This document shows, piece after piece, positions 1 through 64,000 of a stretch of DNA of 64,000 nucleotides. The stretch is from Escherichia phage UoN_LG358_1. The notes beneath the pieces were generated by a model. That model saw nothing but the letters and a program-made list of their open reading frames with translations, was not told where the DNA came from and did not search any database. Location of the stretch: the sequence record OK570374. One strand, given 5' to 3'. Every line of letters starts with the position of its first letter. The first letter of the stretch is position 1. Made by a program: the position numbers and the translations under genes.

Positions 1-595
1 GTTGCTGTTTTAACAAATCTAAACCAAGATATTCGTTACCAGCGCGAGACAGAATTTTTACATCATCTAATTCATCACCACGAACTTCGGCAAACGCCCT
101 TGCGCCATCGGCCTTAAGCTGTGCAAATGCAGGGAATTTAATATTCTTAAGAATATCTTTTTCGTTATAAGACGAAGCAAGCATTTGTGGTTGTTCTGGA
201 ATTAATCCAGCCCAAACTTTATTTGCAATAGAACGGGATGCACCACAACGAAGGTCACGAAGAAGAACCTTTTTCAATACTTCGCGGTCAGATTCATTCA
301 TTCGTTGTAATGTAGAAGCTAATTTGTCTAAAGCTGCATTTCCAGTTATTTTACGAGTAGCGAACAAATTCTCTAAAACATCTAAAGCAGAATTCAAAGA
401 AAATTGAGTTGCATTAGGCAGATAGCAATCTGGATTATTCCACTTCTTGATGTAATATTGAAGTTTTCCGTCATAAGTCATTCGAAATACGCGCTTTAAA
501 ACTTCATTATCTTTATTGCGACGAATGATTGCTTCTTTTTCTTTGGTAGAACCTATGGCTGCAATTTCATTAATAATATCTAAAATCATATTCAT
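1..595 (-). CDS. 30: DNA ligase (gp30), N-terminal ~198 codons; gene continues past window start
   Basis: - strand translation from ATG at 595 (MNMILDIINEIAAIGSTKEKEAI...FPAFAQLKADGARAFAEVRGDELDD) matches the T4 DNA ligase N-terminus as recalled; position next to rIII/31 region. Confidence 0.85.
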   Translation of the reverse strand, partial: MNMILDIINEIAAIGSTKEKEAIIRRNKDNEVLKRVFRMTYDGKLQYYIKKWNNPDCYLPNATQFSLNSALDVLENLFATRKITGNAALDKLASTLQRMNESDREVLKKVLLRDLRCGASRSIANKVWAGLIPEQPQMLASSYNEKDILKNIKFPAFAQLKADGARAFAEVRGDELDDVKILSRAGNEYLGLDLLKQQ

Positions 596-646
596 CTTCT
601 CTGTTTATAAGGATACAACTATTTTATCATATCCAGATTAAAGCTT

Positions 647-1267
647 TTAAATATTCACGTCATGCCAGCTTTTGACGTAATTGCACTCTAATTTAGGTTC
701 ATGGTTCCTTTCACCGCGAGGCATGTAAAACACCTTCGCTCGAGAATTATACTGTTTGAACACCGCTGCTGCGGAATCAGTATGTTTGCCCAAGTCATCA
801 ACGTAACAAACGACACGCTCACCATATTTTTCCATTACCTGGGTTAATAGAGCATCCTTAGATGCATTATAATCACATACTAATATTTCTTTAAATGCTC
901 CCGGAAAAAGCGCATTTAAATTAAACTGGCGATTTAGATGAGCATCAACTGAGTTACCTAACGCAGTAACCGCAACGAAATCATAAGTTTTCTTTAATTC
1001 GTTAACAACTTTCAACGCATCTTCATAAACTGATAGATACCGTATAAAATCTGAGTTGTTATATTTTAACAAAAGTTTGGTTGCGAATTCTTCTGAACAA
1101 TTAAAAAGAACTCCAGGAGCAATAAATTTTTCATCAACCATCATTTCAAGAATGTGGTTTAATGGAAGATTATATTTCTGGGCAAAATATGGCAAACCGC
1201 TTTGCCACTTAACCAAAATTCCATCAACGTCAGTAACAATTACTGGCTTTTCTTGTTCCAAAATCAT
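647..1267 (-). CDS. HAD-superfamily hydrolase-like protein (possible nucleotidase)
   Basis: 206 aa ORF; N-terminal VTDVDGIL resembles HAD motif I (DxDG); function inferred only from motif. Confidence 0.5.
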   Translation of the reverse strand: MILEQEKPVIVTDVDGILVKWQSGLPYFAQKYNLPLNHILEMMVDEKFIAPGVLFNCSEEFATKLLLKYNNSDFIRYLSVYEDALKVVNELKKTYDFVAVTALGNSVDAHLNRQFNLNALFPGAFKEILVCDYNASKDALLTQVMEKYGERVVCYVDDLGKHTDSAAAVFKQYNSRAKVFYMPRGERNHEPKLECNYVKSWHDVNI

Positions 1268-1461
1268 ACAAGTTCTCTTAACATTGTAATAGGAGAAAGT
1301 TCTTGTTCCATGTGCACAGACCGATTTCCGTCAACCCAATCAATTTCATATGCAGCTAAAACACCGTACTTAGCAATAGGTTTAATCACATGGCAGATAG
1401 TTCCAGGAATGCCAGATGATTTAAGTTGTACTGTCTGAAGTTCTTTGTATTTTGCTTTCAT
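1264..1461 (-). CDS. hypothetical protein (65 aa)
   Basis: ORF in operon orientation with 4-nt overlaps to neighbours. Confidence 0.4.
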   Translation of the reverse strand: MKAKYKELQTVQLKSSGIPGTICHVIKPIAKYGVLAAYEIDWVDGNRSVHMEQELSPITMLRELV

Positions 1462-1703
1462 ACTTTTTCAACCTTAGCCAAAATAACATCACTCCATATG
1501 CCAAACGGAGGGAGAGCTTCCTTAACTTTGTGGAATTCTGTTGTTTTATCTTCCCAGAACCATAGTTTTATTTCTCTAGTTACTTGGAAAGAATCCAGCC
1601 CCCGACCTGATGGTGAAACATCAATTACATCAAATGTTAACTTGTAAGTTGGATAAAGACGCTTAATTAACTTAGTCAATAATTTCATAATACAACCACC
1701 CAT
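1458..1703 (-). CDS. hypothetical protein (81 aa)
   Basis: ORF in operon orientation. Confidence 0.4.
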   Translation of the reverse strand: MGGCIMKLLTKLIKRLYPTYKLTFDVIDVSPSGRGLDSFQVTREIKLWFWEDKTTEFHKVKEALPPFGIWSDVILAKVEKV

Positions 1704-1884
1704 GACGGAATTTCAAAGAAATCGGGAGCATCAATTTCATACTCAACCGAATGATTGCGCACACGTACTTCAATTACATCAATCATTGGGCAATTAATCA
1801 TACGTTCAAATTTGGCAGCTACAGATTTAGCAACAGATACAATCATTTTAAATTCCTCAAGTGTTGGGCCCGAAGGCCCTTTAA

Positions 1885-2244
1885 TTAAAATTCAATTTCG
1901 TTAGCAACAACATCCCAAAGTGCTTCAAGTTGTTCTTCAGTAGCTCTTTTACCAATAGCCCGCCGTAGATAAAGCTTGACCAAAAGAGCCCGATTAGTTT
2001 TCCAAGAAGGATGAGTACTTAAATCGCGCCTGAATATTTCATCATGAAAACCAACCTTTATTTCTGAACCATTGAACTGAACATCTAAAGTTGGACCATT
2101 TTCAAAACTGATGAAAACGTAATTATCTTCCCAGTACATATCAATCTGTGCTACTGTACCGTTGTTATGTTCCCACAATAAAGTGGTAGAAATATCCCAA
2201 TCGTTGTTTTGAACGTATTTACGTCTAAAGTTAGTGAAGTCCAT
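1885..2244 (-). CDS. hypothetical early protein (119 aa)
   Basis: ORF preceded by an early-promoter module. Confidence 0.5.
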   Translation of the reverse strand: MDFTNFRRKYVQNNDWDISTTLLWEHNNGTVAQIDMYWEDNYVFISFENGPTLDVQFNGSEIKVGFHDEIFRRDLSTHPSWKTNRALLVKLYLRRAIGKRATEEQLEALWDVVANEIEF

Positions 2245-2282
2245 GTTATTCTCCGTTATATCTGTTTGTTTATTGAGTTTAT

Positions 2283-2312
2283 ACTATAACACATACAACG
2301 GAGGATGTAAAC
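2283..2312 (-). promoter_or_regulatory. T4-type early promoter (-35 GTTTAC, 18-nt spacer, -10 TATAGT)
   Basis: - strand GTTTAC at 2312..2307 and TATAGT at 2288..2283; member of repeated promoter family. Confidence 0.6.
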
Positions 2313-2314
2313 GG

Positions 2315-2803
2315 TTAGACAAAACTTATTTTGACAGTTTTCTTAGCTTCTAGCTTAAGCTCTGTGATAAAAACACGATAATTATCACTTGGTGCCATAC
2401 GTAGTTCTTCTGCAATTTTCTTGGCTTTTTCTAAAGTAAAGAGGTTCTTTTCATTTTCTTTAAAAACGACTGCACTTCCACATTCAAGAGAGCGAACAAC
2501 CATGAATGTTTCAGGTCCTTCAGTCTCAGATTTAAACTCAATTTTTCCTTGATATACTTCATCAAAATCAAACAGGTTCCAGCCATTCCACTGCGAACCA
2601 CAATCTGCACCATCATAACGACCGCGAAATTGAGCGTCCAAAAATTCTACTTCAGTGATACACTTTCCACCAACGGATACTTTAGTGGCTTTAAGCCAAG
2701 CATTTCCGAACAAACATTTGATTTTGGCGTCAAATGAGTTCAAATCGACATCCCATTTATCAGTCATACGGAATACATCACCAACTTCAAAACATGTTTT
2801 CAT
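2315..2803 (-). CDS. hypothetical early protein (162 aa)
   Basis: ORF preceded by early-promoter module at 2853-2882. Confidence 0.5.
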   Translation of the reverse strand: MKTCFEVGDVFRMTDKWDVDLNSFDAKIKCLFGNAWLKATKVSVGGKCITEVEFLDAQFRGRYDGADCGSQWNGWNLFDFDEVYQGKIEFKSETEGPETFMVVRSLECGSAVVFKENEKNLFTLEKAKKIAEELRMAPSDNYRVFITELKLEAKKTVKISFV

Positions 2804-2852
2804 AATTTCCTCATTAAATTTAAACTAAGGCGGTATTGGTTATTGAGTTTAT

Positions 2853-2882
2853 ACTATAACACACTTTTATGCTGATGTAAAC
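2853..2882 (-). promoter_or_regulatory. T4-type early promoter (GTTTAC-N18-TATAGT)
   Basis: - strand GTTTAC at 2882..2877, TATAGT at 2858..2853. Confidence 0.6.
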
Positions 2883-2894
2883 GGCAGACTTTAG

Positions 2895-2924
2895 AAACAA
2901 AAAAGGGACTCCCGAAGGAGTCCC
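2895..2924 (-). terminator. intrinsic terminator (GGGACUCC-UUCG-GGAGUCCC + U-run on - strand)
   Basis: perfect 8-bp GC-rich stem with UUCG loop followed by U-tract in - strand sense, just downstream of small basic ORF. Confidence 0.6.
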
Positions 2925-2934
2925 TAACATTGCT

Positions 2935-3114
2935 TTATGCTTTCTTACGCGGATTACCAAAAGCAGCATCATGAGCAAGAACTTTACGAGCACGAGATGC
3001 TAGCTGGTCAGCCAATGGATTGATACGAGAGTTAGACCCACGCTTGTAGCCAGCGCGTTTAGAGGTACCAACAACTTCTTTTACTGCGGTTTTTGCTTTA
3101 GATTGCTTAGCCAT
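2935..3114 (-). CDS. small basic protein (59 aa, Lys/Arg-rich)
   Basis: ORF below the 60-aa cutoff of the track, found by reading the - strand: MAKQSKAKTAVKEVVGTSKRAGYKRGSNSRINPLADQLASRARKVLAHDAAFGNPRKKA; own terminator. Confidence 0.45.
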   Translation of the reverse strand: MAKQSKAKTAVKEVVGTSKRAGYKRGSNSRINPLADQLASRARKVLAHDAAFGNPRKKA

Positions 3115-3267
3115 TTTAATATTCCATATTCGGAGTAATACAACGAACTGGTCTTATTGACATTGCCAGTTCTCAAGCCCTCGAAGGGTACTTAGCACTT
3201 TGGTAGCTTACACCCAAGGTTTTGAATTGTTAACGTGGTGATAACCTTGAACGTCCACATCATACAG

Positions 3268-3516
3268 TTACTTCAAAGTAACCACAAAATGACGAACTGC
3301 CTTACGAGCTGAACTGCATAAGCCTTTAGCGAATTTTAATTCGTCTTTTAAAAGAAGAGCATCACGAAAATCAGCTTGCACTGGATTAAGGTGTTTAAAC
3401 CCTTTCAGTACTTCAAGAGCTTCGGCCAATACATCAATTGATGCGCCGTAGTTTTCATGACCTGCATTCCAGGCAGTGCGTTGCAGAGAAAGAGCGTGTT
3501 CAAGTTGTTTGTTCAT
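3268..3516 (-). CDS. rIII-like protein (82 aa), positional assignment
   Basis: 82 aa ORF next to gene 31 where T4 carries rIII; same length as I recall for rIII; sequence identity not verified. Confidence 0.4.
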   Translation of the reverse strand: MNKQLEHALSLQRTAWNAGHENYGASIDVLAEALEVLKGFKHLNPVQADFRDALLLKDELKFAKGLCSSARKAVRHFVVTLK

Positions 3517-3617
3517 TTAAAAAGCCTCAAATGAGGTGAATAAAAGGAAGGCGGTATAAGAAGTTTAATCCCTGCGCCTTCCACCATGTAATCAGAAAGA
3601 TTACAATAATATTTATA

Positions 3618-3941
3618 TCACTTATAAACGCACGCTAACGATTTATAATGACAAGTAACAAATTTTTGTTTAATTTCTTTAGGCTGCTTAATGCCTAACG
3701 CAACCAATGGATGAGTTACATTGCGAATATTACCAACTGGTAGCGGAGTTAAATCACCAACTTCTACGAAGCCAGCGGGTACATCAGCACCAATTGAATA
3801 TACTTCACACATTTCAGGAAGTTGGCCCTGAATTTCTTTACCCAAGAAAATACCCGAATCTGAAATTTTTTCATCACCAGATTGTGCTGGTTCTGATACC
3901 AAAATAACAAATTCGCCTAGAGCTTTAATAGGAAGTTCCAT
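3618..3941 (-). CDS. 31: co-chaperonin GroES homologue gp31
   Basis: 107 aa; ...[18 protein letters not shown]...[39 protein letters not shown] closely matches recalled T4 gp31. Confidence 0.85.
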
Positions 3942-4002
3942 TCTTACAGTTTACCTTGCTTGTTAACATGAATTAATAATAACACGAATTTCTTAAAGCA
4001 AA

Positions 4003-4314
4003 TTACTGAGTAACCAATTGGACCAAATGTTCAGCCTTTACGCCATTAACAGAAATTAGTTTATCAAAACTAAAGGCGCGCCAACCTTCACTTTCCGTGT
4101 CATAAACTGGAAGCATATCAACAGCTTCTTTTCGTTTAACTTGAGATTCTTTGACTAATTCAAAATCACTAGGAAGAATATCTCGGTCACGAGTGCAACG
4201 CATTGAACGAATGGTTCCGTCTGCTTTTTCAAAAACCACCTGAGATTCGCCATTACTCAACACGGCTTTCAGAGTTTCACGAAGTTGTACTTTTTGTTCA
4301 GTTGTAAGTTTCAT
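4003..4314 (-). CDS. hypothetical protein (103 aa)
   Basis: ORF in operon orientation. Confidence 0.45.
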   Translation of the reverse strand: MKLTTEQKVQLRETLKAVLSNGESQVVFEKADGTIRSMRCTRDRDILPSDFELVKESQVKRKEAVDMLPVYDTESEGWRAFSFDKLISVNGVKAEHLVQLVTQ

Positions 4315-4318
4315 TTTA

Positions 4319-4552
4319 TTAACCTATAACAGTTTTAATTTTATGTGCGCCACGAACCTTTAATGCTTCATGAAGTTCTTGACAACGTTTAAGCCGCTCT
4401 TCAATTTTGGCTTTATTATCGATAGATACATAATCAGTTTGATAAAGTACTTTCCATTTAGAAAAGAAGTTTTTCTTATATTCTACTGAGTATCCAATAT
4501 TAACTTTAGCATAAGAACTCAATCCAGTTATTTGTACTAATCGAGTTTTCAT
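4319..4552 (-). CDS. hypothetical protein (77 aa)
   Basis: ORF overlapping cd stop by 4 nt. Confidence 0.4.
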   Translation of the reverse strand: MKTRLVQITGLSSYAKVNIGYSVEYKKNFFSKWKVLYQTDYVSIDNKAKIEERLKRCQELHEALKVRGAHKIKTVIG

Positions 4553-5115
4553 TCTTCAATTCCGCAGTATTCATTAATATTATGCCAGTTCAATTTACCG
4601 AGGCTTTTCTTGGGAACATTGAACACCTCTATACCAGCTGACTTCAAGATATTATCCCAGCCGGGTTCATTTTTATCGTAAGTTTCGCAATAAACTAATG
4701 TTTTAATTCCAGATTGAGCGATAGCTTTTGCACAGTCTGGACATGGAGAAAGAGTTACGTACATTGTAGCTCCTTCAATTGATGAACCATTACGAGCAGC
4801 GAACAAAATAGCATTTAATTCTGCATGAATTTCATTCACTTTTGACCAAGCGCTATGAGCTGCTCTATGTTTGCTAGATAAACCAACTCTCGTAGGTTTC
4901 CATGCATCTTGACGCTGGCCTGACCATTTTTCTGTGATTAACCAACCTTGGTCATCTGCGTGGTCGCAACAGTTAACTCCTCCTGCCGGAGAACCATTAT
5001 ATCCGGTAGAAATAATGCGACCATTTTTCTCAATAACTGCTCCTACTTTCCAAGAGCAACATTTCGATTCCTGAGAAACTAAGTAAGCAATTTGGAGCAC
5101 TGTTGAAGCTTTCAT
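4549..5115 (-). CDS. cd: dCMP deaminase
   Basis: 188 aa; cytidine/dCMP deaminase zinc motifs (H-AE...PCPDCAKAI); synteny with T4 cd. Confidence 0.85.
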   Translation of the reverse strand: MKASTVLQIAYLVSQESKCCSWKVGAVIEKNGRIISTGYNGSPAGGVNCCDHADDQGWLITEKWSGQRQDAWKPTRVGLSSKHRAAHSAWSKVNEIHAELNAILFAARNGSSIEGATMYVTLSPCPDCAKAIAQSGIKTLVYCETYDKNEPGWDNILKSAGIEVFNVPKKSLGKLNWHNINEYCGIEE

Positions 5116-5459
5116 TATTTTATCACCAAATAAGTTGAACGATGTGTTTTGACAAGACTTATTTCACTAAACAGTTTTTCAACTGAAAGTACTGTCCCAA
5201 TAATTATATAACAGCCATCTTTAAAGCGTTCTTTCTTATCTAATAACACATCGCCTGCAAATCTTTTACCTACTTCAATTTCTTCAGTAACCCAAGGAAC
5301 ATCTCCGAGCAGCACAGCATCGTATGTTGACGGGTCTATTGAATTAAAGCACCGGTCAAAATGCAAAAGAGTTTTTATTTCTTGGACGCCGTCTTCAGAC
5401 AAGTAAGGGCGATATTCAGTTTCACGAATTCTTTTAATAGCTTCAACTAGTGTAATCAT
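5115..5459 (-). CDS. hypothetical protein (114 aa)
   Basis: ORF, start/stop overlap with neighbours. Confidence 0.45.
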   Translation of the reverse strand: MITLVEAIKRIRETEYRPYLSEDGVQEIKTLLHFDRCFNSIDPSTYDAVLLGDVPWVTEEIEVGKRFAGDVLLDKKERFKDGCYIIIGTVLSVEKLFSEISLVKTHRSTYLVIK

Positions 5460-5692
5460 AAATTTCCTAAAATATTTGTCATGGTAACTGAACCATCACG
5501 ATTTAACTTTAACCCGGTGTGTTGAGATTTAAATCCTTGCTCAACTGAAATAATAACACCATTAGTTAACGGGTCATTTCGCATAGTAACTGAACCTCCA
5601 GGAATTTTGTTAGCAACCTGCTGCGCAAATTTTTTAGCAAGTTCTGTAAATTCAGTTCGACTAAATGTTTTATCTGATGTCATTATTCCCAC
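5456..5692 (-). CDS. hypothetical protein (78 aa)
   Basis: ORF in operon orientation. Confidence 0.4.
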   Translation of the reverse strand: MGIMTSDKTFSRTEFTELAKKFAQQVANKIPGGSVTMRNDPLTNGVIISVEQGFKSQHTGLKLNRDGSVTMTNILGNL

Positions 5693-5979
5693 CCATACAC
5701 TATTTTGAAACTAATAAAATCTTCATTAGAACTATTAAAATCATCATTATCGCATGGATAAACAATGAAGTCAAACGTATAAGAATATGAGTCGTATGAA
5801 GTTATGATACTATACTTTATATCTTTCCATAGAACACCAAAAATCGACTTGATATCAGCATCCATACGTAAGTACAGTGCATTACTTGGGCCTTGGTTAA
5901 TATAATTATCCATCACGTAAGAAATAATTTCTTTAGCAATGCCAGTATATGACAGACTACTATTTGCTCTTACTTTCAT
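5683..5979 (-). CDS. hypothetical protein (98 aa)
   Basis: ORF in operon orientation. Confidence 0.4.
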   Translation of the reverse strand: MKVRANSSLSYTGIAKEIISYVMDNYINQGPSNALYLRMDADIKSIFGVLWKDIKYSIITSYDSYSYTFDFIVYPCDNDDFNSSNEDFISFKIVYGWE

Positions 5980-6194
5980 TAGTGCACCGTATGTACGTTG
6001 ACTTTAACTACGAATTGAGTTACAACTTCTCCAATAGGATTAAACTCAACATGATACTCGCCCTTATAGCGAGAATTTAAATCTGTTCGAATTTGGGCAA
6101 GCTTATTGATAAGCGCTGGTGTCATACTCATACCTACGCATTGCTGTAAAAGCTTGTATGCTTCTTCTTCAACTTCATGATGTTTGTTATACAT
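5979..6194 (-). CDS. hypothetical protein (71 aa)
   Basis: ORF in operon orientation. Confidence 0.4.
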   Translation of the reverse strand: MYNKHHEVEEEAYKLLQQCVGMSMTPALINKLAQIRTDLNSRYKGEYHVEFNPIGEVVTQFVVKVNVHTVH

Positions 6195-6402
6195 TATATT
6201 CTTCCAAATATTCTAGCACAATTTCAACGGATTTAAAAATCCCGCCACCAATGAGTTCTTCATTGTCATAGTCCATTATGTCTAAACCAATAGTTCCATC
6301 GTTTAAACAATATGCACAAAACAGATATTCTTGTTTCTTTTCAATTTCTGTAATTAAATCAAAAATCTCTTTAAGATTATTCATAAGTCGTAGGTTTTCC
6401 AT
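6187..6402 (-). CDS. hypothetical protein (71 aa)
   Basis: ORF in operon orientation. Confidence 0.4.
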   Translation of the reverse strand: MENLRLMNNLKEIFDLITEIEKKQEYLFCAYCLNDGTIGLDIMDYDNEELIGGGIFKSVEIVLEYLEEYNV

Positions 6403-6584
6403 GGTAGAGGGATTTTAGTTTTCTTAACAGTTAACTCAATACCGGGATTTAATTTTCTCAACCTAAGACATTCATCCCATGCTTTAATTTCACTGGAAAA
6501 TGAATAAAACATACCATCTACAGTAACAATACGTTTTTCATTATTCATATTAACAATAGCCCAGATTTCATGATGAGTTGCCAT
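6381..6584 (-). CDS. hypothetical protein (67 aa)
   Basis: ORF in operon orientation. Confidence 0.4.
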   Translation of the reverse strand: MATHHEIWAIVNMNNEKRIVTVDGMFYSFSSEIKAWDECLRLRKLNPGIELTVKKTKIPLPWKTYDL

Positions 6585-7474
6585 TAAAAATCTCCAAAGT
6601 TAACTTGCCAGCATTCGACGCCAATACGTCGCCACATTTCTACCACTTGAGACCTGTCATCAACGGCAAGAACTACATTATACTTATCAGCAATATGGGT
6701 CCAAAAGATTTCTTCTTTAACTACATCATCTTTGCGAGAATCACCTTGTGCCCGCTGAAAATGGTCTTCTGGAACACAGATATGATTATCCCATAACCAA
6801 TGAAGAGTATGAATACGATACTTTAACGGTTCATCTTTAGTTCCAGATTCTCTACCAGATACAGTTATGATTTTATATCCTTTATCTGAAAGCATTTTAA
6901 GAAAATTAACAACCATTTCCCTAGGAGTATCTTCCCTAAGTTTTTCTAAGTCGAAAGGAGAACGACGGCTGTTATCTGCAAGTGTTCCGTCAAGGTCAAA
7001 GATAACTGCCTTTGGTTTAGACAAATCCGGAACGTACATTTTCTCAACTTCCATCAACTGATAGAAATGACGCAGAATATCGATTGGAACAGCCTTTTCA
7101 CCACGATACTGGTTACGCTTAAGAAGCTCAGTCCATGGTACACTAAATTTCTTGAACTCAATTTTATATTGTTCTTTAAAACGAAGTTCCCACTTTTCTG
7201 TGGTTTTTGGGTTCAAGTTCGTGTCTGCAATAATGACACCTTTGGTATGCTCCAAATTAAGTAAAGACTCCGCCGACGACATCTGAGCTGTAGTCACAGC
7301 TTTTTCGCGCTGCTTGGAACATTTGTAATTATTCCGCGCATTTAGGCCAAACAATTTCTCACGGAAATCATCTCGGCTTAGAATATACCAACCCTGGTTC
7401 TTTGATACAAACTCATTCGCCCAAGTGCTTTTACCTGAACCGGGGCAACCAACAGTCATAATAATCTTTTTCAT
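6584..7474 (-). CDS. pseT: polynucleotide 5'-kinase/3'-phosphatase
   Basis: 296 aa; N-terminal P-loop GCPGSGKST, HAD-like DxDGT phosphatase motif (VIFDLDGTLA), C-terminal ...RIGVECWQV; matches recalled T4 Pnk. Confidence 0.9.
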   Translation of the reverse strand: MKKIIMTVGCPGSGKSTWANEFVSKNQGWYILSRDDFREKLFGLNARNNYKCSKQREKAVTTAQMSSAESLLNLEHTKGVIIADTNLNPKTTEKWELRFKEQYKIEFKKFSVPWTELLKRNQYRGEKAVPIDILRHFYQLMEVEKMYVPDLSKPKAVIFDLDGTLADNSRRSPFDLEKLREDTPREMVVNFLKMLSDKGYKIITVSGRESGTKDEPLKYRIHTLHWLWDNHICVPEDHFQRAQGDSRKDDVVKEEIFWTHIADKYNVVLAVDDRSQVVEMWRRIGVECWQVNFGDF

Positions 7475-7599
7475 TTTTCACCTAAGAATTATTCAAGAGC
7501 TTCGATTTTATTATCCAAAGGGCCGAAGCCCTTATTTTGTAAAAAGTTTTACTGTATAATACACGGTTACACAAATAATTAAAACAACTAATGGGTCCA

Positions 7600-7890
7600 T
7601 CATTTACACCGCTCTTCATTTAAGTCTTTACGATAATAACATATCGTAGCATTAGCATCTTTTACGTATCTGCTTACATCATTTAACCAAATCCTCATTT
7701 CTTGAGATTCGGCAAAAGGCATTCCAACCCAAGCTTCTCCGTCGATAACTTTAACTTCCCACTTCCCATTCCATGCTGTTATTGGTTCGGGCCATGATGG
7801 ATGGATTAATGGTTTAGGGACAGCCTCTGGCTTGCTAGCACACCCTATTAGTAAAGCCATAGATACTATCAGTAACATGTTCCGAATCAT
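7600..7890 (-). CDS. putative lipoprotein (96 aa)
   Basis: N-terminal signal peptide with lipobox-like LLIGC. Confidence 0.45.
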   Translation of the reverse strand: MIRNMLLIVSMALLIGCASKPEAVPKPLIHPSWPEPITAWNGKWEVKVIDGEAWVGMPFAESQEMRIWLNDVSRYVKDANATICYYRKDLNEERCK

Positions 7891-8234
7891 CTAGTTGATT
7901 CCTGTAAATCTCTGGCAAATGAATTAAAACTCTCGTTGATTTGTTTTTCGACGAGTCTTGGCTTTGCAGCCACCACGTTGCTTTTCTTCGCGTCTTTATG
8001 CATTTTCGCATTAGAAGTTTCCGTGATTAATCTATTTGAACTACGTTTCTCATCTAAAATTTTTATATTTTTAAAATCTTCTTTGAGTTGGTCAATAGAT
8101 TTGGCCTGCTCATCTGCAACTTCTTTTACTGCATGCAAATCTTCTTTTAACCCTTCTACCCGCTGTGAAAGGTAAAAAATAGAACCTGCAACAACAATTC
8201 CAGCTATTGCTAGCGTTTTTATACTTATTTGCAT
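7887..8234 (-). CDS. small membrane protein
   Basis: hydrophobic segment TLAIAGIVVAGSIFYL; start placed at the internal Met to limit overlap with alc; start uncertain. Confidence 0.4.
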   Translation of the reverse strand: MQISIKTLAIAGIVVAGSIFYLSQRVEGLKEDLHAVKEVADEQAKSIDQLKEDFKNIKILDEKRSSNRLITETSNAKMHKDAKKSNVVAAKPRLVEKQINESFNSFARDLQESTR

Positions 8235-8725
8235 AATTTGACAATTACCTCTACAATATCGTCTTGAGATAATCCATTCCATAAGACGTGATTTGGAGCA
8301 TCTGACTGGGACACTTTAAATCCTTGAATTTCATCTGCCATTTCTGACGAATCCATATACGGATTATGAATACCTAAGCGATGCTTACCATAAATTGGGT
8401 CAACCGTTATATAGCATTTACAATCATTAATAAGCACGTTAGGCTGAGTGATATTAATAATCACTTCTGCTCCATATTTTGTAAGCTGATTTTCAAGAAA
8501 ATTTTTCATTTCTTCAACAGCTTCAGGCATCGCTTCTTGGCGAGCCTCTGTAACTTTATTGTTGTACTCTTTTTGCTTTTTGCGCTTTTTCTGATCCGTG
8601 GCGAATGCCTTTCTGAGGTCAGTTAAGTATCCAACCCGCCGGGAACCTTTGAATACCGAGATACCGTCGTGATGAGTACCATACTTTTCTACTAAAGCTT
8701 CGTTAGTGATAAGTTGTAAGTTCAT
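8225..8725 (-). CDS. alc: Alc-like protein (host transcription shutoff), positional
   Basis: 166 aa ORF between pseT and rnlA as in T4; preceded by early promoter; sequence identity not verified. Confidence 0.5.
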   Translation of the reverse strand: MNLQLITNEALVEKYGTHHDGISVFKGSRRVGYLTDLRKAFATDQKKRKKQKEYNNKVTEARQEAMPEAVEEMKNFLENQLTKYGAEVIINITQPNVLINDCKCYITVDPIYGKHRLGIHNPYMDSSEMADEIQGFKVSQSDAPNHVLWNGLSQDDIVEVIVKLCK

Positions 8726-8755
8726 TGTTAATCTCCGTTTAGTTGGTGTAAGAAC

Positions 8756-8785
8756 ATAGTATCATAACAAAACGGAGATGTAAAC
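8756..8785 (-). promoter_or_regulatory. T4-type early promoter (GTTTAC-N18-TACTAT)
   Basis: - strand GTTTAC 8785..8780, TACTAT 8761..8756. Confidence 0.6.
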
Positions 8786-8789
8786 GGTC

Positions 8790-9920
8790 TTATTCGTATT
8801 CTTTTGGAATGAACGTTTTGTGGTTCTTCATGAACAGTTCATTGACCTTCTTGATAGTTGTATCATAGTCCATGTTGTCATTGAACATCAACATCAAAAT
8901 TGTAAACAAGAACGGTAAACGTTCAGCATCAGCCAGTCTCTTTGCCTCGCCTGCGTATGTTTTACGGTCTAAACCACGAAGTTTTTGATACGACGTAGAG
9001 ATAAACGACAATGAACGGCGCAGATAATCAAGATAAACTTCTTCGAACTTATTAATTTTCTTTAAAGAATAAGCATCGTTAGAAAAAAGTCCTTTGAGGT
9101 CATCAGAAGCGTTATTCACAATAACTTCAAATAGTCTATCATTTTTTGTGATAGAGTCCTTGGTGTGATGTAAAGCTGTGTACCAATCAGTCTTTAACTT
9201 AAATCGAAGACCATTGTCCATCACAAAAACATAACCTTCAATCCCTTCCATTGCTTTAATATCGGATACAAAATCTCCTTCCGGAATTTCATACGACTCT
9301 ACCAAATACTGACGAAGAACAGGGTCTTTAGCGATTTCGTTGTATGGAACATAAGCTCCAGTATCGTTTTCCCGGATATTCAAAAGAATAAGGTCTTTTT
9401 TCTGATAAGCGAGAACAATACGATTTTCAGGAGATACGTATTCAAAGTTAGCTGTAAAACCATCACGAGCTAGTTCAAGAAGTCTCCACAACAACGCTTC
9501 ATGAGTAATGCTAGTAAGCATAGCAGAAGACAAATAAGCTTGTTCAGATTTAAGCGAAGACTTTGATTTAAAGCGAAGAATATTGCCATCCAAATAGCTT
9601 GACACCAAAGAACCATCTTCTTTCTTCATCATATGAACCGCGTTAGAAAGATCGAGGTTCATTGTAAATGGAGTTTCATTTAAATTAAAGAATTTTTCCA
9701 TTGGTCTAGAAGCAATTCTTACTGGTACTCCGTCAATCATTTCAAACATAATGCCTCGACACTCTAAAGCATCTGGAAGCAACCAATCTGAATATGAAGC
9801 ATAGTTATAACTAAAAATTCTGTACTTTAGCCCAGACGGAGAAATATCATCACGATAAAAGAATCGTGATTCGTCCGTATCATTACATAAATTCATCAAA
9901 TTGTTGAATAGCTCTTTCAT
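8790..9920 (-). CDS. rnlA: RNA ligase 1
   Basis: 376 aa; MKELFNNLMNLC...YRIFSYNYASYSDWLLPDALECRGIMFEM...RPMEKFFNLNE matches recalled T4 Rnl1. Confidence 0.85.
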   Translation of the reverse strand: MKELFNNLMNLCNDTDESRFFYRDDISPSGLKYRIFSYNYASYSDWLLPDALECRGIMFEMIDGVPVRIASRPMEKFFNLNETPFTMNLDLSNAVHMMKKEDGSLVSSYLDGNILRFKSKSSLKSEQAYLSSAMLTSITHEALLWRLLELARDGFTANFEYVSPENRIVLAYQKKDLILLNIRENDTGAYVPYNEIAKDPVLRQYLVESYEIPEGDFVSDIKAMEGIEGYVFVMDNGLRFKLKTDWYTALHHTKDSITKNDRLFEVIVNNASDDLKGLFSNDAYSLKKINKFEEVYLDYLRRSLSFISTSYQKLRGLDRKTYAGEAKRLADAERLPFLFTILMLMFNDNMDYDTTIKKVNELFMKNHKTFIPKEYE

Positions 9921-10330
9921 GGTTTAGCCTTGTGTTGAGTGTTCCATGGAGGATTAAATCTTTTAATAAACATAGGTTCTTCAAGAGACATCGTCTCTAC
10001 CGACATTGTACCAAGCTCATTGGTCATGCTCAAGTTAAAGCATTGACGAGCCCAGAATTCAACTTTTTTACCTTCCATTAAAGCTTCTAAAATCTTTGCT
10101 GATTTTACGGAATCTGAAGTCTGGTCTTTTCTGTTTATAGCAGTACGATAATAATTTATACGCTTACGAAGATTTTTTGTTTTTCCAATATAAACAAGTT
10201 CATCATCAACAGCAATTGCATAAACTACATTCTTCTTATTGGGAACCTCTATAGTTTTAATAGAGGCATCTTCTAGTAATTCAAGCTCAGCGTATTTTAT
10301 AAATGAAAATTCATTAGCAATATCTTTCAT
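9917..10330 (-). CDS. denA: endonuclease II (GIY-YIG family)
   Basis: VYAIAVDDELVYIGKTKNLRKRINYYRTAINRKD...VEFWARQCFNLSMTNELGT matches recalled T4 EndoII; start moved to the internal Met because the track's N-terminal extension runs through the nrdB terminator hairpin. Confidence 0.8.
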   Translation of the reverse strand: MKDIANEFSFIKYAELELLEDASIKTIEVPNKKNVVYAIAVDDELVYIGKTKNLRKRINYYRTAINRKDQTSDSVKSAKILEALMEGKKVEFWARQCFNLSMTNELGTMSVETMSLEEPMFIKRFNPPWNTQHKAKP

Positions 10331-10333
10331 ATT

Positions 10334-10352
10334 AAAAAAGGGGCCGAAGCCC
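10334..10352 (-). terminator. intrinsic terminator-like hairpin (GGGC-UUCG-GCCC + U-run)
   Basis: hairpin with U-tract in - strand sense in the 28-nt nrdB-denA spacer. Confidence 0.5.
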
Positions 10353-10358
10353 TTTACC

Positions 10359-11537
10359 TTAGAAATATTTTTTGAAACCAATAATTACATTGTCGTCAAC
10401 GTCGCTGTCGATTTGAGCTACTAAGTAACTTGAAATTTCAACTTCCTGTGGAGCAGATTGTACCGCATCTGAGTTTAAGTATTCACGAATCCATGGAATT
10501 GGATGACGAGTAGGAGCATCGACTATTGGACATGGAAGACCACAACTACGCATACGAGAAACTGTCAAATAGTCAACAAAATCATGCAGAATTTTTACAT
10601 TCAGACCTGGCAACCCGCCATCTTTGAACAAGTGAATAGCCCATTCTTTTTCTTGACGGTTGATTTCCATAAAAATATCAACCGCTTCTTGTTCGCATTC
10701 ACGAGTAATCTGAACCCATTCGTCCCCATCTGCGCCTTGTTGAAGCTGACGAATAATATATTGAGTACCCTTAAGATGCAACTGTTCATCACGAGCGATG
10801 AACTTCATAATCTTGGAGTTGCCTTCCATTATTTCCATATTCTTATGGAAGTTAAAGGTACAAGCAAAACTCACATAAAAACGAATTGCTTCAAGACCAT
10901 TGATGACATGCAAACACAAATAAAGCGCTTTCATTAAGTCATGCTTGCATTGGTCTACGTAATCTTTAGCAGCTTGAACGAATTCTTCGTCATGGTCAGT
11001 GCCTTCATAAAACTCTAAATCAGCTTTAGAATTTTCCCAGTAACGAGTTTTACGAATAACATCATCATAGTAACGGCCAATTGATTCAGCTCGAGCCATA
11101 ATAGCATCATCTAAAACAATTTCATCAAAAATTTTGGCCGGGTCCGCAAACAGGTTACGCATAATATGCGTGTAAGAACGAGAGTGAATCGTTTCAGAGA
11201 AAGTCCAAGTCTGGTTCCAAGTATCTAATGACGGGTCAGAAATCAAAGCAGAAAGAACTGCAGCAGGTGCCCGTCCTTGAATACTGTCTAAAAGAGACTG
11301 ATATTTCAAGTTGTTAATAAAAATATTTTTTTGATGCTCTGGGAGTTTATCAAATTGAGCTCTGTCAGTCATCAAGTTAACTTCTTCTGGGCGCCAGAAA
11401 AATGAGAGCTGCTTTTCAATCAGTTCTTCAAATGTACGGTGACGCTGAATATCATACCGTGCTAAACCAAGACCGCTTCCGAAGAACATCGGTTCATTCA
11501 AAACATTAACTGGTTGTGTATTAAAAACTGTACTCAT
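10359..11537 (-). CDS. nrdB: ribonucleotide reductase small subunit, intronless
   Basis: 392 aa continuous ORF; R2 family features; synteny. Confidence 0.9.
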   Translation of the reverse strand: MSTVFNTQPVNVLNEPMFFGSGLGLARYDIQRHRTFEELIEKQLSFFWRPEEVNLMTDRAQFDKLPEHQKNIFINNLKYQSLLDSIQGRAPAAVLSALISDPSLDTWNQTWTFSETIHSRSYTHIMRNLFADPAKIFDEIVLDDAIMARAESIGRYYDDVIRKTRYWENSKADLEFYEGTDHDEEFVQAAKDYVDQCKHDLMKALYLCLHVINGLEAIRFYVSFACTFNFHKNMEIMEGNSKIMKFIARDEQLHLKGTQYIIRQLQQGADGDEWVQITRECEQEAVDIFMEINRQEKEWAIHLFKDGGLPGLNVKILHDFVDYLTVSRMRSCGLPCPIVDAPTRHPIPWIREYLNSDAVQSAPQEVEISSYLVAQIDSDVDDNVIIGFKKYF

Positions 11538-12262
11538 TTATTCACCTTTGCTCTTCCTCTTATCCATCCTTCAGGAATAGTTTCAGAGGATTCAATTAAT
11601 TTATTCTTAAACCCGTCGTTTATACAAATTTTACCACGGGCTCCTTTATAATTTCGTGGTTTTATTTTATCAAAATTAGGAGTAAGCGAATACGACCATC
11701 TGAATCCGTAAGCATACTGGAAATGGCCTTCAGCGCAATATTTGATATTAGAACCGTTCCCATTAACTGATTTAGCAGCTTCGGATATAGAAGGAAATGT
11801 CTCTATGAAATTACCGTCTAAATCAAATTTGTGTATAGTTACAGAAACTTCTTCTGCCCTTTTAATTAATGGTAATTTAATCTTTTCTAAAGAATCTTTA
11901 GAGTGCTTTTTGCCAAGCATTCCCTTGGGGTGTGGGTTATTAGCTAAATATTCTTTCATATATTTAGAGGATTCTTCGGAAAATCTCTCTCGGTGCCAAG
12001 CATATAATCTATTATTAATTCTATTTCCGGATTTATCGGTGCACATTAAAGTGATAGCACATAATAAACCGTATGTTTTATGAATTTTATAAAGCAACTG
12101 ATGCGCAATAAAGTGTTCTCTTGCGCTCAATGCCACTAAGTTATCTTTATCATCTGAACCACCCATGCATCGGGGAATGATGTGGTGATTTTCGGTATAG
12201 CCGATGAAAGGAGAGGCTTTTCGCCTCTCCATTAAGCTATCATATATTCTTTGATAGTTCAT
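11534..12262 (-). mobile_element. free-standing HNH homing endonuclease (mobE-like) between nrdA and nrdB
   Basis: 242 aa; HNH motif HHIIPRCMGGSDDKDNLVALSAREHFIAH; start overlaps nrdA stop (TAATG); paralogous to ORFs at 43627 and 55322. Confidence 0.8.
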
Positions 12263-14517
12263 TATAATTTACAAGCTGCACAGTCATCTGCTTTTGGTTG
12301 CTCAACTTCATAGTCATCTGTGCCAGAACCATCTCTAGTGTTATGATAATAGAGACTTTTTCCGCCAAAATACCAGAAGTAAAGTAGGTCATCAAGCATC
12401 ACGCTCATTGGTACTTTACCCTTTTCATAATTCTGAGGGTCATAGTAAGTATTAGCGGAAGCGCTTTGACACAAGAACTTGGTCATGATAGCAACTTGAG
12501 TTAGGTAAGGTTTGTTACCCTGTTTAGCCAATTTCCACGCATAATCATAAAGGTCTATGTTGTGCTCAATATTGGGCACGACTTGATTAAAGGAACCCTC
12601 TTTTGACTCTTTAACAGAGACTGGTCCACGCGGAGGTTCGATACCGTTTGTACTATTTGATACTTGGCTGCTTGACTCGCATGGCATGAGTGCAGATAAG
12701 GTGCTATTACGGATGCCGTAGTTAACCAAGTCTTTCCGCAGGCTCTCCCAGTCACACACATAATTGGGCGCTGCGATTTGGTCAATCTTTTTATTGTACC
12801 AGTCGATAGGTAATTCGCCTCTAGACCAACGAGTTTCTGAATAATATTCGCAAGGTCCTTTTTCTTTGGCGAGTTTAATTGAGGCTTTAATAAGTGCATA
12901 TTGTAATCTCTCAAATAATTCATGAGTTAAATCATTTGCGTCGGCATATGATGCAAAATTATCAGCCAACCAAGCAGCGTAGTTTGTAACACCTACACCT
13001 AATGCCCGCCGCTTCTTAGCTTTCAATGCTTCTTTTACAGGATAACCTTGATAGTCCAATAAATTATCTAAAGCACGAACTTGAACTTCTGCAAGTTCTT
13101 CAATCTTGTCTTGGTCCTGCCAGTCAAAATTACCCAACACAAATGCAGCTAATGTGCACAACGCAATTTCAGGGTCATCACTACCAACGTCTTTGGTCGG
13201 TAAAGCAATTTCTAAACAAAGATTACTCTGTTTAATTGGCGATGTTTCACGAATGAACGGAGTATAACGGTTCATATTATCAGTGAACGCTGGATACACT
13301 CGAGCCGTGCCAGAACGTTCTGTCATGAACAATTCAAACAATTCAAGAGCTTTGATGCGTTTCTTGCGAATAATTGGATTTTTTTCTAGTTCTTCATACA
13401 ATTCACGGAATTTATCTTCATCCCGGAAATAAGAATCGAACAATTCGCCATTAGCCACATCTGGACTGAACAGTGTGATGTACCCATTTTTACCGAGACG
13501 TTCCATCATCAAATCATTGATTTGCAGACCATAGTCTAGATGACGAATACGGTTTTCATCTACGCCTTTGTTGTTCTTTAATACCAACAGGTTTTCAACC
13601 TCAAGATGCCACATTGGATAATAAAGAGTAGCTGCACCACCACGTACACCGCCTTGAGAACAAGATTTTACTGCAGTCTGAAAATGTTTCCAGAAAGGAA
13701 TTACGCCAGTATGTTTTACTTCGCCATTACCAATTTTTGAGCCTTCAGCTCGAATCATACCGGCGTTGATGCCGATACCAGCTCGCTTGCTGATATACTT
13801 AATAATACTGTTACTTGCCGCATTAATAGAATTCAGTGAATCGCCAGCTTCAATAACTACACAAGAACTAAACTGACGAGTAGGAGTACGAGCCCCTGCC
13901 ATAATCGGTGTAGGCAATGAAATCTGTCGAGTAGATACAGCGTCATAAAAGCGAATAATATGAGCCAGACGATTTTCTGGTTCTTCTTGGTGTAGTGCCA
14001 TACCAATTAGCATGAATGCAAATTGAGGTGTCTCGTAAATTTTACCAGTTGAACGGTCTTTAACCAGATATTTTTCTTTGAGCTGCATCGCCCCAGCGTA
14101 AGTTAAATCAAAATCACGTTCGTGTTTGATTTTTGATTCCAAGAAAGTGATTTCTTCAGCTGAATACTTGGAGAGTAATTCTGAATCATATTTACCCTCA
14201 TTAACACAATAAGAAATGTGGTCAATAAAAGACGGCGGTTCGAATTGCCCGTACACTTCTTTGCGTAATGCGAACATAGCCAGGTTAGAAGCAACATATT
14301 GATAATCCGGTTCTTCTTTTGAAATGGAGTTTGCAGCTACTTTAATAGCAGCTTGTTGAATATCCTTAGTGCTGATTCCATCTTGGATATGGCTTTTAAT
14401 ACGCTCATATAATTCATATGGGTCAATTGAAGTACCTTCAGCGGCCCATACTAAAATCTTTTGAAGTTTGGATGGAATAAATTCCTGTTTAATTCCCGAT
14501 GATTTTACTACTTGCAT
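12262..14517 (-). CDS. nrdA: ribonucleotide reductase large subunit
   Basis: 751 aa; class Ia RNR alpha features including C-terminal CxxC tail; synteny. Confidence 0.95.
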   Translation of the reverse strand: MQVVKSSGIKQEFIPSKLQKILVWAAEGTSIDPYELYERIKSHIQDGISTKDIQQAAIKVAANSISKEEPDYQYVASNLAMFALRKEVYGQFEPPSFIDHISYCVNEGKYDSELLSKYSAEEITFLESKIKHERDFDLTYAGAMQLKEKYLVKDRSTGKIYETPQFAFMLIGMALHQEEPENRLAHIIRFYDAVSTRQISLPTPIMAGARTPTRQFSSCVVIEAGDSLNSINAASNSIIKYISKRAGIGINAGMIRAEGSKIGNGEVKHTGVIPFWKHFQTAVKSCSQGGVRGGAATLYYPMWHLEVENLLVLKNNKGVDENRIRHLDYGLQINDLMMERLGKNGYITLFSPDVANGELFDSYFRDEDKFRELYEELEKNPIIRKKRIKALELFELFMTERSGTARVYPAFTDNMNRYTPFIRETSPIKQSNLCLEIALPTKDVGSDDPEIALCTLAAFVLGNFDWQDQDKIEELAEVQVRALDNLLDYQGYPVKEALKAKKRRALGVGVTNYAAWLADNFASYADANDLTHELFERLQYALIKASIKLAKEKGPCEYYSETRWSRGELPIDWYNKKIDQIAAPNYVCDWESLRKDLVNYGIRNSTLSALMPCESSSQVSNSTNGIEPPRGPVSVKESKEGSFNQVVPNIEHNIDLYDYAWKLAKQGNKPYLTQVAIMTKFLCQSASANTYYDPQNYEKGKVPMSVMLDDLLYFWYFGGKSLYYHNTRDGSGTDDYEVEQPKADDCAACKL

Positions 14518-14585
14518 TTTATATCCTTAGTTATCAGATAATTTATTTTATCATCAAAGACTTTTAGCTTATCGTTTCCTCAAAG

Positions 14586-14611
14586 ACTAAAATGGCAGCC
14601 CGAAGGCTGCC
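14586..14611 (-). terminator. intrinsic terminator (GGCAGCC-UUCG-GGCUGCC + U-rich)
   Basis: hairpin followed by U-rich tract in - strand sense, upstream of nrdA. Confidence 0.5.
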
Positions 14612-14631
14612 TGTAGTGTTATATTTATTAT

Positions 14632-14820
14632 TTAAGCTTCTATTAATACAACAACTTTAACTGGACTTCTGTTCATATCAATACTCAGAAATATTGATTG
14701 GATAATATAAAAATATCCATTAATCATTATTTGACCGCCTTCTTTCAATTCGCGACCAATATCACTTTCAGTTTCGGCAAATACTTTATCACCATGCTCT
14801 GATGTAAATTTAATAAGCAT
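14632..14820 (-). CDS. hypothetical protein (62 aa)
   Basis: ORF between td exon 2 and nrdA. Confidence 0.35.
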   Translation of the reverse strand: MLIKFTSEHGDKVFAETESDIGRELKEGGQIMINGYFYIIQSIFLSIDMNRSPVKVVVLIEA

Positions 14821-14903
14821 AATATTCCTCTATAGAAACAGATTCAACGAAATAATTATAATAAGAAAAATGATAAGCGCAATAGTTAGTTTGTTCATAG
14901 CAG

Positions 14904-15215
14904 TCATACGGCCATTTTTCCTTTAATTACTGGGTGGCTTTCATAGTTTTTAAGAATAAAGTCGTTTATCTTCATATGAGTACAAACCCAATATAACTGC
15001 ATTTCAGTATCCCAATCTTCAAAACTATCTGGAAAATTAATTTCCAGTTCGCATAACTCTTTTGGCTCTCTGCAAAGAATTTCTTTACACTGTTCTGTAT
15101 GGTTCAAATATATGTGGGTATTGCCGCCAGTAAATACTAGATGCCCTGGTTTTAACCCAGTCATTTTAGCTATGATATGAATTAAAGCTCCGTAAGACGC
15201 GATATTAAATGGTAG
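14904..15215 (-). CDS. td: thymidylate synthase, exon 2
   Basis: exon begins CUACCAUUUAAUAUCGCG (LPFNIASYG) immediately after the intron-terminal G; C-terminal TS sequence. Confidence 0.85.
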   Translation of the reverse strand, partial: LPFNIASYGALIHIIAKMTGLKPGHLVFTGGNTHIYLNHTEQCKEILCREPKELCELEINFPDSFEDWDTEMQLYWVCTHMKINDFILKNYESHPVIKGKMAV

Positions 15216-16227
15216 CATTGTGTTCAGCTGAGGACGTTAATCTCAGCCCGGAATTTATCCAGCTGCATGTCACCATGCAGAGCAGACTATATCTTCATCT
15301 CAATGAGATGTCTATCGTTTCGAGCCACTTGGCCCTACTCCCTAAAGGGATAGTCGTTCGGCATTTAGCAATAAAACCAGTTCCATTTATCAGATTTTAC
15401 ACGGTATGTAACTAAGCCTGAAGAAATCTCAAAATGTCTAGCAGCATCTGCGGCGCATTCAAAAATAATACCATCACATGAAATTTTCTTAATATTAGAT
15501 GGCTTTCTGCCCTTTGCCTTGTTAGACAATATTTCTCGTGTTTCTTTTGAATGTTCTTTACCGAAGAACGGATTACTTTGTCCTGAACGGTCTCTACAAT
15601 TTGAACAAGTTTTAAATGCTGGGCTTATTCTTTTCCCGCACTTGCAAAACTTATGTTTTTCTGGGTTCCACCGTCCATTTAATTCACCTGGTTTACCATA
15701 AATTACTTTACGTCCATCAATACCAAGTTTTTCCATCTTAGCTTTAACAGTAGCAGCTCGCTTTTTTATAATTTCTTTCTTTAATGGATAATTAGTAAAA
15801 ACATCTCCAAAAGAAGCATCTGCGATGTTATAACCATTTTGTTTTGAATTTAGTGTTTTAATCCAGAAATTTTCTCGTTCAATAATTATATCTTTTTCGT
15901 ATGGAACTTCTTCCAATACAGAACATTCAAATACATTACCATGTTTATTATAAGACCGTTGGAGTTTTATAGAATGATGTGCATTATTAGATAAATCGGA
16001 AAAATGACGTTTCCATCTTTTATCAAAATCCTTTGCACTTCCAACATAAATCTTATTGTTTAAAACATTTTTAATTTGATAAATTCCACTTTTCATAAAC
16101 ACCTCTAAATTATAGAAGTATTTATTAAAGGGCGGTCCTACACATTTAGCACGGGATTGTCTACGAGAGAGGTTCCCCGTTTAGATAGATTACAAGTATA
16201 AGTCACCTTATACCCAGGCCTAAATTA
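15216..16227 (-). mobile_element. group I self-splicing intron in td
   Basis: interrupts TS coding sequence; intron 5' end reads UAAUUUAGGCCUGGGUAUAAGGUGACUUAUACUUGUAAUCUAUCUAAACGGGGAACCUCUC, near-identical to the T4 td intron start as recalled; exon 1 ends ...CUUGGGU. Confidence 0.85.
15365..16102 (-). CDS. intron-encoded GIY-YIG homing endonuclease I-TevI
   Basis: 245 aa; N-terminal GIY-YIG (SGIYQIKN...KIYVGSA), C-terminal ...KISCDGIIFECAADAARHFEISSGLVTYRVKSDKWNWFY as in I-TevI. Confidence 0.9.
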   Translation of the reverse strand: MFMKSGIYQIKNVLNNKIYVGSAKDFDKRWKRHFSDLSNNAHHSIKLQRSYNKHGNVFECSVLEEVPYEKDIIIERENFWIKTLNSKQNGYNIADASFGDVFTNYPLKKEIIKKRAATVKAKMEKLGIDGRKVIYGKPGELNGRWNPEKHKFCKCGKRISPAFKTCSNCRDRSGQSNPFFGKEHSKETREILSNKAKGRKPSNIKKISCDGIIFECAADAARHFEISSGLVTYRVKSDKWNWFYC

Positions 16228-16776
16228 ACCCAAGAAAACATCGACACTGCGTTGATACCACTGGAGGTCCAGAAACCCATTTCTTACGTTAAATTGATAT
16301 ACCATATGGCATGGTGGAAGCGCCATCTTAGAGAGCTCTAGAGGGTTCCAAGCTGTCACAATCTGCCTTCGGTCTGCCGGCATTTCTTTTATTCTATCAA
16401 TGACTAACTTCAATTGGTCCACGCCCATGAAATCACGCCATTGTTTACCATAAACCGGTCCTAGTTCACCGTCAGTATAACCCATCGAAACAGCTTGATT
16501 TTCATAATTATCATCCCAGACGGTTTTCCCTTCTGTTCGAGAACCATGTTGAATTTCGCGGAGGTCATCTACATTTGTTGAGCCAGATAAGAACCACAGC
16601 AATTCAGCAATGCACGATTTCCACGCGAGTTTCTTTGTTGTTACTGCGGGAAATCCTTCTTGTAAATCAAACCGAAGCTGAGTGCCAAATACAGCAATTG
16701 TTCCCGTGCCCGTACGATCATCAGTCTCATAGCCTTCGTCAAAAATGTGTTGAATTAGTTCTTGATATTGTTTCAT
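16228..16776 (-). CDS. td: thymidylate synthase, exon 1
   Basis: MKQYQELIQHIFDEGYETDDRTGTGT...LPPCHMVYQFNV (TS active-site region); in-frame UAA at intron start. Confidence 0.9.
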
Positions 16777-17123
16777 TGTTTTCCAACTTTAAAGAGAATT
16801 TCAGCGCCTTTCTTTTCAAAACGTCCTTGCATCCAAAGGAGACCATTTTCAACTTTCATATAACCAAGATTAATATAGTCCAACATTTGACGATTACTGA
16901 AAAACGCTTTAAATGTTCCATGGTTAGAACGTACATATATACCATTAGTGCACGCAGAGTGGATATTCTCCAACGGCGCCCTAACCTCATAAAACCCGTG
17001 AGGAATAGTAACATATTTCTCTGGATTTCGTTTAAACTGGTCAATCGTAGGGGCCATTCCATCGATAACCAAAGCCCAGTTCTTTTGCTTCTCTTCAACA
17101 ATTAAATCTAATTTAGCAGTCAT
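16773..17123 (-). CDS. hypothetical protein (116 aa)
   Basis: ORF between frd and td, 4-nt overlap with td start. Confidence 0.45.
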   Translation of the reverse strand: MTAKLDLIVEEKQKNWALVIDGMAPTIDQFKRNPEKYVTIPHGFYEVRAPLENIHSACTNGIYVRSNHGTFKAFFSNRQMLDYINLGYMKVENGLLWMQGRFEKKGAEILFKVGKQ

Positions 17124-17135
17124 ATTATTTCCAGT

Positions 17136-17729
17136 TTAAATTTTTACATAAACATCTTCTGAAATATTAGTAAGTTCGTCAATATTATACCAATGAGTCT
17201 CAACAAGTTCCATATCTTCACTGATATTCCATATAAAATCTGCTGAGAGTTTAATATCAGAATTTACACGGTGTTTTTTGCGAATAGTTGTGCATATAAT
17301 TTTATCTGCGTAAATTCTTGAATGCTCAATAATATGTGCGCCACCAATAACAGAATAATTGGCATCATCGCGTTGAATAAAACAATTATACCCAAAATCA
17401 TGCCCAGAAACTTGAACTTTATTACCTTCTAAAAATTGTTGAAACTGTGTTTCATTAATATAGAGCTCGGCAGTTTGTCCTGATTTAGTTTTTGCATAAG
17501 GACGAGAAAAATCTTGCACTACAATATGAGAACGTCCATGAAGTTTTCCTCTTAAGCTCATAAATGTTTTTGCACCCATAATAAGAACAGTATCTTTAGT
17601 TCTGGAAGCAAAATTTTGCATGTCTTGCTTGATATGTCCCCATGGAAGACCAGTGTTTAACCCAAACGCAAATTCATTTTTATTGTCGACAGTTTTAGTA
17701 GGGCAATACGCAAAAATTAACTGAATCAT
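17136..17729 (-). CDS. frd: dihydrofolate reductase
   Basis: 197 aa; DHFR-like N-terminus (IQLIFAYCPTK...GLPWGHIKQDMQNFASRTK); synteny. Confidence 0.8.
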   Translation of the reverse strand: MIQLIFAYCPTKTVDNKNEFAFGLNTGLPWGHIKQDMQNFASRTKDTVLIMGAKTFMSLRGKLHGRSHIVVQDFSRPYAKTKSGQTAELYINETQFQQFLEGNKVQVSGHDFGYNCFIQRDDANYSVIGGAHIIEHSRIYADKIICTTIRKKHRVNSDIKLSADFIWNISEDMELVETHWYNIDELTNISEDVYVKI

Positions 17730-17820
17730 TATCCTTGCCTCATTTTACAATTAGGACAAATTCCACCTGCGAACAAAAGTCCGCTGCCGCAATATTTACA
17801 CTCCCAGTCGGTTAAAATTT

Positions 17821-18030
17821 TCATCTTAAGTTCCTAATACGTTCACGGATGATATTCAAAAACTGCCGTGTCATTTCGATGTTAGCTTCTCGCCATAAGA
17901 AGTTACTATTCATATCATTATATTCCGCGGTCACATTGTCGTTAAGCTCACATAATGCACACAATTTGCCGTGTTTTACTGCATCAGAAATTGCTTTATC
18001 AAACTCTTCTTTTGACATTGTAATTTGCAT
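17821..18030 (-). CDS. hypothetical protein (69 aa)
   Basis: ORF in operon orientation. Confidence 0.4.
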   Translation of the reverse strand: MQITMSKEEFDKAISDAVKHGKLCALCELNDNVTAEYNDMNSNFLWREANIEMTRQFLNIIRERIRNLR

Positions 18031-18356
18031 TATTTGTTTGAACCCTTTTTAGAGGCTAAAACCATGGTACGAAGCATTCTAAGGCCTTTATCAACAGCTT
18101 CAGCAATTTCGCCCGCCACGTTCTCATTGAATAGACCGAGAGTTCCTGATTTGATATCTTCCATTAAAATGTAGTTTATGTCATTTTCAGTTAAAGAAAT
18201 TTCTGGACCATTTCCACACGAAAAATTAATCTTACAAAATACATTCTGTCCACGTTGTTCTTGGTAGCGAATATTAATGTGTGTCACACCAGGAACATGG
18301 TCAAACTGACAACGAACATTAACTTCAGGAGCAGCAGAACACCAGATATCAGCCAT
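18030..18356 (-). CDS. hypothetical protein (108 aa)
   Basis: ORF in operon orientation. Confidence 0.45.
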   Translation of the reverse strand: MADIWCSAAPEVNVRCQFDHVPGVTHINIRYQEQRGQNVFCKINFSCGNGPEISLTENDINYILMEDIKSGTLGLFNENVAGEIAEAVDKGLRMLRTMVLASKKGSNK

Positions 18357-18631
18357 TATAATTCTTCCTTAGCTTCTTTAAATGATTTTTTGAAATCTTC
18401 AACATATTCGATAGGAATCCAGAACCCAGAACCATAACCGTCTTCATAGCATGGGCACATATCGCAAAACTGTTGCCAATGAACAGTTTTACCTTCTACG
18501 GTGAAGGGAGCTTCCATTTCGCACAAAGACTCTTCAATAAGTTCAATCATCGCTGGATTTTTATCATAGATGCAGAAATTCCAAACACCTTTAACTGTGG
18601 AATCTTTAATGCTTTCACGCTGTAATTTCAT
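18356..18631 (-). CDS. hypothetical acidic Cys-rich early protein (91 aa)
   Basis: ORF with conserved promoter/leader cassette upstream. Confidence 0.5.
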   Translation of the reverse strand: MKLQRESIKDSTVKGVWNFCIYDKNPAMIELIEESLCEMEAPFTVEGKTVHWQQFCDMCPCYEDGYGSGFWIPIEYVEDFKKSFKEAKEEL

Positions 18632-18661
18632 TTTATTATCCTCATTTGTTTTGATAGGGTT

Positions 18662-18691
18662 ATAGTATCATAACCATAACCCGTTGTAAAC
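18662..18691 (-). promoter_or_regulatory. T4-type early promoter (GTTTAC-N18-TACTAT)
   Basis: - strand GTTTAC 18691..18686, TACTAT 18667..18662. Confidence 0.6.
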
Positions 18692-18693
18692 GG

Positions 18694-19074
18694 TCATTTG
18701 AAAATTTTTTGTAAAAGTTCAATGATTTCGTCTACGTTTTGTTTTGTAACAACACAATGAATTTTAGTTACACCGTCAGTATCTTTACATTCGTCGTCAA
18801 GAACTGGTTCTTCATATTCGCGAAAGCAATAGAACTCATTATCGTAAAGTTCAAAATAACAATCACCTAGACCATCGTCGCAAAAGCACTCACCATTAGC
18901 GCAGACAATTTCAGTTACAAAATATTGGTTGTCAAATAATTCTATAGATTTTACTTCAAACCAACCGCCATTTTCGTGGATAATATCTACCATCTCAGTA
19001 TTATTCAAAGGGCTTAAGCCAATAAAATCATTAATAAGCTCTGGGACTAGTTCGTATTTTTTGCCTATTTTCAT
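18694..19074 (-). CDS. hypothetical acidic Cys-rich protein (126 aa)
   Basis: ORF; CANGECFCDDGLGDCYFELYDNEFYCF. Confidence 0.45.
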   Translation of the reverse strand: MKIGKKYELVPELINDFIGLSPLNNTEMVDIIHENGGWFEVKSIELFDNQYFVTEIVCANGECFCDDGLGDCYFELYDNEFYCFREYEEPVLDDECKDTDGVTKIHCVVTKQNVDEIIELLQKIFK

Positions 19075-19088
19075 TTTGATTTCCTCAA

Positions 19089-19316
19089 TTATTCTTTAAT
19101 CAAACCCATGTAAAACATTTTATCTTCAGGTTCCATGCCATCGCAGTACTCAATTTCCATAAAACGATTAATAGCTTTTAAAGGACCATTAATGACAACG
19201 TTCATGTTCCATGATTTGGAATTCTGTGAATTAGCGATACGAAGTTCTGGGTATCGATTACGAATAACTTCTTCAATGTATTCAAAATCTACAACATCAA
19301 TATCAACACTAGCCAT
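19089..19316 (-). CDS. hypothetical acidic early protein (75 aa)
   Basis: ORF with promoter/leader cassette upstream. Confidence 0.45.
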
Positions 19317-19346
19317 TTTATTTTCCTCGTTTGTTTTGATAGGGTT

Positions 19347-19376
19347 ATAGTATCATAACCATAACCCATTGTAAAC
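19347..19376 (-). promoter_or_regulatory. T4-type early promoter (GTTTAC-N18-TACTAT)
   Basis: - strand GTTTAC 19376..19371, TACTAT 19352..19347. Confidence 0.6.
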
Positions 19377-19378
19377 AA

Positions 19379-19636
19379 TTAATTGATATCACTCATATAC
19401 ATTTCGATATCTTCATATTCGCAAATTTCCAAATACTCACGGATATCTTCAACTTCACCAATGATTTCAACTAAAGGCCATCCGCCAGCGGGTCCACGTT
19501 CTGCTATAACGTTAAACTCCAATTTACCAGGAAGAATTTCCATGAACCGAGTGCAATCATCAAATTCTAAATCAATAATCATTCCGCCTTCGTCTTTGAT
19601 AATTTCACATACTAAGTCAAGTTCTAAACGTGCCAT
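19379..19636 (-). CDS. hypothetical acidic early protein, paralogue A
   Basis: MARLELDLVCEI...GGWPLVEI; start set at the second ATG because the first ATG lies inside the conserved leader (AUGAAGGA = SD). Confidence 0.5.
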   Translation of the reverse strand: MARLELDLVCEIIKDEGGMIIDLEFDDCTRFMEILPGKLEFNVIAERGPAGGWPLVEIIGEVEDIREYLEICEYEDIEMYMSDIN

Positions 19637-19667
19637 GATATTTTCCTTCATTTGTTTTGATAAGGTA

Positions 19668-19697
19668 ATAGTAACACAGTTTAAAGCGGATGTAAAC
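19668..19697 (-). promoter_or_regulatory. T4-type early promoter (GTTTAC-N18-TACTAT)
   Basis: - strand GTTTAC 19697..19692, TACTAT 19673..19668. Confidence 0.6.
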
Positions 19698-19840
19698 AGT
19701 TAATTGCAAATTTCTGCATCAACTTTACTCTTTCACAACTTAATTCATTGCCTAGAAAAATCATATACAATAGTCATTTGAACTCAATAACATCGTATGA
19801 GGTTATACCATAACTATAACCTCATAATGTAGTATACGTA

Positions 19841-20101
19841 TTATTGTTCCATAAATTCATCTAGCAACCAATCAATGTCTTCCCATTGATTATCTTCAAG
19901 CCATTTGCGGATATTTTTTTCAGACCCGCGAAGATAAATCACTGGCCAGCCGCCGCCGGTGCCTTCTTCGATTATAAGGTCAAAATCAAGACCATGGTCA
20001 ACATCATAAAAACGGCTTCCATCCTCAAAAATTAAATCAGTTGCAATTCCACGCTCATTGCGGTGAACTTCAGCTACAATATCAAGTTCTAAACGTGCCA
20101 T
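19841..20101 (-). CDS. hypothetical acidic early protein, paralogue B
   Basis: MARLELDIVAEV...GGWPVIYL; tandem paralogue of 19379-19636. Confidence 0.5.
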   Translation of the reverse strand: MARLELDIVAEVHRNERGIATDLIFEDGSRFYDVDHGLDFDLIIEEGTGGGWPVIYLRGSEKNIRKWLEDNQWEDIDWLLDEFMEQ

Positions 20102-20132
20102 TTTCAATTTCCTCATTTGTTTTGATGAGATA

Positions 20133-20162
20133 ATAGTAACACAGTTTTTGGAGGATGTAAAC
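20133..20162 (-). promoter_or_regulatory. T4-type early promoter (GTTTAC-N18-TACTAT)
   Basis: - strand GTTTAC 20162..20157, TACTAT 20138..20133. Confidence 0.6.
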
Positions 20163-20170
20163 GGTTAGCT

Positions 20171-20204
20171 CCAGAAACAACAAAGGAGCCCGTAGGCTCC
20201 TTTT
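20171..20204 (-). terminator. terminator hairpin downstream of gene 32 (GGAGCC-CGUA-GGCUCC)
   Basis: 6-bp GC stem flanked by U/A-rich tracts on both strands. Confidence 0.5.
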
Positions 20205-20208
20205 ATTA

Positions 20209-21114
20209 TTAAAGACCGTTCAAAATGTCGTCCAGGTCATCATCGTCAGATGAACTAACATCTGAAGTAGAATTGTTAGTTGTAGAACCAGATGAGAAAG
20301 CTTCCATATCTTTATCAAAAGCGTCCAGGTCATCAGCTACTTTATCAGCCTGTCGTTCAGCTTTTGCTGCGGCACCGCCCATAGCAGCAGTTCCCATAAC
20401 TTTCTCAAATTTCTTTTGGTTGTCGTCAAAAGATTTAAATTTATCTTTAGAGGTCATTTCAGTTAAATCAACCATCTGGTCATTGAGAGATTTCTGAACA
20501 GATTCATCGTCAATATTTGGGATTTCAGATTGGCCCAAGAATTTCGATTCGTCGTAGTTACTAAAGCCTGATACTTTCTTAACTTTCAGTACAAAGTTTG
20601 CGCCTTCATAAGGACAAGTTACATCAACTGGAGTTTCACCCATATCAGTATCAACTGCAATCATTGCGTTGATTTTGTCCCAAATTTTCTTACCAAAACG
20701 ATATTTGAAAACTTTACCTTCATTTTCTGGAGCAGCCGGGTCTTTAATAACCAGGATATTCGCCCAGTAAGAAGTTTTGCGTTTCAGTAGTTTATATTCT
20801 TCTTGGTTTGTGTTATAGCTGTCGTTTTTAGACAGATGCTGGCATACCGGGCAAGAATCGTAATCACCGTGTGTAGATGTGCAATTTTCAATATACCACT
20901 GATTATTTTTCTTAAAGCCATGATTAATCAAAATTGCAAACGGAGCAGCTTCTTCATTTTTGGAAGGCAGAAAACGAATCACCGCTTGGCCATTACCTGC
21001 ATTATCGAGCTTAAGTTTCCATTCACCTTTATCTGAATCTTGGAAACCACCTTTGTTACCAGACAGAGCGGCCAGTTGAGCTTGAAGTTGAGCGGGATTT
21101 TTGCGTTTAAACAT
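20209..21114 (-). CDS. 32: single-stranded DNA-binding protein gp32
   Basis: 301 aa; zinc site (H...C...CPVCQH), acidic C-terminal tail ([11 protein letters not shown]); synteny. Confidence 0.95.
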
Positions 21115-21128
21115 GGGTATTTACCTTA

Positions 21129-21782
21129 TTAATATTTACAGTTTTTTACAGTTTTTATGAACAGTTGTTTTGCTTCTAATGCATCAACATCAAGAATTTT
21201 CTTGTATGCGTTGAGCTTAGTTGAATAATTTGACCAAACTAAATTATCTGTCGCCTGGTCATGATTATTTATAATATCCAAAAATGAATCAAGAATTATA
21301 AAAGTTTCGAAAGAAATAATACTACTTTGAAGTAGTTTAAACACATATGATGTGTTGATTTTGTTATTATATACAAATATTTCGTTTAGCGTTTTAACTT
21401 CAACTTTTTTGCTAAAGTAATAAATGTTTCTGACATCTTCTTCAAACGTGCTTTTAATCATTTTCAATTTGCCGATATATTCTCTATAGAATACCAAAGC
21501 ATCGGCGTCACTGATATCTCCAATCCAAGCATCTTGGTTAGCAACCAGATTGCTCACGAAGATTATTGCAAGCTCTTTAAGCTTATATTTTTCTGACAGT
21601 TTTTCAAAGAAATATTTATCGCGGCGCTTCTGATACGCCTTATCAGAAACCCGCATACGCCAGTTGTATTTTATTACATCATATCTGCCAGCGAAATGAT
21701 TTTTTAACATCAAATACAGCAAATAGACTGATTTTCCATTGATGTATCTATCACCATCAGGCGGCATGCGGATTTTAATCAT
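21129..21782 (-). CDS. 59: helicase loader gp59
   Basis: 217 aa ORF directly upstream of gene 32 as in T4. Confidence 0.8.
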   Translation of the reverse strand: MIKIRMPPDGDRYINGKSVYLLYLMLKNHFAGRYDVIKYNWRMRVSDKAYQKRRDKYFFEKLSEKYKLKELAIIFVSNLVANQDAWIGDISDADALVFYREYIGKLKMIKSTFEEDVRNIYYFSKKVEVKTLNEIFVYNNKINTSYVFKLLQSSIISFETFIILDSFLDIINNHDQATDNLVWSNYSTKLNAYKKILDVDALEAKQLFIKTVKNCKY

Positions 21783-22102
21783 AACAGAAATTCTAATGTA
21801 TTAGTTTTTTCACCACGAGAAACACTAGGCCTTAACATGTGTTCATCTATAGCTTCAGACCTAATTTTTTCAATAATACCAGATGGAACAAATTTAGAGT
21901 ACATTGTTTCTGGAATAGAATTTTCTTCCATCCACATAGTAGTGGCTTCTAAATATCCCAGTCCATTTTCTTCAACTAAAGTTTCAATAATAAATCCGTT
22001 TTGCTGCTTATCTAGCAGCTCATTTAGTTTATCATTTTTTTCTTTAGCGGATGAAATCGGAGTTGTTTCGTCATTTAGTGAAAATAGAGTCATAAATTTC
22101 AA
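21779..22102 (-). CDS. 33: late transcription accessory protein gp33
   Basis: 107 aa ORF in T4 position between 59 and dsbA. Confidence 0.7.
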   Translation of the reverse strand: MKFMTLFSLNDETTPISSAKEKNDKLNELLDKQQNGFIIETLVEENGLGYLEATTMWMEENSIPETMYSKFVPSGIIEKIRSEAIDEHMLRPSVSRGEKTNTLEFLL

Positions 22103-22358
22103 CTACCTTATCTTTTTCTTCTTCAAATTGTTCACGAGTGTCTTTATGATACATCGCCAGCAGTTGGTTAAAAGCTTTTGAATCAACACCGAGGTCGTCT
22201 TTGGCGGATGTTTTCAAATCAGCAATTAGTACTCGATAACCGGAAATTTTCAGAAGATGGTCAGAAGCTTCTTTAATTTTCTTACGGAGGTCTTCACCAT
22301 GAATAGCTTCATCAAATTCTACAGCAACTTTCTTTTCTTTGGCCATTTTAAAACTCAT
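22071..22358 (-). CDS. dsbA: dsDNA-binding protein DsbA
   Basis: 95 aa ORF in T4 position. Confidence 0.65.
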   Translation of the reverse strand: MSFKMAKEKKVAVEFDEAIHGEDLRKKIKEASDHLLKISGYRVLIADLKTSAKDDLGVDSKAFNQLLAMYHKDTREQFEEEKDKVVEIYDSIFTK

Positions 22359-23277
22359 TAATATGATTAGTTAATTTAGAAAGACCCGACTTCACAAAGT
22401 AAGAATAAATCTTACCGCGAGGAGGTGTTTTGTATAATTCATAATATTCTATAATCGGTTTAGCAATTTCTTCTGGAATATAACTAAAATCGATAAGAAC
22501 TCTATTTTCAAGATAACGATTATATTCGGCTTCTGTTAAAAGCGATTTCATTCCTTCTGGACCAGCATCTAAGCACTGCTCGAGAAGCTTAGTTGAAAAT
22601 GAAGGAGTTCGTTCACCATCAATTTTAGTGTACCAATAATCAGAACGCACTTTAACAGACGCGACGTTATCTTTGCGATCGCCTTTTAATACTTTAGTTA
22701 AACATTCAAGTTCAGCGTCCCCGGTTTTGCATACAACGAATTTCTTCTGCATCGGTGACCATTGTTTAACATTAGGATATCTGTGAAGCTGTTTAAAGTC
22801 GCCATCAGAAGAAACAATCATAATTTTGTGTCCCTTCAAAGAAAGATGAGGAACAAGAATACCGATATGGTCATCCGCTTCATATTTGTCAATATTCATA
22901 ATAGTGTAAGGCATATATTTTTGAAATTCATCGATAATTGTGCGAATTCCAGTAAAATATCCTTCCCAATCCCATAATGACTCTTCCCGGCCTTGTTTAC
23001 GGTTCTTTTTATAATAATACGCAATATCGCGTCGCCAATAACCAGACTTAGCGTTATCAGTACAAATTACAACTTTTTCATAACCTTGTTTGCGAAATTG
23101 TAAAACATTCTTTTTAAGAGTGCTTAGAACCAGATGCCGCATCATTGCGGGTTGAATTTTCTCTTTATCAGAGAATGTATTCAGCGCTGCAGCCAAAGCA
23201 ATTTGGGATAAATCCACTAACACAACACCTTCTTTCGTTTGGTCTTCTTCGCCAAACAGACAATCTAGATTTGACAT
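22348..23277 (-). CDS. rnh: RNase H (5'-3' flap exonuclease)
   Basis: 309 aa; FEN-family acidic clusters; divergent from gene 34 as in T4. Confidence 0.85.
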   Translation of the reverse strand: MSNLDCLFGEEDQTKEGVVLVDLSQIALAAALNTFSDKEKIQPAMMRHLVLSTLKKNVLQFRKQGYEKVVICTDNAKSGYWRRDIAYYYKKNRKQGREESLWDWEGYFTGIRTIIDEFQKYMPYTIMNIDKYEADDHIGILVPHLSLKGHKIMIVSSDGDFKQLHRYPNVKQWSPMQKKFVVCKTGDAELECLTKVLKGDRKDNVASVKVRSDYWYTKIDGERTPSFSTKLLEQCLDAGPEGMKSLLTEAEYNRYLENRVLIDFSYIPEEIAKPIIEYYELYKTPPRGKIYSYFVKSGLSKLTNHINEF

Positions 23278-23310
23278 TGAATAATCTCATTCAGTAGTTA
23301 ACAGAACTAT

Positions 23311-23318
23311 TATAAATA
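23311..23318 (+). promoter_or_regulatory. T4 late promoter TATAAATA for gene 34
   Basis: exact TATAAATA 29 nt upstream of gene 34 ATG. Confidence 0.65.
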
Positions 23319-23346
23319 CATTCTATAATAGCAAACAGGAGCAATC

Positions 23347-26300
23347 ATGGCCGAATTAAAACGTAAATTCAGAGCGCAAGAAGGTCTGGACGCTGCGGGT
23401 GAGAAAGTCATCAATGTTGCCAAGGCAGATCGGACGGTCATGTCTGACGGTGTTAACGTTGAATATCTCATCCAAGAAAACACATTACAACAATATGACA
23501 GCACTCGTGGTTATCCTGCGCAGTTTGCAGTCATTTATGATAACCGCATTTGGGTATCAAATCGTGAAATTCCTGAACCAGCTGGTGATTTCACCGAGCT
23601 TTACTGGAATTCCGTTCGTACTGATGCAAAATGGAAAACAGTATCGTCTGGAACCACAAATTTGAAATCAGGTGATTTTATTTCGGCTGACACTGCCGGA
23701 AGAACGGATATGAAATTTATTCTTCCAAGTAATCCGCAAGATGGTGATACAATTTTTATTAAAGATATCGGCGGTCAGCCAGGTTACGCTTCTCTTACCG
23801 TAGATGCTTCAGTTCAATCAATACTTTGGCTTGGAAAACAAGTTAGAACTGTACAGATGACGCATCCATATTCACAAATGGTTTTTGTTTTTAGCAATCG
23901 TTTGTGGCAGCTTTACATAAGTGATAATGAAAGAGTAGCAATTACTATTACTCCCGCATCTATTCATGAAGCACAAGCTAATGAATTCTTAGTTCGTCGC
24001 TATACTTCTGGCGCTCCGGTACGTGTTAAATTACCTAAGTATGCCAACAATGGTGACATGATTAATTTCACTGATTTAGATGCTATGAATCCGCAATTTC
24101 ATCTTTATGTTGATACTTATGATGAGAATACAAGCATTGGTTCAGTTGGAACTCACCAGTTAATTTCACGCACTTCAGGTGATGGATTTATAATATTCGA
24201 TGATTCTGAAAACTTGTGGCGCGTATGGGATGGTGATCTTCGTACTCGTCTTCGTATTATTCGTGAAGACACTATTGTTAGGCCTAATGACCATGTTATG
24301 GTATTTGGTGTAAATAACACTGAAGTAAAAACAGTGACTGTCACTTTACCACCAACTCCTGCAATTGGTGATACTGTAAAAATTTCTCTGAACTATATGA
24401 GAAAAGGTCAAACTGTTAATATAACTGCATCTGGCACAGATACAATTGCATCAAATGTTGCTTTACTTCAATTTCCTAAGCGTTCTGAATATCCGCCAGG
24501 AACAACTTGGGTACAAAACAAGACAATTTCATTTAATGGCGATACGTCTTATGTTCCAGTATTAGAACTATCTTACATTGAAGATAGTTCTTTAAAATAT
24601 TGGGTTATTGCTGAAAATAATCCTACAGTTGAACGAGTCGATTCAACAAGCGATTCAACCCGTAATCGTCTTGGTGTAATTGCTTTAGCTACTCAAGCTC
24701 AGGCAAACGTAGATTATGAAAATAATCCAGAAAAAGAAAGAGCTATAACTCCAGAAACTTTGGCTAATCGTATTTCTACTAAAATTCGCCGAGGTATTGC
24801 TCGTTTGGCTACTCAAGCTGAGCTTGAAGTTAAAACTGGTGGAACTCTACTTGATGACGTTATCGTTACTCCGAAAGTTTTGAATGACCGTATTGCTTTA
24901 GAAGACAGACAAGGACTTGCTGAATTAGCAACTCAGTCGGAAACTAATGATGGTGTAGACGATTCAAGAATTGTCACTCCTAAGAAACTTAATAATCGTA
25001 AAGCTTCTGAAATTTTAACTGGTATTATCGCTTTAGTAAAAACTGGTATAAGCACTTTAGCTGGTATAAATCGTGATACGAAAGGCACAAACGTATATGA
25101 CTATACTGATAATGAAAAAGCTGTAACTCCTGCTTCTTTGTTTGAAAATAAAGCTACATATACTTCGCAAGGCGGTTCTTATTTAGCTACAGAAACTGAA
25201 GTTATTCAAGGTACTCCTCATGACCCTAAAGTACCTACAGTTGTAACTCCGGTTGAATTACAAAAGAAAACTGCTACTGAAACTCGTATTGGTTTTACTG
25301 AAACTGCTACTCAAGTTGAAGTTGACGCAGGTACAGATGATTTCAGATATGTTACTCCTAAAAAATTAAATGGACGTAATGCTACTGAAACTTTAACTGG
25401 TATTTCACGAATTGCTACAGACTCTGAATTTTCAGCTGGCACATTAGATAATGTTATTTCAACTCCGTTGAAAATTAAAAATTACTTTTCTTCTGTTGCT
25501 CGTCATTCTGTTATTCCTGAATCTGGACTAGTTGAAACAGGGAACTTCTGGGACCATTATAACCTCGATATTCAAAAAGCATCTGAAACCCAACGAGGCA
25601 CACTCGCGTTGGCAACTCAGGTGTTGACTGATGCTGGTGTTGATGATACTACAGCTGTTACTCCTAAAAAGCTTCAAGCTAAAAAGACATCTGAAACTTC
25701 TGAGGGTATTATTCAAATAGCAACTCAGGCTGAGACTGTAGCTGGTATCGTTGGTAATAAAGCTGTTCCGCCAAAGCATTTGAAGTATGCTATACAGGTA
25801 CAAGCGGATTGGGAAGCAACACCTTTACGTAGAGGCCCAATTAAATTAACGGAAGGCGCATTAAGTTTTGTCGGTGATAAAGTATTTGGTTCGGGTGTTC
25901 AATTTAATGCTTTAACCGGTCTCTATGAAAACGATGATGCTAAATTAGCGTTAGGAAATTATTTCAAATCAGGTTATGCTGTATCTCCGTTTGAAATGAA
26001 CAAGACACTTCAAAACTTTTTGCCGATAAATGCAATTGCTGTTAATTCACACAAGTTAGATAATCTTGATTCAACCCAGTTCATTCGAAGAGATATCGAT
26101 CAGACAGTTGAAGGTTCTTTAACGTTAACCAAACAAACCAACACCAGTGCACCTCTAGTATCCTCTAGTACTGCGAAGTTTGTTAGTATGTTGGTTACCA
26201 CAGAAGCTACTATCGGTGACTCTACAAGTCACTCTGTGATTAATTTGGATGCGAAAACCAATAAATGGGTTATTGATGGCCAAGCTGATTCTTTATACTT

Positions 26301-27168
26301 GGATTTCACAGCAGGCGCTACTGATGTCCTTAAGCTGAAACGTGATGGTGATGTTAACGTAGCTCAAACACTTTATGCTGGAAATAAAGTAGATGCTTCT
26401 AAAGGCTTTAGCGTTGAAGGTGGTACAATGGTTATTAACCCTACCGCCACTAATATTCAAATTGGTTCTCAATCTAAAGCTACCAATATCCAAACAACGG
26501 ATGCTGGTAATTTACAAGTAACTGACCCGTCTGGCTCGTCTGTAGTTCTGACTACGAAAAACGCAATTACTATCGTCGGTAATAATTTCGTTAATAAAGC
26601 CGGAGACTCCATGTTTGGCCGATTGGATGTTTCTGCTGCTGTGAGCGCGGTTATTACTCAGGCTAAAGCTACTGGTCCTCTTACTAATGAAACGGTAGGT
26701 AGTTGGTCTTCTGAAATAATTGACCCGTTAATTTATAACACTTTGCCTGGATTTATGGTTCCGATTTATTCAGATGAAGACGGCGGGAAAGTTATAGTTG
26801 GATACGTTGATTATGACCCGGCAGATGCTTCTAAACGTGGTATAAGAGCTCCAGGTATACTGTCTCAGATTGGAACGAGTAAAAAGGAATTTACATATCA
26901 AATATGGAACCCTCGTCCAGCTACGGCTTATCCAGATGCTAAATCTTCTCTGTGGATTAGAACTTATGACCCAGTTAAAGGCGCATTTAACGAATGGGGA
27001 AGAGTTTATACTACGGAAGCACCAGTTACATCTGCTGAAATAGGAGCTGTTTCTACTGCTGGTTCTGCGTTTAATAACTTAACAATCAGAGATTGGTTAC
27101 AGATTGGTAATGTTCGTATTACTCCTAATCCTGCAACGCAATCTGTTGATTTTACTTGGGTGCCTTAA
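23347..27168 (+). CDS. 34: long tail fibre proximal subunit gp34
   Basis: 1273 aa; internal repeats (LATQAE...VTPKKL); SD AGGAG upstream; synteny. Confidence 0.95.
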   Translation: MAELKRKFRAQEGLDAAGEKVINVAKADRTVMSDGVNVEYLIQENTLQQYDSTRGYPAQFAVIYDNRIWVSNREIPEPAGDFTELYWNSVRTDAKWKTVSSGTTNLKSGDFISADTAGRTDMKFILPSNPQDGDTIFIKDIGGQPGYASLTVDASVQSILWLGKQVRTVQMTHPYSQMVFVFSNRLWQLYISDNERVAITITPASIHEAQANEFLVRRYTSGAPVRVKLPKYANNGDMINFTDLDAMNPQFHLYVDTYDENTSIGSVGTHQLISRTSGDGFIIFDDSENLWRVWDGDLRTRLRIIREDTIVRPNDHVMVFGVNNTEVKTVTVTLPPTPAIGDTVKISLNYMRKGQTVNITASGTDTIASNVALLQFPKRSEYPPGTTWVQNKTISFNGDTSYVPVLELSYIEDSSLKYWVIAENNPTVERVDSTSDSTRNRLGVIALATQAQANVDYENNPEKERAITPETLANRISTKIRRGIARLATQAELEVKTGGTLLDDVIVTPKVLNDRIALEDRQGLAELATQSETNDGVDDSRIVTPKKLNNRKASEILTGIIALVKTGISTLAGINRDTKGTNVYDYTDNEKAVTPASLFENKATYTSQGGSYLATETEVIQGTPHDPKVPTVVTPVELQKKTATETRIGFTETATQVEVDAGTDDFRYVTPKKLNGRNATETLTGISRIATDSEFSAGTLDNVISTPLKIKNYFSSVARHSVIPESGLVETGNFWDHYNLDIQKASETQRGTLALATQVLTDAGVDDTTAVTPKKLQAKKTSETSEGIIQIATQAETVAGIVGNKAVPPKHLKYAIQVQADWEATPLRRGPIKLTEGALSFVGDKVFGSGVQFNALTGLYENDDAKLALGNYFKSGYAVSPFEMNKTLQNFLPINAIAVNSHKLDNLDSTQFIRRDIDQTVEGSLTLTKQTNTSAPLVSSSTAKFVSMLVTTEATIGDSTSHSVINLDAKTNKWVIDGQADSLYLDFTAGATDVLKLKRDGDVNVAQTLYAGNKVDASKGFSVEGGTMVINPTATNIQIGSQSKATNIQTTDAGNLQVTDPSGSSVVLTTKNAITIVGNNFVNKAGDSMFGRLDVSAAVSAVITQAKATGPLTNETVGSWSSEIIDPLIYNTLPGFMVPIYSDEDGGKVIVGYVDYDPADASKRGIRAPGILSQIGTSKKEFTYQIWNPRPATAYPDAKSSLWIRTYDPVKGAFNEWGRVYTTEAPVTSAEIGAVSTAGSAFNNLTIRDWLQIGNVRITPNPATQSVDFTWVP

Positions 27169-28355
27169 TGGAAAAAATGATGGCGAGTTTTGGTAATGGA
27201 TATACCAAAACTCAAGTTATTTCTGAAAATAATTCCATCAAATACAAAATTTCATTTGCTGCGGGGTCGGTATTTTCGACCCCATCTTCTGCATATTTCA
27301 CCTTTCAGGATACTCCTATAGGTGACCAGCAAGATGGTGCTGGTATAAATGTTAGAATTTTTAACCCAGCATTGAATACTGTATCTACAAAGAAAACATT
27401 CTTATTAACGGCTAATGATGCTGATCCAGGAAATACCGCGTTTATTGATTATTTGGCATCGTTTACACAAGATAATACAAATTTGTTAATATTCACTACA
27501 TCAGGTGATATTAAAACTAGTACTTTAATAGAGAATAAATTTAAGTCAATTTATTCAACTATGTGGCCTAATAAATGGATAACTTCACGATATAGCTGTA
27601 CTTATTGCGGATTGTTTTCTATTAAAAATAACAAAATGATTGCTGAAAACGTAACTTATTCTGATGGGGTTCTTCGTGATGAAGATATAAGGCCTGCGTT
27701 AGAATTTGTTTACGATAAAGCAAATGATATAGGAGCTACCGGATTTTCTTATAGAGCGTTGGAAGATTTTAATGAATATACTAGTTCTTCTGCTACAATA
27801 AAAAGATATCCAATAGATTCAGTGTCAGGTGTAGACATTAGTACTATCGGAATAACACCAGGAGATATTCTTTTTTGGTCATTTGAATTTTTACACGGAG
27901 ACAATATGCCTCCAGAAGTACCCGGAACAAATGACAATAAAATAAGAATAGAAATAAGATGGTTGAATTCAGCTGGAAATTGGATTAAATCTGTTAACGT
28001 AGATTCTAATCATGCAAATGCTGGAAAATGGATAAAGCATGAGCAAACCGTTGAAGTTCCAGCTGACGCAGCTCGAATAGTTGTTCTTGCTTCTAAAACT
28101 ACTCCTAGCGATACTGTCGGAACAGGCGGGGTCCGCAACATGATATTAACTGAGACTTCGAGAGCAGTTGAACCAATGACTTCTCCGGCGGCAATATCGG
28201 TCAACGGAATTCGTTTGAATTCTATAGTATCCGGCACTTACCCAACATTGCTTATTTTACCAGCAAATGAATTTGATTCATCGGGTAAACCATTACCTGG
28301 CGAAGATATTTCTGGTATAATTTATAGCTCCGATTGGAGAGAGTTTGAAAAATAA
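27168..28355 (+). CDS. 35: long tail fibre hinge connector gp35
   Basis: ORF starting at ATG overlapping gene 34 stop (TAATG); track start is an upstream TTG. Confidence 0.8.
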   Translation: MEKMMASFGNGYTKTQVISENNSIKYKISFAAGSVFSTPSSAYFTFQDTPIGDQQDGAGINVRIFNPALNTVSTKKTFLLTANDADPGNTAFIDYLASFTQDNTNLLIFTTSGDIKTSTLIENKFKSIYSTMWPNKWITSRYSCTYCGLFSIKNNKMIAENVTYSDGVLRDEDIRPALEFVYDKANDIGATGFSYRALEDFNEYTSSSATIKRYPIDSVSGVDISTIGITPGDILFWSFEFLHGDNMPPEVPGTNDNKIRIEIRWLNSAGNWIKSVNVDSNHANAGKWIKHEQTVEVPADAARIVVLASKTTPSDTVGTGGVRNMILTETSRAVEPMTSPAAISVNGIRLNSIVSGTYPTLLILPANEFDSSGKPLPGEDISGIIYSSDWREFEK

Positions 28356-28357
28356 TT

Positions 28358-28380
28358 AAGGGCCGCAAGGCCCTTTTTTC
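28358..28380 (+). terminator. intrinsic terminator after gene 35 (AAGGGCC-GCAA-GGCCCUU + U6)
   Basis: GC-rich hairpin followed by TTTTTT on + strand. Confidence 0.6.
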
Positions 28381-28395
28381 TTTTATAAAATAGCA

Positions 28396-28403
28396 AATAA
28401 ATA
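28396..28403 (+). promoter_or_regulatory. candidate late promoter for gene 36 (AATAAATA, 7/8 match)
   Basis: near-consensus late motif 25 nt upstream of gene 36 ATG. Confidence 0.35.
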
Positions 28404-28427
28404 TGAATATACTCTAGAGGACTTCAT

Positions 28428-29093
28428 ATGGCCGATTTAAAATCAAATAGTACAGTAGGCGGAGCTCCTATATGGCATAAAGGAAATTTTCCTTTATCTC
28501 CAGTAGGTGACACTCTGCTTTATAAGACTTTTAAAGTCTACACAGAATTCGATAAACCTCAGGCAGTAGATAACGATTTTGTTTCTAAAGCTGCTGGAGG
28601 AGAATATTTAAAAAACGTTAATTTTAAAGAAGGTTTATCATTTAGTGATAAAGCTGGTGCTCCGATTTTTATTGGAGTTCCTAAAAATACCACGGCGGCA
28701 GCTACTTATACAGCATCGATAAAATTAACTGGGTCATTCGCTTTAGAAACTCCCGATAATAAGCCATTTATCATATTCAACCCAATAGAAACATTCGGTC
28801 CTGATATATACCGGTTGACTGTCATGGGTGATATGATTGCTCGTCAAATTTATGACGAATCAGGTAGAGTTTTTTCTCCAGGAAATACTCCATCTAAAGC
28901 GCAGGTCGGTTTAGGATTAGTTGATAACGCAAAACAAGTTCAACTTGAGCAATCAGCCGTACAAACAATGACAGGTGTTTTGGCTGCACCGAACTTTATA
29001 AGTACTAATCCGGCGACAGCTGATAACCACGTAGCTCGTTTTGACCAGATTGTAATAAAAGACTCAATTCAAGATTTTGGATATTATAGCTAA
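28428..29093 (+). CDS. 36: long tail fibre distal connector gp36
   Basis: 221 aa ORF; synteny. Confidence 0.85.
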   Translation: MADLKSNSTVGGAPIWHKGNFPLSPVGDTLLYKTFKVYTEFDKPQAVDNDFVSKAAGGEYLKNVNFKEGLSFSDKAGAPIFIGVPKNTTAAATYTASIKLTGSFALETPDNKPFIIFNPIETFGPDIYRLTVMGDMIARQIYDESGRVFSPGNTPSKAQVGLGLVDNAKQVQLEQSAVQTMTGVLAAPNFISTNPATADNHVARFDQIVIKDSIQDFGYYS

Positions 29094-29101
29094 GAGGACA
29101 T

Positions 29102-31321
29102 ATGGCTACTATAAAGCAAATTCAATTTAAAAGAACAAAAGTAGCAGGCTCTCGTCCTACTGCAGCTCAACTCGCTGAAGGCGAACTTGCTATTAACTTA
29201 AAAGACCGCACTATTTTTACAAAAGATGATTTGAACCAAATTATCGATTTAGGTTTTGCTAAAGGCGGCGAAGTATCAGGAGATATCACGCAGGTTGGTA
29301 ATTATACCCAAACCGGAAATTATAATCTAACTGGTGATGCTAATGTATCTGGTAAAATTACCACCAACGCATTAGATGTCAGTACTATTTCAGACCTAAG
29401 ACAAACTAACTTTAGACCTGTATTAAGCACAACAGCGGGTTCTAATTTTATTATATCAAACTCCGGCGGTTTAATCAAACCAATTACTTTGACAGTAGAA
29501 GGAACAGCAACAAGCTCAAACACTATTCTTCGTCATACTGTTGATACTACTGTGGCTGCTAGCGGATTTATTGATTCAATTAATGTTTCTCTTAATCCCA
29601 CTGACGGGGCTCTGGTTACAGCTCTTAATGGTACGGTGAATATCGGTAGTTCCCTTAAAACTCCTAAACTTTCTGTTTCCGGCGCCGAAACTATTTTAGG
29701 AGATTATAGCATTTCAATCGGTGATAATGATACCGGATTTAGATGGTCTTCTGATGGAATATTCAATACAGTAACTAATGGAACTTCGATTTACACTCAT
29801 TCTAATGGGATTACTTATTCTAACCGTCCAACACATTTCCGCTATACATCAGATAATGATGCTATGACGCCAACCGCCGTGTTTGATGGCGGTTATTTAG
29901 CTTTGGTAGATACTTCCACTGATGGCAATGCTTATGGCGACGCAATGAGCTATCTCGGTTATAAAGATGCTGCTGGTTATAGTTTTTATTTCCGTGGCGG
30001 TGGAACATTTAATGTAGCTTCTAAAGGCGGATTTAATGTAGATACAGCTGCTGCTTTTTCCAAAACGGTTGATGTATCTGATATTCTAACATGCAGCTCT
30101 ATTATTAAAGCTAAAGGCCCAGGTCAAGTTGACGTTACTAGTGCTGGTAATATTGCACTTGGCGGAACTATTCAATGGGTGCCTTCGTATATGAGCGGAA
30201 GCCCAAGTAAAGCACGAGATACTATAGCTATGGCGGCGTGGGGCGATGGGGCGCAACGAGTAAACGTACTTGAGACATCTGATTCATCTGGCTGGTGGTA
30301 TTATATTCAGCGAGCGTCTCCTAGTATTTCTCCTACCGGTGTAGAAGGTCGTATTAACGGGACGTGGCAAGCTTCAGATTTAATTTCTGATAATACTCTT
30401 AAAGTGGCAGGAGCTTTCACCTGCACTAGAAGAAACTCAGCGTCATGGGGTGATAACGCTGGATGGTATGCAGGAGCAACTCCTGTTGTAGTTAATCAAG
30501 GAAACATCCAAGAAATGGACCCGGGCGTAGGAGGTTTTTATCCTGGATTTGCCCAATATAACGTGAATGGAACCGGATGGAAACAAGCGTTTATGCTAGG
30601 TTTATTAGGTCAAGGTGTACAAAGATGGCGGCGAGGAGTATTAGCTCTTAGAGGTGATGGTCCCGTTGATGCTGGACAACAAATAGCACGTTGGTATTTT
30701 AGTCAAGAAGACGGAAGTTTAGAATCAGAAGGTCCACTGAAAGCTCCTAGCGTTCAGGCCGGTCAAATAACATCTTTTGGTGTGAACGTTACAAACGCGT
30801 TAGGTAGTGCGTCTATAGCCATTGGCGATAATGATAGCGGGTTGCGCTGGGTCAGTGACGGTATTATACAACTTATGGCGAATGGAGGACCTGTTGCAAC
30901 ATGGGATTCGGGTTCATTTTATACGGCAGAGGGAAAAGGGCTTTCATCTAACGGAGCAATGTGGTGCCGCGATAACTTAGACGTCAATGATGTTTATATT
31001 CGTTCTGACATTAGAGCTAAATCAAATATCAAACTGATTGAAAATGCTCAAGAAAAATCTAAGAAATTAGGCGGTTACACTTATCTGCTGAAAAACACTG
31101 AATCTGGTGAAATAAAACCTTCTGCTGGATTGATAGCTCAAGAAGTTCAAGATGTTTTACCTGAGTTGGTCACTAAAGACAAAGACACTGGGTATTTGCG
31201 TCTGAACTATAACGGTATTATTGGTTTAAATACTGCTACAATCAACGAACATACAGATGAAATTAATTCACTTAAATCTGAAATCGCTGAACTTAAAGCA
31301 CTTATTAAATCATTAATGTAA
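29102..31321 (+). CDS. 37: long tail fibre distal subunit gp37 with C-terminal intramolecular chaperone-like domain
   Basis: 739 aa; N-terminus MATIKQIQFKRTKVAGSRPTAAQLAEGELAINL; C-terminus contains DVYIRSDIRAKSNI and coiled-coil tail typical of auto-processing IMC (S74-like) domains. Confidence 0.85.
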   Translation: MATIKQIQFKRTKVAGSRPTAAQLAEGELAINLKDRTIFTKDDLNQIIDLGFAKGGEVSGDITQVGNYTQTGNYNLTGDANVSGKITTNALDVSTISDLRQTNFRPVLSTTAGSNFIISNSGGLIKPITLTVEGTATSSNTILRHTVDTTVAASGFIDSINVSLNPTDGALVTALNGTVNIGSSLKTPKLSVSGAETILGDYSISIGDNDTGFRWSSDGIFNTVTNGTSIYTHSNGITYSNRPTHFRYTSDNDAMTPTAVFDGGYLALVDTSTDGNAYGDAMSYLGYKDAAGYSFYFRGGGTFNVASKGGFNVDTAAAFSKTVDVSDILTCSSIIKAKGPGQVDVTSAGNIALGGTIQWVPSYMSGSPSKARDTIAMAAWGDGAQRVNVLETSDSSGWWYYIQRASPSISPTGVEGRINGTWQASDLISDNTLKVAGAFTCTRRNSASWGDNAGWYAGATPVVVNQGNIQEMDPGVGGFYPGFAQYNVNGTGWKQAFMLGLLGQGVQRWRRGVLALRGDGPVDAGQQIARWYFSQEDGSLESEGPLKAPSVQAGQITSFGVNVTNALGSASIAIGDNDSGLRWVSDGIIQLMANGGPVATWDSGSFYTAEGKGLSSNGAMWCRDNLDVNDVYIRSDIRAKSNIKLIENAQEKSKKLGGYTYLLKNTESGEIKPSAGLIAQEVQDVLPELVTKDKDTGYLRLNYNGIIGLNTATINEHTDEINSLKSEIAELKALIKSLM

Positions 31322-31325
31322 TAAA

Positions 31326-31339
31326 GGGCCTTCGGGCCC
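31326..31339 (+). promoter_or_regulatory. stable stem-loop (GGGCC-UUCG-GGCCC) in 37-38 intergenic leader
   Basis: perfect 5-bp GC stem with UUCG tetraloop, no U-tract, immediately before SD GGAGG of gene 38. Confidence 0.4.
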
Positions 31340-31350
31340 TGGAGGTTATT

Positions 31351-32130
31351 ATGGCAGTTGTAGGAATTCCAGGAAATATAGGGTCATCCGCCAAGGCAGA
31401 AACAGGACAAGCAAGCATGTCAGCTGCTGCGGTACAATTAAGACTACCTGCTACCGATGTATGGATGTCGCAATTTGCTGGTCTCTCTAAAGAAGAAATT
31501 TGGGAATGGACTGGTCCAAATCACAGTTTTAATAAAGATTGGTTAATAGGCGAACTTCGTAATAGAGGCGGTACTCCTGTGGTAATTAATATAAGAGCTG
31601 ACCAGGTTTCGCATACAGCAGGAGTTCCCTTGTTTGAATTTCCTGGAGACCTTCCAAACGCGTATGTTACACTCAACATTTATGCTACTATATACGGTAG
31701 AGGCGGTAATGGAGGAGGTCGCGGTAATGGAGATAAAGGCGGCGATTGTATTCATAACTGGATAGGGAATCGGTTAAGAATTAATAACCAAGGATGGATA
31801 TGCGGCGGTGGCGGCGGCGGCGGCGGGTCATATTGGGACCCAGGTTGGGGAAATCCGCAATACGGAGCCGGTGGTGGCGGCAGACCATTTGGTGTAGCTC
31901 CTTGGACTAATTTTAATACCCCAGCAACCAATGGTACACTCGAAGCGCCAGGCCATGGTTCAAGAGGAGGCAACTTTGGCGGTGGCGACGGTGGTCAGAC
32001 TGGCGCAAATGGCGGAGGTGCTTGGGGCCCGTCTGGAGAATTATATGGCGGTGGCGCATCTGGACACGCAGTAGTAGGAACCTCTCCTCAATGGATAAAC
32101 ACTGGTAATATTGCTGGTCCTTGGTTATAA
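31351..32130 (+). CDS. 38: receptor-binding adhesin gp38 (T2-type, glycine-rich motifs)
   Basis: 259 aa; several poly-Gly motifs (GGGGGGGGS, GGGG, GGGDGG) separated by variable segments. Confidence 0.8.
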   Translation: MAVVGIPGNIGSSAKAETGQASMSAAAVQLRLPATDVWMSQFAGLSKEEIWEWTGPNHSFNKDWLIGELRNRGGTPVVINIRADQVSHTAGVPLFEFPGDLPNAYVTLNIYATIYGRGGNGGGRGNGDKGGDCIHNWIGNRLRINNQGWICGGGGGGGGSYWDPGWGNPQYGAGGGGRPFGVAPWTNFNTPATNGTLEAPGHGSRGGNFGGGDGGQTGANGGGAWGPSGELYGGGASGHAVVGTSPQWINTGNIAGPWL

Positions 32131-32133
32131 ATA
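32126..32133 (+). promoter_or_regulatory. T4 late promoter TATAAATA for holin gene t
   Basis: exact TATAAATA overlapping gene 38 stop codon, 17 nt upstream of t ATG. Confidence 0.5.
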
Positions 32134-32149
32134 TCTCTAAGGAGATAAT

Positions 32150-32806
32150 ATGGCTTCAAAAATTTCGTTACCAATAACGGATATAATTTTTGGAGTATGG
32201 GACAGAGTTTTTAAAGATAATGCATCCGGGAGGGTTTTAGTCTCCCGGGTTGTTGTTGTAATTATTTTCTTTGTACTTGGATTAGTTTGGTCAAAAAGCG
32301 ATGCAATACTAACCACTTACAGAGATTCGTCTTACGATACGTACGCGAAAATTATACAACAAGAACGCGAATCACGCTTTGAAACAACTGCTCTGGAACA
32401 GCTTCAAATAGTTCACATATCCAGCGGAGCAGATTTCACTGCTGTGTATTCGTTTAGACCCAAAAATTTAAATTATTTTGTTGATTTAATAGCGTATGAG
32501 GGTAGATTACCTTCAACCGTTTCGGAAAAAAGTCTTGATGGTTTCCCGGTTGATAAAACTACTAATGAATATTCTACACATTTAGGAGGAAGAGTTTTTA
32601 AATCATCACAAGAATTTGCTTTTCTACCGTCAAAGAAAAAAACAACTGAATTAAAATACATGTTCAGTTGTCCTTACTTCAATTTAGATAATATATATGC
32701 CGGGACTGTTTCTATGTACTGGTACGATGGAGCTCCAAGTGTAAGCCCGGAACGACTTGAATCGATATGCGGTCAAGCCGCTCGTACATTAGGAAGGTCA
32801 CGTTAG
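32150..32806 (+). CDS. t: holin
   Basis: 218 aa; one N-terminal TM segment; ...LEQLQIVHISSGADFTAVYSFRPKNLNYFVDLIAYEG...CPYFNLDNIYAG matches recalled T4 holin T. Confidence 0.9.
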   Translation: MASKISLPITDIIFGVWDRVFKDNASGRVLVSRVVVVIIFFVLGLVWSKSDAILTTYRDSSYDTYAKIIQQERESRFETTALEQLQIVHISSGADFTAVYSFRPKNLNYFVDLIAYEGRLPSTVSEKSLDGFPVDKTTNEYSTHLGGRVFKSSQEFAFLPSKKKTTELKYMFSCPYFNLDNIYAGTVSMYWYDGAPSVSPERLESICGQAARTLGRSR

Positions 32807-33075
32807 TTGTTTGTGTGCATCGTCAGATGACGATAGATATCTTCAAACCCTTCATTAAATTCTTCAACGAGCATTCCTTTCTCTTCCGCAGTTAAATCAG
32901 AAATTATTTTTCTAAAGCTACTCTGATTTAACTGCTTCCAATTTTTATCATTACTCATTGTTTCATTAATAAAAGCAATAAAGTTATCTCGTTTATCAAC
33001 AATATCATCGCGACCAAATTTAATTAACAAAGACGCAATAGTAACAACTTCACGAGCAACTTCAAACTTAGTCAT
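32803..33075 (-). CDS. asiA: anti-sigma70 factor AsiA
   Basis: 90 aa; ...TIASLLIKFGRDDIVDKRDNFIAFINE...LNQSSFRKIISDLT...EEFNEGFE matches recalled T4 AsiA. Confidence 0.9.
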   Translation of the reverse strand: MTKFEVAREVVTIASLLIKFGRDDIVDKRDNFIAFINETMSNDKNWKQLNQSSFRKIISDLTAEEKGMLVEEFNEGFEDIYRHLTMHTNN

Positions 33076-33125
33076 CTTATATCCTTTAGTATTTAATTTT
33101 TAAATCAGTAAAACAGTATAGAAGT

Positions 33126-33155
33126 ATAGTATCAAAATTTTATGATGTTGTAAAC
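33126..33155 (-). promoter_or_regulatory. T4-type early promoter (GTTTAC-N18-TACTAT), asiA
   Basis: - strand GTTTAC 33155..33150, TACTAT 33131..33126. Confidence 0.6.
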
Positions 33156-33166
33156 GGTTAAGTGAA

Positions 33167-33427
33167 CTAATTTAAAACTTCCCAACGAACCATCAGATGC
33201 TCAGGTTGAGTTACGTACTCATTTCCAGAATTGTTCACTCGAATGGCGTAGCGACCATCAATCATCGAAGCTGATATATACCATTCGGCTCCTACCGGAC
33301 GAATCCTACGTCCCATCCAGTGACAGATTTCCATGGCCTCATGAAAAGAGTAATATTCTTTGTCCATTGCCAAATTAATCATCATAGTTTCAATATAACG
33401 CTGAATTTCTACAGTTTGGTTGCTCAT
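33167..33427 (-). CDS. hypothetical protein (86 aa), in the position of T4 arn
   Basis: ORF adjacent to asiA; identity not established. Confidence 0.4.
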   Translation of the reverse strand: MSNQTVEIQRYIETMMINLAMDKEYYSFHEAMEICHWMGRRIRPVGAEWYISASMIDGRYAIRVNNSGNEYVTQPEHLMVRWEVLN

Positions 33428-33786
33428 AATTTTCCATTCAATTCTTTAGATAAAATATTATCAAAATAAATCACGGCAGCTTCGAGAATGCTTGGATTTT
33501 GATAAGTAGAAAATTTGAAATTGCATCCAGAATAAGACCCTCCCATGTACTTCACCTGAACACCGTATTTTTTATAGACCTTTTCTTCTGCCCTCTCAAT
33601 TTCGTCAGGAAAATCACTTCCAAACTTTCCAAATTTAATTACTTCAGAATTGTGTAAATAACTGTGTTCTGTAACAATATTTTTATGCTTGAAAGTCATT
33701 TGGCTTTCCTTTATGTTTTTGTTTACGTCTGGAGTCATTAGTGGATTTCTTTTTATCTTTATGAAATCCACCTTTGTTAAAATCAT
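33424..33786 (-). CDS. hypothetical protein (120 aa)
   Basis: ORF in operon orientation. Confidence 0.45.
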   Translation of the reverse strand: MILTKVDFIKIKRNPLMTPDVNKNIKESQMTFKHKNIVTEHSYLHNSEVIKFGKFGSDFPDEIERAEEKVYKKYGVQVKYMGGSYSGCNFKFSTYQNPSILEAAVIYFDNILSKELNGKL

Positions 33787-33800
33787 TTTTTGCTACTAAG

Positions 33801-33998
33801 TTATTCAACTAATTTTCCTCTTGCGTTTTTAAGCTGTTTAACTTGGTGAGCCAAATGTTGCAGTGGAATATTTTCCTCTTGGTTAAGATTTCGTCTAATT
33901 AATTCAACAAACCACTCATATTTCGGTCTTTTTGATAATTCAGCTTTAAGCTTAGCATTTTCTTGTTCAGCTATAGTAGCTCTTTGTCTATAATCCAT
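33801..33998 (-). CDS. hypothetical protein (65 aa)
   Basis: ORF in operon orientation. Confidence 0.4.
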   Translation of the reverse strand: MDYRQRATIAEQENAKLKAELSKRPKYEWFVELIRRNLNQEENIPLQHLAHQVKQLKNARGKLVE

Positions 33999-34032
33999 TT
34001 AAAATGCCTTAAGTTTTTAATTTCTTTAATAA

Positions 34033-34404
34033 TTATTTGAACCACATTTTAATTCTCATCCATAGGGATTTCTGAACAGATTTGTTTACCCCATAAGAAC
34101 GAATTACTGGTTGAGATTCTTGTAGTTCCTTATAATCAGCTTTATACACTTCACATGCTGCAGGAATAAATGAACTAATTGCTGCCATAAAGTTTTTACG
34201 TTCGCATAAAAGATTCACTGAACTATCACGAATAATCAAATATTTTCCCGCTTTAACCTTCACAATAGTTCCAAGATACGCGCCATGATACCAAATATCC
34301 CAACCTTCTGAAGTAGGTTCTACACAACGCTGAAGTTCATTCATAATTGCAAAACGGTTCATATATTCCTCACAGTGTGTCAACGGAGTTAATGATAGTT
34401 TCAA
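34033..34404 (-). CDS. hypothetical protein (up to 123 aa; start uncertain)
   Basis: ORF overlapping motA 3' end; an internal Met start would remove most of the overlap. Confidence 0.4.
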   Translation of the reverse strand: MKLSLTPLTHCEEYMNRFAIMNELQRCVEPTSEGWDIWYHGAYLGTIVKVKAGKYLIIRDSSVNLLCERKNFMAAISSFIPAACEVYKADYKELQESQPVIRSYGVNKSVQKSLWMRIKMWFK

Positions 34405-35014
34405 TATTTTCTTGAGTGCGAGCGATATCTAAGTAAATATTTCCATTTTTTGAATGCTTGGCAGTCATACCAAGGTCTTCAAAGTGCTTAACTTGGTCGT
34501 CAGTCATTTTATAACCGGAAATACGGAAGTTACCTTTATTACTAACTTCAAAACTACGAATACCAAAAGTACGTTTTTCGAGAACCGCGATAAAGTTACT
34601 ACGATAAACATCAAGTTTTTTGATTTTGAAAAGTTCTTCTTTAGTTCCAAGAAGCTCCATCATAAAATCTTTATCTGCTTCCATGTCGCCAGTAATTGGG
34701 CGGGCTTTACGAGTATTACGTTTTTCTAAAAGTTCAGGAGCATTTTCCTGCGCATAAAGTACCGCCGCGTTTGAAATGATGTCCTGTGCTTCACCTGTGA
34801 TTACTAAACCATCACCAGATTTTTCAATTAATCCCTTCTTAATCAAAACACCAATATTACTGTTAACTGAAGATGATGTCATTTTATCTTCTAACTGCTC
34901 ACGAAGTTCAGCTGAAGTAACGAAATCTTGTTTAGCGACTTTAACTAAAATCGATGCAGTTTTTTCATTAAGAACATCATTAGAAGCTTTGATGATATAA
35001 GTTACTTTTGACAT
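34370..35014 (-). CDS. motA: middle transcription activator MotA
   Basis: MSKVTYIIKASNDVLNEKTA...NSNIGVLIKKGLIEKSGDGL...AQENAPELL matches recalled T4 MotA; start set at MSKVTY rather than the track's upstream Met. Confidence 0.9.
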   Translation of the reverse strand: MSKVTYIIKASNDVLNEKTASILVKVAKQDFVTSAELREQLEDKMTSSSVNSNIGVLIKKGLIEKSGDGLVITGEAQDIISNAAVLYAQENAPELLEKRNTRKARPITGDMEADKDFMMELLGTKEELFKIKKLDVYRSNFIAVLEKRTFGIRSFEVSNKGNFRISGYKMTDDQVKHFEDLGMTAKHSKNGNIYLDIARTQENIETIINSVDTL

Positions 35015-35052
35015 TTTATTTCTCCGATAATCTATTTGTTTGGTATGAAGTA

Positions 35053-35082
35053 ATAGTAACACAGTTTAAAGCAGATGTAAAC
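35053..35082 (-). promoter_or_regulatory. T4-type early promoter (GTTTAC-N18-TACTAT), motA
   Basis: - strand GTTTAC 35082..35077, TACTAT 35058..35053. Confidence 0.6.
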
Positions 35083-35084
35083 GG

Positions 35085-35363
35085 TTAGTTGTAAAATTTT
35101 ACGATAACTGCATTACCGTCTTTGAAGAGACCGTATTCAACACCATCAATTGTGATGATTTTACAAGGATACAAACAGTTGTTAATGAAAACTTTAGATT
35201 TGCCACGAACTGCTTTAATTTCAGTCCCGACACGGTTTGCATCAACTGTTTCTTTAAAGTTATTGTAGTAAAAACCATCTTCTTTAATTACAGAAACAGT
35301 CATTACACCACCGAAAGAACGATTGAAAGCGATAAGTTTAGTAGCCATAATTTTATTCTCCAA
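35085..35363 (-). CDS. hypothetical protein (92 aa)
   Basis: ORF with early promoter upstream. Confidence 0.45.
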   Translation of the reverse strand: MENKIMATKLIAFNRSFGGVMTVSVIKEDGFYYNNFKETVDANRVGTEIKAVRGKSKVFINNCLYPCKIITIDGVEYGLFKDGNAVIVKFYN

Positions 35364-35397
35364 GTTGTTTTGTTTACCATTTATTTGGTATGAAGTA

Positions 35398-35427
35398 ATA
35401 GTATCAAATCTTAAAGCAGAAGTAAAC
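35398..35427 (-). promoter_or_regulatory. T4-type early promoter (GTTTAC-N18-TACTAT)
   Basis: - strand GTTTAC 35427..35422, TACTAT 35403..35398. Confidence 0.6.
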
Positions 35428-35664
35428 GGCTGAAGTGAAATTTTTTAAAGTTAACCAGAACGGTTTAGAGGAACGCGGAAGAAAGGATGATTAATTATAT
35501 GGACCGGGCTCTAGAATTTACTAGAGCCGTATAGAGTTATAGCAAAATGAAGAGAAGTGCAAGAATAAGGGCTAAACCGCCTAAAACTACGACGATTGAC
35601 AACAACCCAGCCACCAAGACCGGACTCGCATACCAAAGAAAAACCGCTAATGAAATTATCAGAG

Positions 35665-37002
35665 CTATTCGCATAGCTCCTCCAAATCCTTCATAAACTC
35701 AACTTCCGGAGTGGTATCTTTCCAGTACTGATATTCTTTCTTAAGCTCTTTGGCAGCCTCTACGAGTTTTTTGGCTTCATCTGACGTGATGTGATAAATG
35801 TTCATACCAACCAATTTATCAATATGAGCCTTGAACAATTCAGTTTTCTCTAGTTCTGTTACAAGCTGCTTACGAGTTTTTCCTTGAATAACAATTTCGC
35901 CCGAAATCACTTGTTTGATGAATTGAGCTTTAGCTACTGCCAAGTTCAACTGAGTCAAAACGTCTTCACGCTTAAATTCAATTCGTTTTTCAACGAAAGT
36001 CTTACGGACTTCAACAAAATGTTTAATGAGTTCAGACGCTTTTTGAAACTTGTCGTTTAACTTGCCATTTTCGTCGATGACCACAATGAACTGTGAAAGT
36101 TTTTCAATTAATTTGAAATCTCGCATTACAGCATCATGTCGTTTATCTTCGTCTGCAGGTAACCCGTAATCTTTCTTGAATTTTACTTTAAAGCCAAAAC
36201 CGGATTTTGAACAGTCATCCGTATAAGTAATAAAACCTTTGTCTTCTAATGGGTCGAGTACTTTTTCAATGTAAGTATCGCGGTCAAATTTATATGGAAT
36301 TTCACTGATATACATCTGTGTAGCTGAAGTGAATTTATATACACCATGTAATTCAACCCCGCCGTCATCAGTTGGAACTATTTTGCCATTAAATTTTGGA
36401 AATTCAACTTCCGGCTCTTTATCAAGCTTTCCTTGCAAAGCGAGTTTAGTGCATTCTACAACTGACTTAAAACTGTGCGGAAGAATATTAGTTGCATATC
36501 CAGTAGCAATACCACGAACACCATTCAATAATACGGTAGGAATAACCGGAAGATAAAAAGCTGGTGGTGTATGTTCTTCGTCTTTGTGCTTTGGAGCAAT
36601 CTCTAAGTCTTTATAAACTTTACGGAAATTGTCAGAAATACGGCAAAAGATATAACGAGACGCGGCGGCTTTTTGTACTAAACGCGAACCAAAGTTACCT
36701 TGCCCGTCCAATAAAGGGAAATTGTTATTCCATGTATTAGCCATTAATGCCCCTGCGTCTTGAGCAGAGCCTTCACCATGATGATACCCTAAATCAGCTA
36801 CTCCGCCGGCGACTGATGCAAGCTTATGAAATTTTTCTTTATTACCTTTACTGAGGTCCAATGCTCGACGAATAACAAATCGCTGCACTGGTTTAAATCC
36901 GTCAATCATGTTAGGAATTGCACGATTTTCTACCGTGTAGATTGCGAATTCTTTAGCTTCAGTGTCAATAATACTTTGTAAACTTCTTTCATTTAATTGC
37001 AT
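35665..37002 (-). CDS. 52: DNA topoisomerase II medium subunit gp52 (GyrA-like)
   Basis: MQLNERSLQSIIDTEAKEFAIYTVENRAIPNMIDGFKPVQRFVI... matches recalled T4 gp52; start set at MQLN. Confidence 0.9.
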   Translation of the reverse strand: MQLNERSLQSIIDTEAKEFAIYTVENRAIPNMIDGFKPVQRFVIRRALDLSKGNKEKFHKLASVAGGVADLGYHHGEGSAQDAGALMANTWNNNFPLLDGQGNFGSRLVQKAAASRYIFCRISDNFRKVYKDLEIAPKHKDEEHTPPAFYLPVIPTVLLNGVRGIATGYATNILPHSFKSVVECTKLALQGKLDKEPEVEFPKFNGKIVPTDDGGVELHGVYKFTSATQMYISEIPYKFDRDTYIEKVLDPLEDKGFITYTDDCSKSGFGFKVKFKKDYGLPADEDKRHDAVMRDFKLIEKLSQFIVVIDENGKLNDKFQKASELIKHFVEVRKTFVEKRIEFKREDVLTQLNLAVAKAQFIKQVISGEIVIQGKTRKQLVTELEKTELFKAHIDKLVGMNIYHITSDEAKKLVEAAKELKKEYQYWKDTTPEVEFMKDLEELCE

Positions 37003-37144
37003 ATTATTTCCAATTACCAAATGTATGAACTGATGTCAATTATAACACGTGCGAAGAAAAGCGTCATCTGTAGTGCTATAAAATACGAACTTGCGAGAAT
37101 TATTCCAAATATCACTAAACAAATTGCGAGAATTGACAAAATTT

Positions 37145-37330
37145 TCATTTAATCATGCCAGTATAAAAGAACAGACGTTCAACCGCCAAAGCAGCTATTC
37201 CGAAACACACAGCTCCAAGAACTCTTGGCGGAGGGGCTAACCCCTCCCAAATAAACATCCCAGAAACTATAAATAACGGTATCATTATAATAAACATGGT
37301 CACCCATATAGTTTTAATTGCGTCATTCAT
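37145..37330 (-). CDS. small membrane protein (61 aa)
   Basis: two hydrophobic segments. Confidence 0.4.
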   Translation of the reverse strand: MNDAIKTIWVTMFIIMIPLFIVSGMFIWEGLAPPPRVLGAVCFGIAALAVERLFFYTGMIK

Positions 37331-37347
37331 AATGTTTCCTAGATAAT

Positions 37348-37491
37348 TTAAAATTGTTTAAGCGCGGAAACAACTAAAACTACGCCAAGAGTCAATTGAG
37401 CAACAAACTGAGCCACGAATGAAGACTCTCGTGTAACTGCAGTGTAAATTGCTAAACCAAACCACACCGACGCGATTAATAATGTCAACAT
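37348..37491 (-). CDS. small membrane protein (47 aa), possibly ac-like
   Basis: hydrophobic 47-aa ORF read from - strand (MLTLLIASVWFGLAIYTAV...); below track cutoff; position of T4 ac. Confidence 0.3.
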   Translation of the reverse strand: MLTLLIASVWFGLAIYTAVTRESSFVAQFVAQLTLGVVLVVSALKQF

Positions 37492-37502
37492 TTCAAATCC
37501 TC

Positions 37503-37949
37503 TTAATATTTCTGCAGAATAAATTTAAAATTATCATTTAACATGCGATTCATTTCTTCGAGGTTCTGAAATGCATCTTCGTGCTTACGAGTGAAAGCTA
37601 AAGACAATTGACCTTTACCATAGCCCGTTGTAAGAAGTTTCATTTTTTCAGCTGGAACGAATACCACACTATAAACTTGATGATTATTGCTCAAAGTGCG
37701 GCCAAGTTGAGAGCGTCCTTGACGAAATTGCGACAAAGTATTAGAAAACCCTGTTTTAGACCGTTGACGACCAACGTAACTACGAGATACTGCAAAACCG
37801 CCGTTATTCATAATAAAATAAAACCCTGGGCGAGATAGTTCTTCTTCCATAGGAACACCACACAGCCAGTTTGCGTTTTTAATCGTGCCAATTACAGTTG
37901 CGCCAGCTTTTGATAAAGTTTCGATAGACAAAAATGTACGACGGGTCAT
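37503..37949 (-). CDS. ndd: nucleoid disruption protein Ndd
   Basis: 148 aa; ...AGATVIGTIK...PGFYF...YVGRQRSKTGFS...RSQLGRT...KMKLLTTGYGKGQLSLAFTR...LEEMNRMLNDNFKF matches recalled T4 Ndd. Confidence 0.8.
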   Translation of the reverse strand: MTRRTFLSIETLSKAGATVIGTIKNANWLCGVPMEEELSRPGFYFIMNNGGFAVSRSYVGRQRSKTGFSNTLSQFRQGRSQLGRTLSNNHQVYSVVFVPAEKMKLLTTGYGKGQLSLAFTRKHEDAFQNLEEMNRMLNDNFKFILQKY

Positions 37950-38114
37950 ATTGATATCCTCAAGTTAAGTAATTTATTATCCTATAGTATCACATCTTTC
38001 AATTGTTGTAAACAGTTATGATAGTTTCCACAACAATAAGCTAAAACAAACGCAAATCAATGGGATAGATAATATCCAAATTAAACACCAAGCTTTACTG
38101 CTCATGATTATCTC

Positions 38115-38324
38115 TTAGTAATCTGCTAGCATGTCAACAATAGAATCGCGAAAATATTTAATGTTAATACGCTTAAAATCAATATCGCACTGTTTCGCCC
38201 CGGAAATAATCATTGAATTAAGTTCAGCTTCCAAAAATTGAAGTTCTTTCACGCATTCATTTTTATACTTAGCCATACCATGTTTTGCTTTGGCTTTCTT
38301 AAGATTAGATGAAGTGAATTCCAT
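38115..38324 (-). CDS. hypothetical early protein (69 aa)
   Basis: start set at MEFTSS; the track's MCYYYLIKTNE N-terminus is the translated promoter/leader cassette. Confidence 0.45.
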   Translation of the reverse strand: MEFTSSNLKKAKAKHGMAKYKNECVKELQFLEAELNSMIISGAKQCDIDFKRINIKYFRDSIVDMLADY

Positions 38325-38354
38325 TGGTTTATCCTCATTTGTTTTGATGAGATA

Positions 38355-38384
38355 ATAGTAACACATCCTTCCATGGATGTAAAC
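38355..38384 (-). promoter_or_regulatory. T4-type early promoter with palindromic spacer (GTTTAC-N18-TACTAT)
   Basis: - strand GTTTAC 38384..38379, TACTAT 38360..38355; spacer contains CATCC-AUGGAA-GGAUG inverted repeat. Confidence 0.6.
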
Positions 38385-38393
38385 GGCTGATAG

Positions 38394-38960
38394 TCAAATC
38401 ATTAAGTACCAACCTTGATACTTACTTCTTTTGACAATTTTCTTGGTGTCTTCTGGGTCTCCAACGAACACTGGGGTAAACTCGAAGCTTCCAGTTAAAT
38501 TCTCTACCACATCTAATATAATTATACAGTCCGCAACTTGATGGTTCAGGAACGGCCCTAGATTAACCCCATACCCATAGGGAAAGTCGCCAGAGTATCC
38601 CGTAGTAACTGAAATCCACTTAGACTCTGATTGATGTGTTTTTACTTCAATGCGGAGACCACAGTATCTTGGATGCGCAAGTACATCCCATGCGAAGGTG
38701 TAAGGGTCATCATGATTTTCTTGACCATGCATTACATAACCATCAACCCATTCTGCGACGGCCTTTTCAGCTAATTGCGCTATCATGCACCTTTTAACCG
38801 CGGCCTCTTTATCTTGGCCTGGGTCTTTTGACATCGTGTAATTTACGGTGTCTTTTATTTTAACTCTATCTTCTGGAGTTAAATCATTCTTCCCGCGGAT
38901 AAATGTCGGCAGTTTCTTCAGTCTCAACAACCCCGGATTGTTCTTGTTCATTTTGCTCAC
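38394..38960 (-). CDS. denB: endonuclease IV-like protein (denB), positional
   Basis: 188 aa ORF between ndd and rIIB as in T4; identity not verified. Confidence 0.55.
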   Translation of the reverse strand: MSKMNKNNPGLLRLKKLPTFIRGKNDLTPEDRVKIKDTVNYTMSKDPGQDKEAAVKRCMIAQLAEKAVAEWVDGYVMHGQENHDDPYTFAWDVLAHPRYCGLRIEVKTHQSESKWISVTTGYSGDFPYGYGVNLGPFLNHQVADCIIILDVVENLTGSFEFTPVFVGDPEDTKKIVKRSKYQGWYLMI

Positions 38961-39210
38961 CTGTATAAACGTCTTTTACCCGAAGAATACCACAATAAAT
39001 TCGGTCATCAAAATTTAAACTTTCTTTGTTTGAGAGAGCAAATTGTATGTGTTCTTTACCAATAAAAACATCATCGCAAGTCAGTACACCATCAACATTA
39101 GGGTCAATCACCAAATCCAAAGCATATACATTTTGAGCTTTGTGATTGCCGTGCAATCGTGATTCATTAATTTTCGAATCAGAAACGTTAATCCAATTAA
39201 TCATAATCAT
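38884..39210 (-). CDS. hypothetical protein (108 aa)
   Basis: ORF downstream of rIIB terminator; overlaps denB start by 77 nt so one of the two starts is probably internal. Confidence 0.35.
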   Translation of the reverse strand: MIMINWINVSDSKINESRLHGNHKAQNVYALDLVIDPNVDGVLTCDDVFIGKEHIQFALSNKESLNFDDRIYCGILRVKDVYTGEQNEQEQSGVVETEETADIYPREE

Positions 39211-39214
39211 CTCT

Positions 39215-39239
39215 TAAAGAAAAAGGGACCGAAGTCCCT
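39215..39239 (-). terminator. intrinsic terminator after rIIB (GGGAC-UUCG-GUCCC + U5)
   Basis: hairpin with UUCG loop and U-tract in - strand sense. Confidence 0.6.
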
Positions 39240-39266
39240 TAGAATTAAATTAGCGATGCGACGGTA

Positions 39267-40175
39267 TTAGAACGTGCACCATTTGCTAGTTACATCTTCA
39301 ATTACTTGGTATTTACATGTACGCATTTTAGCATCGCCGTAATCAACCGGGATAGATACTACATCTCGCGGATGAACTTTAACTGAAACGATACGGTCAC
39401 TAGAACCACGGAAATAGCTAATATAACTCTTAGAGCAAACATGCAATCCAGCTGAACATGTACGTTCGTCATCTTCATCAACCTGGTTACGAGCCATTTC
39501 TACAGTAACCCCAGGGGAGTTATCAAAAGTGCGGCTATGGCAATCTTTGTAGTTTTCAGTAACAACTTTCCAAGCGATAAAATGGCCGTCATCAGTGATT
39601 TCAATATCGTTCGCAACCAAGAAATCAAACAGACGAGCTACAGCTTTGCGACTTGGGTTTTCCATCAAATTTTCAAGGAAAGGCATATAGAATTCGAAGT
39701 TCTCGCCCTGTTCCATGGATTTCAGGATACGCTCTGTGAGACCTGATTTAATTTCGATGTCTTTATAGAACAGACGGCCTTCGTCAATTTTAACATTACC
39801 TTTAACGTAAGAGGTCAAACCTTTTTCAGCGTTAACGATTTCCAATGCGCCTTCAATATCACCATCAATCAGGCGCTGCAGAGCAATTTTAAAACCGGGT
39901 AGTTTATCATCTGCCGGATAAGTTTTGTGAGTGCTCAAATCGGTAATTGAGATAAATTTATTAGAAGCGTTCCAGATATATTCTGGCGCAGCAACCGGAG
40001 TTTCAACTGCTTCAATTTCTTCTACTTTAGTTTCTTGAGCCATTTCTTTAACTACGCGGCGGATAGTATCTACTGAACAGTTGAAGTGCTTAGCAATCCA
40101 GTCTCGTTTGTAGCCTGAATCAACATAATCAACGATAGACAATTTCTGAGAACGAGTAAACATTTGTACGGCCAT
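39267..40175 (-). CDS. rIIB: rIIB protein
   Basis: 302 aa; ...IWNASNKFISIT...GENFEFYMPFLENLMENPSRKAVARLFDFLVANDIEIT...CSAGLHVCSKSYI...KVHPRDVVSIPVDYGDAKMRTC matches recalled T4 rIIB. Confidence 0.9.
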   Translation of the reverse strand: MAVQMFTRSQKLSIVDYVDSGYKRDWIAKHFNCSVDTIRRVVKEMAQETKVEEIEAVETPVAAPEYIWNASNKFISITDLSTHKTYPADDKLPGFKIALQRLIDGDIEGALEIVNAEKGLTSYVKGNVKIDEGRLFYKDIEIKSGLTERILKSMEQGENFEFYMPFLENLMENPSRKAVARLFDFLVANDIEITDDGHFIAWKVVTENYKDCHSRTFDNSPGVTVEMARNQVDEDDERTCSAGLHVCSKSYISYFRGSSDRIVSVKVHPRDVVSIPVDYGDAKMRTCKYQVIEDVTSKWCTF

Positions 40176-40184
40176 AATTACCTC

Positions 40185-42377
40185 TTAGATGGCGCCCTGG
40201 AGCGCCGCAATTTTCATGATGTCAGTGTAGTATTCTTCTCGAGAAATGTAGTATTCTTCAAGCATATACCAAATCACTGGGTATTTTTTAGCAAATTCGT
40301 CAGAAGCTTTATTAAAATCAGACTTTGACGATAAGATGAGTTTATTATAAATCTTATAACATAAAGCAATTTTTTTAGCAGCTTTTGACTGTTTCACTAC
40401 TGTGTTAATAGAGCGGCAATTTAATGCTTCAGCCATCTGGTTGAGAACTAAAGACTTTTCCCAGTTATCACCGGAGATAAAATTCTTCAGCAACGGATTA
40501 AGTGCCTTTATATTAATCATAGCATTGAAGCGTCTGATATTAAACAAATGCGGATGAATTAAATCATCAAGTACGTCGTCAATCAAATCTGCATAACTAT
40601 CAGCTAAAATATTAAAAACTGAAGTTAGAGAATTATTGTCTTTGACATATTTCATTGCGCTAGGACGAATAGTATAAAATTCTTTTATATCTGCCGCTTT
40701 ACATGCTTGTCTAATATTTTCAATGCTGTAACTCGTAGAGCATTCTGTTCTTAATTCAACAATGTCTTCTCGATTAATTCCAACTGCTAAACCTTCCAAT
40801 TCACGAACTTCATTTGCAGTTAAAAACAAATTAGTCGATTCCCAATGAAGTTCTGAATCCAATTTCCATAGATGAACATTCGGAGATTTTGGACGTTTAA
40901 CCGCATCTGAATTATCTGGCTTATTGATTTCAGCATCTTTGGCACGGGCTTGTTCCATATCAGAAGCTTTAAAAATAACTACTTCATCGCCTTCAAACAA
41001 CTTCTTGGCAAGTTCTACAACTTCTAAATGGTCTTCATTATTCGGGTCAATTAAAATAACTTGACAGCCTTTATGAATATTAAGGTAACTCATCCCACGA
41101 ATAGTGCTTGCTCTGCGGTTTGGCTTATCGTCAATCATAAAAACAATCTTTTTCTGATTAACATGAATTAAGCCAGATGCCGAATATCGATTACGCGTGC
41201 TCCATGAATTACTAATTTTGCGGCGTTCAGCCATATCGCCGACAAAGTAAGTATACATATTAGATGAATACATTTTATTTTCGAGAGCACGTTGGTCGAA
41301 ATAATCAAGCCATTCGCGGCAAGTTTTGCCTTGAATTTTTGATTGGCTATTACCAATAATAGCAAGAGACCTGCTGGAAAATTTCTTTAACTCACGGACC
41401 AGTTCTCGCTTATTGGTTATACTTTCAAGATGTTTGATATCGTCTCTTAGATTTGTTTCTTCGATTTTATTAATTTTATTGCGAATAGCTTCGATAGTTT
41501 CTTCATTGTAAGAAAGCTCTTCACGGCTAGGAGTAATATCAAGTTCACCTAATTCAAAATTAACATAAACTGTGTTATACTTATTATTCAACCATTCGCA
41601 TTTGATACCAGGAACTTCTTGAACCTTAATCGGATAAACAATTCGTCCATAAATCGCATATAAATTCGAATCAGTATCAAAATAAGAGCGTTGTTTATCA
41701 AACCACTGCTTTTCTGGAGTAAACTCTTCGAAATAATCAATATTGATATTAGCACCTTGAATTTCTGGTTCAACACCAGCAAATGTGCGCAAAGTACGAC
41801 GGACTTCATGATGCCACTTATCAATATCGTCAGTTTTTACCGGGACAGTAATTTCAATACCGGTGTATTCATCTTCTTCCATTGCTGTGTCAAACAGCGG
41901 AATAATTTCTGGGCCAGTATTTTTCATTATAGCGGTGTAACCGCGCTTACGGCCCTTATGACAAGAAACGACTGTAAAAGTTTTTGTATAGCTAAATGGA
42001 GATTTTGAGCCAAGACCCATTGCCCCGATGAAATCATTTGAGTCGGCTTTAGTTGAAGCAAAATAAGTATTATACAAGCCTGGAGCATCATCAGTTCCAC
42101 GAATTTGTTCATCGCTCATACCTGGGCCAAAATCGCGAATTACGAAGCGCGGGTCTATACGAGTAGGAACTTTAATAGTGAACGGACGAGTTTGACCATT
42201 CAGTTTATGAGCATCGAGACAGTTAGTAGATAATTCACGAACGATAGCGTAAATTTTATTGGTGTACAACTTGTCTGAAAGAACCATGAACGCTTTCATG
42301 TTGTTCTCAATGCCAAACTTACTTGCCTTTTGATTGGCTGAACCAAAAATCTGCTCTTCTTCTTGTTTAATAATCAT
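40185..42377 (-). CDS. rIIA: rIIA protein
   Basis: 730 aa; N-terminal GHKL-like ATPase region; adjacent to rIIB. Confidence 0.9.
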   Translation of the reverse strand: MIIKQEEEQIFGSANQKASKFGIENNMKAFMVLSDKLYTNKIYAIVRELSTNCLDAHKLNGQTRPFTIKVPTRIDPRFVIRDFGPGMSDEQIRGTDDAPGLYNTYFASTKADSNDFIGAMGLGSKSPFSYTKTFTVVSCHKGRKRGYTAIMKNTGPEIIPLFDTAMEEDEYTGIEITVPVKTDDIDKWHHEVRRTLRTFAGVEPEIQGANINIDYFEEFTPEKQWFDKQRSYFDTDSNLYAIYGRIVYPIKVQEVPGIKCEWLNNKYNTVYVNFELGELDITPSREELSYNEETIEAIRNKINKIEETNLRDDIKHLESITNKRELVRELKKFSSRSLAIIGNSQSKIQGKTCREWLDYFDQRALENKMYSSNMYTYFVGDMAERRKISNSWSTRNRYSASGLIHVNQKKIVFMIDDKPNRRASTIRGMSYLNIHKGCQVILIDPNNEDHLEVVELAKKLFEGDEVVIFKASDMEQARAKDAEINKPDNSDAVKRPKSPNVHLWKLDSELHWESTNLFLTANEVRELEGLAVGINREDIVELRTECSTSYSIENIRQACKAADIKEFYTIRPSAMKYVKDNNSLTSVFNILADSYADLIDDVLDDLIHPHLFNIRRFNAMINIKALNPLLKNFISGDNWEKSLVLNQMAEALNCRSINTVVKQSKAAKKIALCYKIYNKLILSSKSDFNKASDEFAKKYPVIWYMLEEYYISREEYYTDIMKIAALQGAI

Positions 42378-42399
42378 CTTTTTCTCTCATTCACTTAAA

Positions 42400-42603
42400 T
42401 TAATCTTGGTTACGCTTAATCAATTCTGCAACTTCTAGAAGTTCTTCTGCCGTTGCGGTGTTGTTTTGTATTTTAAACCGTATTTCCTTAAAGCGTTCTT
42501 TAAAATCTTCAGCTTCACTCATGTCAAAAAATCTTTGAATGATGCGGTACTCTTTATATACAGCGTCATCAAATAATACCATACAAACGTTAAAGCTTTT
42601 CAT
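42400..42603 (-). CDS. hypothetical protein (67 aa)
   Basis: ORF upstream of rIIA. Confidence 0.4.
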   Translation of the reverse strand: MKSFNVCMVLFDDAVYKEYRIIQRFFDMSEAEDFKERFKEIRFKIQNNTATAEELLEVAELIKRNQD

Positions 42604-42889
42604 TTCCTACCTCTCTGAGGATGGCTGCAAACTGGCTCATAGTGTGTTTTTCACGTACAGAGTAAACCAGCCTCAAAGCGGTTTGTTGTAGGTTCACCGG
42701 AATGATCTGGTTGTTTTCAACTAATACAGCAATATGTTCTATCATATTAGAGAATTTATTTAACCAGATTTCATCTGGTGTATTCTCTGTTTTATTCAGA
42801 AACATATCTTTACTATCTCTAATTGTTGCTGCTACGTTGTATAAATTAACATAACTTCCGTTAAGCATTTTCATAGCTGTAATCACCAT
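42590..42889 (-). CDS. hypothetical protein (99 aa)
   Basis: ORF. Confidence 0.4.
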   Translation of the reverse strand: MVITAMKMLNGSYVNLYNVAATIRDSKDMFLNKTENTPDEIWLNKFSNMIEHIAVLVENNQIIPVNLQQTALRLVYSVREKHTMSQFAAILREVGNEKL

Positions 42890-42890
42890 A

Positions 42891-42917
42891 CTAAAAAGGG
42901 ACTCCCGAAGGAGTCCC
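42891..42917 (-). terminator. intrinsic terminator (GGGACUCC-UUCG-GGAGUCCC + U-run)
   Basis: same hairpin sequence as at 2905-2924; U-tract in - strand sense. Confidence 0.55.
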
Positions 42918-43112
42918 TGTTATTACCATGTGGCTTTTGACACCATACCTGTAACTTTCTTCAAAGAGTTGTCCGGCTGACGAACACGAATAGTAGCTAT
43001 ATCGCCAGGGAGAGGAAGAGCATCTCCCCACATATAACCGAAACTTCCATCTACAAGCGTTACCCAGATTTGTGACATATACTCTCCTATACGGGCGGAA
43101 TGCCCGTATTAT

Positions 43113-43460
43113 TTATTCACTCATCCAGACCTTGCGAGGAGCCGCATCATTACCCATAACCATTTCAAAAAGTTCTTTCCAATTTGGCGGCAATGACACT
43201 ACGTCATAAACCGGTTGCTGAATAACTCGTTCATATTCATCTTCTTCCAAAGAACCAAGTCCTTTGATGTAACGAAGTTTCCATCCAGCAAGTTTATCTT
43301 TTTCAGCTTCATATTCGGCGGCATTGTAATACCATTTTTGTTCAGAGCCCTTTGACATAATAATCACTGGGGTTTTAACAAACCGAATACGTCCTTCTTC
43401 GAACAATTTCGGCCAATTAGCAAAGAACGCTAGCAGGCTTGGATAAATTGACCCTGTGCC
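43113..43460 (-). CDS. 60: gp60 (topoisomerase II subunit) distal coding segment, starting at landing codon GGC 43460..43458
   Basis: ...TGSIYPSLLAFFANWPKLFEEGRIRFVKTPVII...RYIKGLGSLEEDEYERVIQQPVYDVV...ELFEMVMGNDAAPRKVWMSE matches recalled T4 gp60 after the bypass; has no ATG, the track uses an in-gap TTG. Confidence 0.7.
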   Translation of the reverse strand, partial: GTGSIYPSLLAFFANWPKLFEEGRIRFVKTPVIIMSKGSEQKWYYNAAEYEAEKDKLAGWKLRYIKGLGSLEEDEYERVIQQPVYDVVSLPPNWKELFEMVMGNDAAPRKVWMSE

Positions 43461-43505
43461 AAATATCTCTATTGTGAGGTATATCAATGATTAGCCCGAA
43501 GGCTA
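43461..43505 (-). other. 60: untranslated coding gap of gene 60 (translational bypass), begins with UAG inside a UUCG-capped hairpin
   Basis: mRNA GAU GGU UAG CCUUCGGGCUAAUCAUUGAUAUACCUCACAAUAGAGAUAUUU GGC ACA GGG UCA; near-identical in layout to the T4 gene 60 gap as recalled. Confidence 0.6.
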
Positions 43506-43640
43506 ACCATCAACATCAGCATCAGTCATGATGGCAATGTTTTTATAATTCAAAGAAGAAGTTGATGTACGACGTACAATTGTCTGGGCTTTATATGATT
43601 TCATATCAATTTCAGTTTCTTTAACTTTAGCAAATTTCAT
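43506..43640 (-). CDS. 60: gp60 proximal coding segment (45 codons, ends at take-off codon GGU)
   Basis: MKFAKVKETEIDMKSYKAQTIVRRTSTSSLNYKNIAIMTDADVDG then UAG; resembles recalled T4 gp60 N-terminus including the basic nascent-peptide signal. Confidence 0.65.
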
Positions 43641-44425
43641 TTAAAACCTCATAAAATTTTTCATCAGGAGTCCAACCGTTTTTAAACTGATTGAACGCGA
43701 TTTTGAACAGTTTCGTTTTGATAGTTATATTATTAACCGTTTTCCATTTAGCAATTCCGGTTTTCTTATAACTAACTGGGTCATAAACGTTAGCATACCA
43801 ATCATAAAGGGACGGAATCAACTTAACTGCGTCTGGATTGGTTTTAGATTTGTTATACCAAGGTTTAGATTTTTCAAGGGCGGCTGCTACTTTTGTAGCG
43901 TTTAACGTGTTACCAACTCCGCATAAACCAAGGTCCTTTATTAAAGGGTCGTCCGTTCTTAGTCTATAGGTTGTGTTATCTTTATCCTTGTAAACTCCGT
44001 ATCCTTTCACACCTTCAAATTTTCTTCCGTAATTTACGCCAACCCAATCTTCTTCAGTGTATTCGCCTTTCGTCAGTAATCGACATTCTCCAGTTTCTTT
44101 ATTTCTAAGTAAAATTTTGTCACGCATGAACTCAGCAGACCAATCTGAAATCATATTAACATAATTTTTCCTGGCTATTTCATAAAGTTTAGAACGAAAT
44201 ATTGTTCCAGAATTCATTATCCGGTTCAAAGCATAAGACATTTCTTTGTTTTTATGAATTTTAAACAATAACCAGTGCGCAATAAAATGTTCGCGATATG
44301 TCAATTTTACCAAATTATCTGAAGTATCTAATCCACCCATGCTTCTTGGAAGTATATGATGAATTTCTCCTTTAACCGGCGGAACCCTGGTTTTACCCCG
44401 GGAAATTAGTTTTTCTATAATTCAT
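43627..44425 (-). pseudogene. mobA-like HNH homing endonuclease, frameshifted
   Basis: ATG at 44425 (MNYRKTNFPG, stop) is +1 out of frame with the HNH body (…KTRVPPVKGEIHHILPRSMGGLDTSDNLV…); frames cross at a CCCGGGG run; the in-frame ORF of the track starts after the first His of the HNH motif. Confidence 0.55.
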
Positions 44426-45975
44426 ACTAAGTCTTTTACTTTTTTCCAGACGCCATCAATAAAAATTTCGTCATTGATATTAACTACAATATCTTCACCG
44501 GCAACATTTACAGTATACCATTGTTCGCCGGCTTCAACTTCCGTGAATGGGTCTTCACCAATGACTAACCCAGTAATTGCACAAATATCAAAGATTTCTT
44601 TGTTTTTCAAAGCATCACCTGCAGACATTCCCCAGGTGTTCATCACTTTACCACGTAATGGATAACCGCCATGAAGGGCACGGTCACGAGTATTAATTAG
44701 ATAACCAATAGCAGAATCACCTTCTGTTAAAAACAAAGTTGTTTCTACTTTATCATTACCATATTCGCCAGCTTTGATGTGTTTATGAACTTTAGCTTTG
44801 GCCGCCTTTTTCGCTGCTTTGGTTTCTGCTGCTTTCTCTGCCGCTAGTTTACGTGCTAATGCAGCTTCAATAATCGGCATTAAAATAGCATCAGATTTCA
44901 TAATCTGATTAGAAATTTTCTTTGCATCGAGATTTAAGTGAGATTTAATTTCGCCCCATGGACTTGTAAGACGCTCTTTGGTTTGCGAGTCAAAGCGCAA
45001 GTTACTCATATCTCGAATAAACATCAACACAGTAAAACACTCTTTAATACGAGCTTTGTTTACTTCAATTTTGTGTTTACGTTTAATAGCCGGAATTAAT
45101 TCATTAGCAATTTCGTCAATAACATAATCAATATGCGAACCGCCATTCTTTGTATGAATGTTGTTAACATAAGTCATTTGACGAAAACCATCTGGAGAAT
45201 TACCTATAGCCAAAGAATAATTTTCTTCATCAATAATGATAGCATTTTTATCATACTGCTTAGAATATTTTTTGAAATTACTATCAACTTTTTTATTGTT
45301 AAATTTAAATTCAATTTTTGGATAAACGACTGCCAATGTCTGTAAACGGTCCAACATAATATCAAAATAAACATCATCAAAATTGTTCATTTCGAAATGG
45401 CTAAAATCTGGAATAAATTCTACCTTAGTTCCTTTATAAGAGGATTTTTTGGATTTCCAAGAAACATTGTCAGAATTATTGCTACAAGAAACTGTTAATT
45501 CATTTTCTCCATCAGATGTTGTACCTTTAAACATAACAGAGAAAATATTAGTCAATGAAGAACCAACACCGTTTTGCCCGCCAGTTTTACGCTCTTCATC
45601 AGCTCCAAAGTTTCCGCCTGCCTTAGTTTTCGTCCATGCTGCTACTGGACCAGGAATTTCTTCACCTTCAGGAGTAGTAACCATAGCCTGTGGAATTCCA
45701 CGGCCATTATCTTCTACGGTCACTTTGCTTGTGGAAGAATCGATATTGACTGAAATTTTATTAGCAAATTTAAAACTTGTACGGATAGCTTCATCAACAG
45801 AGTTATCGATAATTTCATCAATAAGTTTGAGAACGCCAGCTACGTATTGTACCCGCTTAAATTCGCCAAAAACAAAACGCTCATGAAATTCGTTAGATAC
45901 ACTTCCGATGTACATTCCAGGACGCTTAAGAACGTGTTCCTTGTCAGAGAGCATTTGAATTTTATTTTCAATCAT
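44422..45975 (-). CDS. 39: DNA topoisomerase II large subunit gp39 (GyrB ATPase-like)
   Basis: 517 aa; GHKL ATPase motifs (EDNGRGIP, GGQNGVGSS); stop overlaps HNH ATG (ATGA). Confidence 0.9.
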   Translation of the reverse strand: MIENKIQMLSDKEHVLKRPGMYIGSVSNEFHERFVFGEFKRVQYVAGVLKLIDEIIDNSVDEAIRTSFKFANKISVNIDSSTSKVTVEDNGRGIPQAMVTTPEGEEIPGPVAAWTKTKAGGNFGADEERKTGGQNGVGSSLTNIFSVMFKGTTSDGENELTVSCSNNSDNVSWKSKKSSYKGTKVEFIPDFSHFEMNNFDDVYFDIMLDRLQTLAVVYPKIEFKFNNKKVDSNFKKYSKQYDKNAIIIDEENYSLAIGNSPDGFRQMTYVNNIHTKNGGSHIDYVIDEIANELIPAIKRKHKIEVNKARIKECFTVLMFIRDMSNLRFDSQTKERLTSPWGEIKSHLNLDAKKISNQIMKSDAILMPIIEAALARKLAAEKAAETKAAKKAAKAKVHKHIKAGEYGNDKVETTLFLTEGDSAIGYLINTRDRALHGGYPLRGKVMNTWGMSAGDALKNKEIFDICAITGLVIGEDPFTEVEAGEQWYTVNVAGEDIVVNINDEIFIDGVWKKVKDLV

Positions 45976-46014
45976 GTTATTATCCCAGTTTGAATTTGTC
46001 TGATAATTATATCA

Positions 46015-46380
46015 TCAATTTAATTTAGCAATTAATTCATCACGATATTTCATGAGATGATGAAGCGCCGGAGCCCCATATATAGGAGAACACAAACTTG
46101 AATTAGGTTTTTTACAAAATATGGTGTGAATAGCTTGCTCTTCACTTTCGTATGAAAACGTCAAAGTTTGGCTATACCGGTCATCATAATAGGCAGCATA
46201 ATTATTTTCTTCAATTACGATAAATTCTTGAACAACTTTATAATATTTTTGTAACCAGATGCACCGTCCGTTATCCAATTTAGTCGGGAACAATGCGAAT
46301 TTATATTTTCCAATCGCTCGTTCAACTAATCTAAGCTTGCTGGCGGCATTCTTTTGAATTGAAGATTTTCCAAATATCAT
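46015..46380 (-). CDS. hypothetical protein (121 aa)
   Basis: ORF. Confidence 0.4.
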   Translation of the reverse strand: MIFGKSSIQKNAASKLRLVERAIGKYKFALFPTKLDNGRCIWLQKYYKVVQEFIVIEENNYAAYYDDRYSQTLTFSYESEEQAIHTIFCKKPNSSLCSPIYGAPALHHLMKYRDELIAKLN

Positions 46381-46401
46381 AATATTTTTCTCACTTAGCT
46401 G

Positions 46402-46581
46402 TTAAGAATAATCGCGATTTTTGTATCCGTTGTAATGAACAGCGGGCGCAGCGGTTTCTCGGAACATTTTTCCTTCACAATTCAGAAATGAACATTCAAT
46501 TGGTTCATCACGTTCTGAGACCTTGCGCATCTTTTCTACCTTTTCACCGCAGGCTTCGCACGTGTAATCATAAATTGGCAT
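46402..46581 (-). CDS. small zinc-ribbon protein (about 59 aa)
   Basis: read from - strand: MPIYDYTCEACGEKVEKM...ECSFLNCEGKMF; CxxC...CxxC; below track cutoff. Confidence 0.35.
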   Translation of the reverse strand: MPIYDYTCEACGEKVEKMRKVSERDEPIECSFLNCEGKMFRETAAPAVHYNGYKNRDYS

Positions 46582-47036
46582 TATAGTAATCCTTTTAACA
46601 TTTCAATAGCCGCTTTGACTTGATTTTTATTAGTAATTGCTAAAGTGATATGAGGAATTTCATTTTCTTCTGAAGCTTCATATTCGTCATCGTTTGCTGC
46701 TAAATTAGGTGTTTCAAACTTAAAATATTTAGCTTCTTCACGCAGGATAAGGAAATATTCATCGCTGACTTTAGCATTCAAGTATCCAGGCAATCCATTG
46801 ACTGTATCTTGGTCACCAACCAGTACGCCATTACACATTATAGCTGCTTCGGCATTACCGGTCTCGGGATTGACATAAATTACTCTAAAAAATCCGCCGT
46901 TTTTCTCAATAAAGTCAATAATTTCCTCATTGTACTTATGAGCTTTAGCAAATCCAACGTAATCGCGGATTGAATACCATTTATCTTCTACAAATTCTTC
47001 TAAATTCTGTGTAGTCATTAGATAGTTTCCTTCCAA
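46581..47036 (-). CDS. hypothetical protein (151 aa)
   Basis: ORF. Confidence 0.45.
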   Translation of the reverse strand: MEGNYLMTTQNLEEFVEDKWYSIRDYVGFAKAHKYNEEIIDFIEKNGGFFRVIYVNPETGNAEAAIMCNGVLVGDQDTVNGLPGYLNAKVSDEYFLILREEAKYFKFETPNLAANDDEYEASEENEIPHITLAITNKNQVKAAIEMLKGLL

Positions 47037-47212
47037 TAAGAAGTTCCGTTTTCATTGATGTAACGAACTACCGCATAGATTGCACGGCTGTTTTCGTAAA
47101 CGTAGGCGTATGTGTGATGTTCTAGATGTCCTTGAACTTCTTTTTGCACAATAGTCAACTCTGGATTGAACAAGATATCTTCAAACTGCTCTTGTGTTAA
47201 AATGCGGTTCAT
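47018..47212 (-). CDS. hypothetical early protein (about 64 aa)
   Basis: start set at second ATG; first ATG is part of the conserved leader. Confidence 0.4.
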   Translation of the reverse strand: MNRILTQEQFEDILFNPELTIVQKEVQGHLEHHTYAYVYENSRAIYAVVRYINENGTSYWKETI

Positions 47213-47243
47213 TTTATTTTTCCTCATTTATTTTGATAGGGTT

Positions 47244-47273
47244 ATAGTATCATAACCCTCAAGGAAAGTAAAC
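47244..47273 (-). promoter_or_regulatory. T4-type early promoter (GTTTAC-N18-TACTAT)
   Basis: - strand GTTTAC 47273..47268, TACTAT 47249..47244. Confidence 0.6.
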
Positions 47274-47275
47274 GG

Positions 47276-47728
47276 TTAAACTTTTACGCTCAGAAAACGG
47301 GTTGAACGGATTACTGCTGGGATAACTAAATCCAAATCTTTAGTAGCCATTAAAGCGTATTCACCCTGATAAACCACGTTCGCAACTTCTTCGCCGTCAA
47401 TATCATAAACCAAGGTAACTAATCCACACTTACGGTCACAAATGTGACAGTCTCCCTGACCGCCGGAATGCTCGATTGCTGCATCTGCGTTTCGAATTCG
47501 TACAATATCGCCAATTTCAATAACACAACGCTGAGAAGCTTCTTTCGTATAAGTGTTGTTTTCAGACACATAGTAGTCTTTTACATAAATTGTGTTATTA
47601 GTTTTAACATCGCGCAGACGATATCCATCACGCTTTGAATGACCTAGAACAATACCAACACGACCAGCATTTTTACCACTAATTACACGAAGTTCAGTAC
47701 CTTTAACAAACATATTATCACCTTTCAA
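47276..47728 (-). CDS. hypothetical protein (150 aa)
   Basis: ORF. Confidence 0.45.
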   Translation of the reverse strand: MKGDNMFVKGTELRVISGKNAGRVGIVLGHSKRDGYRLRDVKTNNTIYVKDYYVSENNTYTKEASQRCVIEIGDIVRIRNADAAIEHSGGQGDCHICDRKCGLVTLVYDIDGEEVANVVYQGEYALMATKDLDLVIPAVIRSTRFLSVKV

Positions 47729-47779
47729 TTTTCAGTATCAGATTTGAGAAATTATTTTATATCAAAATATTTAAAGTTG

Positions 47780-48475
47780 TTATCCACGACCTTTTGGAAG
47801 TGAAAGAGGGTCAACTTCATCACCGACCGGAGCTTCTTCTAATCCAAGCGCATATCGTTGAGCATATTTCAGCATCAGAATATCTTTAGCACAATCATGA
47901 ATACTATCATGAGCGATGAACCCGTCGAGTACACCATTACGCAATGGAGTTGTTGTTAAATTTCTAGTCATCAAAAGAGCTTCTATTGCTGTACGAATGT
48001 CTCGTTGATTCCAGAATTTACACGGTTCCAAATTAAATGTGTCAATATCTTTATCTTCAATTCCTTTCCGGAGTTCACCTTCACGTAGGATATCAACAAG
48101 AATAGGAAAGTCAAATGACTGTCCGCGGCACCATCCGAATGAGTTCCATGCATCTACTCCGTTATCTTTCAGGAATTTAAGAAGTTTATAAAGTCCTTCG
48201 ACGTGGTCAATGTCATCATCAGACGGTGCAAGGTTAGCTCTAGCTTCAGCTGACTGCTTTTTCCACCAAGCTAAAGTACTTGCACCGAATAACCGAAATG
48301 GACGCTGAGACCGGAGGTCAAACTTTAGTTTCATTCCCCTGGAAACTAGTTCGTCGAACGTTTCGATAACTTCCGGATTAGGGTCAAAAACTACCACCGC
48401 ACAGTCAATAACTGCTGATCGAGAAACGTTACCGAATGTCTCCCAATCAATAATAAAATCTTTTACGCCCGGCAT
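47780..48475 (-). CDS. dexA: exonuclease A (DnaQ-like 3'-5' exonuclease)
   Basis: 231 aa; N-terminal FIIDWETFG (Exo I motif DxE); position next to dda as in T4. Confidence 0.75.
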   Translation of the reverse strand: MPGVKDFIIDWETFGNVSRSAVIDCAVVVFDPNPEVIETFDELVSRGMKLKFDLRSQRPFRLFGASTLAWWKKQSAEARANLAPSDDDIDHVEGLYKLLKFLKDNGVDAWNSFGWCRGQSFDFPILVDILREGELRKGIEDKDIDTFNLEPCKFWNQRDIRTAIEALLMTRNLTTTPLRNGVLDGFIAHDSIHDCAKDILMLKYAQRYALGLEEAPVGDEVDPLSLPKGRG

Positions 48476-48696
48476 AGATATTCCTTAAATTCATTAATCT
48501 GTTTAGATATTTTATCATTAATTGATATAAGCGGTACTTGTCCTTGGAACCAAGCGATACTCATAGCTTCGTCGCGAATCTCGTTTAGTTGAAGCAATAA
48601 CGTAGATTGATGACCGCGCCACCAAGCATCTTCGGGTTTGTTAATTTCAATAGCATTAATCAACTTATCAAAATCATCAATATCAAGAGTAAACAT
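48463..48696 (-). CDS. hypothetical protein (77 aa)
   Basis: ORF. Confidence 0.4.
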   Translation of the reverse strand: MFTLDIDDFDKLINAIEINKPEDAWWRGHQSTLLLQLNEIRDEAMSIAWFQGQVPLISINDKISKQINEFKEYLCRA

Positions 48697-48705
48697 ATTT
48701 GTTCC

Positions 48706-50031
48706 TTATACAAAGAAAACATCATGGCGGCCACGAGTTGCACCCACATAAAGAAGTTCTAGCTTAAACTTATTATCGCTGCTTACGTGAATACACGGAG
48801 TATAAATGAAACTACTATCTACAGAAATACCCTGAGCTTTATGGAACGTTGAACAAGGTAAAGCTTTAACCTTATGAAATTTTCGTTTAGCATCCCAGAA
48901 TTCTGACCAAGGAGCTTTACCGCCTTTATTCCAGTTTTTATAAGTATCTGCCGTCTTTGCCAAGAAAAACTGAAATTTGTTCATTTCTTGTTCGTCAGAT
49001 ATTACATTAATTTTCTCACGAGCATATTCTTCATCGTCATAAGTTTCTACATCTAAAACCCAGTGACGAATTAGATGTTCACCAGATACTCCCTTTGCTC
49101 CCAAGAATGAAGATGTGTAATCTGCACTTAGAATACGAACATATTGACCATTAGTAAATAATGTTTCATGGAATTTTTTTCCCTCAAATACAAGTTCCCT
49201 CATTAAAGGTTCTTGCATAACAATAACTTCTCCTACTACGAACGCTTCTTCCGTTTGATATAAACGTCTACGAATGATAGAGTTTAATTTATCAACCGAC
49301 TTATTTGTGAATGCGAGCATTCGGTTTTCAAACAAATCTTCCGGTGATTTGACGATACTAAAATATTGCATCATAAAATCTTTAAGTGCCGTTGTACTTG
49401 TAAATCCATGCACACCATGACCATCAACAGTTTTTTCGTAAATCCATGAACCGTTTCTTATATCAGTAGCAACATCAATAATCGGAGCGTTACTGCGCAT
49501 TACTTCAGTAAGATTTAATTGTTTAAAATCTTTATGAATAAAGAAAGGAGATATATGAGCTTCTGTTTCTCCAGGGTCAACCGGACGAATTTGAGCGACA
49601 TCTCCAATAGCGACTATAGTACACCATTTAGGAATTGAAGCCATTAGTATTTTAAATAATTTGCGGTCCCACATTGAAGCTTCGTCACATATTAGCACTC
49701 GGCATGATGCTAAATCTGGCACTTCTTTTTGTTCAAACAACATACTTTCTTCATATGTTGTGGGGTTAATTTTTAAAATTTTATGAATAGTATTAGCTTC
49801 CATGCCGGACAATTTGGTTAATACTTTTTTGGCTGCATGTGTAGGAGCCGTCAAAATAATACCAGTTTCGCCAGTAGAAACTAAATGCTCCATGATAAAT
49901 TTTGTTAACGTAGTTTTACCAGTACCCGCTGGACCGTTGATAGTAACATGGTTTTTCTTTTCTTTTATAGCTCTAATAGTTTCATCAAATGCTAGTTTCT
50001 GGCCAGAAGTCAGCTGCTCAAATGTAATCAT
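48706..50031 (-). CDS. dda: Dda DNA helicase (SF1B)
   Basis: 441 aa; Walker A GPAGTGKTT; ...VLICDEASM...NKSVDKLNSIIRR...FHKAQGISVD...LLYVGATRGRHDVFFV matches recalled T4 Dda. Confidence 0.9.
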   Translation of the reverse strand: MITFEQLTSGQKLAFDETIRAIKEKKNHVTINGPAGTGKTTLTKFIMEHLVSTGETGIILTAPTHAAKKVLTKLSGMEANTIHKILKINPTTYEESMLFEQKEVPDLASCRVLICDEASMWDRKLFKILMASIPKWCTIVAIGDVAQIRPVDPGETEAHISPFFIHKDFKQLNLTEVMRSNAPIIDVATDIRNGSWIYEKTVDGHGVHGFTSTTALKDFMMQYFSIVKSPEDLFENRMLAFTNKSVDKLNSIIRRRLYQTEEAFVVGEVIVMQEPLMRELVFEGKKFHETLFTNGQYVRILSADYTSSFLGAKGVSGEHLIRHWVLDVETYDDEEYAREKINVISDEQEMNKFQFFLAKTADTYKNWNKGGKAPWSEFWDAKRKFHKVKALPCSTFHKAQGISVDSSFIYTPCIHVSSDNKFKLELLYVGATRGRHDVFFV

Positions 50032-50327
50032 ACCACTGATACCCTTTTAACACTTAATGTGTTCATAATTTGTCTGTTCATTCTACTTTCAATTTCAGAA
50101 AGCTTTTTAAACTTCATTTCAACTTTATCGAACCAGAAACGACGTTTCTTAATTGTAGTTTCTACTTTACCGACATTCAATATATGAGTAAGATAAGTTT
50201 TTAGCTGCTCATAATGCTTCACAGCATCATCAAATTTTTCATAGATTGTAGCCTTTCCAGATTCGAAGTACGGGAGTTCAAACCCGTCTTTATCTTTGTA
50301 GACTAACATGTATCCATAGTGCATCAC
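50028..50327 (-). CDS. hypothetical protein (99 aa)
   Basis: ORF upstream of dda. Confidence 0.4.
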   Translation of the reverse strand: MMHYGYMLVYKDKDGFELPYFESGKATIYEKFDDAVKHYEQLKTYLTHILNVGKVETTIKKRRFWFDKVEMKFKKLSEIESRMNRQIMNTLSVKRVSVV

Positions 50328-51106
50328 ATTTTGCCTCGGATAAGTTGTAACAATGTTGCAGAAAGTGGAAGACCTTTTTTCAGCTTCGCTTTATCCAAAC
50401 GAGATAAATTTTGGAAACGAGTAAGACCTTGAATAATAATATCATAATCTTTCACGGTGATTTCTGCTTTGCTATTCTTTTTGGATGCAGCGCCTGAAGT
50501 TACAGCTTCAGAAGACGGGTATTTTTCAAATATTCTCTTTAATGTTTTAATTCCGCCTTTGATGCGAGTTTCTAGAGAATCGCGAGTGTCTTTCTGTATT
50601 CCGGCTTGCTTAAGATGACTGCGGCGGGCCTGCACGTTTGCCCAAATGCGTTTAGCTTCTTCACGGCGGACACCGGAAATTTTAGACCAATCAGGCTCTT
50701 TGTTCCAATCATGAGTTTCTAATACAAAGTCAGAATGATTGAGGTCAACAGCAGGTTCTACAACTTTGTTTTTAGAGTCAACGGCGGAAACGATGCGCGC
50801 AGCTAGTTCTTCTTGCTTTTTAATGAGGTCATCAATTTCGAAGTTGGCGCGCAGTTTATTGTACTTCATTTTAACAGGAATAACGTTGCCTTCTACATAT
50901 CCTTTGTTGTTATCAAACCGCTCGAGAGTCATTTGGTCAGGTCCAAGTTCCTTCTTGAACTTTTCTCCTGAATATGCACAAGTATCTTGCTCCATGATGT
51001 TCATCAAGTACTTCAAAGAAAGATTAAATTCTTTACTTCTAGAAGAAGCACTTTTGTATGTATGAACCAAACGTTGAGCGATAACAATTTCACGAGGCAT
51101 GGCCAT
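50324..51106 (-). CDS. hypothetical protein (260 aa), in the position of T4 srd
   Basis: ORF with early promoter upstream; identity not verified. Confidence 0.4.
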   Translation of the reverse strand: MAMPREIVIAQRLVHTYKSASSRSKEFNLSLKYLMNIMEQDTCAYSGEKFKKELGPDQMTLERFDNNKGYVEGNVIPVKMKYNKLRANFEIDDLIKKQEELAARIVSAVDSKNKVVEPAVDLNHSDFVLETHDWNKEPDWSKISGVRREEAKRIWANVQARRSHLKQAGIQKDTRDSLETRIKGGIKTLKRIFEKYPSSEAVTSGAASKKNSKAEITVKDYDIIIQGLTRFQNLSRLDKAKLKKGLPLSATLLQLIRGKM

Positions 51107-51161
51107 AACGATATTCCTTATTTGCTTTTTATGCGAAGATGGTATAATGGTTTCAAGGATT

Positions 51162-51191
51162 ATTCTAATACACTCTATCCGGAAAGTAAAC
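51162..51191 (-). promoter_or_regulatory. early promoter-like element (GTTTAC-N18-TAGAAT)
   Basis: - strand GTTTAC 51191..51186 with weaker -10. Confidence 0.4.
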
Positions 51192-51193
51192 GG

Positions 51194-51826
51194 TTAGAAT
51201 GAATAAAAATCCAAATGATATACAGTATATGACGGAGATAAAGGGTCATACTGTAACTCTTCAATCTCCACTATCTCAAATTGTGTTCCAATAGGGAACA
51301 TCCATTCATCTTCTCCATTGACCATTTCAAGTTTATCCAGTCTTTCATCAAAAATAAAATCTGGGTCTATGCTGTGCATAAATTCTGTGTCTGGCGCAGC
51401 CAGAAGCATATTCAGTGCGTGCTCTTGATAGTTAAAAGCAAATGGGCAATTACGTAATGACAAAATAGTATGAGTACCATACACACTCCCTCCAGCGAAT
51501 TGTCTTGCTGTGGAAAAATCTGATGTAAATGACGTAACTCGGTCATCAGCAATAATTCTTCCTACAGCCATATTTTTCAACCAAGCTTCGGTACGTTTTG
51601 ACACTCCTCTGTAGAGTTCAACTGGAACGTCAGAACTAATATGCTTACGTATAATTTTGTCCAGTTCTACATGCAAAGTTTTGTCAATTTTATCATTCAT
51701 ACACTGCCAAAGTATGCTCTGTTCAAAATCACTGAACATCTTAATTTTTTCTTCATACAATCCATAGAGATTGTTATCAACTATGTTACAAACGATTTCA
51801 TTAAGCTGAGAATTTGTGTATAACAT
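51194..51826 (-). CDS. ADP-ribosyltransferase (ModA/ModB-like)
   Basis: 210 aa; R-S-E triad candidates: LYRGVS, FTSDFSTA, FEIVEIEE; position of T4 modA/modB. Confidence 0.55.
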   Translation of the reverse strand: MLYTNSQLNEIVCNIVDNNLYGLYEEKIKMFSDFEQSILWQCMNDKIDKTLHVELDKIIRKHISSDVPVELYRGVSKRTEAWLKNMAVGRIIADDRVTSFTSDFSTARQFAGGSVYGTHTILSLRNCPFAFNYQEHALNMLLAAPDTEFMHSIDPDFIFDERLDKLEMVNGEDEWMFPIGTQFEIVEIEELQYDPLSPSYTVYHLDFYSF

Positions 51827-51852
51827 AATAGCCTCCGTAGTTTACAGAAGCT

Positions 51853-51882
51853 ATCATAACACATTTTGACTGGGATGTAAAC
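51853..51882 (-). promoter_or_regulatory. T4-type early promoter (GTTTAC-N18-TATGAT)
   Basis: - strand GTTTAC 51882..51877, TATGAT 51858..51853. Confidence 0.55.
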
Positions 51883-51884
51883 GG

Positions 51885-52079
51885 TTATTCTGTCCACGGA
51901 GCCCAAGGAGGAGGGTCTAACCAGATAGAAGAGAGTTCTTCTACGAAAGTGTCGTTGAGTTTTACACCGTGCCGTAAGGCAAGAACAAAAAGCTCTTGTT
52001 TGATTTCAGCACGTCGGTTGCCAAATGCTTCTGAATTTTTTGACTGGTCTTCTTCAAATAAATCAAATAAATCCGACAT
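51885..52079 (-). CDS. hypothetical protein (64 aa)
   Basis: ORF. Confidence 0.4.
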   Translation of the reverse strand: MSDLFDLFEEDQSKNSEAFGNRRAEIKQELFVLALRHGVKLNDTFVEELSSIWLDPPPWAPWTE

Positions 52080-52564
52080 TACATACCTCTGATGTATTTG
52101 ACAGCAGTTACGGACATAGTTTTTTCTTCAAATCCATTACGACGAATTCCAGTATCATTAAAATGATGCCAAATGAATTTTTCCAATTCAACGATGTGTT
52201 CAGGAGTATTTACAATAAATTTTTTGAAGATTTTTGTGCCATATCCATCTGTATGACACAAAGCTTCGCTAAAATTGAATTCTGGAAAAATGTATTTCTG
52301 ACTGAGCAAAGTTTCTACCATACCAAACGGTGAATTTTCGCATTTGTCGATATTACAATCATGAATGATTTCTAACAATGCATTTTCGGGAATTCGCATT
52401 TTCATAAACTGCTTTTCTAGATTATTATAATGCTCGTTTGAAAAAGGTGCAGGTTCACCATACTGAGTTAGAACAACTTCAAACTTTTCTCGAGTTTCTT
52501 CTACTCGTCGATTAGTTCTTTTATAGAATTTCACTACAAATGACTTTGTTTTCATATTTTTCAT
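52079..52564 (-). CDS. hypothetical protein (161 aa)
   Basis: ORF. Confidence 0.45.
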   Translation of the reverse strand: MKNMKTKSFVVKFYKRTNRRVEETREKFEVVLTQYGEPAPFSNEHYNNLEKQFMKMRIPENALLEIIHDCNIDKCENSPFGMVETLLSQKYIFPEFNFSEALCHTDGYGTKIFKKFIVNTPEHIVELEKFIWHHFNDTGIRRNGFEEKTMSVTAVKYIRGM

Positions 52565-52578
52565 GATATTCTCTTATT

Positions 52579-52782
52579 TTATGACTTATCGCCGTAAATG
52601 TTAGTTAAAAGCTTTTTAGCTTCTATTGAAATACGTTTAGCTTCTTGTTCATTGCGCCAATTTCTAGCGTATTCTTCCGCTTCATGTTGAAGTTCTTGCT
52701 CAACTTTAGCAACCCATTCATCATCTAAATGAGTAGGTGTTTCAAACCAATTTTTGAATTCTTCGTACCATCGTTTAATCAT
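52579..52782 (-). CDS. hypothetical protein (67 aa)
   Basis: ORF. Confidence 0.4.
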   Translation of the reverse strand: MIKRWYEEFKNWFETPTHLDDEWVAKVEQELQHEAEEYARNWRNEQEAKRISIEAKKLLTNIYGDKS

Positions 52783-53018
52783 AACCAGGATGTCCCAAAG
52801 CGAATAACAGATTTTTCACCTACAAAGTGAAAGTGAGCCTCATATACGACACGTAAAGCAGTACCTTCCTCACGGTAGCAATGAATAAAGATGTCTACTA
52901 AATCATACAGATTTGGGCTATTTGTGATAAACAAATGTTCATGAATTAAGCGATTTGCAATAAGACTATTGATACCACCAACTTCTTCAACTGGCTTCAT
53001 CCAGTTAGATGTTTTCAT
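52779..53018 (-). CDS. hypothetical protein (about 79 aa)
   Basis: start moved to the internal Met; the track's N-terminus runs through the soc terminator hairpin. Confidence 0.4.
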   Translation of the reverse strand: MKTSNWMKPVEEVGGINSLIANRLIHEHLFITNSPNLYDLVDIFIHCYREEGTALRVVYEAHFHFVGEKSVIRFGTSWL

Positions 53019-53054
53019 AATATTATCCTCATTTGATAAAAGAATTATATCATA

Positions 53055-53082
53055 TCGTTTAAAAGCAAAAAAGGGACTCCCG
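53055..53082 (-). terminator. intrinsic terminator after soc (GGGACUCC-UUCG-GGAGCCCC + U-run)
   Basis: hairpin and U-tract in - strand sense 16 nt after soc stop. Confidence 0.6.
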
Positions 53083-53097
53083 AAGGAGCCCCTGCAA

Positions 53098-53343
53098 TCA
53101 ACCACCTGGTACTACTGGCGGTACGCCTTTAAACATATCAGCGTTTTTGGCAATCCAAGCGTCTCTTTGAGCTTCTTCAAAAACGGTAGAATACGCCGCT
53201 TTTTCGGAAGGGAAGAGTTGATAATGAGAACCAGCAATTTGATGCACGTCGGAGTAAAGCTTAAAAGCTACAGAAACTTCCATACCTTTTACTTCACCGT
53301 CGGCATTTGTATGGTCAAACGTTTTTACGTTAACATAACTCAT
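53098..53343 (-). CDS. soc: small outer capsid protein Soc
   Basis: 81 aa; ...YVNVKTF...EVSVAFKLYSDVHQIAGSHYQLFPSEKAAYSTVFEE matches recalled T4 Soc. Confidence 0.8.
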   Translation of the reverse strand: MSYVNVKTFDHTNADGEVKGMEVSVAFKLYSDVHQIAGSHYQLFPSEKAAYSTVFEEAQRDAWIAKNADMFKGVPPVVPGG

Positions 53344-53370
53344 GTAATTCTCCTTTGTTGATTACATGAG

Positions 53371-53378
53371 TATTTATT
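53371..53378 (-). promoter_or_regulatory. candidate late promoter for soc (AATAAATA, 7/8)
   Basis: near-consensus late motif 28 nt upstream of soc ATG. Confidence 0.3.
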
Positions 53379-53529
53379 AATAGTTATTTAAAGCCTCTAC
53401 TATATCTGCTATGATATCTTCAGAATCGCCAATAAGTTCTCGAAGAGATTTGTACTTATCTTCTGGACTTAGAGGATTTAAGCCCCAATATTTTATTAAA
53501 GCATTTTCAATATCAGAATATGAAATCAT
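53377..53529 (-). CDS. hypothetical small protein (about 50 aa)
   Basis: read from - strand (MISYSDIENALIKYWGL...); ATG overlaps gene 56 stop. Confidence 0.3.
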   Translation of the reverse strand: MISYSDIENALIKYWGLNPLSPEDKYKSLRELIGDSEDIIADIVEALNNY

Positions 53530-54047
53530 TAGTATCCTCGGTTTTGCCGCTCAAAGTTTTCAGCATTTTTCAGATAGTAAAGTTTAAAGATTTCTTCAGC
53601 CGACATGCCTAATCCTTGGAACATATTCAACACAAAGTGAAGAATATCAATCATTTCAAATTTAATTTCTAATTGGTCTTTTGAAGACATTTCAGAAATA
53701 AGACGATTGCGTAATTCTGCATGTTGTGCTTTCCATGGTTTCCAGACAGAAGAAGCAGCCTTCTCGCCATTAGACATACCGCCCAGAGAAGTCAACAGCT
53801 CACGGAATTCGTCATCGATATAATCTTTCTGATTACGTAGCCAATCAACAACTTCACCAGCTTTAGCTAAGTCATCTGGATTGCGGTTATAGTCAGGTTT
53901 ATCATTTGCTAGACGCACTTGCAATGATTTTTGCATGTCAAGCATCACTTGAAGCGGGTCAATACCAGCATTCACAGCATCATAATACGCATTTTCTGCT
54001 TTTTCATTGCCAGAGATGAGTTGAGAACATTCATTAAAATGGGCCAT
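53529..54047 (-). CDS. 56: dCTP pyrophosphatase gp56
   Basis: MAHFNEC...DPLQVMLDMQ...IDDEFRELLTSLG...DQLEIKFE...ILHFVLNMF.GLGM.AEEIFKLYYLKN.ENF.RQ.RGY matches recalled T4 gp56; start set at MAHFNE. Confidence 0.85.
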   Translation of the reverse strand: MAHFNECSQLISGNEKAENAYYDAVNAGIDPLQVMLDMQKSLQVRLANDKPDYNRNPDDLAKAGEVVDWLRNQKDYIDDEFRELLTSLGGMSNGEKAASSVWKPWKAQHAELRNRLISEMSSKDQLEIKFEMIDILHFVLNMFQGLGMSAEEIFKLYYLKNAENFERQNRGY

Positions 54048-54087
54048 TATATTTCCTGTCAAAGTATTAAATAGTTTAGGAGGATTT

Positions 54088-54297
54088 ATGTCTGAAAAAA
54101 TTAAAACCCCAGAAAATAAAAATCTGAAGTCTCAATTCGTTGAGAACAAAGGTAAATTAATCTTAGTTGGAGTTATTACAGCTGTAATAACAGCATGGAA
54201 CTATATTATCATCCCTTTCGCATTAGCATATGGGTTTACTTTACCTCCAATTCCATTGGATAAAGTTATTCATTTCATTATGCTCGGAGGATTTTAA
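54088..54297 (+). CDS. small membrane protein (69 aa) on the + strand
   Basis: strong SD AGGAGG 6 nt before ATG; two hydrophobic segments; no - strand ORF exists in this 230-nt interval. Confidence 0.35.
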   Translation: MSEKIKTPENKNLKSQFVENKGKLILVGVITAVITAWNYIIIPFALAYGFTLPPIPLDKVIHFIMLGGF

Positions 54298-55322
54298 ACT
54301 CCAATCTTTGAGTAATTCTTAAGGCGAAGTTGAGCCATCAAACCCGAAGATATATTTTCGGAAATATATTTTTCGATGTCTTCAACTTTCGCCCCTTCAT
54401 TTTTTATCATATCATTAATGTCTTTTTCTTTCCATTGAGATTTATCCCAAAACACAACTCTTTCGCCAGCGTCTATCAAACGCTTCATTCGCTTGATTGT
54501 GTCTTCTTTTCTTGGTTCATGGTCCATAATCCATACTCTATCTTCTTTAAATGGAACCAAATCCAAATCAATAGCGCCACCGGTGATGGCAATAGCATTG
54601 CCCAAGAACAATGAGTCTATCGGGCCTTCTAATACAAAAATATTTTGACCGGTCTTTGCTGTGTCTAATCCGTATATTTTTGTTGCATGTTCGTTTCGTT
54701 TAATTGTTATGTATTTTTGAGGGGCGTCTTTACGCAATGCTCTTCCTTGAAAACTTTCAATAATACCTTTCTCATTAAAGATTGGAATTACTAAACGAGG
54801 CTCATTACGTTCTGTTTTATAAGTTCCGGGATTAACGGAATTCACCAAAGCTGGCCATTCCATCGTAAAATACAAACGGTTCCAACGAGATTTTGGAATA
54901 CAACGATGTTTAACGTATTTTATAATAGGATGCTCTTCTGACAAACTATCTAAGCGGCTGCAATGAACTAATTTAATTCCTTCTGGTTCTTTAATTTCAA
55001 CTTTTTTCACCTCTGGTTTTGTATCAGGCTTAAAAGTCATTTTGTCCTTTCTGAGTTCTAAAATAAACTCACGGTATAAATCAGGTTCATATTCCTTTAA
55101 ATACACCCCAATTGGTTTTCCATAATCACAGTTATAACACTTCAAAAATACATCATCGCCCGTGCCATAAGCCCAAAAACGAGCTTTTAATGCGTCTTTC
55201 TGTGAGTCGCCACAGACTGGGCAGCGGCAGTTTAACTTGAATTGGGATACGTTGTTTACTTGACGAAAGCGAGGTAAGTGAGATAATGCACGAAATGCAT
55301 ACTCGTTATGGACCCATGACAT
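54294..55322 (-). CDS. 61: DNA primase gp61
   Basis: 342 aa; zinc ribbon CRCPVCGDS...CYNCDY; ...YLKEYEPDLYREFI matches recalled T4 gp61. Confidence 0.9.
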   Translation of the reverse strand: MSWVHNEYAFRALSHLPRFRQVNNVSQFKLNCRCPVCGDSQKDALKARFWAYGTGDDVFLKCYNCDYGKPIGVYLKEYEPDLYREFILELRKDKMTFKPDTKPEVKKVEIKEPEGIKLVHCSRLDSLSEEHPIIKYVKHRCIPKSRWNRLYFTMEWPALVNSVNPGTYKTERNEPRLVIPIFNEKGIIESFQGRALRKDAPQKYITIKRNEHATKIYGLDTAKTGQNIFVLEGPIDSLFLGNAIAITGGAIDLDLVPFKEDRVWIMDHEPRKEDTIKRMKRLIDAGERVVFWDKSQWKEKDINDMIKNEGAKVEDIEKYISENISSGLMAQLRLKNYSKIGV

Positions 55323-55954
55323 TATACTCTCCTAAAATCGTCTATAATTTTTTGATAACTAATATCCGGATATCCCAATTTAATTGCTAATTTTCTAAAT
55401 TTAACATATCCTATATTACCATTAGAGTTCCAAAGCTCTTTTAATTCATCGTAGTATTTCCATTGAGGGCCTCTTTTCATTTCTGAAATTATTTTAGAAA
55501 CATGTGGTCTACGTTTGCCATATGTTGCGCTTCCACTACCCTTTCTTTTTTCTGACCACATCTTTTTGGTTTCAATGGAATGTGTTTTTCCATAAAATGG
55601 GTTTCCTTTACCGGAGTAAAGACTAGATTGAGTTTTTGATAATTGAGTTCTAATCCAACTATATTCCTTATTGTTTCTGCTAGTATATTTTCCATTTATA
55701 GTTAATTGCTTAGCAGCGCATAATAACGAATAATATTGCTTTGTGTTCAATTTTTTATATATTTTTGATAACAATTGATGAACTACGAAATGTTCTGATG
55801 CTGTAAGCAAAACCAAATTATCATCACTATCTAGTCCTCCAATAGATTTTGGAATTATATGATGTTTTTCTGAATAAAAATTTAATTTAGATTTATCCAG
55901 TCCTCGTAATTTAGCTTTGTTGATAATAGAATCATGTATCTTTTGATAATTCAA
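55322..55954 (-). mobile_element. free-standing HNH homing endonuclease between genes 41 and 61
   Basis: 210 aa; HNH motif HHIIPKSIGGLDSDDNLVLLTASEHFVVH; start codon is TTG (AGGAGA-N5-TTG AAT TAT) where paralogues have ATG AAT TAT. Confidence 0.75.
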
Positions 55955-55966
55955 TGCATTCTCCTA

Positions 55967-55990
55967 AGTGGCCTTATTTCTAAGGCCACT
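55967..55990 (-). promoter_or_regulatory. perfect 10-bp hairpin (AGUGGCCUUA-GAAA-UAAGGCCACU) abutting the HNH SD
   Basis: inverted repeat read directly; 3' arm ends 1 nt before AGGAGA. Confidence 0.4.
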
Positions 55991-55993
55991 ATA

Positions 55994-56464
55994 TTACAAT
56001 TTCTTAAGATTAACTTTAATGCGCTTACGTTTTGAGGGGATTTGTTCTGGACCCTTGTTGGTTATTGCTCCGGTTGTGGTACCAGAGGCGATATTCTGGA
56101 CACTTCCACCGGAATCACCGGCTACCATGTCCTCGAACATAGGGAGAGCATCAAATATCTCTTTCTGTTCGGATTCGGTTATATTGTATCTAGAAGCGAT
56201 TGAAGACCAAGCCGACATCATAGAAGCTATTCCATTTAAACCGGGAACAGTTGACATCATTCGCTTCATTGAACGAACCGCAGCATGAAACGGAGTATAC
56301 GCTGCCTTTTCTTCAGGGGTTGATGGTCGTTTAAGCACGCTGCCTTTTTCGTCAATGATTTTTGCTTCATATGCGTTCCATTCGGTGAATGGTTTTTGCA
56401 TTAGACGAATAAACTTATATGCATAAACGGCATCTATACCGTTTTTAATAGTGCTCATAAACAC
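55994..56464 (-). CDS. hypothetical protein (156 aa)
   Basis: ORF. Confidence 0.45.
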   Translation of the reverse strand: MFMSTIKNGIDAVYAYKFIRLMQKPFTEWNAYEAKIIDEKGSVLKRPSTPEEKAAYTPFHAAVRSMKRMMSTVPGLNGIASMMSAWSSIASRYNITESEQKEIFDALPMFEDMVAGDSGGSVQNIASGTTTGAITNKGPEQIPSKRKRIKVNLKKL

Positions 56465-56476
56465 CTCCTACGATAT

Positions 56477-56674
56477 TTAATCAATAACAAAAACGGCTTT
56501 ATTTCCGTTTGCGTCTGTTACTTCATAAGTATCTTCGTCATAGAGAGGTATAAACCATTCTACATCAGTATCTGACATAACAGAAATAATATTTTCTGAA
56601 ATTTTTGTCATTTCGTATTCTTCAAATAAACGAAACACTTCGATATTTGTACTTGTGCAAGTTGCAGTAGACAT
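56477..56674 (-). CDS. hypothetical acidic protein (65 aa)
   Basis: ORF. Confidence 0.4.
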   Translation of the reverse strand: MSTATCTSTNIEVFRLFEEYEMTKISENIISVMSDTDVEWFIPLYDEDTYEVTDANGNKAVFVID

Positions 56675-56686
56675 TTAGCCTCTCAT

Positions 56687-56977
56687 TTAAAGTCCAATCC
56701 ATTCCAGCACTTCAGGAACTGATTTATTTTCACAATAAAGATTAGTGCCAGCAACTACCAAATCATTCTGGTCGACATCTTCAATGAGCATCTTTTGATT
56801 CGCATTAGCTCCAGCAAGAAGGTCTTTAATTAGCTTAGGTTTTACCGTATCCCAATCACCTTCGACAAATTTAAGGCATTGAATAGAATTATAATCAGCT
56901 ACTCCCGGAGTTGCATGGGCTGGAACTGCTGAACATGATGCTACTACCAATACGAGACTTGCAATTAACTTTTTCAT
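56687..56977 (-). CDS. secreted/periplasmic protein with signal peptide (about 96 aa)
   Basis: MKKLIASLVLVVASCSAVPAHA signal peptide; start set after promoter at 57006-57035. Confidence 0.45.
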   Translation of the reverse strand: MKKLIASLVLVVASCSAVPAHATPGVADYNSIQCLKFVEGDWDTVKPKLIKDLLAGANANQKMLIEDVDQNDLVVAGTNLYCENKSVPEVLEWIGL

Positions 56978-57005
56978 TATTACTCTCCAGTTTGTTGATA
57001 AAGTA

Positions 57006-57035
57006 ATAGTATCACATCCTTCCATGGATGTAAAC
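57006..57035 (-). promoter_or_regulatory. T4-type early promoter with palindromic spacer
   Basis: - strand GTTTAC 57035..57030, TACTAT 57011..57006. Confidence 0.6.
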
Positions 57036-57037
57036 GG

Positions 57038-57262
57038 TCAACTCAAACTTTTCATTGCTTCTTCAAACGTTAATTTTTTAACTGAAAGATACCGCGCCGA
57101 GCTAATTTTCTTACCATTGCTAAGGACGACCAGTGTCCCGTAGTCCCATCCTGATAAATCTATTGAGTTCCATATATCAACACATACTTGTAGTGACTCA
57201 TCCGCTACTATGAACTTCTCGTGACCATCTCGGTCACGATTGGCAATTAAAACATAAATCAA
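57038..57262 (-). CDS. hypothetical protein (74 aa)
   Basis: ORF overlapping gene 41 stop. Confidence 0.4.
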   Translation of the reverse strand: MIYVLIANRDRDGHEKFIVADESLQVCVDIWNSIDLSGWDYGTLVVLSNGKKISSARYLSVKKLTFEEAMKSLS

Positions 57263-58698
57263 AATTTAAGTTCCTCTGCAAGTGCGTCCAGCTTAGCTCG
57301 GGCTGATGTCTGGTCCGCGCGTTGTTGTCTATTAGCCTCGGCTTTTCGTTGCTGAGCTCCGGATGTTTCAGTAACTGGAGTTGGCTGAGTTCCACCTTCC
57401 TGTGCAATTTCAACCCAGCGTTGATTTCCTTTCTTAACGCCTACCGCAAACTTATTCCAAATATTTTTATCGCCATAACGAGATTTAATCTGCTTGATGA
57501 GTTGTTGTCCCATCTGAGCAAGTTCTTCTGTCTCAATCACAGCAAGCATGAAGTCCGCCGTTGCCGGTAAGCCAGCTGATTCTGCAATGTCGGACATATT
57601 CATATCAGAAGCATCCCATGCACCACGACCAACCTGAGCCGCAGACCAGACGACAGTTTCTGATTCTACCGCCAGCGCACGGAGTTCTTCGGCAATTGCT
57701 TTCACTAAAGTGTAACTGTTTTCAGTATAAACACGAATACGGCAAGAACCACATATTCCTAGATAGTCAATCATAATGATATCAGGAACAAAATTCTTTT
57801 TAAGTTTTAACTCATTTAGTAAAGCTCTAAATGTGTTCGCATTAGCTCCGCCGGTAGGATATTGTTTAATGATTAAACGGCCAAGAGTATTTTTATCTCG
57901 CCATTTTTCCATCTTACCTTTGTATTCTGCATATGACACATTGCCGTCATCAATATCATCCAAAGATACATCAAGTAAGTTAGCATCAATACGTTTAGCG
58001 CAGACCTCCTCGGCCATCTCCATGGAGATATAAAGAACATTCTTACCAGTTTGAAGATAATCAGCTGCTAAAGAACACAATCCAAGAGACTTACCAACGT
58101 TAACACCAGCCATGAGAATGTTGAGAGTGCCAGTTTCTGCCCCGCCCTTAGTGATACGGTTCAAAATATTCATCAAGAATGGAACTTTACGAGCCTTGTT
58201 CTGATACGCTAACCAACGAGCTTCATAATCTTCCATCCAATCATGACCGACATAAGAGTCAAAACTAATAGAAAGAGCTTGACGCATAATGTCTGGAATT
58301 GCTCCAACATCCGGTAATTTTTTGTTTCTTTTTTCTGGCGGTAGTTCAGCGTTCGTTTGAATTTCAATGATTTTTGATGTTGCATTATACATCGCATGAG
58401 ACTGTACATATTTCTCAGTCTCTTTTACCAACCATGCTTGGTCTTCTGGCGTATCTGCTAATTTATCAATTAATTTTTTGGCTTGTTCAGCTTCAGATTC
58501 ACCTAGAGTTGAATTGTCTAACGCAATATTCAAAGCATTGATTGAAGGGACAGATTGATATTCGTTGATATGTTTTTGTAATAAGTTAAACACATTTTTA
58601 GCCGGGCCATGTTCAAAATATTCTGAATCCATATATGGCCAAACTTTTGCGAAATATCCTTGATTAAAAATAAGATGCGATAATATTGTTTCTACCAC
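57259..58698 (-). CDS. 41: replicative DNA helicase gp41 (DnaB-like)
   Basis: 479 aa; Walker A GVNVGKS; RecA-like core. Confidence 0.9.
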   Translation of the reverse strand: MVETILSHLIFNQGYFAKVWPYMDSEYFEHGPAKNVFNLLQKHINEYQSVPSINALNIALDNSTLGESEAEQAKKLIDKLADTPEDQAWLVKETEKYVQSHAMYNATSKIIEIQTNAELPPEKRNKKLPDVGAIPDIMRQALSISFDSYVGHDWMEDYEARWLAYQNKARKVPFLMNILNRITKGGAETGTLNILMAGVNVGKSLGLCSLAADYLQTGKNVLYISMEMAEEVCAKRIDANLLDVSLDDIDDGNVSYAEYKGKMEKWRDKNTLGRLIIKQYPTGGANANTFRALLNELKLKKNFVPDIIMIDYLGICGSCRIRVYTENSYTLVKAIAEELRALAVESETVVWSAAQVGRGAWDASDMNMSDIAESAGLPATADFMLAVIETEELAQMGQQLIKQIKSRYGDKNIWNKFAVGVKKGNQRWVEIAQEGGTQPTPVTETSGAQQRKAEANRQQRADQTSARAKLDALAEELKF

Positions 58699-58708
58699 GG
58701 TAACCTCA

Positions 58709-59068
58709 TTAAAATAATTTGAAACGTTTTTTATTACGCTCAGCTAACGCTTGCTCAATTTGAATTTTAACACATTTTTCAACATGCGGAGCTAGTTCTG
58801 CTTTTCTATCTTCGGATAATGTAGAAAAATCTACAGAAATTTCGTTTCCATTGTGATTTATTGATGTGACATAAACTATATGCGAAGACCCATCTTCTAA
58901 TGTTAGCAAAATTTCTTGTACTATATTAGCCATTGCCTTTTTGACAATATCTAATGATTTTTGGTAAACTCTTTCTGTCCTCTCAAATTCCCCCTCCTGA
59001 GAGGGGGCTTCTTCGACGACTTCAAGATTTAAATCTAATTCGCTTAAATCATAATCGTCTTGTTTCAT
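58709..59068 (-). CDS. 40: gp40-like protein (head vertex assembly), positional
   Basis: 119 aa ORF between uvsX and 41 as in T4. Confidence 0.5.
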   Translation of the reverse strand: MKQDDYDLSELDLNLEVVEEAPSQEGEFERTERVYQKSLDIVKKAMANIVQEILLTLEDGSSHIVYVTSINHNGNEISVDFSTLSEDRKAELAPHVEKCVKIQIEQALAERNKKRFKLF

Positions 59069-60231
59069 TATTCGTCCATCATAGAGTCAAGGTCATCTTC
59101 AATTGCTGCCGGAGACGGAGCATGAGAACCTTCGGGAGCTTTGAAAACCTCAGTTTTTGAATTAATCAATGCATCAACTTCAGCATCAACAACCGCATTA
59201 CTATCAATTGCGCCCAGTTGATATTTACGTTTAATTGCATCACGGAATGGTTGATGCTTGAACATCGGTCCCCAGAAATCTACGCATGATGTAGCTGCGG
59301 CGCGCCATGATTTTTCTTCACGAACCATTTCACCGGTTTCAATGTCCAAATATTCGCGAGCATACCAACCATTTTTTGGTTTAACTACAAACCCAAGCTC
59401 CAATGCCATTTCAAGCAAACCGGAATACGGGTCAATACCACCATCAAATTTAACATCAATAAAGAACTTAGATTTCTCTTTAACTGTACGAGATTTTTCT
59501 GCGTTTAAAACAAACTGATAACCTTGCAAATCAGTACCGTCTTTAATCTGACGTTTGCCGATAATGAACACGGTATCTGCAGAATACATCGGGCCAGTAC
59601 CACCGGTCATTACCGTTTTACTGAACATTTCAATAGTTTCAATTGTATGGTTAACTGCAACACATGGAATGTTCTTAATACTGAAATATGGAGTAACGAT
59701 ACGGAACAGAGATTTCAATGCTTTCGCACGTGTCATATCTGCAACCGATTTTTCATTCAACGCGTCTTCAGTTTCTTTCTTGGAAGCGAGGTTACCAATT
59801 GAGTCGATGAATACAATAACCTTTTCACCACGCTCAATTTCTTCCAGCTGATTTACCATATCAATCTTAAGTTGTTCAACAGACTGAACAGGAGTATGAA
59901 CAACACGGTCAGGGTCAACGCCCATAGATTTCAGATAAGCCGGAGTAATACCGAATTCACTATCATAGAACAGACAAATTGCATCTGGATGTTTTGTCAT
60001 ATAAGCACTGACCATTGTCAGAGACATATTCGATTTAAAGTGCTTTGACGGACCAGCAAAGATTGTTAAACCAGACTGCATACCACCATCTAATGCCCCA
60101 CTGATTGCAATGTTCAGCATCGGAATTTTAGTACGGATAACGTCTTTTTCGTTGAAGAATTTTGACTTAGTTAGTTCCGCGGTCATTTTAGAAGTGGATG
60201 CTTTAATCAGACGAGATTTTAAATCAGACAT
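59068..60231 (-). CDS. uvsX: UvsX recombinase (RecA-like)
   Basis: 387 aa; Walker A GPSKHFKS; acidic C-terminus. Confidence 0.9.
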   Translation of the reverse strand: MSDLKSRLIKASTSKMTAELTKSKFFNEKDVIRTKIPMLNIAISGALDGGMQSGLTIFAGPSKHFKSNMSLTMVSAYMTKHPDAICLFYDSEFGITPAYLKSMGVDPDRVVHTPVQSVEQLKIDMVNQLEEIERGEKVIVFIDSIGNLASKKETEDALNEKSVADMTRAKALKSLFRIVTPYFSIKNIPCVAVNHTIETIEMFSKTVMTGGTGPMYSADTVFIIGKRQIKDGTDLQGYQFVLNAEKSRTVKEKSKFFIDVKFDGGIDPYSGLLEMALELGFVVKPKNGWYAREYLDIETGEMVREEKSWRAAATSCVDFWGPMFKHQPFRDAIKRKYQLGAIDSNAVVDAEVDALINSKTEVFKAPEGSHAPSPAAIEDDLDSMMDE

Positions 60232-60512
60232 TCATTTTTTCCATAAGTCTCCATTATATTTTTCTCATAGGTTTAAAGGATAGAGTAATTATATCAAAAC
60301 AAATTTAAAGCGATTTAACTTTTATTACGCACTTAATTGGTGAGTTGACCATAGATTTTCGGGGTTTAGCCATTTTAACCTCAGGTACATCCTCAGTTCT
60401 TTTAATCCAACTTTTGTATGGACAGTATTTTTCTTTCTTGGTCATGATATTTCCGGTTTAAATTTTTGAAAGAAGGTACACTAGAAGTATACCTTCGCGA
60501 AAATTTTTAAAC

Positions 60513-61589
60513 TTACAGGTCAATAGCCTTGCGGAACTCTTCTTGCCAAATTGGTTTTTCATCAAGATATTTTTGAAGAATTTTGTGCTGATATTTCAAA
60601 GTTTCAACACGGAACTCTTCATCTTCTTTAATCTTGTTGATTTTATCTACTAATTCTTGACGATTACTCACATAAAAGAAATCATTACCTTCCATGATAT
60701 TCATGTCAGGGTCAAACGTGCTATCGAAGAATGCCACTGCAGTAGATGCTAGAGCTTCCCATACACGAGGAGTGATTTGGTTGTTATCGTAGGTTTTATC
60801 ACCTAATACAATAGTAGCATACGCGGTTGAGTTGCGTTGAACCATTTCACGAGAGTCTACTTTACCGGGGAATACCGGCGGAGTCGTCCAAGGAAATTCT
60901 GGGTTCTTGAACTGTTCTGCTTTCACTGAACCAAAGAATTCAACATCCAATCCAGTATCAAATAGGTATTCAACCATTTTAGCTTCACGGTTACCAGAAC
61001 GGAAAGTGCCGCCATAAATCAGGTCTCGCATTTTGATGCCATCTGCGGCAATCTTAAAGACACTATGATACATTTTATGACGGTCCAAAGCAAAATGAAC
61101 GAATTCTAGTTTATCGGATAAACATCCAACTAAACGATCAGAATGAATTTTCTTGCATTGCTCTAGATTTCTTCCTTGAGATACAATACGCATTGGAGAT
61201 GTTACAATGAATTGTTCTTCTTTATATTTACTGGACCATTTCTTTTTAGACATCCTTCGCCAAGCTTGCTCAAACGGAAGACGAATATCGGTGAACAAAT
61301 AATAAATTTTTGATTTATACTTATTCATGAACATATAAGCTTCTTTGTTCATCTTATTTTCTTCGCCGCCATAGAAGTTCAGAGCAGCATTAACGACCAA
61401 TAAGCGGTCATACACATTCGGGTCTTTTACTGAATCGAAAGAAATTCCATACTGTGTATTTTTCATTGAAATAAGGTCAACATCAAGACCCATATCTTTT
61501 AAACATTCGGACAAATAAATTGTTTCTGAAGCAGGGGTTGTTTTAAACCCCTGGATGTTATTGCCCATATTAATAATAGCAATTTTCAT
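60513..61589 (-). CDS. bgt: DNA beta-glucosyltransferase
   Basis: 358 aa; MKIAIINMGNN...ETIYL...KYKSKIYYLFTDIRLPF...IYGG.FRSG.RE.KMVE.LFDTGL...KAIDL matches recalled T4 BGT. Confidence 0.85.
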   Translation of the reverse strand: MKIAIINMGNNIQGFKTTPASETIYLSECLKDMGLDVDLISMKNTQYGISFDSVKDPNVYDRLLVVNAALNFYGGEENKMNKEAYMFMNKYKSKIYYLFTDIRLPFEQAWRRMSKKKWSSKYKEEQFIVTSPMRIVSQGRNLEQCKKIHSDRLVGCLSDKLEFVHFALDRHKMYHSVFKIAADGIKMRDLIYGGTFRSGNREAKMVEYLFDTGLDVEFFGSVKAEQFKNPEFPWTTPPVFPGKVDSREMVQRNSTAYATIVLGDKTYDNNQITPRVWEALASTAVAFFDSTFDPDMNIMEGNDFFYVSNRQELVDKINKIKEDEEFRVETLKYQHKILQKYLDEKPIWQEEFRKAIDL

Positions 61590-62422
61590 AGTGTCGGTTC
61601 AATCTCGCTAAATTTATGAAAAGCATCTGACTTCTGCTTTTTAGCAACACACATACGAAGTACTTTCAAAGGTTCATCAGTACCAAACATAGTTTTGGTT
61701 GGGTCACCTTCTGATTTCCACCGAGCTTGAGTTGGGAAGTCAGCATGAATTTTTTCCAGCGCTCTGTTCTGTTTAGCAGCATTACGCATAGATGATACAC
61801 CGCCTGGAGCTTGTCCTTTACCTGATTTAACGAGATATTTAAAAATCGCCAAATGAGGATAACCCATATTAATGAGTTTAAGAAACGCGTATGTATCTTC
61901 GGATAGGTCTACTATACCATATCCAATGTCATCGGCAGAAAGTTTGCTTAAATCATAAAAAGTATTTGTAAACCCGTAAGAGTTCTCACGGAAATGACCC
62001 CATTTAGAGTCAATCTTGAATATTGGCAAGCGAGCGTGACCATGATAAAAGCCGCAGTCCATCGCTGTTTCAACATAAAGACAAAGATTATTAAATTCAT
62101 CCCAGGTCATTCCAACATCATGGAGAATGCGCCGGTCATCTTTTTCGCGAATTTCCGTTGTATGAATAGTAGTATCATCATCCAACATCCAAATTCGTTG
62201 TCCTTGATACATTTCGGTGATTAAACGACGAGTACCAGCAATCCCATTTACATCATCCGGGATAGTTACTATTTTAGCAATTGTGCTATATCGAGTTTCG
62301 TATTCTTCTTTTTGAGACTCGCGAACTACAAGATGAGCGACATAACCTTCAGGGAACATGTCTAGGGCAGTAACTGCCCCGGCACGATTATAACTTGGAA
62401 TTACAAATTGAATCATTTCCAA
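61586..62422 (-). CDS. GT-A fold glycosyltransferase (second DNA glycosyltransferase candidate)
   Basis: 278 aa; FVIPSYNRAG start and DxD-type motif IWMLDDDTT. Confidence 0.5.
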   Translation of the reverse strand: MEMIQFVIPSYNRAGAVTALDMFPEGYVAHLVVRESQKEEYETRYSTIAKIVTIPDDVNGIAGTRRLITEMYQGQRIWMLDDDTTIHTTEIREKDDRRILHDVGMTWDEFNNLCLYVETAMDCGFYHGHARLPIFKIDSKWGHFRENSYGFTNTFYDLSKLSADDIGYGIVDLSEDTYAFLKLINMGYPHLAIFKYLVKSGKGQAPGGVSSMRNAAKQNRALEKIHADFPTQARWKSEGDPTKTMFGTDEPLKVLRMCVAKKQKSDAFHKFSEIEPTL

Positions 62423-63150
62423 TAACCTTTGTAATCTTTCTTTGGTATATGAGTTTCACCAGTGTGATAAAAATGGTCAACTAGATAAAATTGATTTTCA
62501 TATACATGGAGGCTTCCGGCGTTCCAAATAATGTCACCAACTACATATTTTTTATCGCGACCGCAGTTAAGTGTCTGTACTAATAATTCTAATACATGTT
62601 TTTGCCAAGCATAGTCATTACGATAACCTGCCCAGCAATCGTTGCTTCTCATACTCACAACAGCATGAACTTGCTCATCGCGAATTAAGTATTGAACCGT
62701 GTTTGTACACATGAAATCACTCATACCGTCACGGTTATAATCAGTCTGCATACTTGGACGAGTATAAATCATAATTCCACGGCGAGAATCTGGATTGACA
62801 CTCAGTTCAGCCGCACAACTTGCAAATTGGCTATAATTATCTTTATTCCAAATCGCCCATCCGTAGTTTGAGTTAATCTCGCCGTTTTTGGATGAAATCT
62901 GGTCCCAAATTGCTGGAGTTTTTCCTGGAATGTCTTTAACGAATAAACTTTGAGACTTATACCATTCTAATTCGCGGGCTACATACTCATCATTAACTGA
63001 ACCAAAAATAAGTTCTTCATCTGCAACAAAAGACGCGCCGATAATTTCAATAGTTTTTACGCCAGTTTTGTCAATAACAAACTCTTCATTTTCGAGAGCT
63101 ACAGCAAATTCCTGACGAATGTCTTGTACTGTCAAAGGTGTGATAATCAT
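62413..63150 (-). CDS. 42: dCMP hydroxymethylase gp42
   Basis: 245 aa; ...DKTGVKTIEIIGASFVADE...RELEWYKSQSLFVKDIPG...PDSRRGIMIYTRPSMQ.DYN.DGMSDFMCTNTVQYLIRD matches recalled T4 gp42. Confidence 0.9.
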   Translation of the reverse strand: MIITPLTVQDIRQEFAVALENEEFVIDKTGVKTIEIIGASFVADEELIFGSVNDEYVARELEWYKSQSLFVKDIPGKTPAIWDQISSKNGEINSNYGWAIWNKDNYSQFASCAAELSVNPDSRRGIMIYTRPSMQTDYNRDGMSDFMCTNTVQYLIRDEQVHAVVSMRSNDCWAGYRNDYAWQKHVLELLVQTLNCGRDKKYVVGDIIWNAGSLHVYENQFYLVDHFYHTGETHIPKKDYKGYWK

Positions 63151-63434
63151 TTTGCCTCTTTAATTACGATAATTTGTTGAGGTTGGTTATTTTTTCGCTC
63201 GGCGACGAATGCCCAAATTAAAGCAACCAACCATCCAATGAAAGTCCAACCAAAAATAAGATTTAAAAAGAAAATTCCAACATTAGATTTTGTCCCACGA
63301 AGAAGAGCAATAATCCACGGAAGAAAATACGCTAAAAACGCTAAGAACAATGAACCAAAACCAAGTGCCGCTGTACCCAATACGATAGTTTCCATTATAA
63401 TTTCCTCTATTTTATCAAATGATTTATTTAGCAT
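63147..63434 (-). CDS. small two-TM membrane protein, Imm-like by position
   Basis: two hydrophobic helices; directly upstream of gene 42. Confidence 0.45.
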   Translation of the reverse strand: MLNKSFDKIEEIIMETIVLGTAALGFGSLFLAFLAYFLPWIIALLRGTKSNVGIFFLNLIFGWTFIGWLVALIWAFVAERKNNQPQQIIVIKEAK

Positions 63435-63870
63435 TTTTAGCCATACATTTATTAAAAGCTTTCACTTTTCCGCCTGAACGATAATGAATAACTGCCAGAC
63501 GAGTTTTATTATTTGGATTTTTGAAGTATTGTTCACGAAGAACTTCTTCATGAGCTTCTACCACAAATTCACACATTCTGATAGCTTTTTCCTTTTTATC
63601 GAGTGCAGCTTGACGTTCATCACCTTCAGCTACTGATTTTTTAATTGCAGCTTCAAGCGGACTATTCGCGCGCCGTTCTTCAATTTCTTTAATAGCGTTA
63701 AGAGTTTCCTGCGAGACTTGAGAAGTTGCACGAGTATAAACCATCCCAGAAGCTGGTTTGTAAACCAAATTACCTTCACTTCCATAATGTGGTTGCGAAT
63801 AAGGTTGAATAGAACAACCTGCTAAAGTAGTTGCTGCTAGAACAATCAGTGATTTCAAATTAAATTTCAT
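63424..63870 (-). CDS. putative lipoprotein
   Basis: MKFNLKSLIVLAATTLAGCS signal/lipobox; start set at MKFNL. Confidence 0.45.
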   Translation of the reverse strand: MKFNLKSLIVLAATTLAGCSIQPYSQPHYGSEGNLVYKPASGMVYTRATSQVSQETLNAIKEIEERRANSPLEAAIKKSVAEGDERQAALDKKEKAIRMCEFVVEAHEEVLREQYFKNPNNKTRLAVIHYRSGGKVKAFNKCMAKNAK

Positions 63871-63900
63871 TTTATTTTCCTCATTTGTTTTGATGAGATA

Positions 63901-63930
63901 ATAGTAACACATCCTTCCATGGATGTAAAC
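63901..63930 (-). promoter_or_regulatory. T4-type early promoter with palindromic spacer
   Basis: - strand GTTTAC 63930..63925, TACTAT 63906..63901. Confidence 0.6.
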
Positions 63931-63945
63931 GGTTAGAAGTCAAAC

Positions 63946-64000
63946 ATATCTTCTAACGATGCTTTCTCTTCGTAGTCCATACCAGCAGCCTCACACATGC
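63946..64000 (-). CDS. 43: DNA polymerase gp43, C-terminal fragment (gene starts beyond window end)
   Basis: - strand reads ...MDYEEKASLEDMFDF-stop, resembling the clamp-binding C-terminal tail of T4 gp43 as recalled. Confidence 0.55.

Follow-up and report, generated by a model that had tools for sequence, protein, structure and literature searches.

A conserved opposite-strand gene beside the primase gene of Escherichia phage UoN_LG358_1 encodes a small predicted membrane protein of the T4 Dam.1 family

The 64,000-nucleotide stretch of Escherichia phage UoN_LG358_1 analyzed here (OK570374; hereafter the window) carries a 69-aa open reading frame (ORF) on the plus strand, between two minus-strand replication-region genes. 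It is divergent from gene 56 and convergent with gene 61. The features of the locus are the following.

53529..54047, minus strand: gp56 dCTPase gene (tblastn, S16 annotation)
54065..54073, plus strand: 9-mer TATTAAATA containing ATTAAATA, a late-promoter-like octamer whose end lies 14 nt before the ATG (comparison of upstream regions)
54078..54083, plus strand: Shine-Dalgarno sequence AGGAGG (sequence)
54088..54297, plus strand: 69-aa ORF, including the TAA stop at 54295-54297 (ORF list; S16 gp16.1, T4 Dam.1 family, PHROG 2024)
54157..54225, plus strand: predicted transmembrane helix, codons 24-46, with invariant W37, N38, and P43 (hydropathy, flank charges, AlphaFold2, alignment)
54256..54291, plus strand: short C-terminal hydrophobic or amphipathic helix, codons 57-68, after a G49-x-x-L-P-P-x-P loop (AlphaFold2, hydropathy)
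54294..55322, minus strand: gp61 DNA primase gene (ORF list, tblastn, S16 annotation)

Flanking genes were identified by tblastn with T4 proteins: gp61 matches the primase gene at 62% identity (E 5e-143), and gp56 matches 54047..53532 (E 2e-75). The ORF list confirms the 69-aa frame given in the preliminary description, with an ATG start located only 40 nt from the divergent ATG of gene 56. AGGAGG is present as described, but its spacer to the ATG is 4 nt (ATTT) and not 6 nt. The TAA stop of the ORF and the primase stop (54294-54296, minus strand) share TTAA at 54294-54297, which is the overlap described earlier. The minus strand of the interval is stop-riddled, as had been claimed, with 4, 4, and 9 stops in its three frames across the ORF span and no listed ORF of at least 20 aa within 54063-54293. 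The plus-strand ORF is the sole ORF of at least 20 aa between genes 56 and 61. A promoter scan found a weak plus-strand sigma-70 site (9/12, TTGAGA-18-CATTAT, 54021-54050), which was rejected as a promoter for the ORF because shuffles score as well. A terminator-like hairpin at 54344-54361 was rejected because it is not conserved in relatives.

Over positions 53900-54500, identity to Salmonella phages S16 and STP4-a (Gelderlandvirus, Tevenvirinae) is 100%. The ORF product is 100% identical to an annotated hypothetical protein of both phages, named gp16.1 in S16, and all public sources label it "hypothetical" or "uncharacterized". It matches PHROG 2024 (function unknown) with an E value of 2.4e-24 over residues 9-68 and profile positions 3-64 of 65. 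The same profile matches ORFs of T4, VR26b, Q7622, and JD18 (E 1e-24 to 5e-31); the value for T4 dam.1 is 4.6e-31. Profile-profile alignment of the S16-type and T4-type groups using hhalign gave a probability of 98.3% (E 2e-14), and BLASTP aligned the window and T4 ORFs at E 2e-7 across a W-N-[FY]-I-x-x-P-x-A-x-A-[HY]-G core. Profile match, position, and protein features all agree with membership in the PHROG 2024/T4 Dam.1 family. Pfam returned no family for the ORF at E up to 10, holin families included, NCBIfam gave a chance match only, and a PDB sequence search found no relative. A word-indexed protein search recovered the ORF protein itself and its CkP1 homologue only, and Foldseek with the AlphaFold2 model against BFVD (viral models) recovered family members only. 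A HMMER search of 1.84 billion representatives yielded only three relatives, each of phage type, and two spurious matches to long proteins. Literature searches on dam.1 and on small or unannotated T4 ORFs returned nothing relevant.

T4 carries a homologous 66-aa ORF on the plus strand (NC_000866 17738-17938). AAGGAGG precedes it, and here too the ORF and gene 61 share 4 nt at their stops. Phage T4T annotates the counterpart as "dam.1" (ADJ39749.1). The preliminary description had considered an antisense gene at this position unusual; with a homologous ORF in the same place in T4, that view does not hold, and an opposite-strand ORF beside the primase gene is ordinary for T-even phages and not peculiar to this one. 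The feature is already catalogued, as S16 gp16.1, T4T dam.1, and PHROG 2024. The T4 56-61 interval contains dam and a 310-nt stretch that is unannotated in NC_000866.4 and AF158101.6. The dam.1 ORF at 17738-17938 falls within this stretch and is missing from both of these reference records. The NCBI protein collection has no accession for the exact T4 protein sequence, which fits this omission.

The preliminary description had also noted the absence of the T4 genes 61.1 to dmd from the 56-61 interval. In the T4 annotation, genes 61 and 41 bracket 61.1, 61.2, sp (61.3), 61.4, and dmd (61.5); the block lies upstream of 61 along transcription, not between 61 and 56. The "missing" block is a map-reading error, in which T4 genes were sought in the wrong interval. 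The gene that is lacking from the interval here relative to T4 is dam, and tblastn found no dam homologue in the window.

Past the primase gene, the window has the same layout as T4, ending with gene 41.

55994-56464, minus strand: 61.1-like gene, 156 aa (tblastn E 6e-16 to T4 gp61.1)
Between the 61.1-like gene and spackle: 65-aa ORF
56687-56977: spackle, sp (PHROG "spackle periplasmic", E 1e-31)
57038-57262, minus strand: 74-aa ORF at the dmd position, phrog_5421 (unknown function)

Only the C-terminal ~40 residues of the 61.1-like protein match the 54-aa T4 gp61.1 (phrog_1823). The rest of the 156-aa protein matches phrog_2086, so a longer protein appears to have been cut short in T4 gp61.1. 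Gene 61 and the 61.1-like gene are separated by an inserted gene for a 210-aa HNH-type homing endonuclease (55322-55954, minus strand; phrog_655, E 5e-52), the start of which overlaps the region of the primase start codon. Of 15 related records, STP4-a alone has this insertion; S16 and the others have a 38-nt gap. The 74-aa ORF at 57038-57262 is immediately downstream of gene 41 and overlaps the gene 41 stop by 4 nt.

The earlier statement that no dmd function is apparent agrees with the searches. T4 Dmd gave no tblastn match in the window at E up to 10. A Dmd profile HMM built from four genera had a best E value of 1.1 across the window and STP4-a 22-71 kb, together 113 of 160 kb and the whole early region, and an E value of 2.8e-37 for the T4 positive control; the extension beyond the window into STP4-a added no homologue. 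For the 74-aa ORF in the dmd position, comparison with Pfam Dmd (PF17587) and phrog_2102 gave no match, and Pfam as a whole gave none. This ORF was rejected on sequence as a diverged Dmd, given its assignment to phrog_5421, and could still be a functional analogue. Dmd is a counter-measure to the E. coli toxins RnlA and LsoA. That no Dmd is detectable in a Salmonella T-even phage would fit this role. The absence of dmd has nothing to do with the 56-61 interval.

By tblastn, 164 phage records contain the S16-type protein and 698 the T4-type protein, and in hundreds of genomes the ORF is labeled "hypothetical protein". Nine lineages from eight genera were inspected: S16/STP4-a and CGG4-1 (Gelderlandvirus), CkP1 (Karamvirus), Moon (Moonvirus), JD18 (Jiaodavirus), T4 (Tequatrovirus), WFL6982 (Mosigvirus), VR26 (Gaprivervirus), and Q7622 (Kanagawavirus). 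All nine carry the family gene directly beyond the 3′ end of gene 61, on its gene 56 side and encoded on the other strand. The family is absent from six more distant T4-like phages, namely Winklervirus Gravdalen, Muldoon, Acinetobacter AM101, Entb_46, Aeromonas AS4, and the RB49-like G5211, in which gene 56 or other ORFs come next after gene 61, on its own strand. Because it is present in eight genera and absent from these six phages, the family is an accessory gene of a subset of Tevenvirinae, located in a variable junction between core genes 56 and 61 and coded on the strand that no early or middle gene uses.

Subtypes of the family are exchanged in this slot. In the sister species CGG4-1, the slot is filled by a 74-aa family member of another subtype, which resembles Q7622 and VR26b; the gp56 and gp61 flanks of S16 and CGG4-1 are 75-98% identical, versus ~40-50% for the ORF cassette. 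VR26 carries two subtypes in tandem (L007 2495-2901), 8 nt apart. These paralogues are probably co-transcribed, since a late-promoter-like motif precedes the first only. RefSeq calls the 74-aa plus-strand family ORF of CGG4-1 (NC_031065 13466-13690; L016 867-1091) "dCTP pyrophosphatase", evidently a misannotation carried over from neighboring gene 56. The ORF and primase stops overlap by 4 nt in six lineages (S16, T4, Moon, CkP1, VR26, and WFL6982), overlap by 24 nt in Q7622, and are separated by 2 nt in CGG4-1 and 17 nt in JD18. Given this variation, the TTAA overlap as such is not under constraint. The 17-nt gap of JD18 (L003 3151-3167) contains a GC-rich hairpin, AGGGGCttcgGCCCCT, which may be a bidirectional transcript-end or stabilizing element; no hairpin of this type was found in the other lineages.

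A short, AT-rich frame on the "wrong" strand, unannotated in two T4 reference records, could be a chance or decaying ORF in the 56-61 spacer that gene finders call and the phage does not express. The comparative data effectively refute this reading, which is hardly credible. The frame is open in all nine lineages, and the other five frames hold 1-9 stops each. Nei-Gojobori dN/dS is well under 1, at 0.12 for S16 versus CkP1, 0.23 for S16 versus Moon, 0.28 for S16 versus JD18, and 0.14-0.35 among T4, VR26a, and WFL6982, with synonymous sites close to saturation in the family comparisons. Most differences fall at third codon positions (8, 8, and 31 at positions 1, 2, and 3 for S16 versus CkP1). 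W37, N38, P43, G49, and G67 are invariant in 12 aligned sequences, across subtypes. AGGAGG, GGAGG, or AAGGAG precedes the start in 9/9 lineages, an upstream motif is conserved as well, and the gene is duplicated and exchanged as a unit. The codon-level comparison shows that purifying selection (dN/dS 0.12-0.35) acts on the product of the ORF, a conserved protein of 63-75 aa. On this comparative evidence, the ORF is a real coding gene for a small predicted membrane protein of the T4 Dam.1/PHROG 2024 family.

Hydropathy upholds the membrane character proposed in the preliminary description as a prediction, with one membrane-spanning helix in place of two. Only one hydrophobic 19-mer exceeds 1.5; this segment, at ~24-46, is full-length and has a mean Kyte-Doolittle value of 2.28 over 19 residues. 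The C-terminal hydrophobic stretch of ~11 residues (mean 1.5 over 11 residues; C-terminus ...VIHFIMLGGF) is too short to span the membrane. An AlphaFold2 model (single-sequence prediction, pLDDT 72) has helices at 8-48 and 57-68 joined by a loop at 49-56. Lys and Arg number 4-6 in the N-terminal flank of the hydrophobic segment and 0-1 in the C-terminal flank. By the positive-inside rule, the K/R-rich flank predicts a cytoplasmic N-terminus and a periplasmic C-terminus, and thus a single-pass inner-membrane protein. In such a protein, the Lys/Arg-rich N-terminus would stay in the cytoplasm, the one transmembrane helix would carry the invariant Trp-Asn pair and Pro, and a Gly-x-x-L-P-P-x-P-L-(D/E) turn and short hydrophobic helix would lie on the periplasmic face.

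In T4, late promoters have TATAAATA from -13 to -6, the T at -13 being poorly conserved; there are 50 such sites, of which 32 are perfect, and some variants are tolerated (PMC2988020, PMC1524935). T4 early and middle transcripts all run counterclockwise, and late transcripts run in either direction (PMC2988020, PMC1524935). The interaction of gp55 with this element includes insertion of the -12 adenine into a deep pocket (PMC7892883). The adenines recognized specifically are those at -12, -9, and -8. Upstream of the family ORF, the octamers are as follows.

Q7622: TATAAATA
T4: GATAAATA
VR26: CATAAATA
WFL6982: AATAAATA
JD18: GATAAATA and CATAAATA
S16, Moon, CkP1, and CGG4-1: ATTAAATA, within TATTAAATA

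The 9-mer TATTAAATA is identical in S16, Moon, CkP1, and CGG4-1 despite diverged flanks; the other lineages have NATAAATA in place of ATTAAATA. T4, VR26, Q7622, WFL6982, and JD18 match 7-8 of the 8 late-promoter positions. ATTAAATA is a non-canonical variant of TATAAATA that deviates at -13 and -12 and matches from -11 to -6. Either NATAAATA or ATTAAATA occurs 12-33 nt before the ATG in 9/9 lineages, against a background of 0.7% of 45-nt windows at these loci. None of 20000 composition-matched shuffles gave the motif in all nine lineages, a figure that overstates independence, as ATTAAATA was added to the pattern after being seen and the nine regions are homologous.

Elsewhere in this phage, [T/A]ATAAATA precedes the soc, long-tail-fibre-like, 218-aa holin-sized, endolysin, and gp53 genes. 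ATAAATA is depleted about three-fold in the whole window (11 found, 31 ± 6 expected in shuffles), consistent with selection against stray late promoters. No canonical ATAAATA was found on the plus strand within 16 kb upstream of the ORF. ATTAAATA also occurs at 33090-33097 (minus strand), 14 nt before the start codon of the early gene asiA (33075-32803). Its spacing to the start is the same as at the Dam.1-family ORF, and it lies downstream of a good sigma-70 early promoter (TTTACA...TACTAT). The asiA copy may be a chance occurrence or a late-promoter variant driving late asiA transcription.

Late transcription of the ORF is inferred because only late T4-type transcripts run in its direction. 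In the proposed mechanism, gp55-RNA polymerase would transcribe the ORF late from the 8-bp TATAAATA-type element just upstream. A gp55/gp33/gp45-dependent start would be expected ~6 nt past the octamer. Such a start would give a leader of ~9 nt that begins inside the Shine-Dalgarno sequence, a weak point of the late reading. Late, gp55-dependent expression is quite probable for the family as a whole and has a little better than an even chance in this phage. Late timing is less secure here than in T4, Q7622, and VR26 because of the T at -12, the asiA octamer, and the lack of a canonical ATAAATA upstream.

The reading preferred here, and considered reasonably likely as a whole, is an accessory Dam.1-family gene in a variable slot that encodes a membrane protein, is expressed late, and has a conflict-type envelope role. 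The protein might act in the inner membrane by helix-helix contacts, either homotypic or with a membrane partner from phage or host, through the conserved polar transmembrane face (W-N, P) and the short periplasmic loop and helix. An envelope or conflict role is speculative and proposed by analogy; examples of such an accessory function would be control of lysis timing, keeping out other phages, or counteracting a membrane-bound host defense. The cassette-like replacement of subtypes between sister species would suggest a conflict-type rather than a housekeeping role. The genome already carries orthologues of imm, sp, and rI at other sites, which counts against such a role. A bolder version, in which the Dam.1 family is a late inner-membrane effector of phage-phage or phage-host conflict whose subtypes are exchanged and stacked as specificity alleles, is doubtful. 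Such an effector may exclude competing T-even phages or neutralize membrane-bound defense, its subtypes may be the S16, T4, and Q7622/CGG4-1 types, and it may have been overlooked because the T4 reference annotation omits the family.

The geometry of the locus also suits an antisense RNA. A late transcript from ~54079 would run without a terminator into gene 61 in antisense, the ORF being secondary, and its complementarity to the 61-56 read-through mRNA would aid late shut-off of primase and dCTPase. The ORF and gene 61 are convergent, with overlapping stops and no intergenic space in S16, T4, Moon, CkP1, VR26, and WFL6982, no conserved plus-strand terminator was found downstream, and T4 DNA is transcribed on both strands at different times at several sites (PMC2988020). 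This role is unlikely as the main explanation, given purifying selection at the amino acid level with saturated synonymous sites (dN/dS 0.12-0.35), a strong Shine-Dalgarno sequence in every lineage, and two subtypes that are unalignable as DNA yet keep the same protein motif. The GC-rich hairpin of JD18 between the ORF and gene 61 and the lack of an Rfam match also count against it. RNA and protein roles are not mutually exclusive; the RNA role fits the geometry and cannot explain protein-level selection.

A holin-like protein or lysis regulator, which would permeabilize the inner membrane or modulate the T holin late in infection, is likewise unlikely. The product is small, predicted to be membrane-embedded, and probably late, and the polar Asn in its transmembrane helix could drive oligomerization; in addition, UniProt labels a homologue from phage OE5505, a Foldseek match, "Holin" as a putative annotation. 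However, no Pfam holin family matches at E up to 10, and the C-terminus is hydrophobic, unlike the charged cytoplasmic tail typical of holins. The neighbors are primase and dCTPase, with endolysin ~46 kb away in STP4-a, and other loci hold a T-holin-sized late gene, an endolysin gene, and an rI-like "lysis inhibition" gene. RB49-like and other T4-like phages without the family also lyse normally.

As originally reported, the finding matters little, since it combines an annotated hypothetical gene with a map-reading error. The Dam.1 family is nevertheless a clean candidate for a late, opposite-strand membrane protein in the best-studied phage, and the exchange of subtypes between sister species gives a hint of a role in conflict. 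Omics studies relying on AF158101.6 or NC_000866.4 would miss a conserved, selected gene beside the primase gene.

Imm and the RI antiholin are small accessory T-even proteins that act on the envelope. By analogy, the window ORF product is proposed to belong with Imm, Spackle (PMC7650644), and RI in this class of small membrane- or periplasm-targeted accessory proteins. It differs in that their orthologues are separately present (sp at 56687-56977; imm and "lysis inhibition" in STP4-a) and their genes are on the early strand. T4 Dmd (gene 61.5) is a soluble early protein and the antitoxin of RnlA/LsoA (PMC3014915). It is like the window ORF in being a small phage ORF and nothing more; Dmd is encoded on the early strand between 61 and 41, whereas the window ORF product is predicted in the membrane, and the two have no sequence similarity. 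The closest counterpart is T4 Dam.1, which shares the PHROG and the hhalign support given above, the opposite-strand position directly after the 3′ end of gene 61, including the TTAA common to the two stops, and the size, basic N-terminus, W-N...P...G motif, and strong Shine-Dalgarno sequence. The two differ in that identity is only ~27%, the MSE... N-terminus and LPPxPL loop belong to the S16 type, and the upstream octamer is GATAAATA in T4 and ATTAAATA in this phage. In T4, dam shares the slot; in this phage, the ORF alone takes up the 56-61 interval.

Follow-up and report, generated by a model that had tools for sequence, protein, structure and literature searches.

The region between gene 41 and gene 61 of Escherichia phage UoN_LG358_1, an S16/STP4-a-like Salmonella Gelderlandvirus, is very probably the Gelderlandvirus version of a variable accessory region, present in every T4-like phage examined, and only its HNH gene has been inserted. 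The region covers positions 55322-57262 of the DNA analysed here, a stretch of 64,000 nucleotides (sequence record OK570374) that will be referred to as the window. Taken as a whole, the region is, with high confidence, made up of a gene for a Spackle homologue, the accessory genes orf74 and orf65, a full-length relative of 61.1, and a putative homing HNH gene that uses the old primase ribosome-binding site (RBS). The region is already annotated in public records and the mechanism of sp has been solved in T4; most of the biology described here is known.

Gene order between genes 41 and 61

The order of the interval is 41, orf74, early promoter, sp, orf65, orf154, hairpin, HNH gene and 61, all on the minus strand. 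Gene 41, the upstream boundary, is labelled DNA primase-helicase in the STP4-a and S16 records. The features are as follows.

57259-58698, minus strand: gene 41, replicative helicase, upstream boundary of the region (DnaB_C, E = 5.5e-18)
57038-57262, minus strand: orf74, 74 aa, TTG start
57006-57035, minus strand: early promoter of T4 type, GTTTACA -35 box and GATACTAT extended -10 box
56687-56977, minus strand: sp (Spackle homologue), 96-aa precursor that begins MKKLIASLVLVVASCSAVPAHA
56477-56674, minus strand: orf65, 65 aa
55994-56458 (or to 56464), minus strand: orf154, 154 or 156 aa according to the start chosen
55967-55990, minus strand: stem-loop with a perfect 10-bp stem and a 4-nt loop
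55322-55954, minus strand: HNH+NUMOD3 gene, 210 aa, TTG start
55290-55322, minus strand: hyper-variable start of gene 61, its first 33 nt, adjoining the insertion point
54294-55322, minus strand: gene 61, primase, downstream boundary of the region (from the list of open reading frames; labelled DNA primase in STP4-a and S16)

An earlier note on this DNA had described the region as an accessory insertion of about 1.9 kb between two genes that it took to be adjacent in T4. This premise is wrong. The T4 annotation places five genes, dmd, tifA (61.4), sp, adfA (61.2) and 61.1, between 41 and 61, over about 1.65 kb, which refutes the reading as an insertion into an adjacent 41/61 pair. Since the two genes are not adjacent in T4, the 1.9 kb cannot be read as accessory DNA that entered a replication operon, and the false premise, left uncorrected, would have inflated the finding. 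Only 633 bp are inserted relative to close relatives: in the alignment with S16, a 633-bp gap (55321-55953) corresponds exactly to the HNH gene, in otherwise 99% identical sequence.

Other T4-like phages also have genes in this interval. RB69 has eleven ORFs between 41 and 61, which include sp, imm and a homologue of orf65. Mineola, 5N, KMB19, EnA02 and PEi20 have the arrangement 41 - small ORFs - sp - small ORFs - 61.1 - 61, and the order 41 - x - sp - y - 61.1 - 61 is common to Jiaodavirus, Karamvirus, Kanagawavirus, Mosigvirus and T4. The synteny comparison that the earlier note had proposed was made, and related phages were found to carry the same ORFs at this junction, which tells in part against its claim. 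The ORFs, the signal peptide, the promoter and the hairpin that it had listed are all real, each at the position given above, and three of the five ORFs are without an assigned function; these points would suit a whole 1.9 kb that is a lineage-specific insertion, splits a 41-61 replication operon and encodes a novel exported exclusion or anti-defence protein. However, several genes also separate 41 from 61 in T4, in RB69 and in representatives of four other genera, all with the same order around sp and 61.1, and the exported protein is a Spackle homologue that had been annotated so beforehand. We consider such an insertion extremely improbable.

The accessory region can be compared with the T4 anti-TA island, dmd-tifA(61.4)-sp-adfA(61.2)-61.1 (PMC9391042). 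Both intervals are bounded by 41 and 61, both are anchored by sp and 61.1, and in both an early promoter lies downstream of the first gene or genes. They differ in that orf74 and orf65 fill the variable slots here, and in that the member of the 61.1 family is full length.

The Spackle homologue and its early promoter

The sp product matches Pfam family PF25676 (T4_Spackle) with 82.8 bits (cutoff 27) and an E-value of 2.8e-23, over profile positions 1-94 of 96. It also matches phrog_1586, 'spackle periplasmic' (E = 1.8e-31), and 'spackle periplasmic' is its label in RefSeq. The start at MKKL is backed by the RBS GGAG and by the annotations of Melville and CGG4-1. By sequence inspection, the signal peptide comprises residues 1-22 (56912-56977), with MKK, a hydrophobic core (Kyte-Doolittle mean of at most 2.65) and a cleavage site between AHA and T at residues 20-23, and the mature protein has 74 aa.

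T4 Spackle (gp61.3, sp) belongs to the same Pfam family. Its precursor has 97 aa, compared with 96 aa here, and its 22-residue signal peptide, equal in length to the one described above, is cleaved between AMA and G to give a mature protein of 75 aa. Both proteins are acidic, and both genes lie in the 41-61 interval, preceded by an early promoter of the same type. The mature cysteines C34 and C82, which lie in a conserved LYC(D/E) context, correspond to the T4 disulfide C29-C81. Over 54 residues in the N-terminal half, the sp product and T4 Sp have an identity of only about 30%, and a phmmer search with the sp product did not retrieve the solved T4 Spackle chains in the PDB.

T4 Spackle is a periplasmic inhibitor of the gp5 tail lysozyme and mediates superinfection exclusion (PMC7677548). 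In STP4-a, which is near-identical to the phage of the window, the lysozyme domain of gp5 is 75% identical to that of T4. All nine named T4 Spackle contacts, in the list taken from PMC7677548, are kept in STP4-a gp5: R181, R182, R187, L188, K189, R312, K321, G322 and R326. The sp product is a Spackle homologue, and the kept contacts are an indirect indication of its predicted inhibitory activity. By homology with T4 Spackle, Sp would be exported to the periplasm via its 22-residue Sec signal peptide, and would there block the entry of superinfecting phages by binding the lysozyme domain of their gp5 tail spike. The suggestion that the exported protein is a candidate for superinfection exclusion was right in substance, given the homology with Spackle, but it is not new.

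An internal early promoter had also been proposed at 57006-57035, and the proposal holds. The segment matches GTTTAC-N16-GATACTAT exactly, and the window has 14 copies of the motif where chance alone would give 0.52; 13 of these are on the early-gene strand, and three share an identical 30-mer. A conserved leader and an RBS are found downstream of it. The boxes of this promoter are kept upstream of sp in T4, RB69, Melville, CGG4-1 and CF-SP2, with a different spacer. Written as TTTACA-17-TACTAT, it fits the T4/PST PeSL promoter consensus, TTTACW-N17-TAYWAT (PMC4122927). PeSL early-promoter cassettes (PMC2839356, PMC4122927) are likewise repeated many times in the early region and lie at the boundary of variable genes. 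The likeness concerns the promoter part. No terminator-like stem-loop was seen upstream of 57035; the sole inverted repeat at the sp promoter, ACATCC/GGATGT, is inside the spacer. The TTG start of orf74 and the stop of gene 41 have 4 nt in common (TTGA). With this stop/start overlap, orf74 would be read through from gene 41, and the early promoter would then drive sp, orf65 and orf154.

The small ORFs and a possible role in counter-defence

The product of orf74 matches phrog_5421, the function of which is listed as unknown, with an E-value of 1.1e-22, and has no Pfam or NCBIfam match. Homologues that are about 38% identical are located directly after gene 41 in Klebsiella Jiaodaviruses. Within Gelderlandvirus this slot varies: the ORF has 74 aa in S16, 63 aa in Melville and 96 aa in CGG4-1, and it is absent from CF-SP2. 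The orf74 product is a small cytoplasmic accessory protein that is dispensable within the genus.

The orf65 product matches phrog_3249 (E = 8e-31) and has homologues in T1-like siphoviruses and in RB69 (ORF033c, inside the RB69 41-61 region). Its AlphaFold2 model, with a pLDDT of 95.3, is all-beta and describes a small six-stranded beta-barrel. A search of the PDB with this model gave nothing better than E = 0.05, and in BFVD it matched only uncharacterised phage proteins.

The third ORF, orf154, matches phrog_2086 with an E-value of 1e-72, and residues 109-145 of its product are 73% identical to T4 gp61.1 (54 aa). The family comprises 145 clusters across T4-like phages, and its motif MVAGDSGG...NIASGTTTGA..NKGP is nearly invariant. 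In the AlphaFold2 model the N-terminal part is helical and the conserved C-terminus is disordered. In RB69 the gene of this type is split into ORF032c and 61.1. The orf154 product is a full-length member of the family, of which the 54-residue T4 gp61.1 is a C-terminal remnant.

The anti-defence idea of the earlier note fits what has been published on the T4 counterpart of this region. Between 41 and 61, T4 encodes Dmd (anti-RnlA), TifA (anti-ToxN) and AdfA (anti-DarT), which form an 'anti-TA island', and the other genes of the island have been proposed as antitoxin candidates (PMC9391042). T4 gp61.2 was identified as AdfA by its Pfam match. Homologues of these three proteins were not detectable here. 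Dmd (PF17587), TifA (DUF7279) and AdfA (PF23813) have no Pfam or PHROG family in common with the ORFs of the region, and when the T4 and RB69 proteins were used as tblastn queries on the window and on the remainder of the STP4-a genome, no Dmd, TifA or AdfA homologue appeared below an E-value of 0.15. A BLASTP comparison of orf65 with Dmd gave only E = 0.22 over 18 aa.

The genes orf74 and orf65 are non-core accessory genes and, judged by position alone, candidate counter-defence factors. It is conceivable, though we would not favour it, that orf74, orf65 and/or orf154 encode counter-defence (anti-toxin) proteins that replace Dmd, TifA and AdfA. The content of the corresponding T4 interval (PMC9391042) and the lack of detectable homologues of its three proteins in the window or the rest of STP4-a speak for such a replacement, as do the gain, loss and resizing of orf74 within the genus and the patchy, moron-like occurrence of orf65 over unrelated phage groups. 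On the other hand, none of the products resembles a known anti-defence protein in sequence or in fold, orf154 is conserved too widely for a host-specific factor, and position alone is weak evidence. We therefore offer only tentatively the proposal that the Gelderlandvirus island is without Dmd, TifA and AdfA, either from the outset or through loss, and that at least one of orf74, orf65 and orf154 counters a Salmonella TA system or other immunity. In T4, all genes of this locus that have been characterised act in counter-defence or exclusion. The three uncharacterised genes found here are therefore reasonable targets for anti-defence screens, of relevance to biocontrol Salmonella phages.

The HNH gene, the hairpin and the start of gene 61

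The product of the HNH gene matches the Pfam family NUMOD3 with 25.4 bits (cutoff 20.4), while the Pfam family HNH gives 21.0 bits, slightly short of its gathering cutoff (21.4). Because of this latter score, the HNH assignment rests on the PHROG match (phrog_655, 'homing endonuclease', E = 5e-52), on NUMOD3 and on the conservation of the motif, in which H31, H32, N46, H55 and H59 do not vary among the four homologues at the 61.1/61 site. The HNH motif aligns to solved HNH domains at an E-value of about 0.01.

The HNH gene has a GC content of 28.9%, compared with 36.9% for the window, and is absent from nine other Gelderlandvirus genomes (query coverage of 85-86%, and of 68% for CF-SP2). The junction that lacks it was read directly in S16, Melville, CGG4-1 and CF-SP2, and the other absences were derived from query coverage. 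The closest homologues are those of 5N (63% identity), KMB19/VPA32/Entb_43 (58%) and PEi20/PEi26 (49%). In 5N, KMB19 and PEi20, the contexts of which were read, the homologue is always located between 61.1 and 61. Besides Gelderlandvirus, the genera with a homologue at this site are Jiaodavirus, Karamvirus and Kanagawavirus. The HNH gene is thus best described as a putative free-standing, MobE-like homing endonuclease gene and as the one true insertion in the region, with a predicted cutting activity.

T4 MobA-E, and especially MobE (PMC2988022), have the same HNH + NUMOD3 architecture. The T4 Mob genes are also free-standing between conserved genes, with presence/absence polymorphism among close relatives, and overlap their neighbour by a stop/start of the UAAUG type, as is the case here; the PEi20 homologue is labelled mobE. 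There are differences. The locus is 61.1/61 here, whereas MobE is at nrdA/nrdB, and the start codon here is TTG. Moreover, it is the host gene, the primase gene, that is coupled here to the stop of the endonuclease gene, and the endonuclease gene has taken the RBS of the host gene. The HNH gene sits between the primase RBS and the primase ATG. This ATG overlaps the HNH stop (TAATG), and a new primase RBS, AGGAGAG, is found inside the 3' end of the HNH gene.

For the hairpin at 55967-55990 the predicted energy is -17.8 kcal/mol, with a z-score of -4.9 relative to shuffled sequences. It has a single copy in the window and no family match in Rfam, and is immediately 5' of the Shine-Dalgarno sequence GGAG (55961-55964), which was at first that of gene 61 and has become that of the HNH gene. 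The perfect 10-bp stem abuts the RBS of the HNH gene, as the earlier note had described, but is not associated with this gene. The hairpin is not confined to genomes that carry the HNH gene, and is present at the same position in S16, Melville, CGG4-1, CF-SP2, EnA02 and Mineola, which lack this gene. As these phages carry the hairpin before the primase RBS, it predates the HNH gene. The loop is inverted in Melville and is not the same in Jiaodavirus; in PEi20 the stem itself has another sequence and is followed by a T-run.

RNA structures limit the translation of T4 I-TevI and of seg genes, and the hairpin might do the same for the endonuclease. It abuts the RBS that the HNH gene uses, and a hairpin next to an RBS is also found at seg43(25) of Aeromonas phage 25 (PMC2988022). 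We regard this role as improbable in view of the same hairpin before the primase RBS in the six HNH-less phages named above, the fact that it does not sequester the RBS, and the T-run of the PEi20 equivalent, which resembles an intrinsic terminator. These observations together point to a role at the orf154/61 boundary, in 3'-end formation, attenuation or mRNA stabilisation, that the HNH gene has merely inherited.

Substitutions in gene 61 are clustered at its 5' end, within the first 33-36 nt, in three independent pairs of phages with and without the HNH gene. Between the window and S16, six of the seven differences in the primase gene are in the first 33 nt (P = 9e-8); the corresponding numbers are 11 of 59 in the first 33 nt for KMB19 and EnA02 (P = 1e-6), and 10 of 32 in the first 36 nt for 5N and Mineola (P = 1e-7). 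The first 33 nt of gene 61 are a candidate homing or recognition site, or a candidate co-conversion tract. The cluster is not strictly tied to the presence of the HNH gene, because CGG4-1, which lacks the gene, carries the primase 5' allele of the window. Resistant alleles, an earlier loss of the HNH gene or unrelated local variability could each account for it.

The HNH gene has landed exactly between the RBS and the ATG of gene 61. Its own translation, which starts at TTG, uses the hairpin and RBS that formerly belonged to the primase gene, and it provides the primase gene with a new RBS and the overlapping TAATG. In a mixed infection, its product probably nicks or cuts alleles that lack the HNH gene, close to the start of gene 61, and repair would then copy the HNH gene into them, as in intronless homing.

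Alternatively, the gene could be a decaying or domesticated remnant, kept since its removal would disturb the translation of the primase. The weak TTG start codon, the HNH Pfam score just below the cutoff, the reliance of the primase on TAATG coupling and on an RBS that lies within the HNH gene, and the occurrence of the linked primase 5' allele also without the HNH gene would agree with a remnant. However, the ORF is full length, and four homologues with an identity of only 50-63% have kept the catalytic and NUMOD3 residues without any change, a sign of purifying selection. Furthermore, the site is occupied in four genera, yet most members of each are without the HNH gene, and this indicates ongoing gain and loss. 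A remnant is unlikely, and we retain the reading as a homing endonuclease gene. A MobE-like lineage is dedicated to the 61.1/61 junction in four genera and has hijacked the primase RBS. The translation of the primase has been made dependent on the endonuclease gene, which would be a tidy system in which to study how free-standing endonucleases become hard to lose.

Among the phage of the window, S16, STP4-a and ABTNLPp2, the HNH gene described here and another in gene 39 assort independently of each other.

Gene order between the helicase and primase genes

The region between gene 41, which encodes the helicase, and gene 61, which encodes the primase, is carried on the minus strand. The following features were placed by the ORF listing and Pfam.

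59068-60231, minus strand, uvsX
58709-59068, minus strand, gene 40
57259-58698, minus strand, gene 41, helicase
57038-57262, minus strand, orf74 (74 aa)
56687-56977, minus strand, exported ORF, sp (96 aa, N-terminus MKKLIASLVLVVASCSAVPAHA)
56477-56674, minus strand, orf65 (65 aa)
55994-56458, minus strand, orf154 (154 aa, or 156 aa with an upstream GTG)
55322-55954, minus strand, HNH+NUMOD3 ORF (210 aa)
54294-55322, minus strand, gene 61, primase

By megablast, segment 54294-58698 has a single mismatch to Salmonella phage STP4-a (Gelderlandvirus, Tevenvirinae), and the identity between the two phages is 99.6% across 46882-64000. The same segment matches the S16-type phages at 99%, with 14% of the query absent there. 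The window phage is therefore S16/STP4-a-like but distinct from the STP4-a record, from which it differs at 55989 and by an S16-type HNH gene within gene 39. The locus is already annotated in public records. The ORFs, the hairpin and the promoter described in the earlier note are real, as confirmed by the ORF listing, Pfam, folding and motif count. That note had also taken genes 41 and 61 to be adjacent in T4 and the intervening 1.9 kb to be an accessory insertion, and neither statement holds. The T4 record has the order 41, dmd, 61.4, sp, 61.2, 61.1, 61, with five genes in a helicase-primase interval of about 1.65 kb. In RB69, the interval has eleven ORFs, among them imm, imm.1, sp and a homologue of orf65. 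The arrangement 41, small ORF(s), sp, small ORF(s), 61.1, 61 is found in Mineola, 5N (Klebsiella), KMB19, EnA02 (Enterobacter) and PEi20 (Edwardsiella). As judged from gene order, the interval is a conserved variable region and, as a whole, no insertion.

The superinfection-immunity genes imm and imm.1 of RB69 adjoin sp within this interval (L011 603-4184), so a clustering of both exclusion genes in the 41-61 region is possible. The imm gene of T4 and STP4-a is found on the far side of gene 42. At the other end of the locus, a plus-strand ORF of 69 aa, 54088-54297, shares 4 nt with the 3' end of gene 61. It has a hydrophobic stretch, LILVGVITAVITAWNYIIIPFALAYGF, and matches phrog_2024 (E 2.4e-24). 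Compared by position alone, a small opposite-strand ORF is also found there in S16 and Melville (the same 210-nt CDS in both), RB69 (ORF029w), Mineola and 5N; T4 has dam in this interval.

The HNH gene and its junction with gene 61

The alignment with S16 has one gap, of 633 bp, at 55321-55953. The HNH gene, which is MobE-like, is the only true insertion in the locus; of the insertion proposed earlier between genes 61 and 41, just these 633 bp stand, and the rest of the interval does not. In S16, the stop codon of the 61.1-like gene is followed by a hairpin, by TTAGGAGAAT and by the ATATG of gene 61. The HNH ORF starts six bases past the GGAG that S16 also has at this junction. Its start codon is TTG, which is supported by the conserved MNY N-terminus of homologues starting with ATG, and its 3' end, ...AGGAGAGTATAATG, provides a new primase ribosome-binding site (RBS) and a one-base stop/start overlap.

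The HNH gene is missing in nine Gelderlandviruses (S16, UTK0003, AKM_NP4, ABTNLPp2, Melville, STML-198, SEA1, CGG4-1 and CF-SP2), as judged from a query coverage of 85-86% (68% for CF-SP2); the HNH-less junction was read directly in S16, Melville, CGG4-1 and CF-SP2. The gene has a GC content of 28.9%, compared with 36.9% for the window. Its best relatives are from 5N (63%), from KMB19, VPA32 and Entb_43 (58%), and from PEi20/26 (49%). In 5N, KMB19 and PEi20, whose contexts were inspected, the relative occupies the identical 61.1|61 site, and more distant relatives are found at other loci. The four aligned homologues agree fully in the residues HH, N, H and H and in the NUMOD3 segment. A junction-specific HNH lineage that takes over the RBS of the next gene is modestly new.

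Substitutions in gene 61 are concentrated in its first 33-36 nt in three independent pairs of phages, each composed of one with and one without the HNH gene at this junction. The cluster includes 6 of the 7 primase differences between the window and S16 (P 9e-8), 11 of 59 between KMB19 and EnA02 (P 1e-6) and 10 of 32 between 5N and Mineola (P 1e-7). It would look like a candidate homing site or a short co-conversion tract, and events of this kind are attributed to the T4 Mob enzymes, which are described as nicking endonucleases (PMC2988022). A strict entry of these substitutions together with the HNH gene is weakened by CGG4-1, which lacks the gene and has the window allele. Melville and CF-SP2 carry a third allele, and the link to the presence of the HNH gene is therefore not strict.

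The hairpin at 55967-55990 pairs perfectly over 10 bp around a tetraloop; its folding energy, -17.8 kcal/mol (z = -4.9), is reached by none of the shuffled sequences. We considered that it could be part of the HNH gene or of a mobile element; this was rejected, since the same hairpin precedes the primase RBS in every HNH-lacking relative examined. In the relatives, the core of the stem is 8 bp long and an A.C mismatch is present. Position 55989, the sole difference from the STP4-a record in the 10.4 kb around the locus, is C in the window and T in that record and in all relatives; with the C, a G-C pair replaces the mismatch and the stem reaches 10 bp. The loop is inverted in Melville, the Jiaodaviruses have another loop, and in PEi20 the stem is unrelated and a T-run comes after it. 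Structure rather than sequence is kept at the boundary of orf154 and gene 61, where it may serve 3'-end formation, attenuation or the stabilisation of mRNA. No Rfam family was matched in a scan of 53500-59000.

A second HNH-type ORF splits gene 39, which encodes the large subunit of topoisomerase II, at 43113-45975 on the minus strand.

44422-45975, minus strand, gene 39 N-terminal ORF (517 aa)
about 43627-44340, minus strand, HNH-type ORF splitting gene 39 (S16-type)
43113-43487, minus strand, gene 39 C-terminal ORF

S16 has the matching split, with 98% identity and an annotated homing endonuclease, and gene 39 is uninterrupted in STP4-a and ABTNLPp2. All four combinations of the gene-61 HNH and the gene-39 HNH occur among the window phage, S16, STP4-a and ABTNLPp2.

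The exported protein and its early promoter

The exported 96-aa protein can be identified as Spackle (Sp) from its matches to Pfam T4_Spackle (82.8 bits, cutoff 27) and to the PHROG 'spackle periplasmic' (E 1.8e-31), and Spackle is also its RefSeq name. The proposal that it is an exclusion candidate is borne out by this homology, with the reservation that the factor is already known and annotated. Sp has a 22-residue signal ending in AHA|T and an acidic mature part of 74 aa, with cysteines at positions 34 and 82. In T4, mature Spackle is a helical protein of 75 aa that resides in the periplasm and has a C29-C81 disulfide. Superinfection exclusion is explained by its binding to a basic patch of the gp5 tail lysozyme and its inhibition of this enzyme (PMC7677548). 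Only about 30% of the residues, over 54 aa, are identical between Sp and T4 Sp, and phmmer with Sp as query did not retrieve the solved T4 Spackle chains. Residues R181, R182, R187, L188, K189, R312, K321, G322 and R326 are kept in gp5 of the near-identical STP4-a. The signal peptide also holds a lipobox-like VASC at residues 12-15 (56933-56944), which is LASC in T4 and VSSC in CF-SP2. Cys15 is conserved across all homologues examined, and the Melville GenBank record names the counterpart a putative conserved lipoprotein; the T4 literature regards Sp as soluble in the periplasm, with cleavage after residue 22.

The promoter upstream of sp, 57006-57035, reads GTTTACA-N-GATACTAT. With a generic sigma-70 scan, it is indistinguishable from chance (19 sites, 19.2 expected). 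The window has 14 copies of the T4-style motif GTTTAC-N16-GATACTAT, which this site matches exactly, where 0.52 would be expected; 13 of the copies are on the early-gene strand, and the copies also have a leader and RBS in common. Both boxes are kept upstream of sp in T4, RB69, Melville, CGG4-1 and CF-SP2, with a variable spacer. The site fits TTTACW-N17-TAYWAT, the PeSL promoter consensus of T4-type phages (PMC4122927). The copies at 38355-38384, 57006-57035 and 63901-63930 have a common 30-mer, identical or with one base different, whose spacer, ATCCATGGAAGGATGT, holds the inverted repeat ACATCC/GGATGT. Recombination at such identical cassettes could shuffle the genes that lie between them.

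The small ORFs

Protein homologue searches returned just 1-2 clusters each for orf74 and orf65, and tblastn against phage genomes was more informative. Homologues of orf74 were found only in Gelderlandviruses and in Klebsiella Jiaodaviruses (about 38%, directly after gene 41). Within Gelderlandvirus, orf74 has 74, 63 or 96 aa or is absent, and it is dispensable within the genus. The AF2 model of orf65 is a very confident six-stranded barrel (pLDDT 95.3). In the PDB, nothing matched it significantly (best E 0.05, SH3-like 2B domain of Pif1), and in BFVD it matches exclusively uncharacterised phage proteins. Homologues are found in RB69, many coliphages and T1-like siphoviruses. Overall, orf65 is a well-folded protein without a characterised relative. 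In an exhaustive HMMER search, orf65 gave many weak stretches of similarity to long surface proteins with Bact_surface_Ig-like repeats; these have a 'YxVTDxxGN' strand motif in common, taken here as a motif-level similarity and not as homology.

In T4, 61.4 is TifA, an inhibitor of ToxN, and Dmd inhibits RnlA; Srikant et al. described the region as an anti-TA island and proposed its remaining genes as antitoxin candidates (PMC9391042). T4 gp61.2 matches Pfam AdfA. We rejected orf74 as TifA, as they have no family in common. A divergent Dmd was rejected for orf65: BLASTP gave 44% over 18 aa (E 0.22) with no PHROG or Pfam link, RB69 carries both genes, and the AF2 barrel has no PDB match below E 0.05. 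No homologue of Dmd, TifA or AdfA was detectable in the window or elsewhere in the STP4-a genome, and a counter-defence role for orf74 or orf65 would therefore be inferred from position only. Also modestly new is the list of three genes, all uncharacterised, at a locus that is known to serve counter-defence.

The third, orf154, is the full-length form of T4 gp61.1, with which its residues 109-145 share 73% identity. This 154-aa form occurs widely, its 145 clusters extending from phages of Salmonella to those of Acinetobacter and Cronobacter, and it has a nearly invariant MVAGDSGG...NIASGTTTGA..NKGP motif. In RB69, the gene is split into ORF032c, 84% identical to the orf154 N-terminus, and 61.1. 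The AF2 model (pLDDT 61.5) is helical at residues 11-70 with moderate confidence and disordered in the conserved motif, and a fold search with it gave no match.

T4 gp61.1 (L003 3967-4131) begins with MKTFKEFIKE, in which 7 of 10 residues agree with MKTYQEFIAE, the capsid targeting sequence of T4 internal proteins (PMC8442874). The internal proteins of STP4-a begin with MKTYQEF(L/I)(A/N)E. In the full-length orf154 family, the segment aligned to the start of T4 gp61.1 is LP(L/M)FE|D. The prohead-protease motif is (L/I)xE, and LP(L/M)FE|D would, purely speculatively, fit a cleavage site of this protease. From the targeting-like start of gp61.1 and this segment, one might speculate that the conserved Gly-rich C-terminal peptide of the family could be packaged or processed.

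Follow-up and report, generated by a model that had tools for sequence, protein, structure and literature searches.

Escherichia phage UoN_LG358_1 carries two adjacent glycosyltransferase genes between gene 42 and uvsX: bgt, which by full-length homology encodes a T4-type DNA beta-glucosyltransferase; and, judged from sequence and synteny, an orthologue of the T2 and T6 ba-gt gene, encoding a member of the TAGT (TET-associated glycosyltransferase) family. Together with gene 42 they would form a three-gene DNA-hypermodification cassette. We consider it moderately probable that this cassette yields beta-gentiobiosyl-hydroxymethylcytosine (beta-gentiobiosyl-hmC), through the action of bgt and then TAGT. 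The window, that is, the whole stretch of DNA analysed, comprises 64,000 nucleotides (sequence record OK570374).

The analysis confirms both the observation and the gene-level interpretation made in an earlier note on this DNA. That note called the second transferase "extra"; the pair is already known, annotated, and published. GenBank and RefSeq name the products beta-glucosyltransferase and beta-glucosyl-HMC-alpha-glucosyltransferase. In phage CC31, Petrov et al. (2010) described the co-occurrence of bgt and ba-gt as unique (PMC2993671). Table 1 of Thomas et al. (2018) lists Salmonella phage STP4-a as being without a-gt and as having both b-gt (YP_009126243.1, 50% to T4) and ba-gt (YP_009126244.1, 64% to T2) (PMC6024577). 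The bgt-plus-TAGT pairing was surveyed in a 2026 NAR paper. Either primary glycosyltransferase is frequently associated with a TAGT, and the product of the bgt-plus-TAGT combination, with its presumed beta-linked first glucose, is a question raised explicitly in PMC13216743. Nucleoside chemistry for phages with this combination (Gelderlandvirus, Karamvirus, Moonvirus, Muldoonvirus) was not found in the searchable literature.

The ORF listing gives a minus-strand gene order of gene 42, TAGT, bgt, a 46-aa ORF, and uvsX. The features are as follows.

62413..63150, minus strand: gene 42, dCMP hydroxymethylase, 245 aa (PF00303, PHROG 160, gp42 identity)
62413..62416, minus strand: gene 42 stop (TGA) and TAGT start (ATG), ATGA overlap, sequence GGAAATGATTC
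61586..62416, minus strand: TAGT-family glycosyltransferase, predicted GT-A fold, probable ba-gt orthologue; 276 aa from ATG (the 278-aa ORF, 61586-62422, runs from TTG)
62174..62182, minus strand: TAGT D79-D80-D81 codons, the DxD metal/nucleotide-sugar motif (codons translate to DDD)
61895..61900, minus strand: TAGT E173-D174 codons, the "ED" motif (codons checked; position from the structure model)
61586..61589, minus strand: TAGT stop (TGA) and bgt start (ATG), ATGA overlap, sequence CACTATGAAAA
60513..61589, minus strand: bgt, DNA beta-glucosyltransferase, 358 aa, GT-B fold, T4 BGT family (PF09198, PHROG 7922, alignment to 1bgt)
60305-60445, minus strand: 46-aa ORF between bgt and uvsX (ORF listing)
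59068-60231, minus strand: uvsX (ORF listing)

The two transferase ORFs have the extents first reported: 358 aa at 60513-61589, and 278 aa at 61586-62422, with a 4-nt overlap (61586-61589). Their relative order had been misread. Because both genes are transcribed along the minus strand, the 278-aa ORF precedes bgt (upstream, 5') rather than following it. The TTG at 62422 marks only the longest ORF; the true TAGT start is most likely the ATG at 62416 (276 aa), because it overlaps the gene 42 stop in an ATGA and agrees with the start of RefSeq STP4a_036. With an ATGA at each junction, the series 42, TAGT, bgt reads as one translationally coupled unit. Counts of promoter-like and terminator-like sites in the region are not above shuffled expectation.

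The gene 42 product matches PF00303 (E 1.6e-15) and PHROG 160 (E 7e-65). Its identity to T4 and T2 gp42 is 69-71%, which bears out the earlier reading that a dCMP hydroxymethylase gene adjoins the glycosyltransferase pair; the STP4-a counterpart, STP4a_037, is annotated accordingly. Other hmC-pathway functions annotated in STP4-a are a dCTPase, a dNMP kinase, and DenB-like and Alc-like proteins.

The 358-aa ORF had been called a beta-glucosyltransferase homologue, and the comparison with T4 upholds this. It matches PF09198 over profile positions 1-167 of 167 (E 2.6e-62) and PHROG 7922 (E 5e-226). Its residues 1-358 align to residues 1-351 of T4 BGT (PDB 1bgt; phmmer E 3.2e-113), with 50% identity by tblastn. 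All six equivalents of T4 residues E22, D100, R191, R195, R269, and E272, which we take to be the catalytic base and UDP-binding residues, are identical in this alignment; E22 and D101 (equivalent to T4 D100) were confirmed in the window sequence. Homology and residue conservation thus place the protein in the T4 family of DNA beta-glucosyltransferases (PF09198 / CAZy GT63).

The TAGT protein matches PHROG 842, "beta-glucosyl-HMC-alpha-glucosyltransferase," over its full length (E 3.7e-82). Its match to PF20691 (TET-associated glycosyltransferase) scores 29.4 bits against a gathering score of 27.5 and covers the N-terminal third only. These profile scores, with those of bgt, show that neither gene is a chance ORF. 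NCBIfam contains no model that matches either protein. Homology to the T2/T6 enzymes, proposed earlier as a check, is borne out: identity to T2 ba-gt is 64% over 276 aa (E 1e-121), and the T2 gene occupies the same slot, directly 3' of gene 42. The statement that T4 has no counterpart at this position stands, as T4 has bgt directly after gene 42; T2 and its relatives do carry a homologue there.

An exhaustive HMMER search recovered 223 representatives of the TAGT family. In a 122-sequence family alignment, all members of which match PF20691, three residues are invariant (D80, D174, and G206) and eight more are at least 90% conserved (P7, R11, R63, D79, D81, G185, G205, and R211). The window protein keeps every one of them, including D79-81, D174, G205-206, R11, R63, and R211. 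The motifs quoted in the earlier note, FVIPSYNRAG and the DxD-containing RIWMLDDDTTI, are found at residues 4-13 and 74-84 of the ATG-started protein. An AlphaFold2 model is confident over the whole length (pLDDT 95.0, pTM 0.92); in it, the DDD motif ends the strand formed by residues 74-78, and E173-D174 start the helix formed by residues 173-183. Searches of the PDB by sequence and profile gave no significant match. Family matches, alignment, and model together support the original assignment of a GT-A N-terminus with a DxD motif, and predict a GT-A fold for the protein. By analogy with GT2 enzymes, D174 is the putative catalytic base of an inverting GT-A enzyme.

Over 3 kb, the locus shows 100% identity to STP4-a (Gelderlandvirus, S16 group) and 98.2% DNA identity to S16. 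When the whole window is cut into 128 tiles of 500 nt, only 53 have an exact match in STP4-a, and in places identity falls to about 92%. This partial identity marks the window as a mosaic close relative or variant of STP4-a in which the glycosyltransferase locus is unchanged.

The order 42, TAGT, bgt recurs in Karamvirus, Moonvirus, Muldoonvirus (with one additional ORF), Tequatrovirus KMB26, Acinetobacter-type contigs, and two metagenomic lineages. In an Acinetobacter-type relative, PMM and cupin/GPI genes adjoin the TAGT-bgt pair. Gene counts were made in a phage collection grouped by phage name. Salmonella-named phages have 28 TAGT genes, matched by 16 bgt plus 12 agt. Enterobacter-named phages have 27 TAGT and 27 bgt (no Enterobacter group is among the listed agt groups), and Klebsiella-named phages have 136 TAGT and 136 agt (with no Klebsiella group among the listed bgt groups). 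The counts fit one primary glycosyltransferase per TAGT-bearing phage.

TAGT is under strong purifying selection. Among STP4-a (Gelderlandvirus), CC31 (Karamvirus), and Moon (Moonvirus), its dN/dS is 0.04-0.07 at a dS of 0.74-0.95; the same comparison gives 0.04-0.08 for UvsX and a looser 0.11-0.14 for gp42. Recent horizontal transfer was considered as the reason that TAGT and bgt are better conserved than gp42, and was rejected: dS values of 0.7-1.8 are too large. These figures bear on the proposal that TAGT is a relic without function, stranded beside bgt while its natural acceptor, alpha-glucosyl-hmC, is missing. That agt is absent (see below) and that the 29.4-bit Pfam match spans just the N-terminal third of the model would suit such a proposal. 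The dN/dS values, at substantial synonymous divergence, rule out a decaying relic; moreover, no invariant residue has been lost, the structure model is of high confidence from end to end, and a full-length, translationally coupled TAGT gene stands beside bgt in at least seven lineages. A functionless TAGT is therefore strongly disfavoured, and we regard it as highly improbable.

A tblastn search with T2 agt (alpha-glucosyltransferase) as query gave no significant match: the best E values were 0.94 for the complete STP4-a genome and 2.1 for the window. The STP4-a annotation includes no agt, and small ORFs alone fill the place between genes 47 and 55 where agt canonically lies. Without agt, alpha-glucosyl-hmC, the T2/T6 acceptor, cannot form in an STP4-a-type phage, and the database name implying an alpha-glucosyl acceptor cannot be literally right there. 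It follows that bgt is the only candidate primary glycosyltransferase, and that the first sugar must be beta-linked if TAGT is to add a second one. Among the large unannotated ORFs of STP4-a that were checked, none resembles a sugar-nucleotide synthesis gene, so the sugar has to come from a pool of the host, such as UDP-glucose. (The STP4-a "nucleotidyltransferase" was set aside as a sugar-pathway gene because it is an RlaP RNA-repair-type protein, and other large hypothetical ORFs because they are AAA or HNH-like.)

These considerations suggest the following pathway. The gene 42 product would make hydroxymethyl-dCMP, which replaces cytosine in phage DNA and serves as sugar acceptor. After replication, bgt (GT-B, inverting, like T4 BGT) would use host UDP-glucose to glucosylate the hydroxymethyl group, forming beta-glucosyl-hmC. 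TAGT, presumably an inverting GT-A enzyme that uses UDP-glucose and D174 as its base, would then add a second, beta-linked glucose to the first. By analogy with T2 and T6, this linkage would most likely be at O-6, so that beta-gentiobiosyl-hmC would occupy some of the sites. The analysis itself establishes the gene identities, the fold, the conserved catalytic motifs, the lack of agt, the purifying selection on TAGT, and the recurrence of the TAGT-bgt pair; which sugar is donated, what accepts it, how it is linked, and how much of the DNA is modified are inferred.

The prediction of a second sugar on hmC comes from the full-length identity (64%) and synteny of TAGT with the T2 gentiobiosyl enzyme. 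The T2/T6 TAGT places a second, beta-linked glucose on alpha-glucosyl-hmC (PMC13216743, PMC13390438, PMC6024577), and the T6-type enzyme has been tied to alpha-gentiobiosyl-hmdC measured by HPLC/MS (PMC13390438). The gentiobiosyl fraction is 5% in T2 and 72% in T6 despite homologous enzymes (PMC6024577), so that the extent of modification is not predictable from homology. Several points weaken the proposed pathway, beginning with two: in the characterised homologue the first glucose is alpha-linked; and the TAGT family has solitary members that must act directly on the base.

This second point leads to a different arrangement, in which TAGT is a second primary transferase that glycosylates hmC alongside bgt, much as agt shares sites with bgt in T4; the DNA would then carry two forms of mono-glycosylated hmC but no disaccharide. 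The family is broad, as its 223 representatives indicate, and some members without a nearby agt or bgt must act on the modified base itself; solitary TAGTs occur in 288 of 753 genomes (PMC13216743). An agt-less phage, furthermore, cannot supply the T2/T6 acceptor. The solitary TAGTs, however, are much more distant (38-44% identity), whereas the nearest characterised enzyme, at 64% identity and at the same locus, adds a second sugar. Classical genetics found that T2 and T6 agt mutants carry no glucose at all, which implies that the T2/T6 TAGT does not use bare hmC. T6 from which g-gt is deleted retains alpha-glucosyl-hmC (bioRxiv 10.64898/2026.02.25.707755). Parallel primary transfer is thus an unlikely account of the locus.

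Sequence variation within the family was examined in relation to the partner enzyme. The bgt-partnered TAGTs of Gelderlandvirus, Karamvirus, and Moonvirus are 93-95% identical to one another and 64-72% identical to agt-partnered ones, while the flanking gp42 shows 71-77% identity in every comparison between these phages. So tight a group, beside a gp42 of this divergence, makes some functional divergence possible, which also counts against the proposed pathway. Partner type does not split the TAGT tree cleanly: the bgt-partnered STP4-a protein is 72% identical to the agt-partnered protein of Klebsiella phages (Jiaodavirus), and the two agt-partnered clades, T2 and PKO111, share just 64%. The loop that follows the DxD motif (residues 98-112) varies in length and sequence between the bgt- and agt-partnered groups. 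In eight TAGT sequences, F142 versus Y (beside the invariant RENSYGFTNT motif) and V169 versus I separate the partner types, and Acinetobacter-type bgt-partnered TAGTs likewise carry F at 142. Residue 142 was rejected as a clean partner determinant: P0007 has Y and P0003 has W, both with a bgt neighbour. KMB26, whose TAGT is 96% identical to that of T2 and lies beside bgt, was rejected as a natural test of acceptor promiscuity: agt is also present.

Such divergence would fit a TAGT that added to beta-glucosyl-hmC a sugar other than glucose, or made a linkage other than beta-1,6, so that the disaccharide was unlike gentiobiose. The bgt-partnered clade, 93-95% identical within itself, has diverged by 28-36% from the agt-partnered clades, the post-DxD loop included; fold neighbours of TAGT use many different donors; and the PMM and cupin/GPI genes of the Acinetobacter-type locus hint at other donors in some lineages. 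Against this, no partner-specific residue holds, the large unannotated STP4-a ORFs checked include nothing that resembles a sugar-nucleotide pathway gene, and the closeness to a UDP-glucose enzyme (64% identity, no invariant residue lost) speaks for the same donor. We rate a different sugar or linkage as slightly less probable still than parallel primary transfer. The sequential pathway, bgt followed by TAGT with glucose as both sugars, remains the preferred reading. Since agt is missing, the wording originally chosen, "a gentiobiosyl-type disaccharide or other," claims as much as it should and no more. The chances are about even that bgt-plus-TAGT lineages carry a chemically undescribed disaccharide whose first glucose is beta-linked to hmC, whether beta-gentiobiosyl-hmC or a linkage isomer.

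As a gene pair, bgt and TAGT are unremarkable; the remaining interest lies in the chemistry of their product. If the disaccharide is beta-linked, then either TAGTs accept both anomers or those partnered by bgt have acquired an acceptor specificity of their own. Salmonella biocontrol employs S16-like phages, and an accurate picture of their DNA chemistry would help in predicting host range, engineering phages, and calling bases from nanopore reads. A T-even-type phage owes its escape from particular host defences to the sugars on its hmC. Those defences include type I and II restriction, McrBC, GmrSD-type enzymes, alpha-glucosyl-specific glycosylases such as Brig1, some CRISPR systems, and deglucosylating enzymes to which gentiobiosyl-hmC is not a substrate (PMC13216743; bioRxiv 10.64898/2026.02.25.707755). 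A beta-linked disaccharide, if present, could withstand Brig1 and other alpha-specific glycosylases as well as enzymes that remove lone glucose units.

Phages CC31 and S16 (Karamvirus and Gelderlandvirus) provide the closest comparison: the same bgt plus ba-gt cassette, and nothing substantive that differs. Identity of the window genes to those of CC31 is 95% for TAGT and 90% for bgt, and gene order and overlaps agree.

T4 BGT (PF09198; PDB 1bgt/1jg7) shares with the window enzyme 50% identity from end to end, domain architecture, catalytic and UDP-binding residues, and a gene placed between gene 42 and uvsX. In T4, however, bgt directly follows gene 42 and shares hmC sites with agt, whereas in the window bgt follows TAGT and is the sole recognisable primary glucosyltransferase.

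The T2/T6 enzyme ba-gt, or g-gt (TAGT, PF20691; a glucosyl-DNA beta-glucosyltransferase), has in common with the window TAGT its length, its ATGA-overlap slot after gene 42, and its DxD, ED, and GG motifs. A GT-A fold, predicted here, is also reported for the T6 enzyme, which was modelled as sister to GT2 (PMC13216743). GT2-type GT-A enzymes with solved structures (for example TarP/TarS, AvpGT, SpsA, and K4CP) have the same overall fold, with a DxD motif that ends a central strand. The window TAGT differs from the T2/T6 enzyme in its loop at residues 98-112, which is 1-2 residues shorter and of other sequence, and in its partner: there, agt provides alpha-glucosyl-hmC; here, agt is absent and bgt lies directly downstream. 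The proposed pathway would accordingly depart from that of T2 and T6 at its first glucose, alpha-linked by agt in those phages and beta-linked by bgt in this one.

The window differs from the deposited genome of the Salmonella phage STP4-a, of which it represents a mosaic relative or variant: only 53 of 128 500-nt tiles across positions 1-64000 match that genome exactly. Identity is roughly 92% in stretches that include about 20-34 kb, and 99.6-100% over 47-64 kb. Thymidylate synthase is annotated as two pieces with a homing endonuclease gene between them, which is the pattern of a td group I intron that carries an I-TevI-like endonuclease. The features discussed here, other than the modification genes themselves, are:

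Window about 14900-16800 (STP4-a 134649-136521): split thymidylate synthase and homing endonuclease gene
Window 60305-60445: 46-aa ORF between bgt and uvsX
L009 1629-2555, L011 2516-3442 and L015 3014-3955: 308-313-aa ORF of Muldoonvirus-type loci
L016 7825-8813 (GCA_054473695.1, contig ACBZPL010000006.1): cupin/glucose-6-phosphate-isomerase-family and phosphomannomutase-family genes

The 46-aa ORF is probably a genuine small gene, judging from its full-length match (E 2e-35) to PHROG 34014, a family of phage proteins with no assigned function.

Within the trio of gene 42 (dCMP hydroxymethylase), TAGT (TET-associated GT-A glycosyltransferase), and bgt (beta-glucosyltransferase), protein conservation is uneven. 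Among STP4-a, the Karamvirus CC31, and the Moonvirus Moon (window 59068-63150 against loci L008 and L013), identity is 93-95% for TAGT and 88-92% for bgt, but 71-77% for the neighbouring gp42. Synonymous divergence in these phages is similar for all three genes; thus, of the three proteins, gp42 is the one that evolves fast. Several entries in RefSeq and GenBank call the gene 42 product (window 62413-63150; homologues in L002, L003, L009, and L013) thymidylate synthase rather than dCMP hydroxymethylase. This annotation slip keeps phages with hydroxymethylcytosine DNA out of keyword searches.

The cassette varies elsewhere. In Muldoonvirus-type phages (Serratia PS2, Cronobacter VP8, and a metagenomic relative), the additional 308-313-aa ORF separates gene 42 from TAGT; it has no Pfam match, and could be another part of the modification module. 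In the Acinetobacter-associated T4-like contig (L016), the order 42-TAGT-bgt-40-41 is followed by the cupin/isomerase-family and phosphomannomutase-family genes, so that sugar metabolism genes directly adjoin the block containing the transferase pair.

All three glucosyltransferase genes, agt (alpha-glucosyltransferase), TAGT, and bgt, are present in the Tequatrovirus Escherichia phage vB-Eco-KMB26 (OR539218.1 19632-27699, L010; 29000-44000, L014). Its TAGT is of the T2 type (96% identity to that of T2); its bgt is divergent, with 56% identity to that of T4 and 45% to that of STP4-a. The KMB26 gene order, 42-TAGT-bgt-uvsX, looks like the complete state from which one deletion each could yield the layout of T4, in which bgt follows gene 42 directly, and that of T2, in which TAGT follows gene 42.
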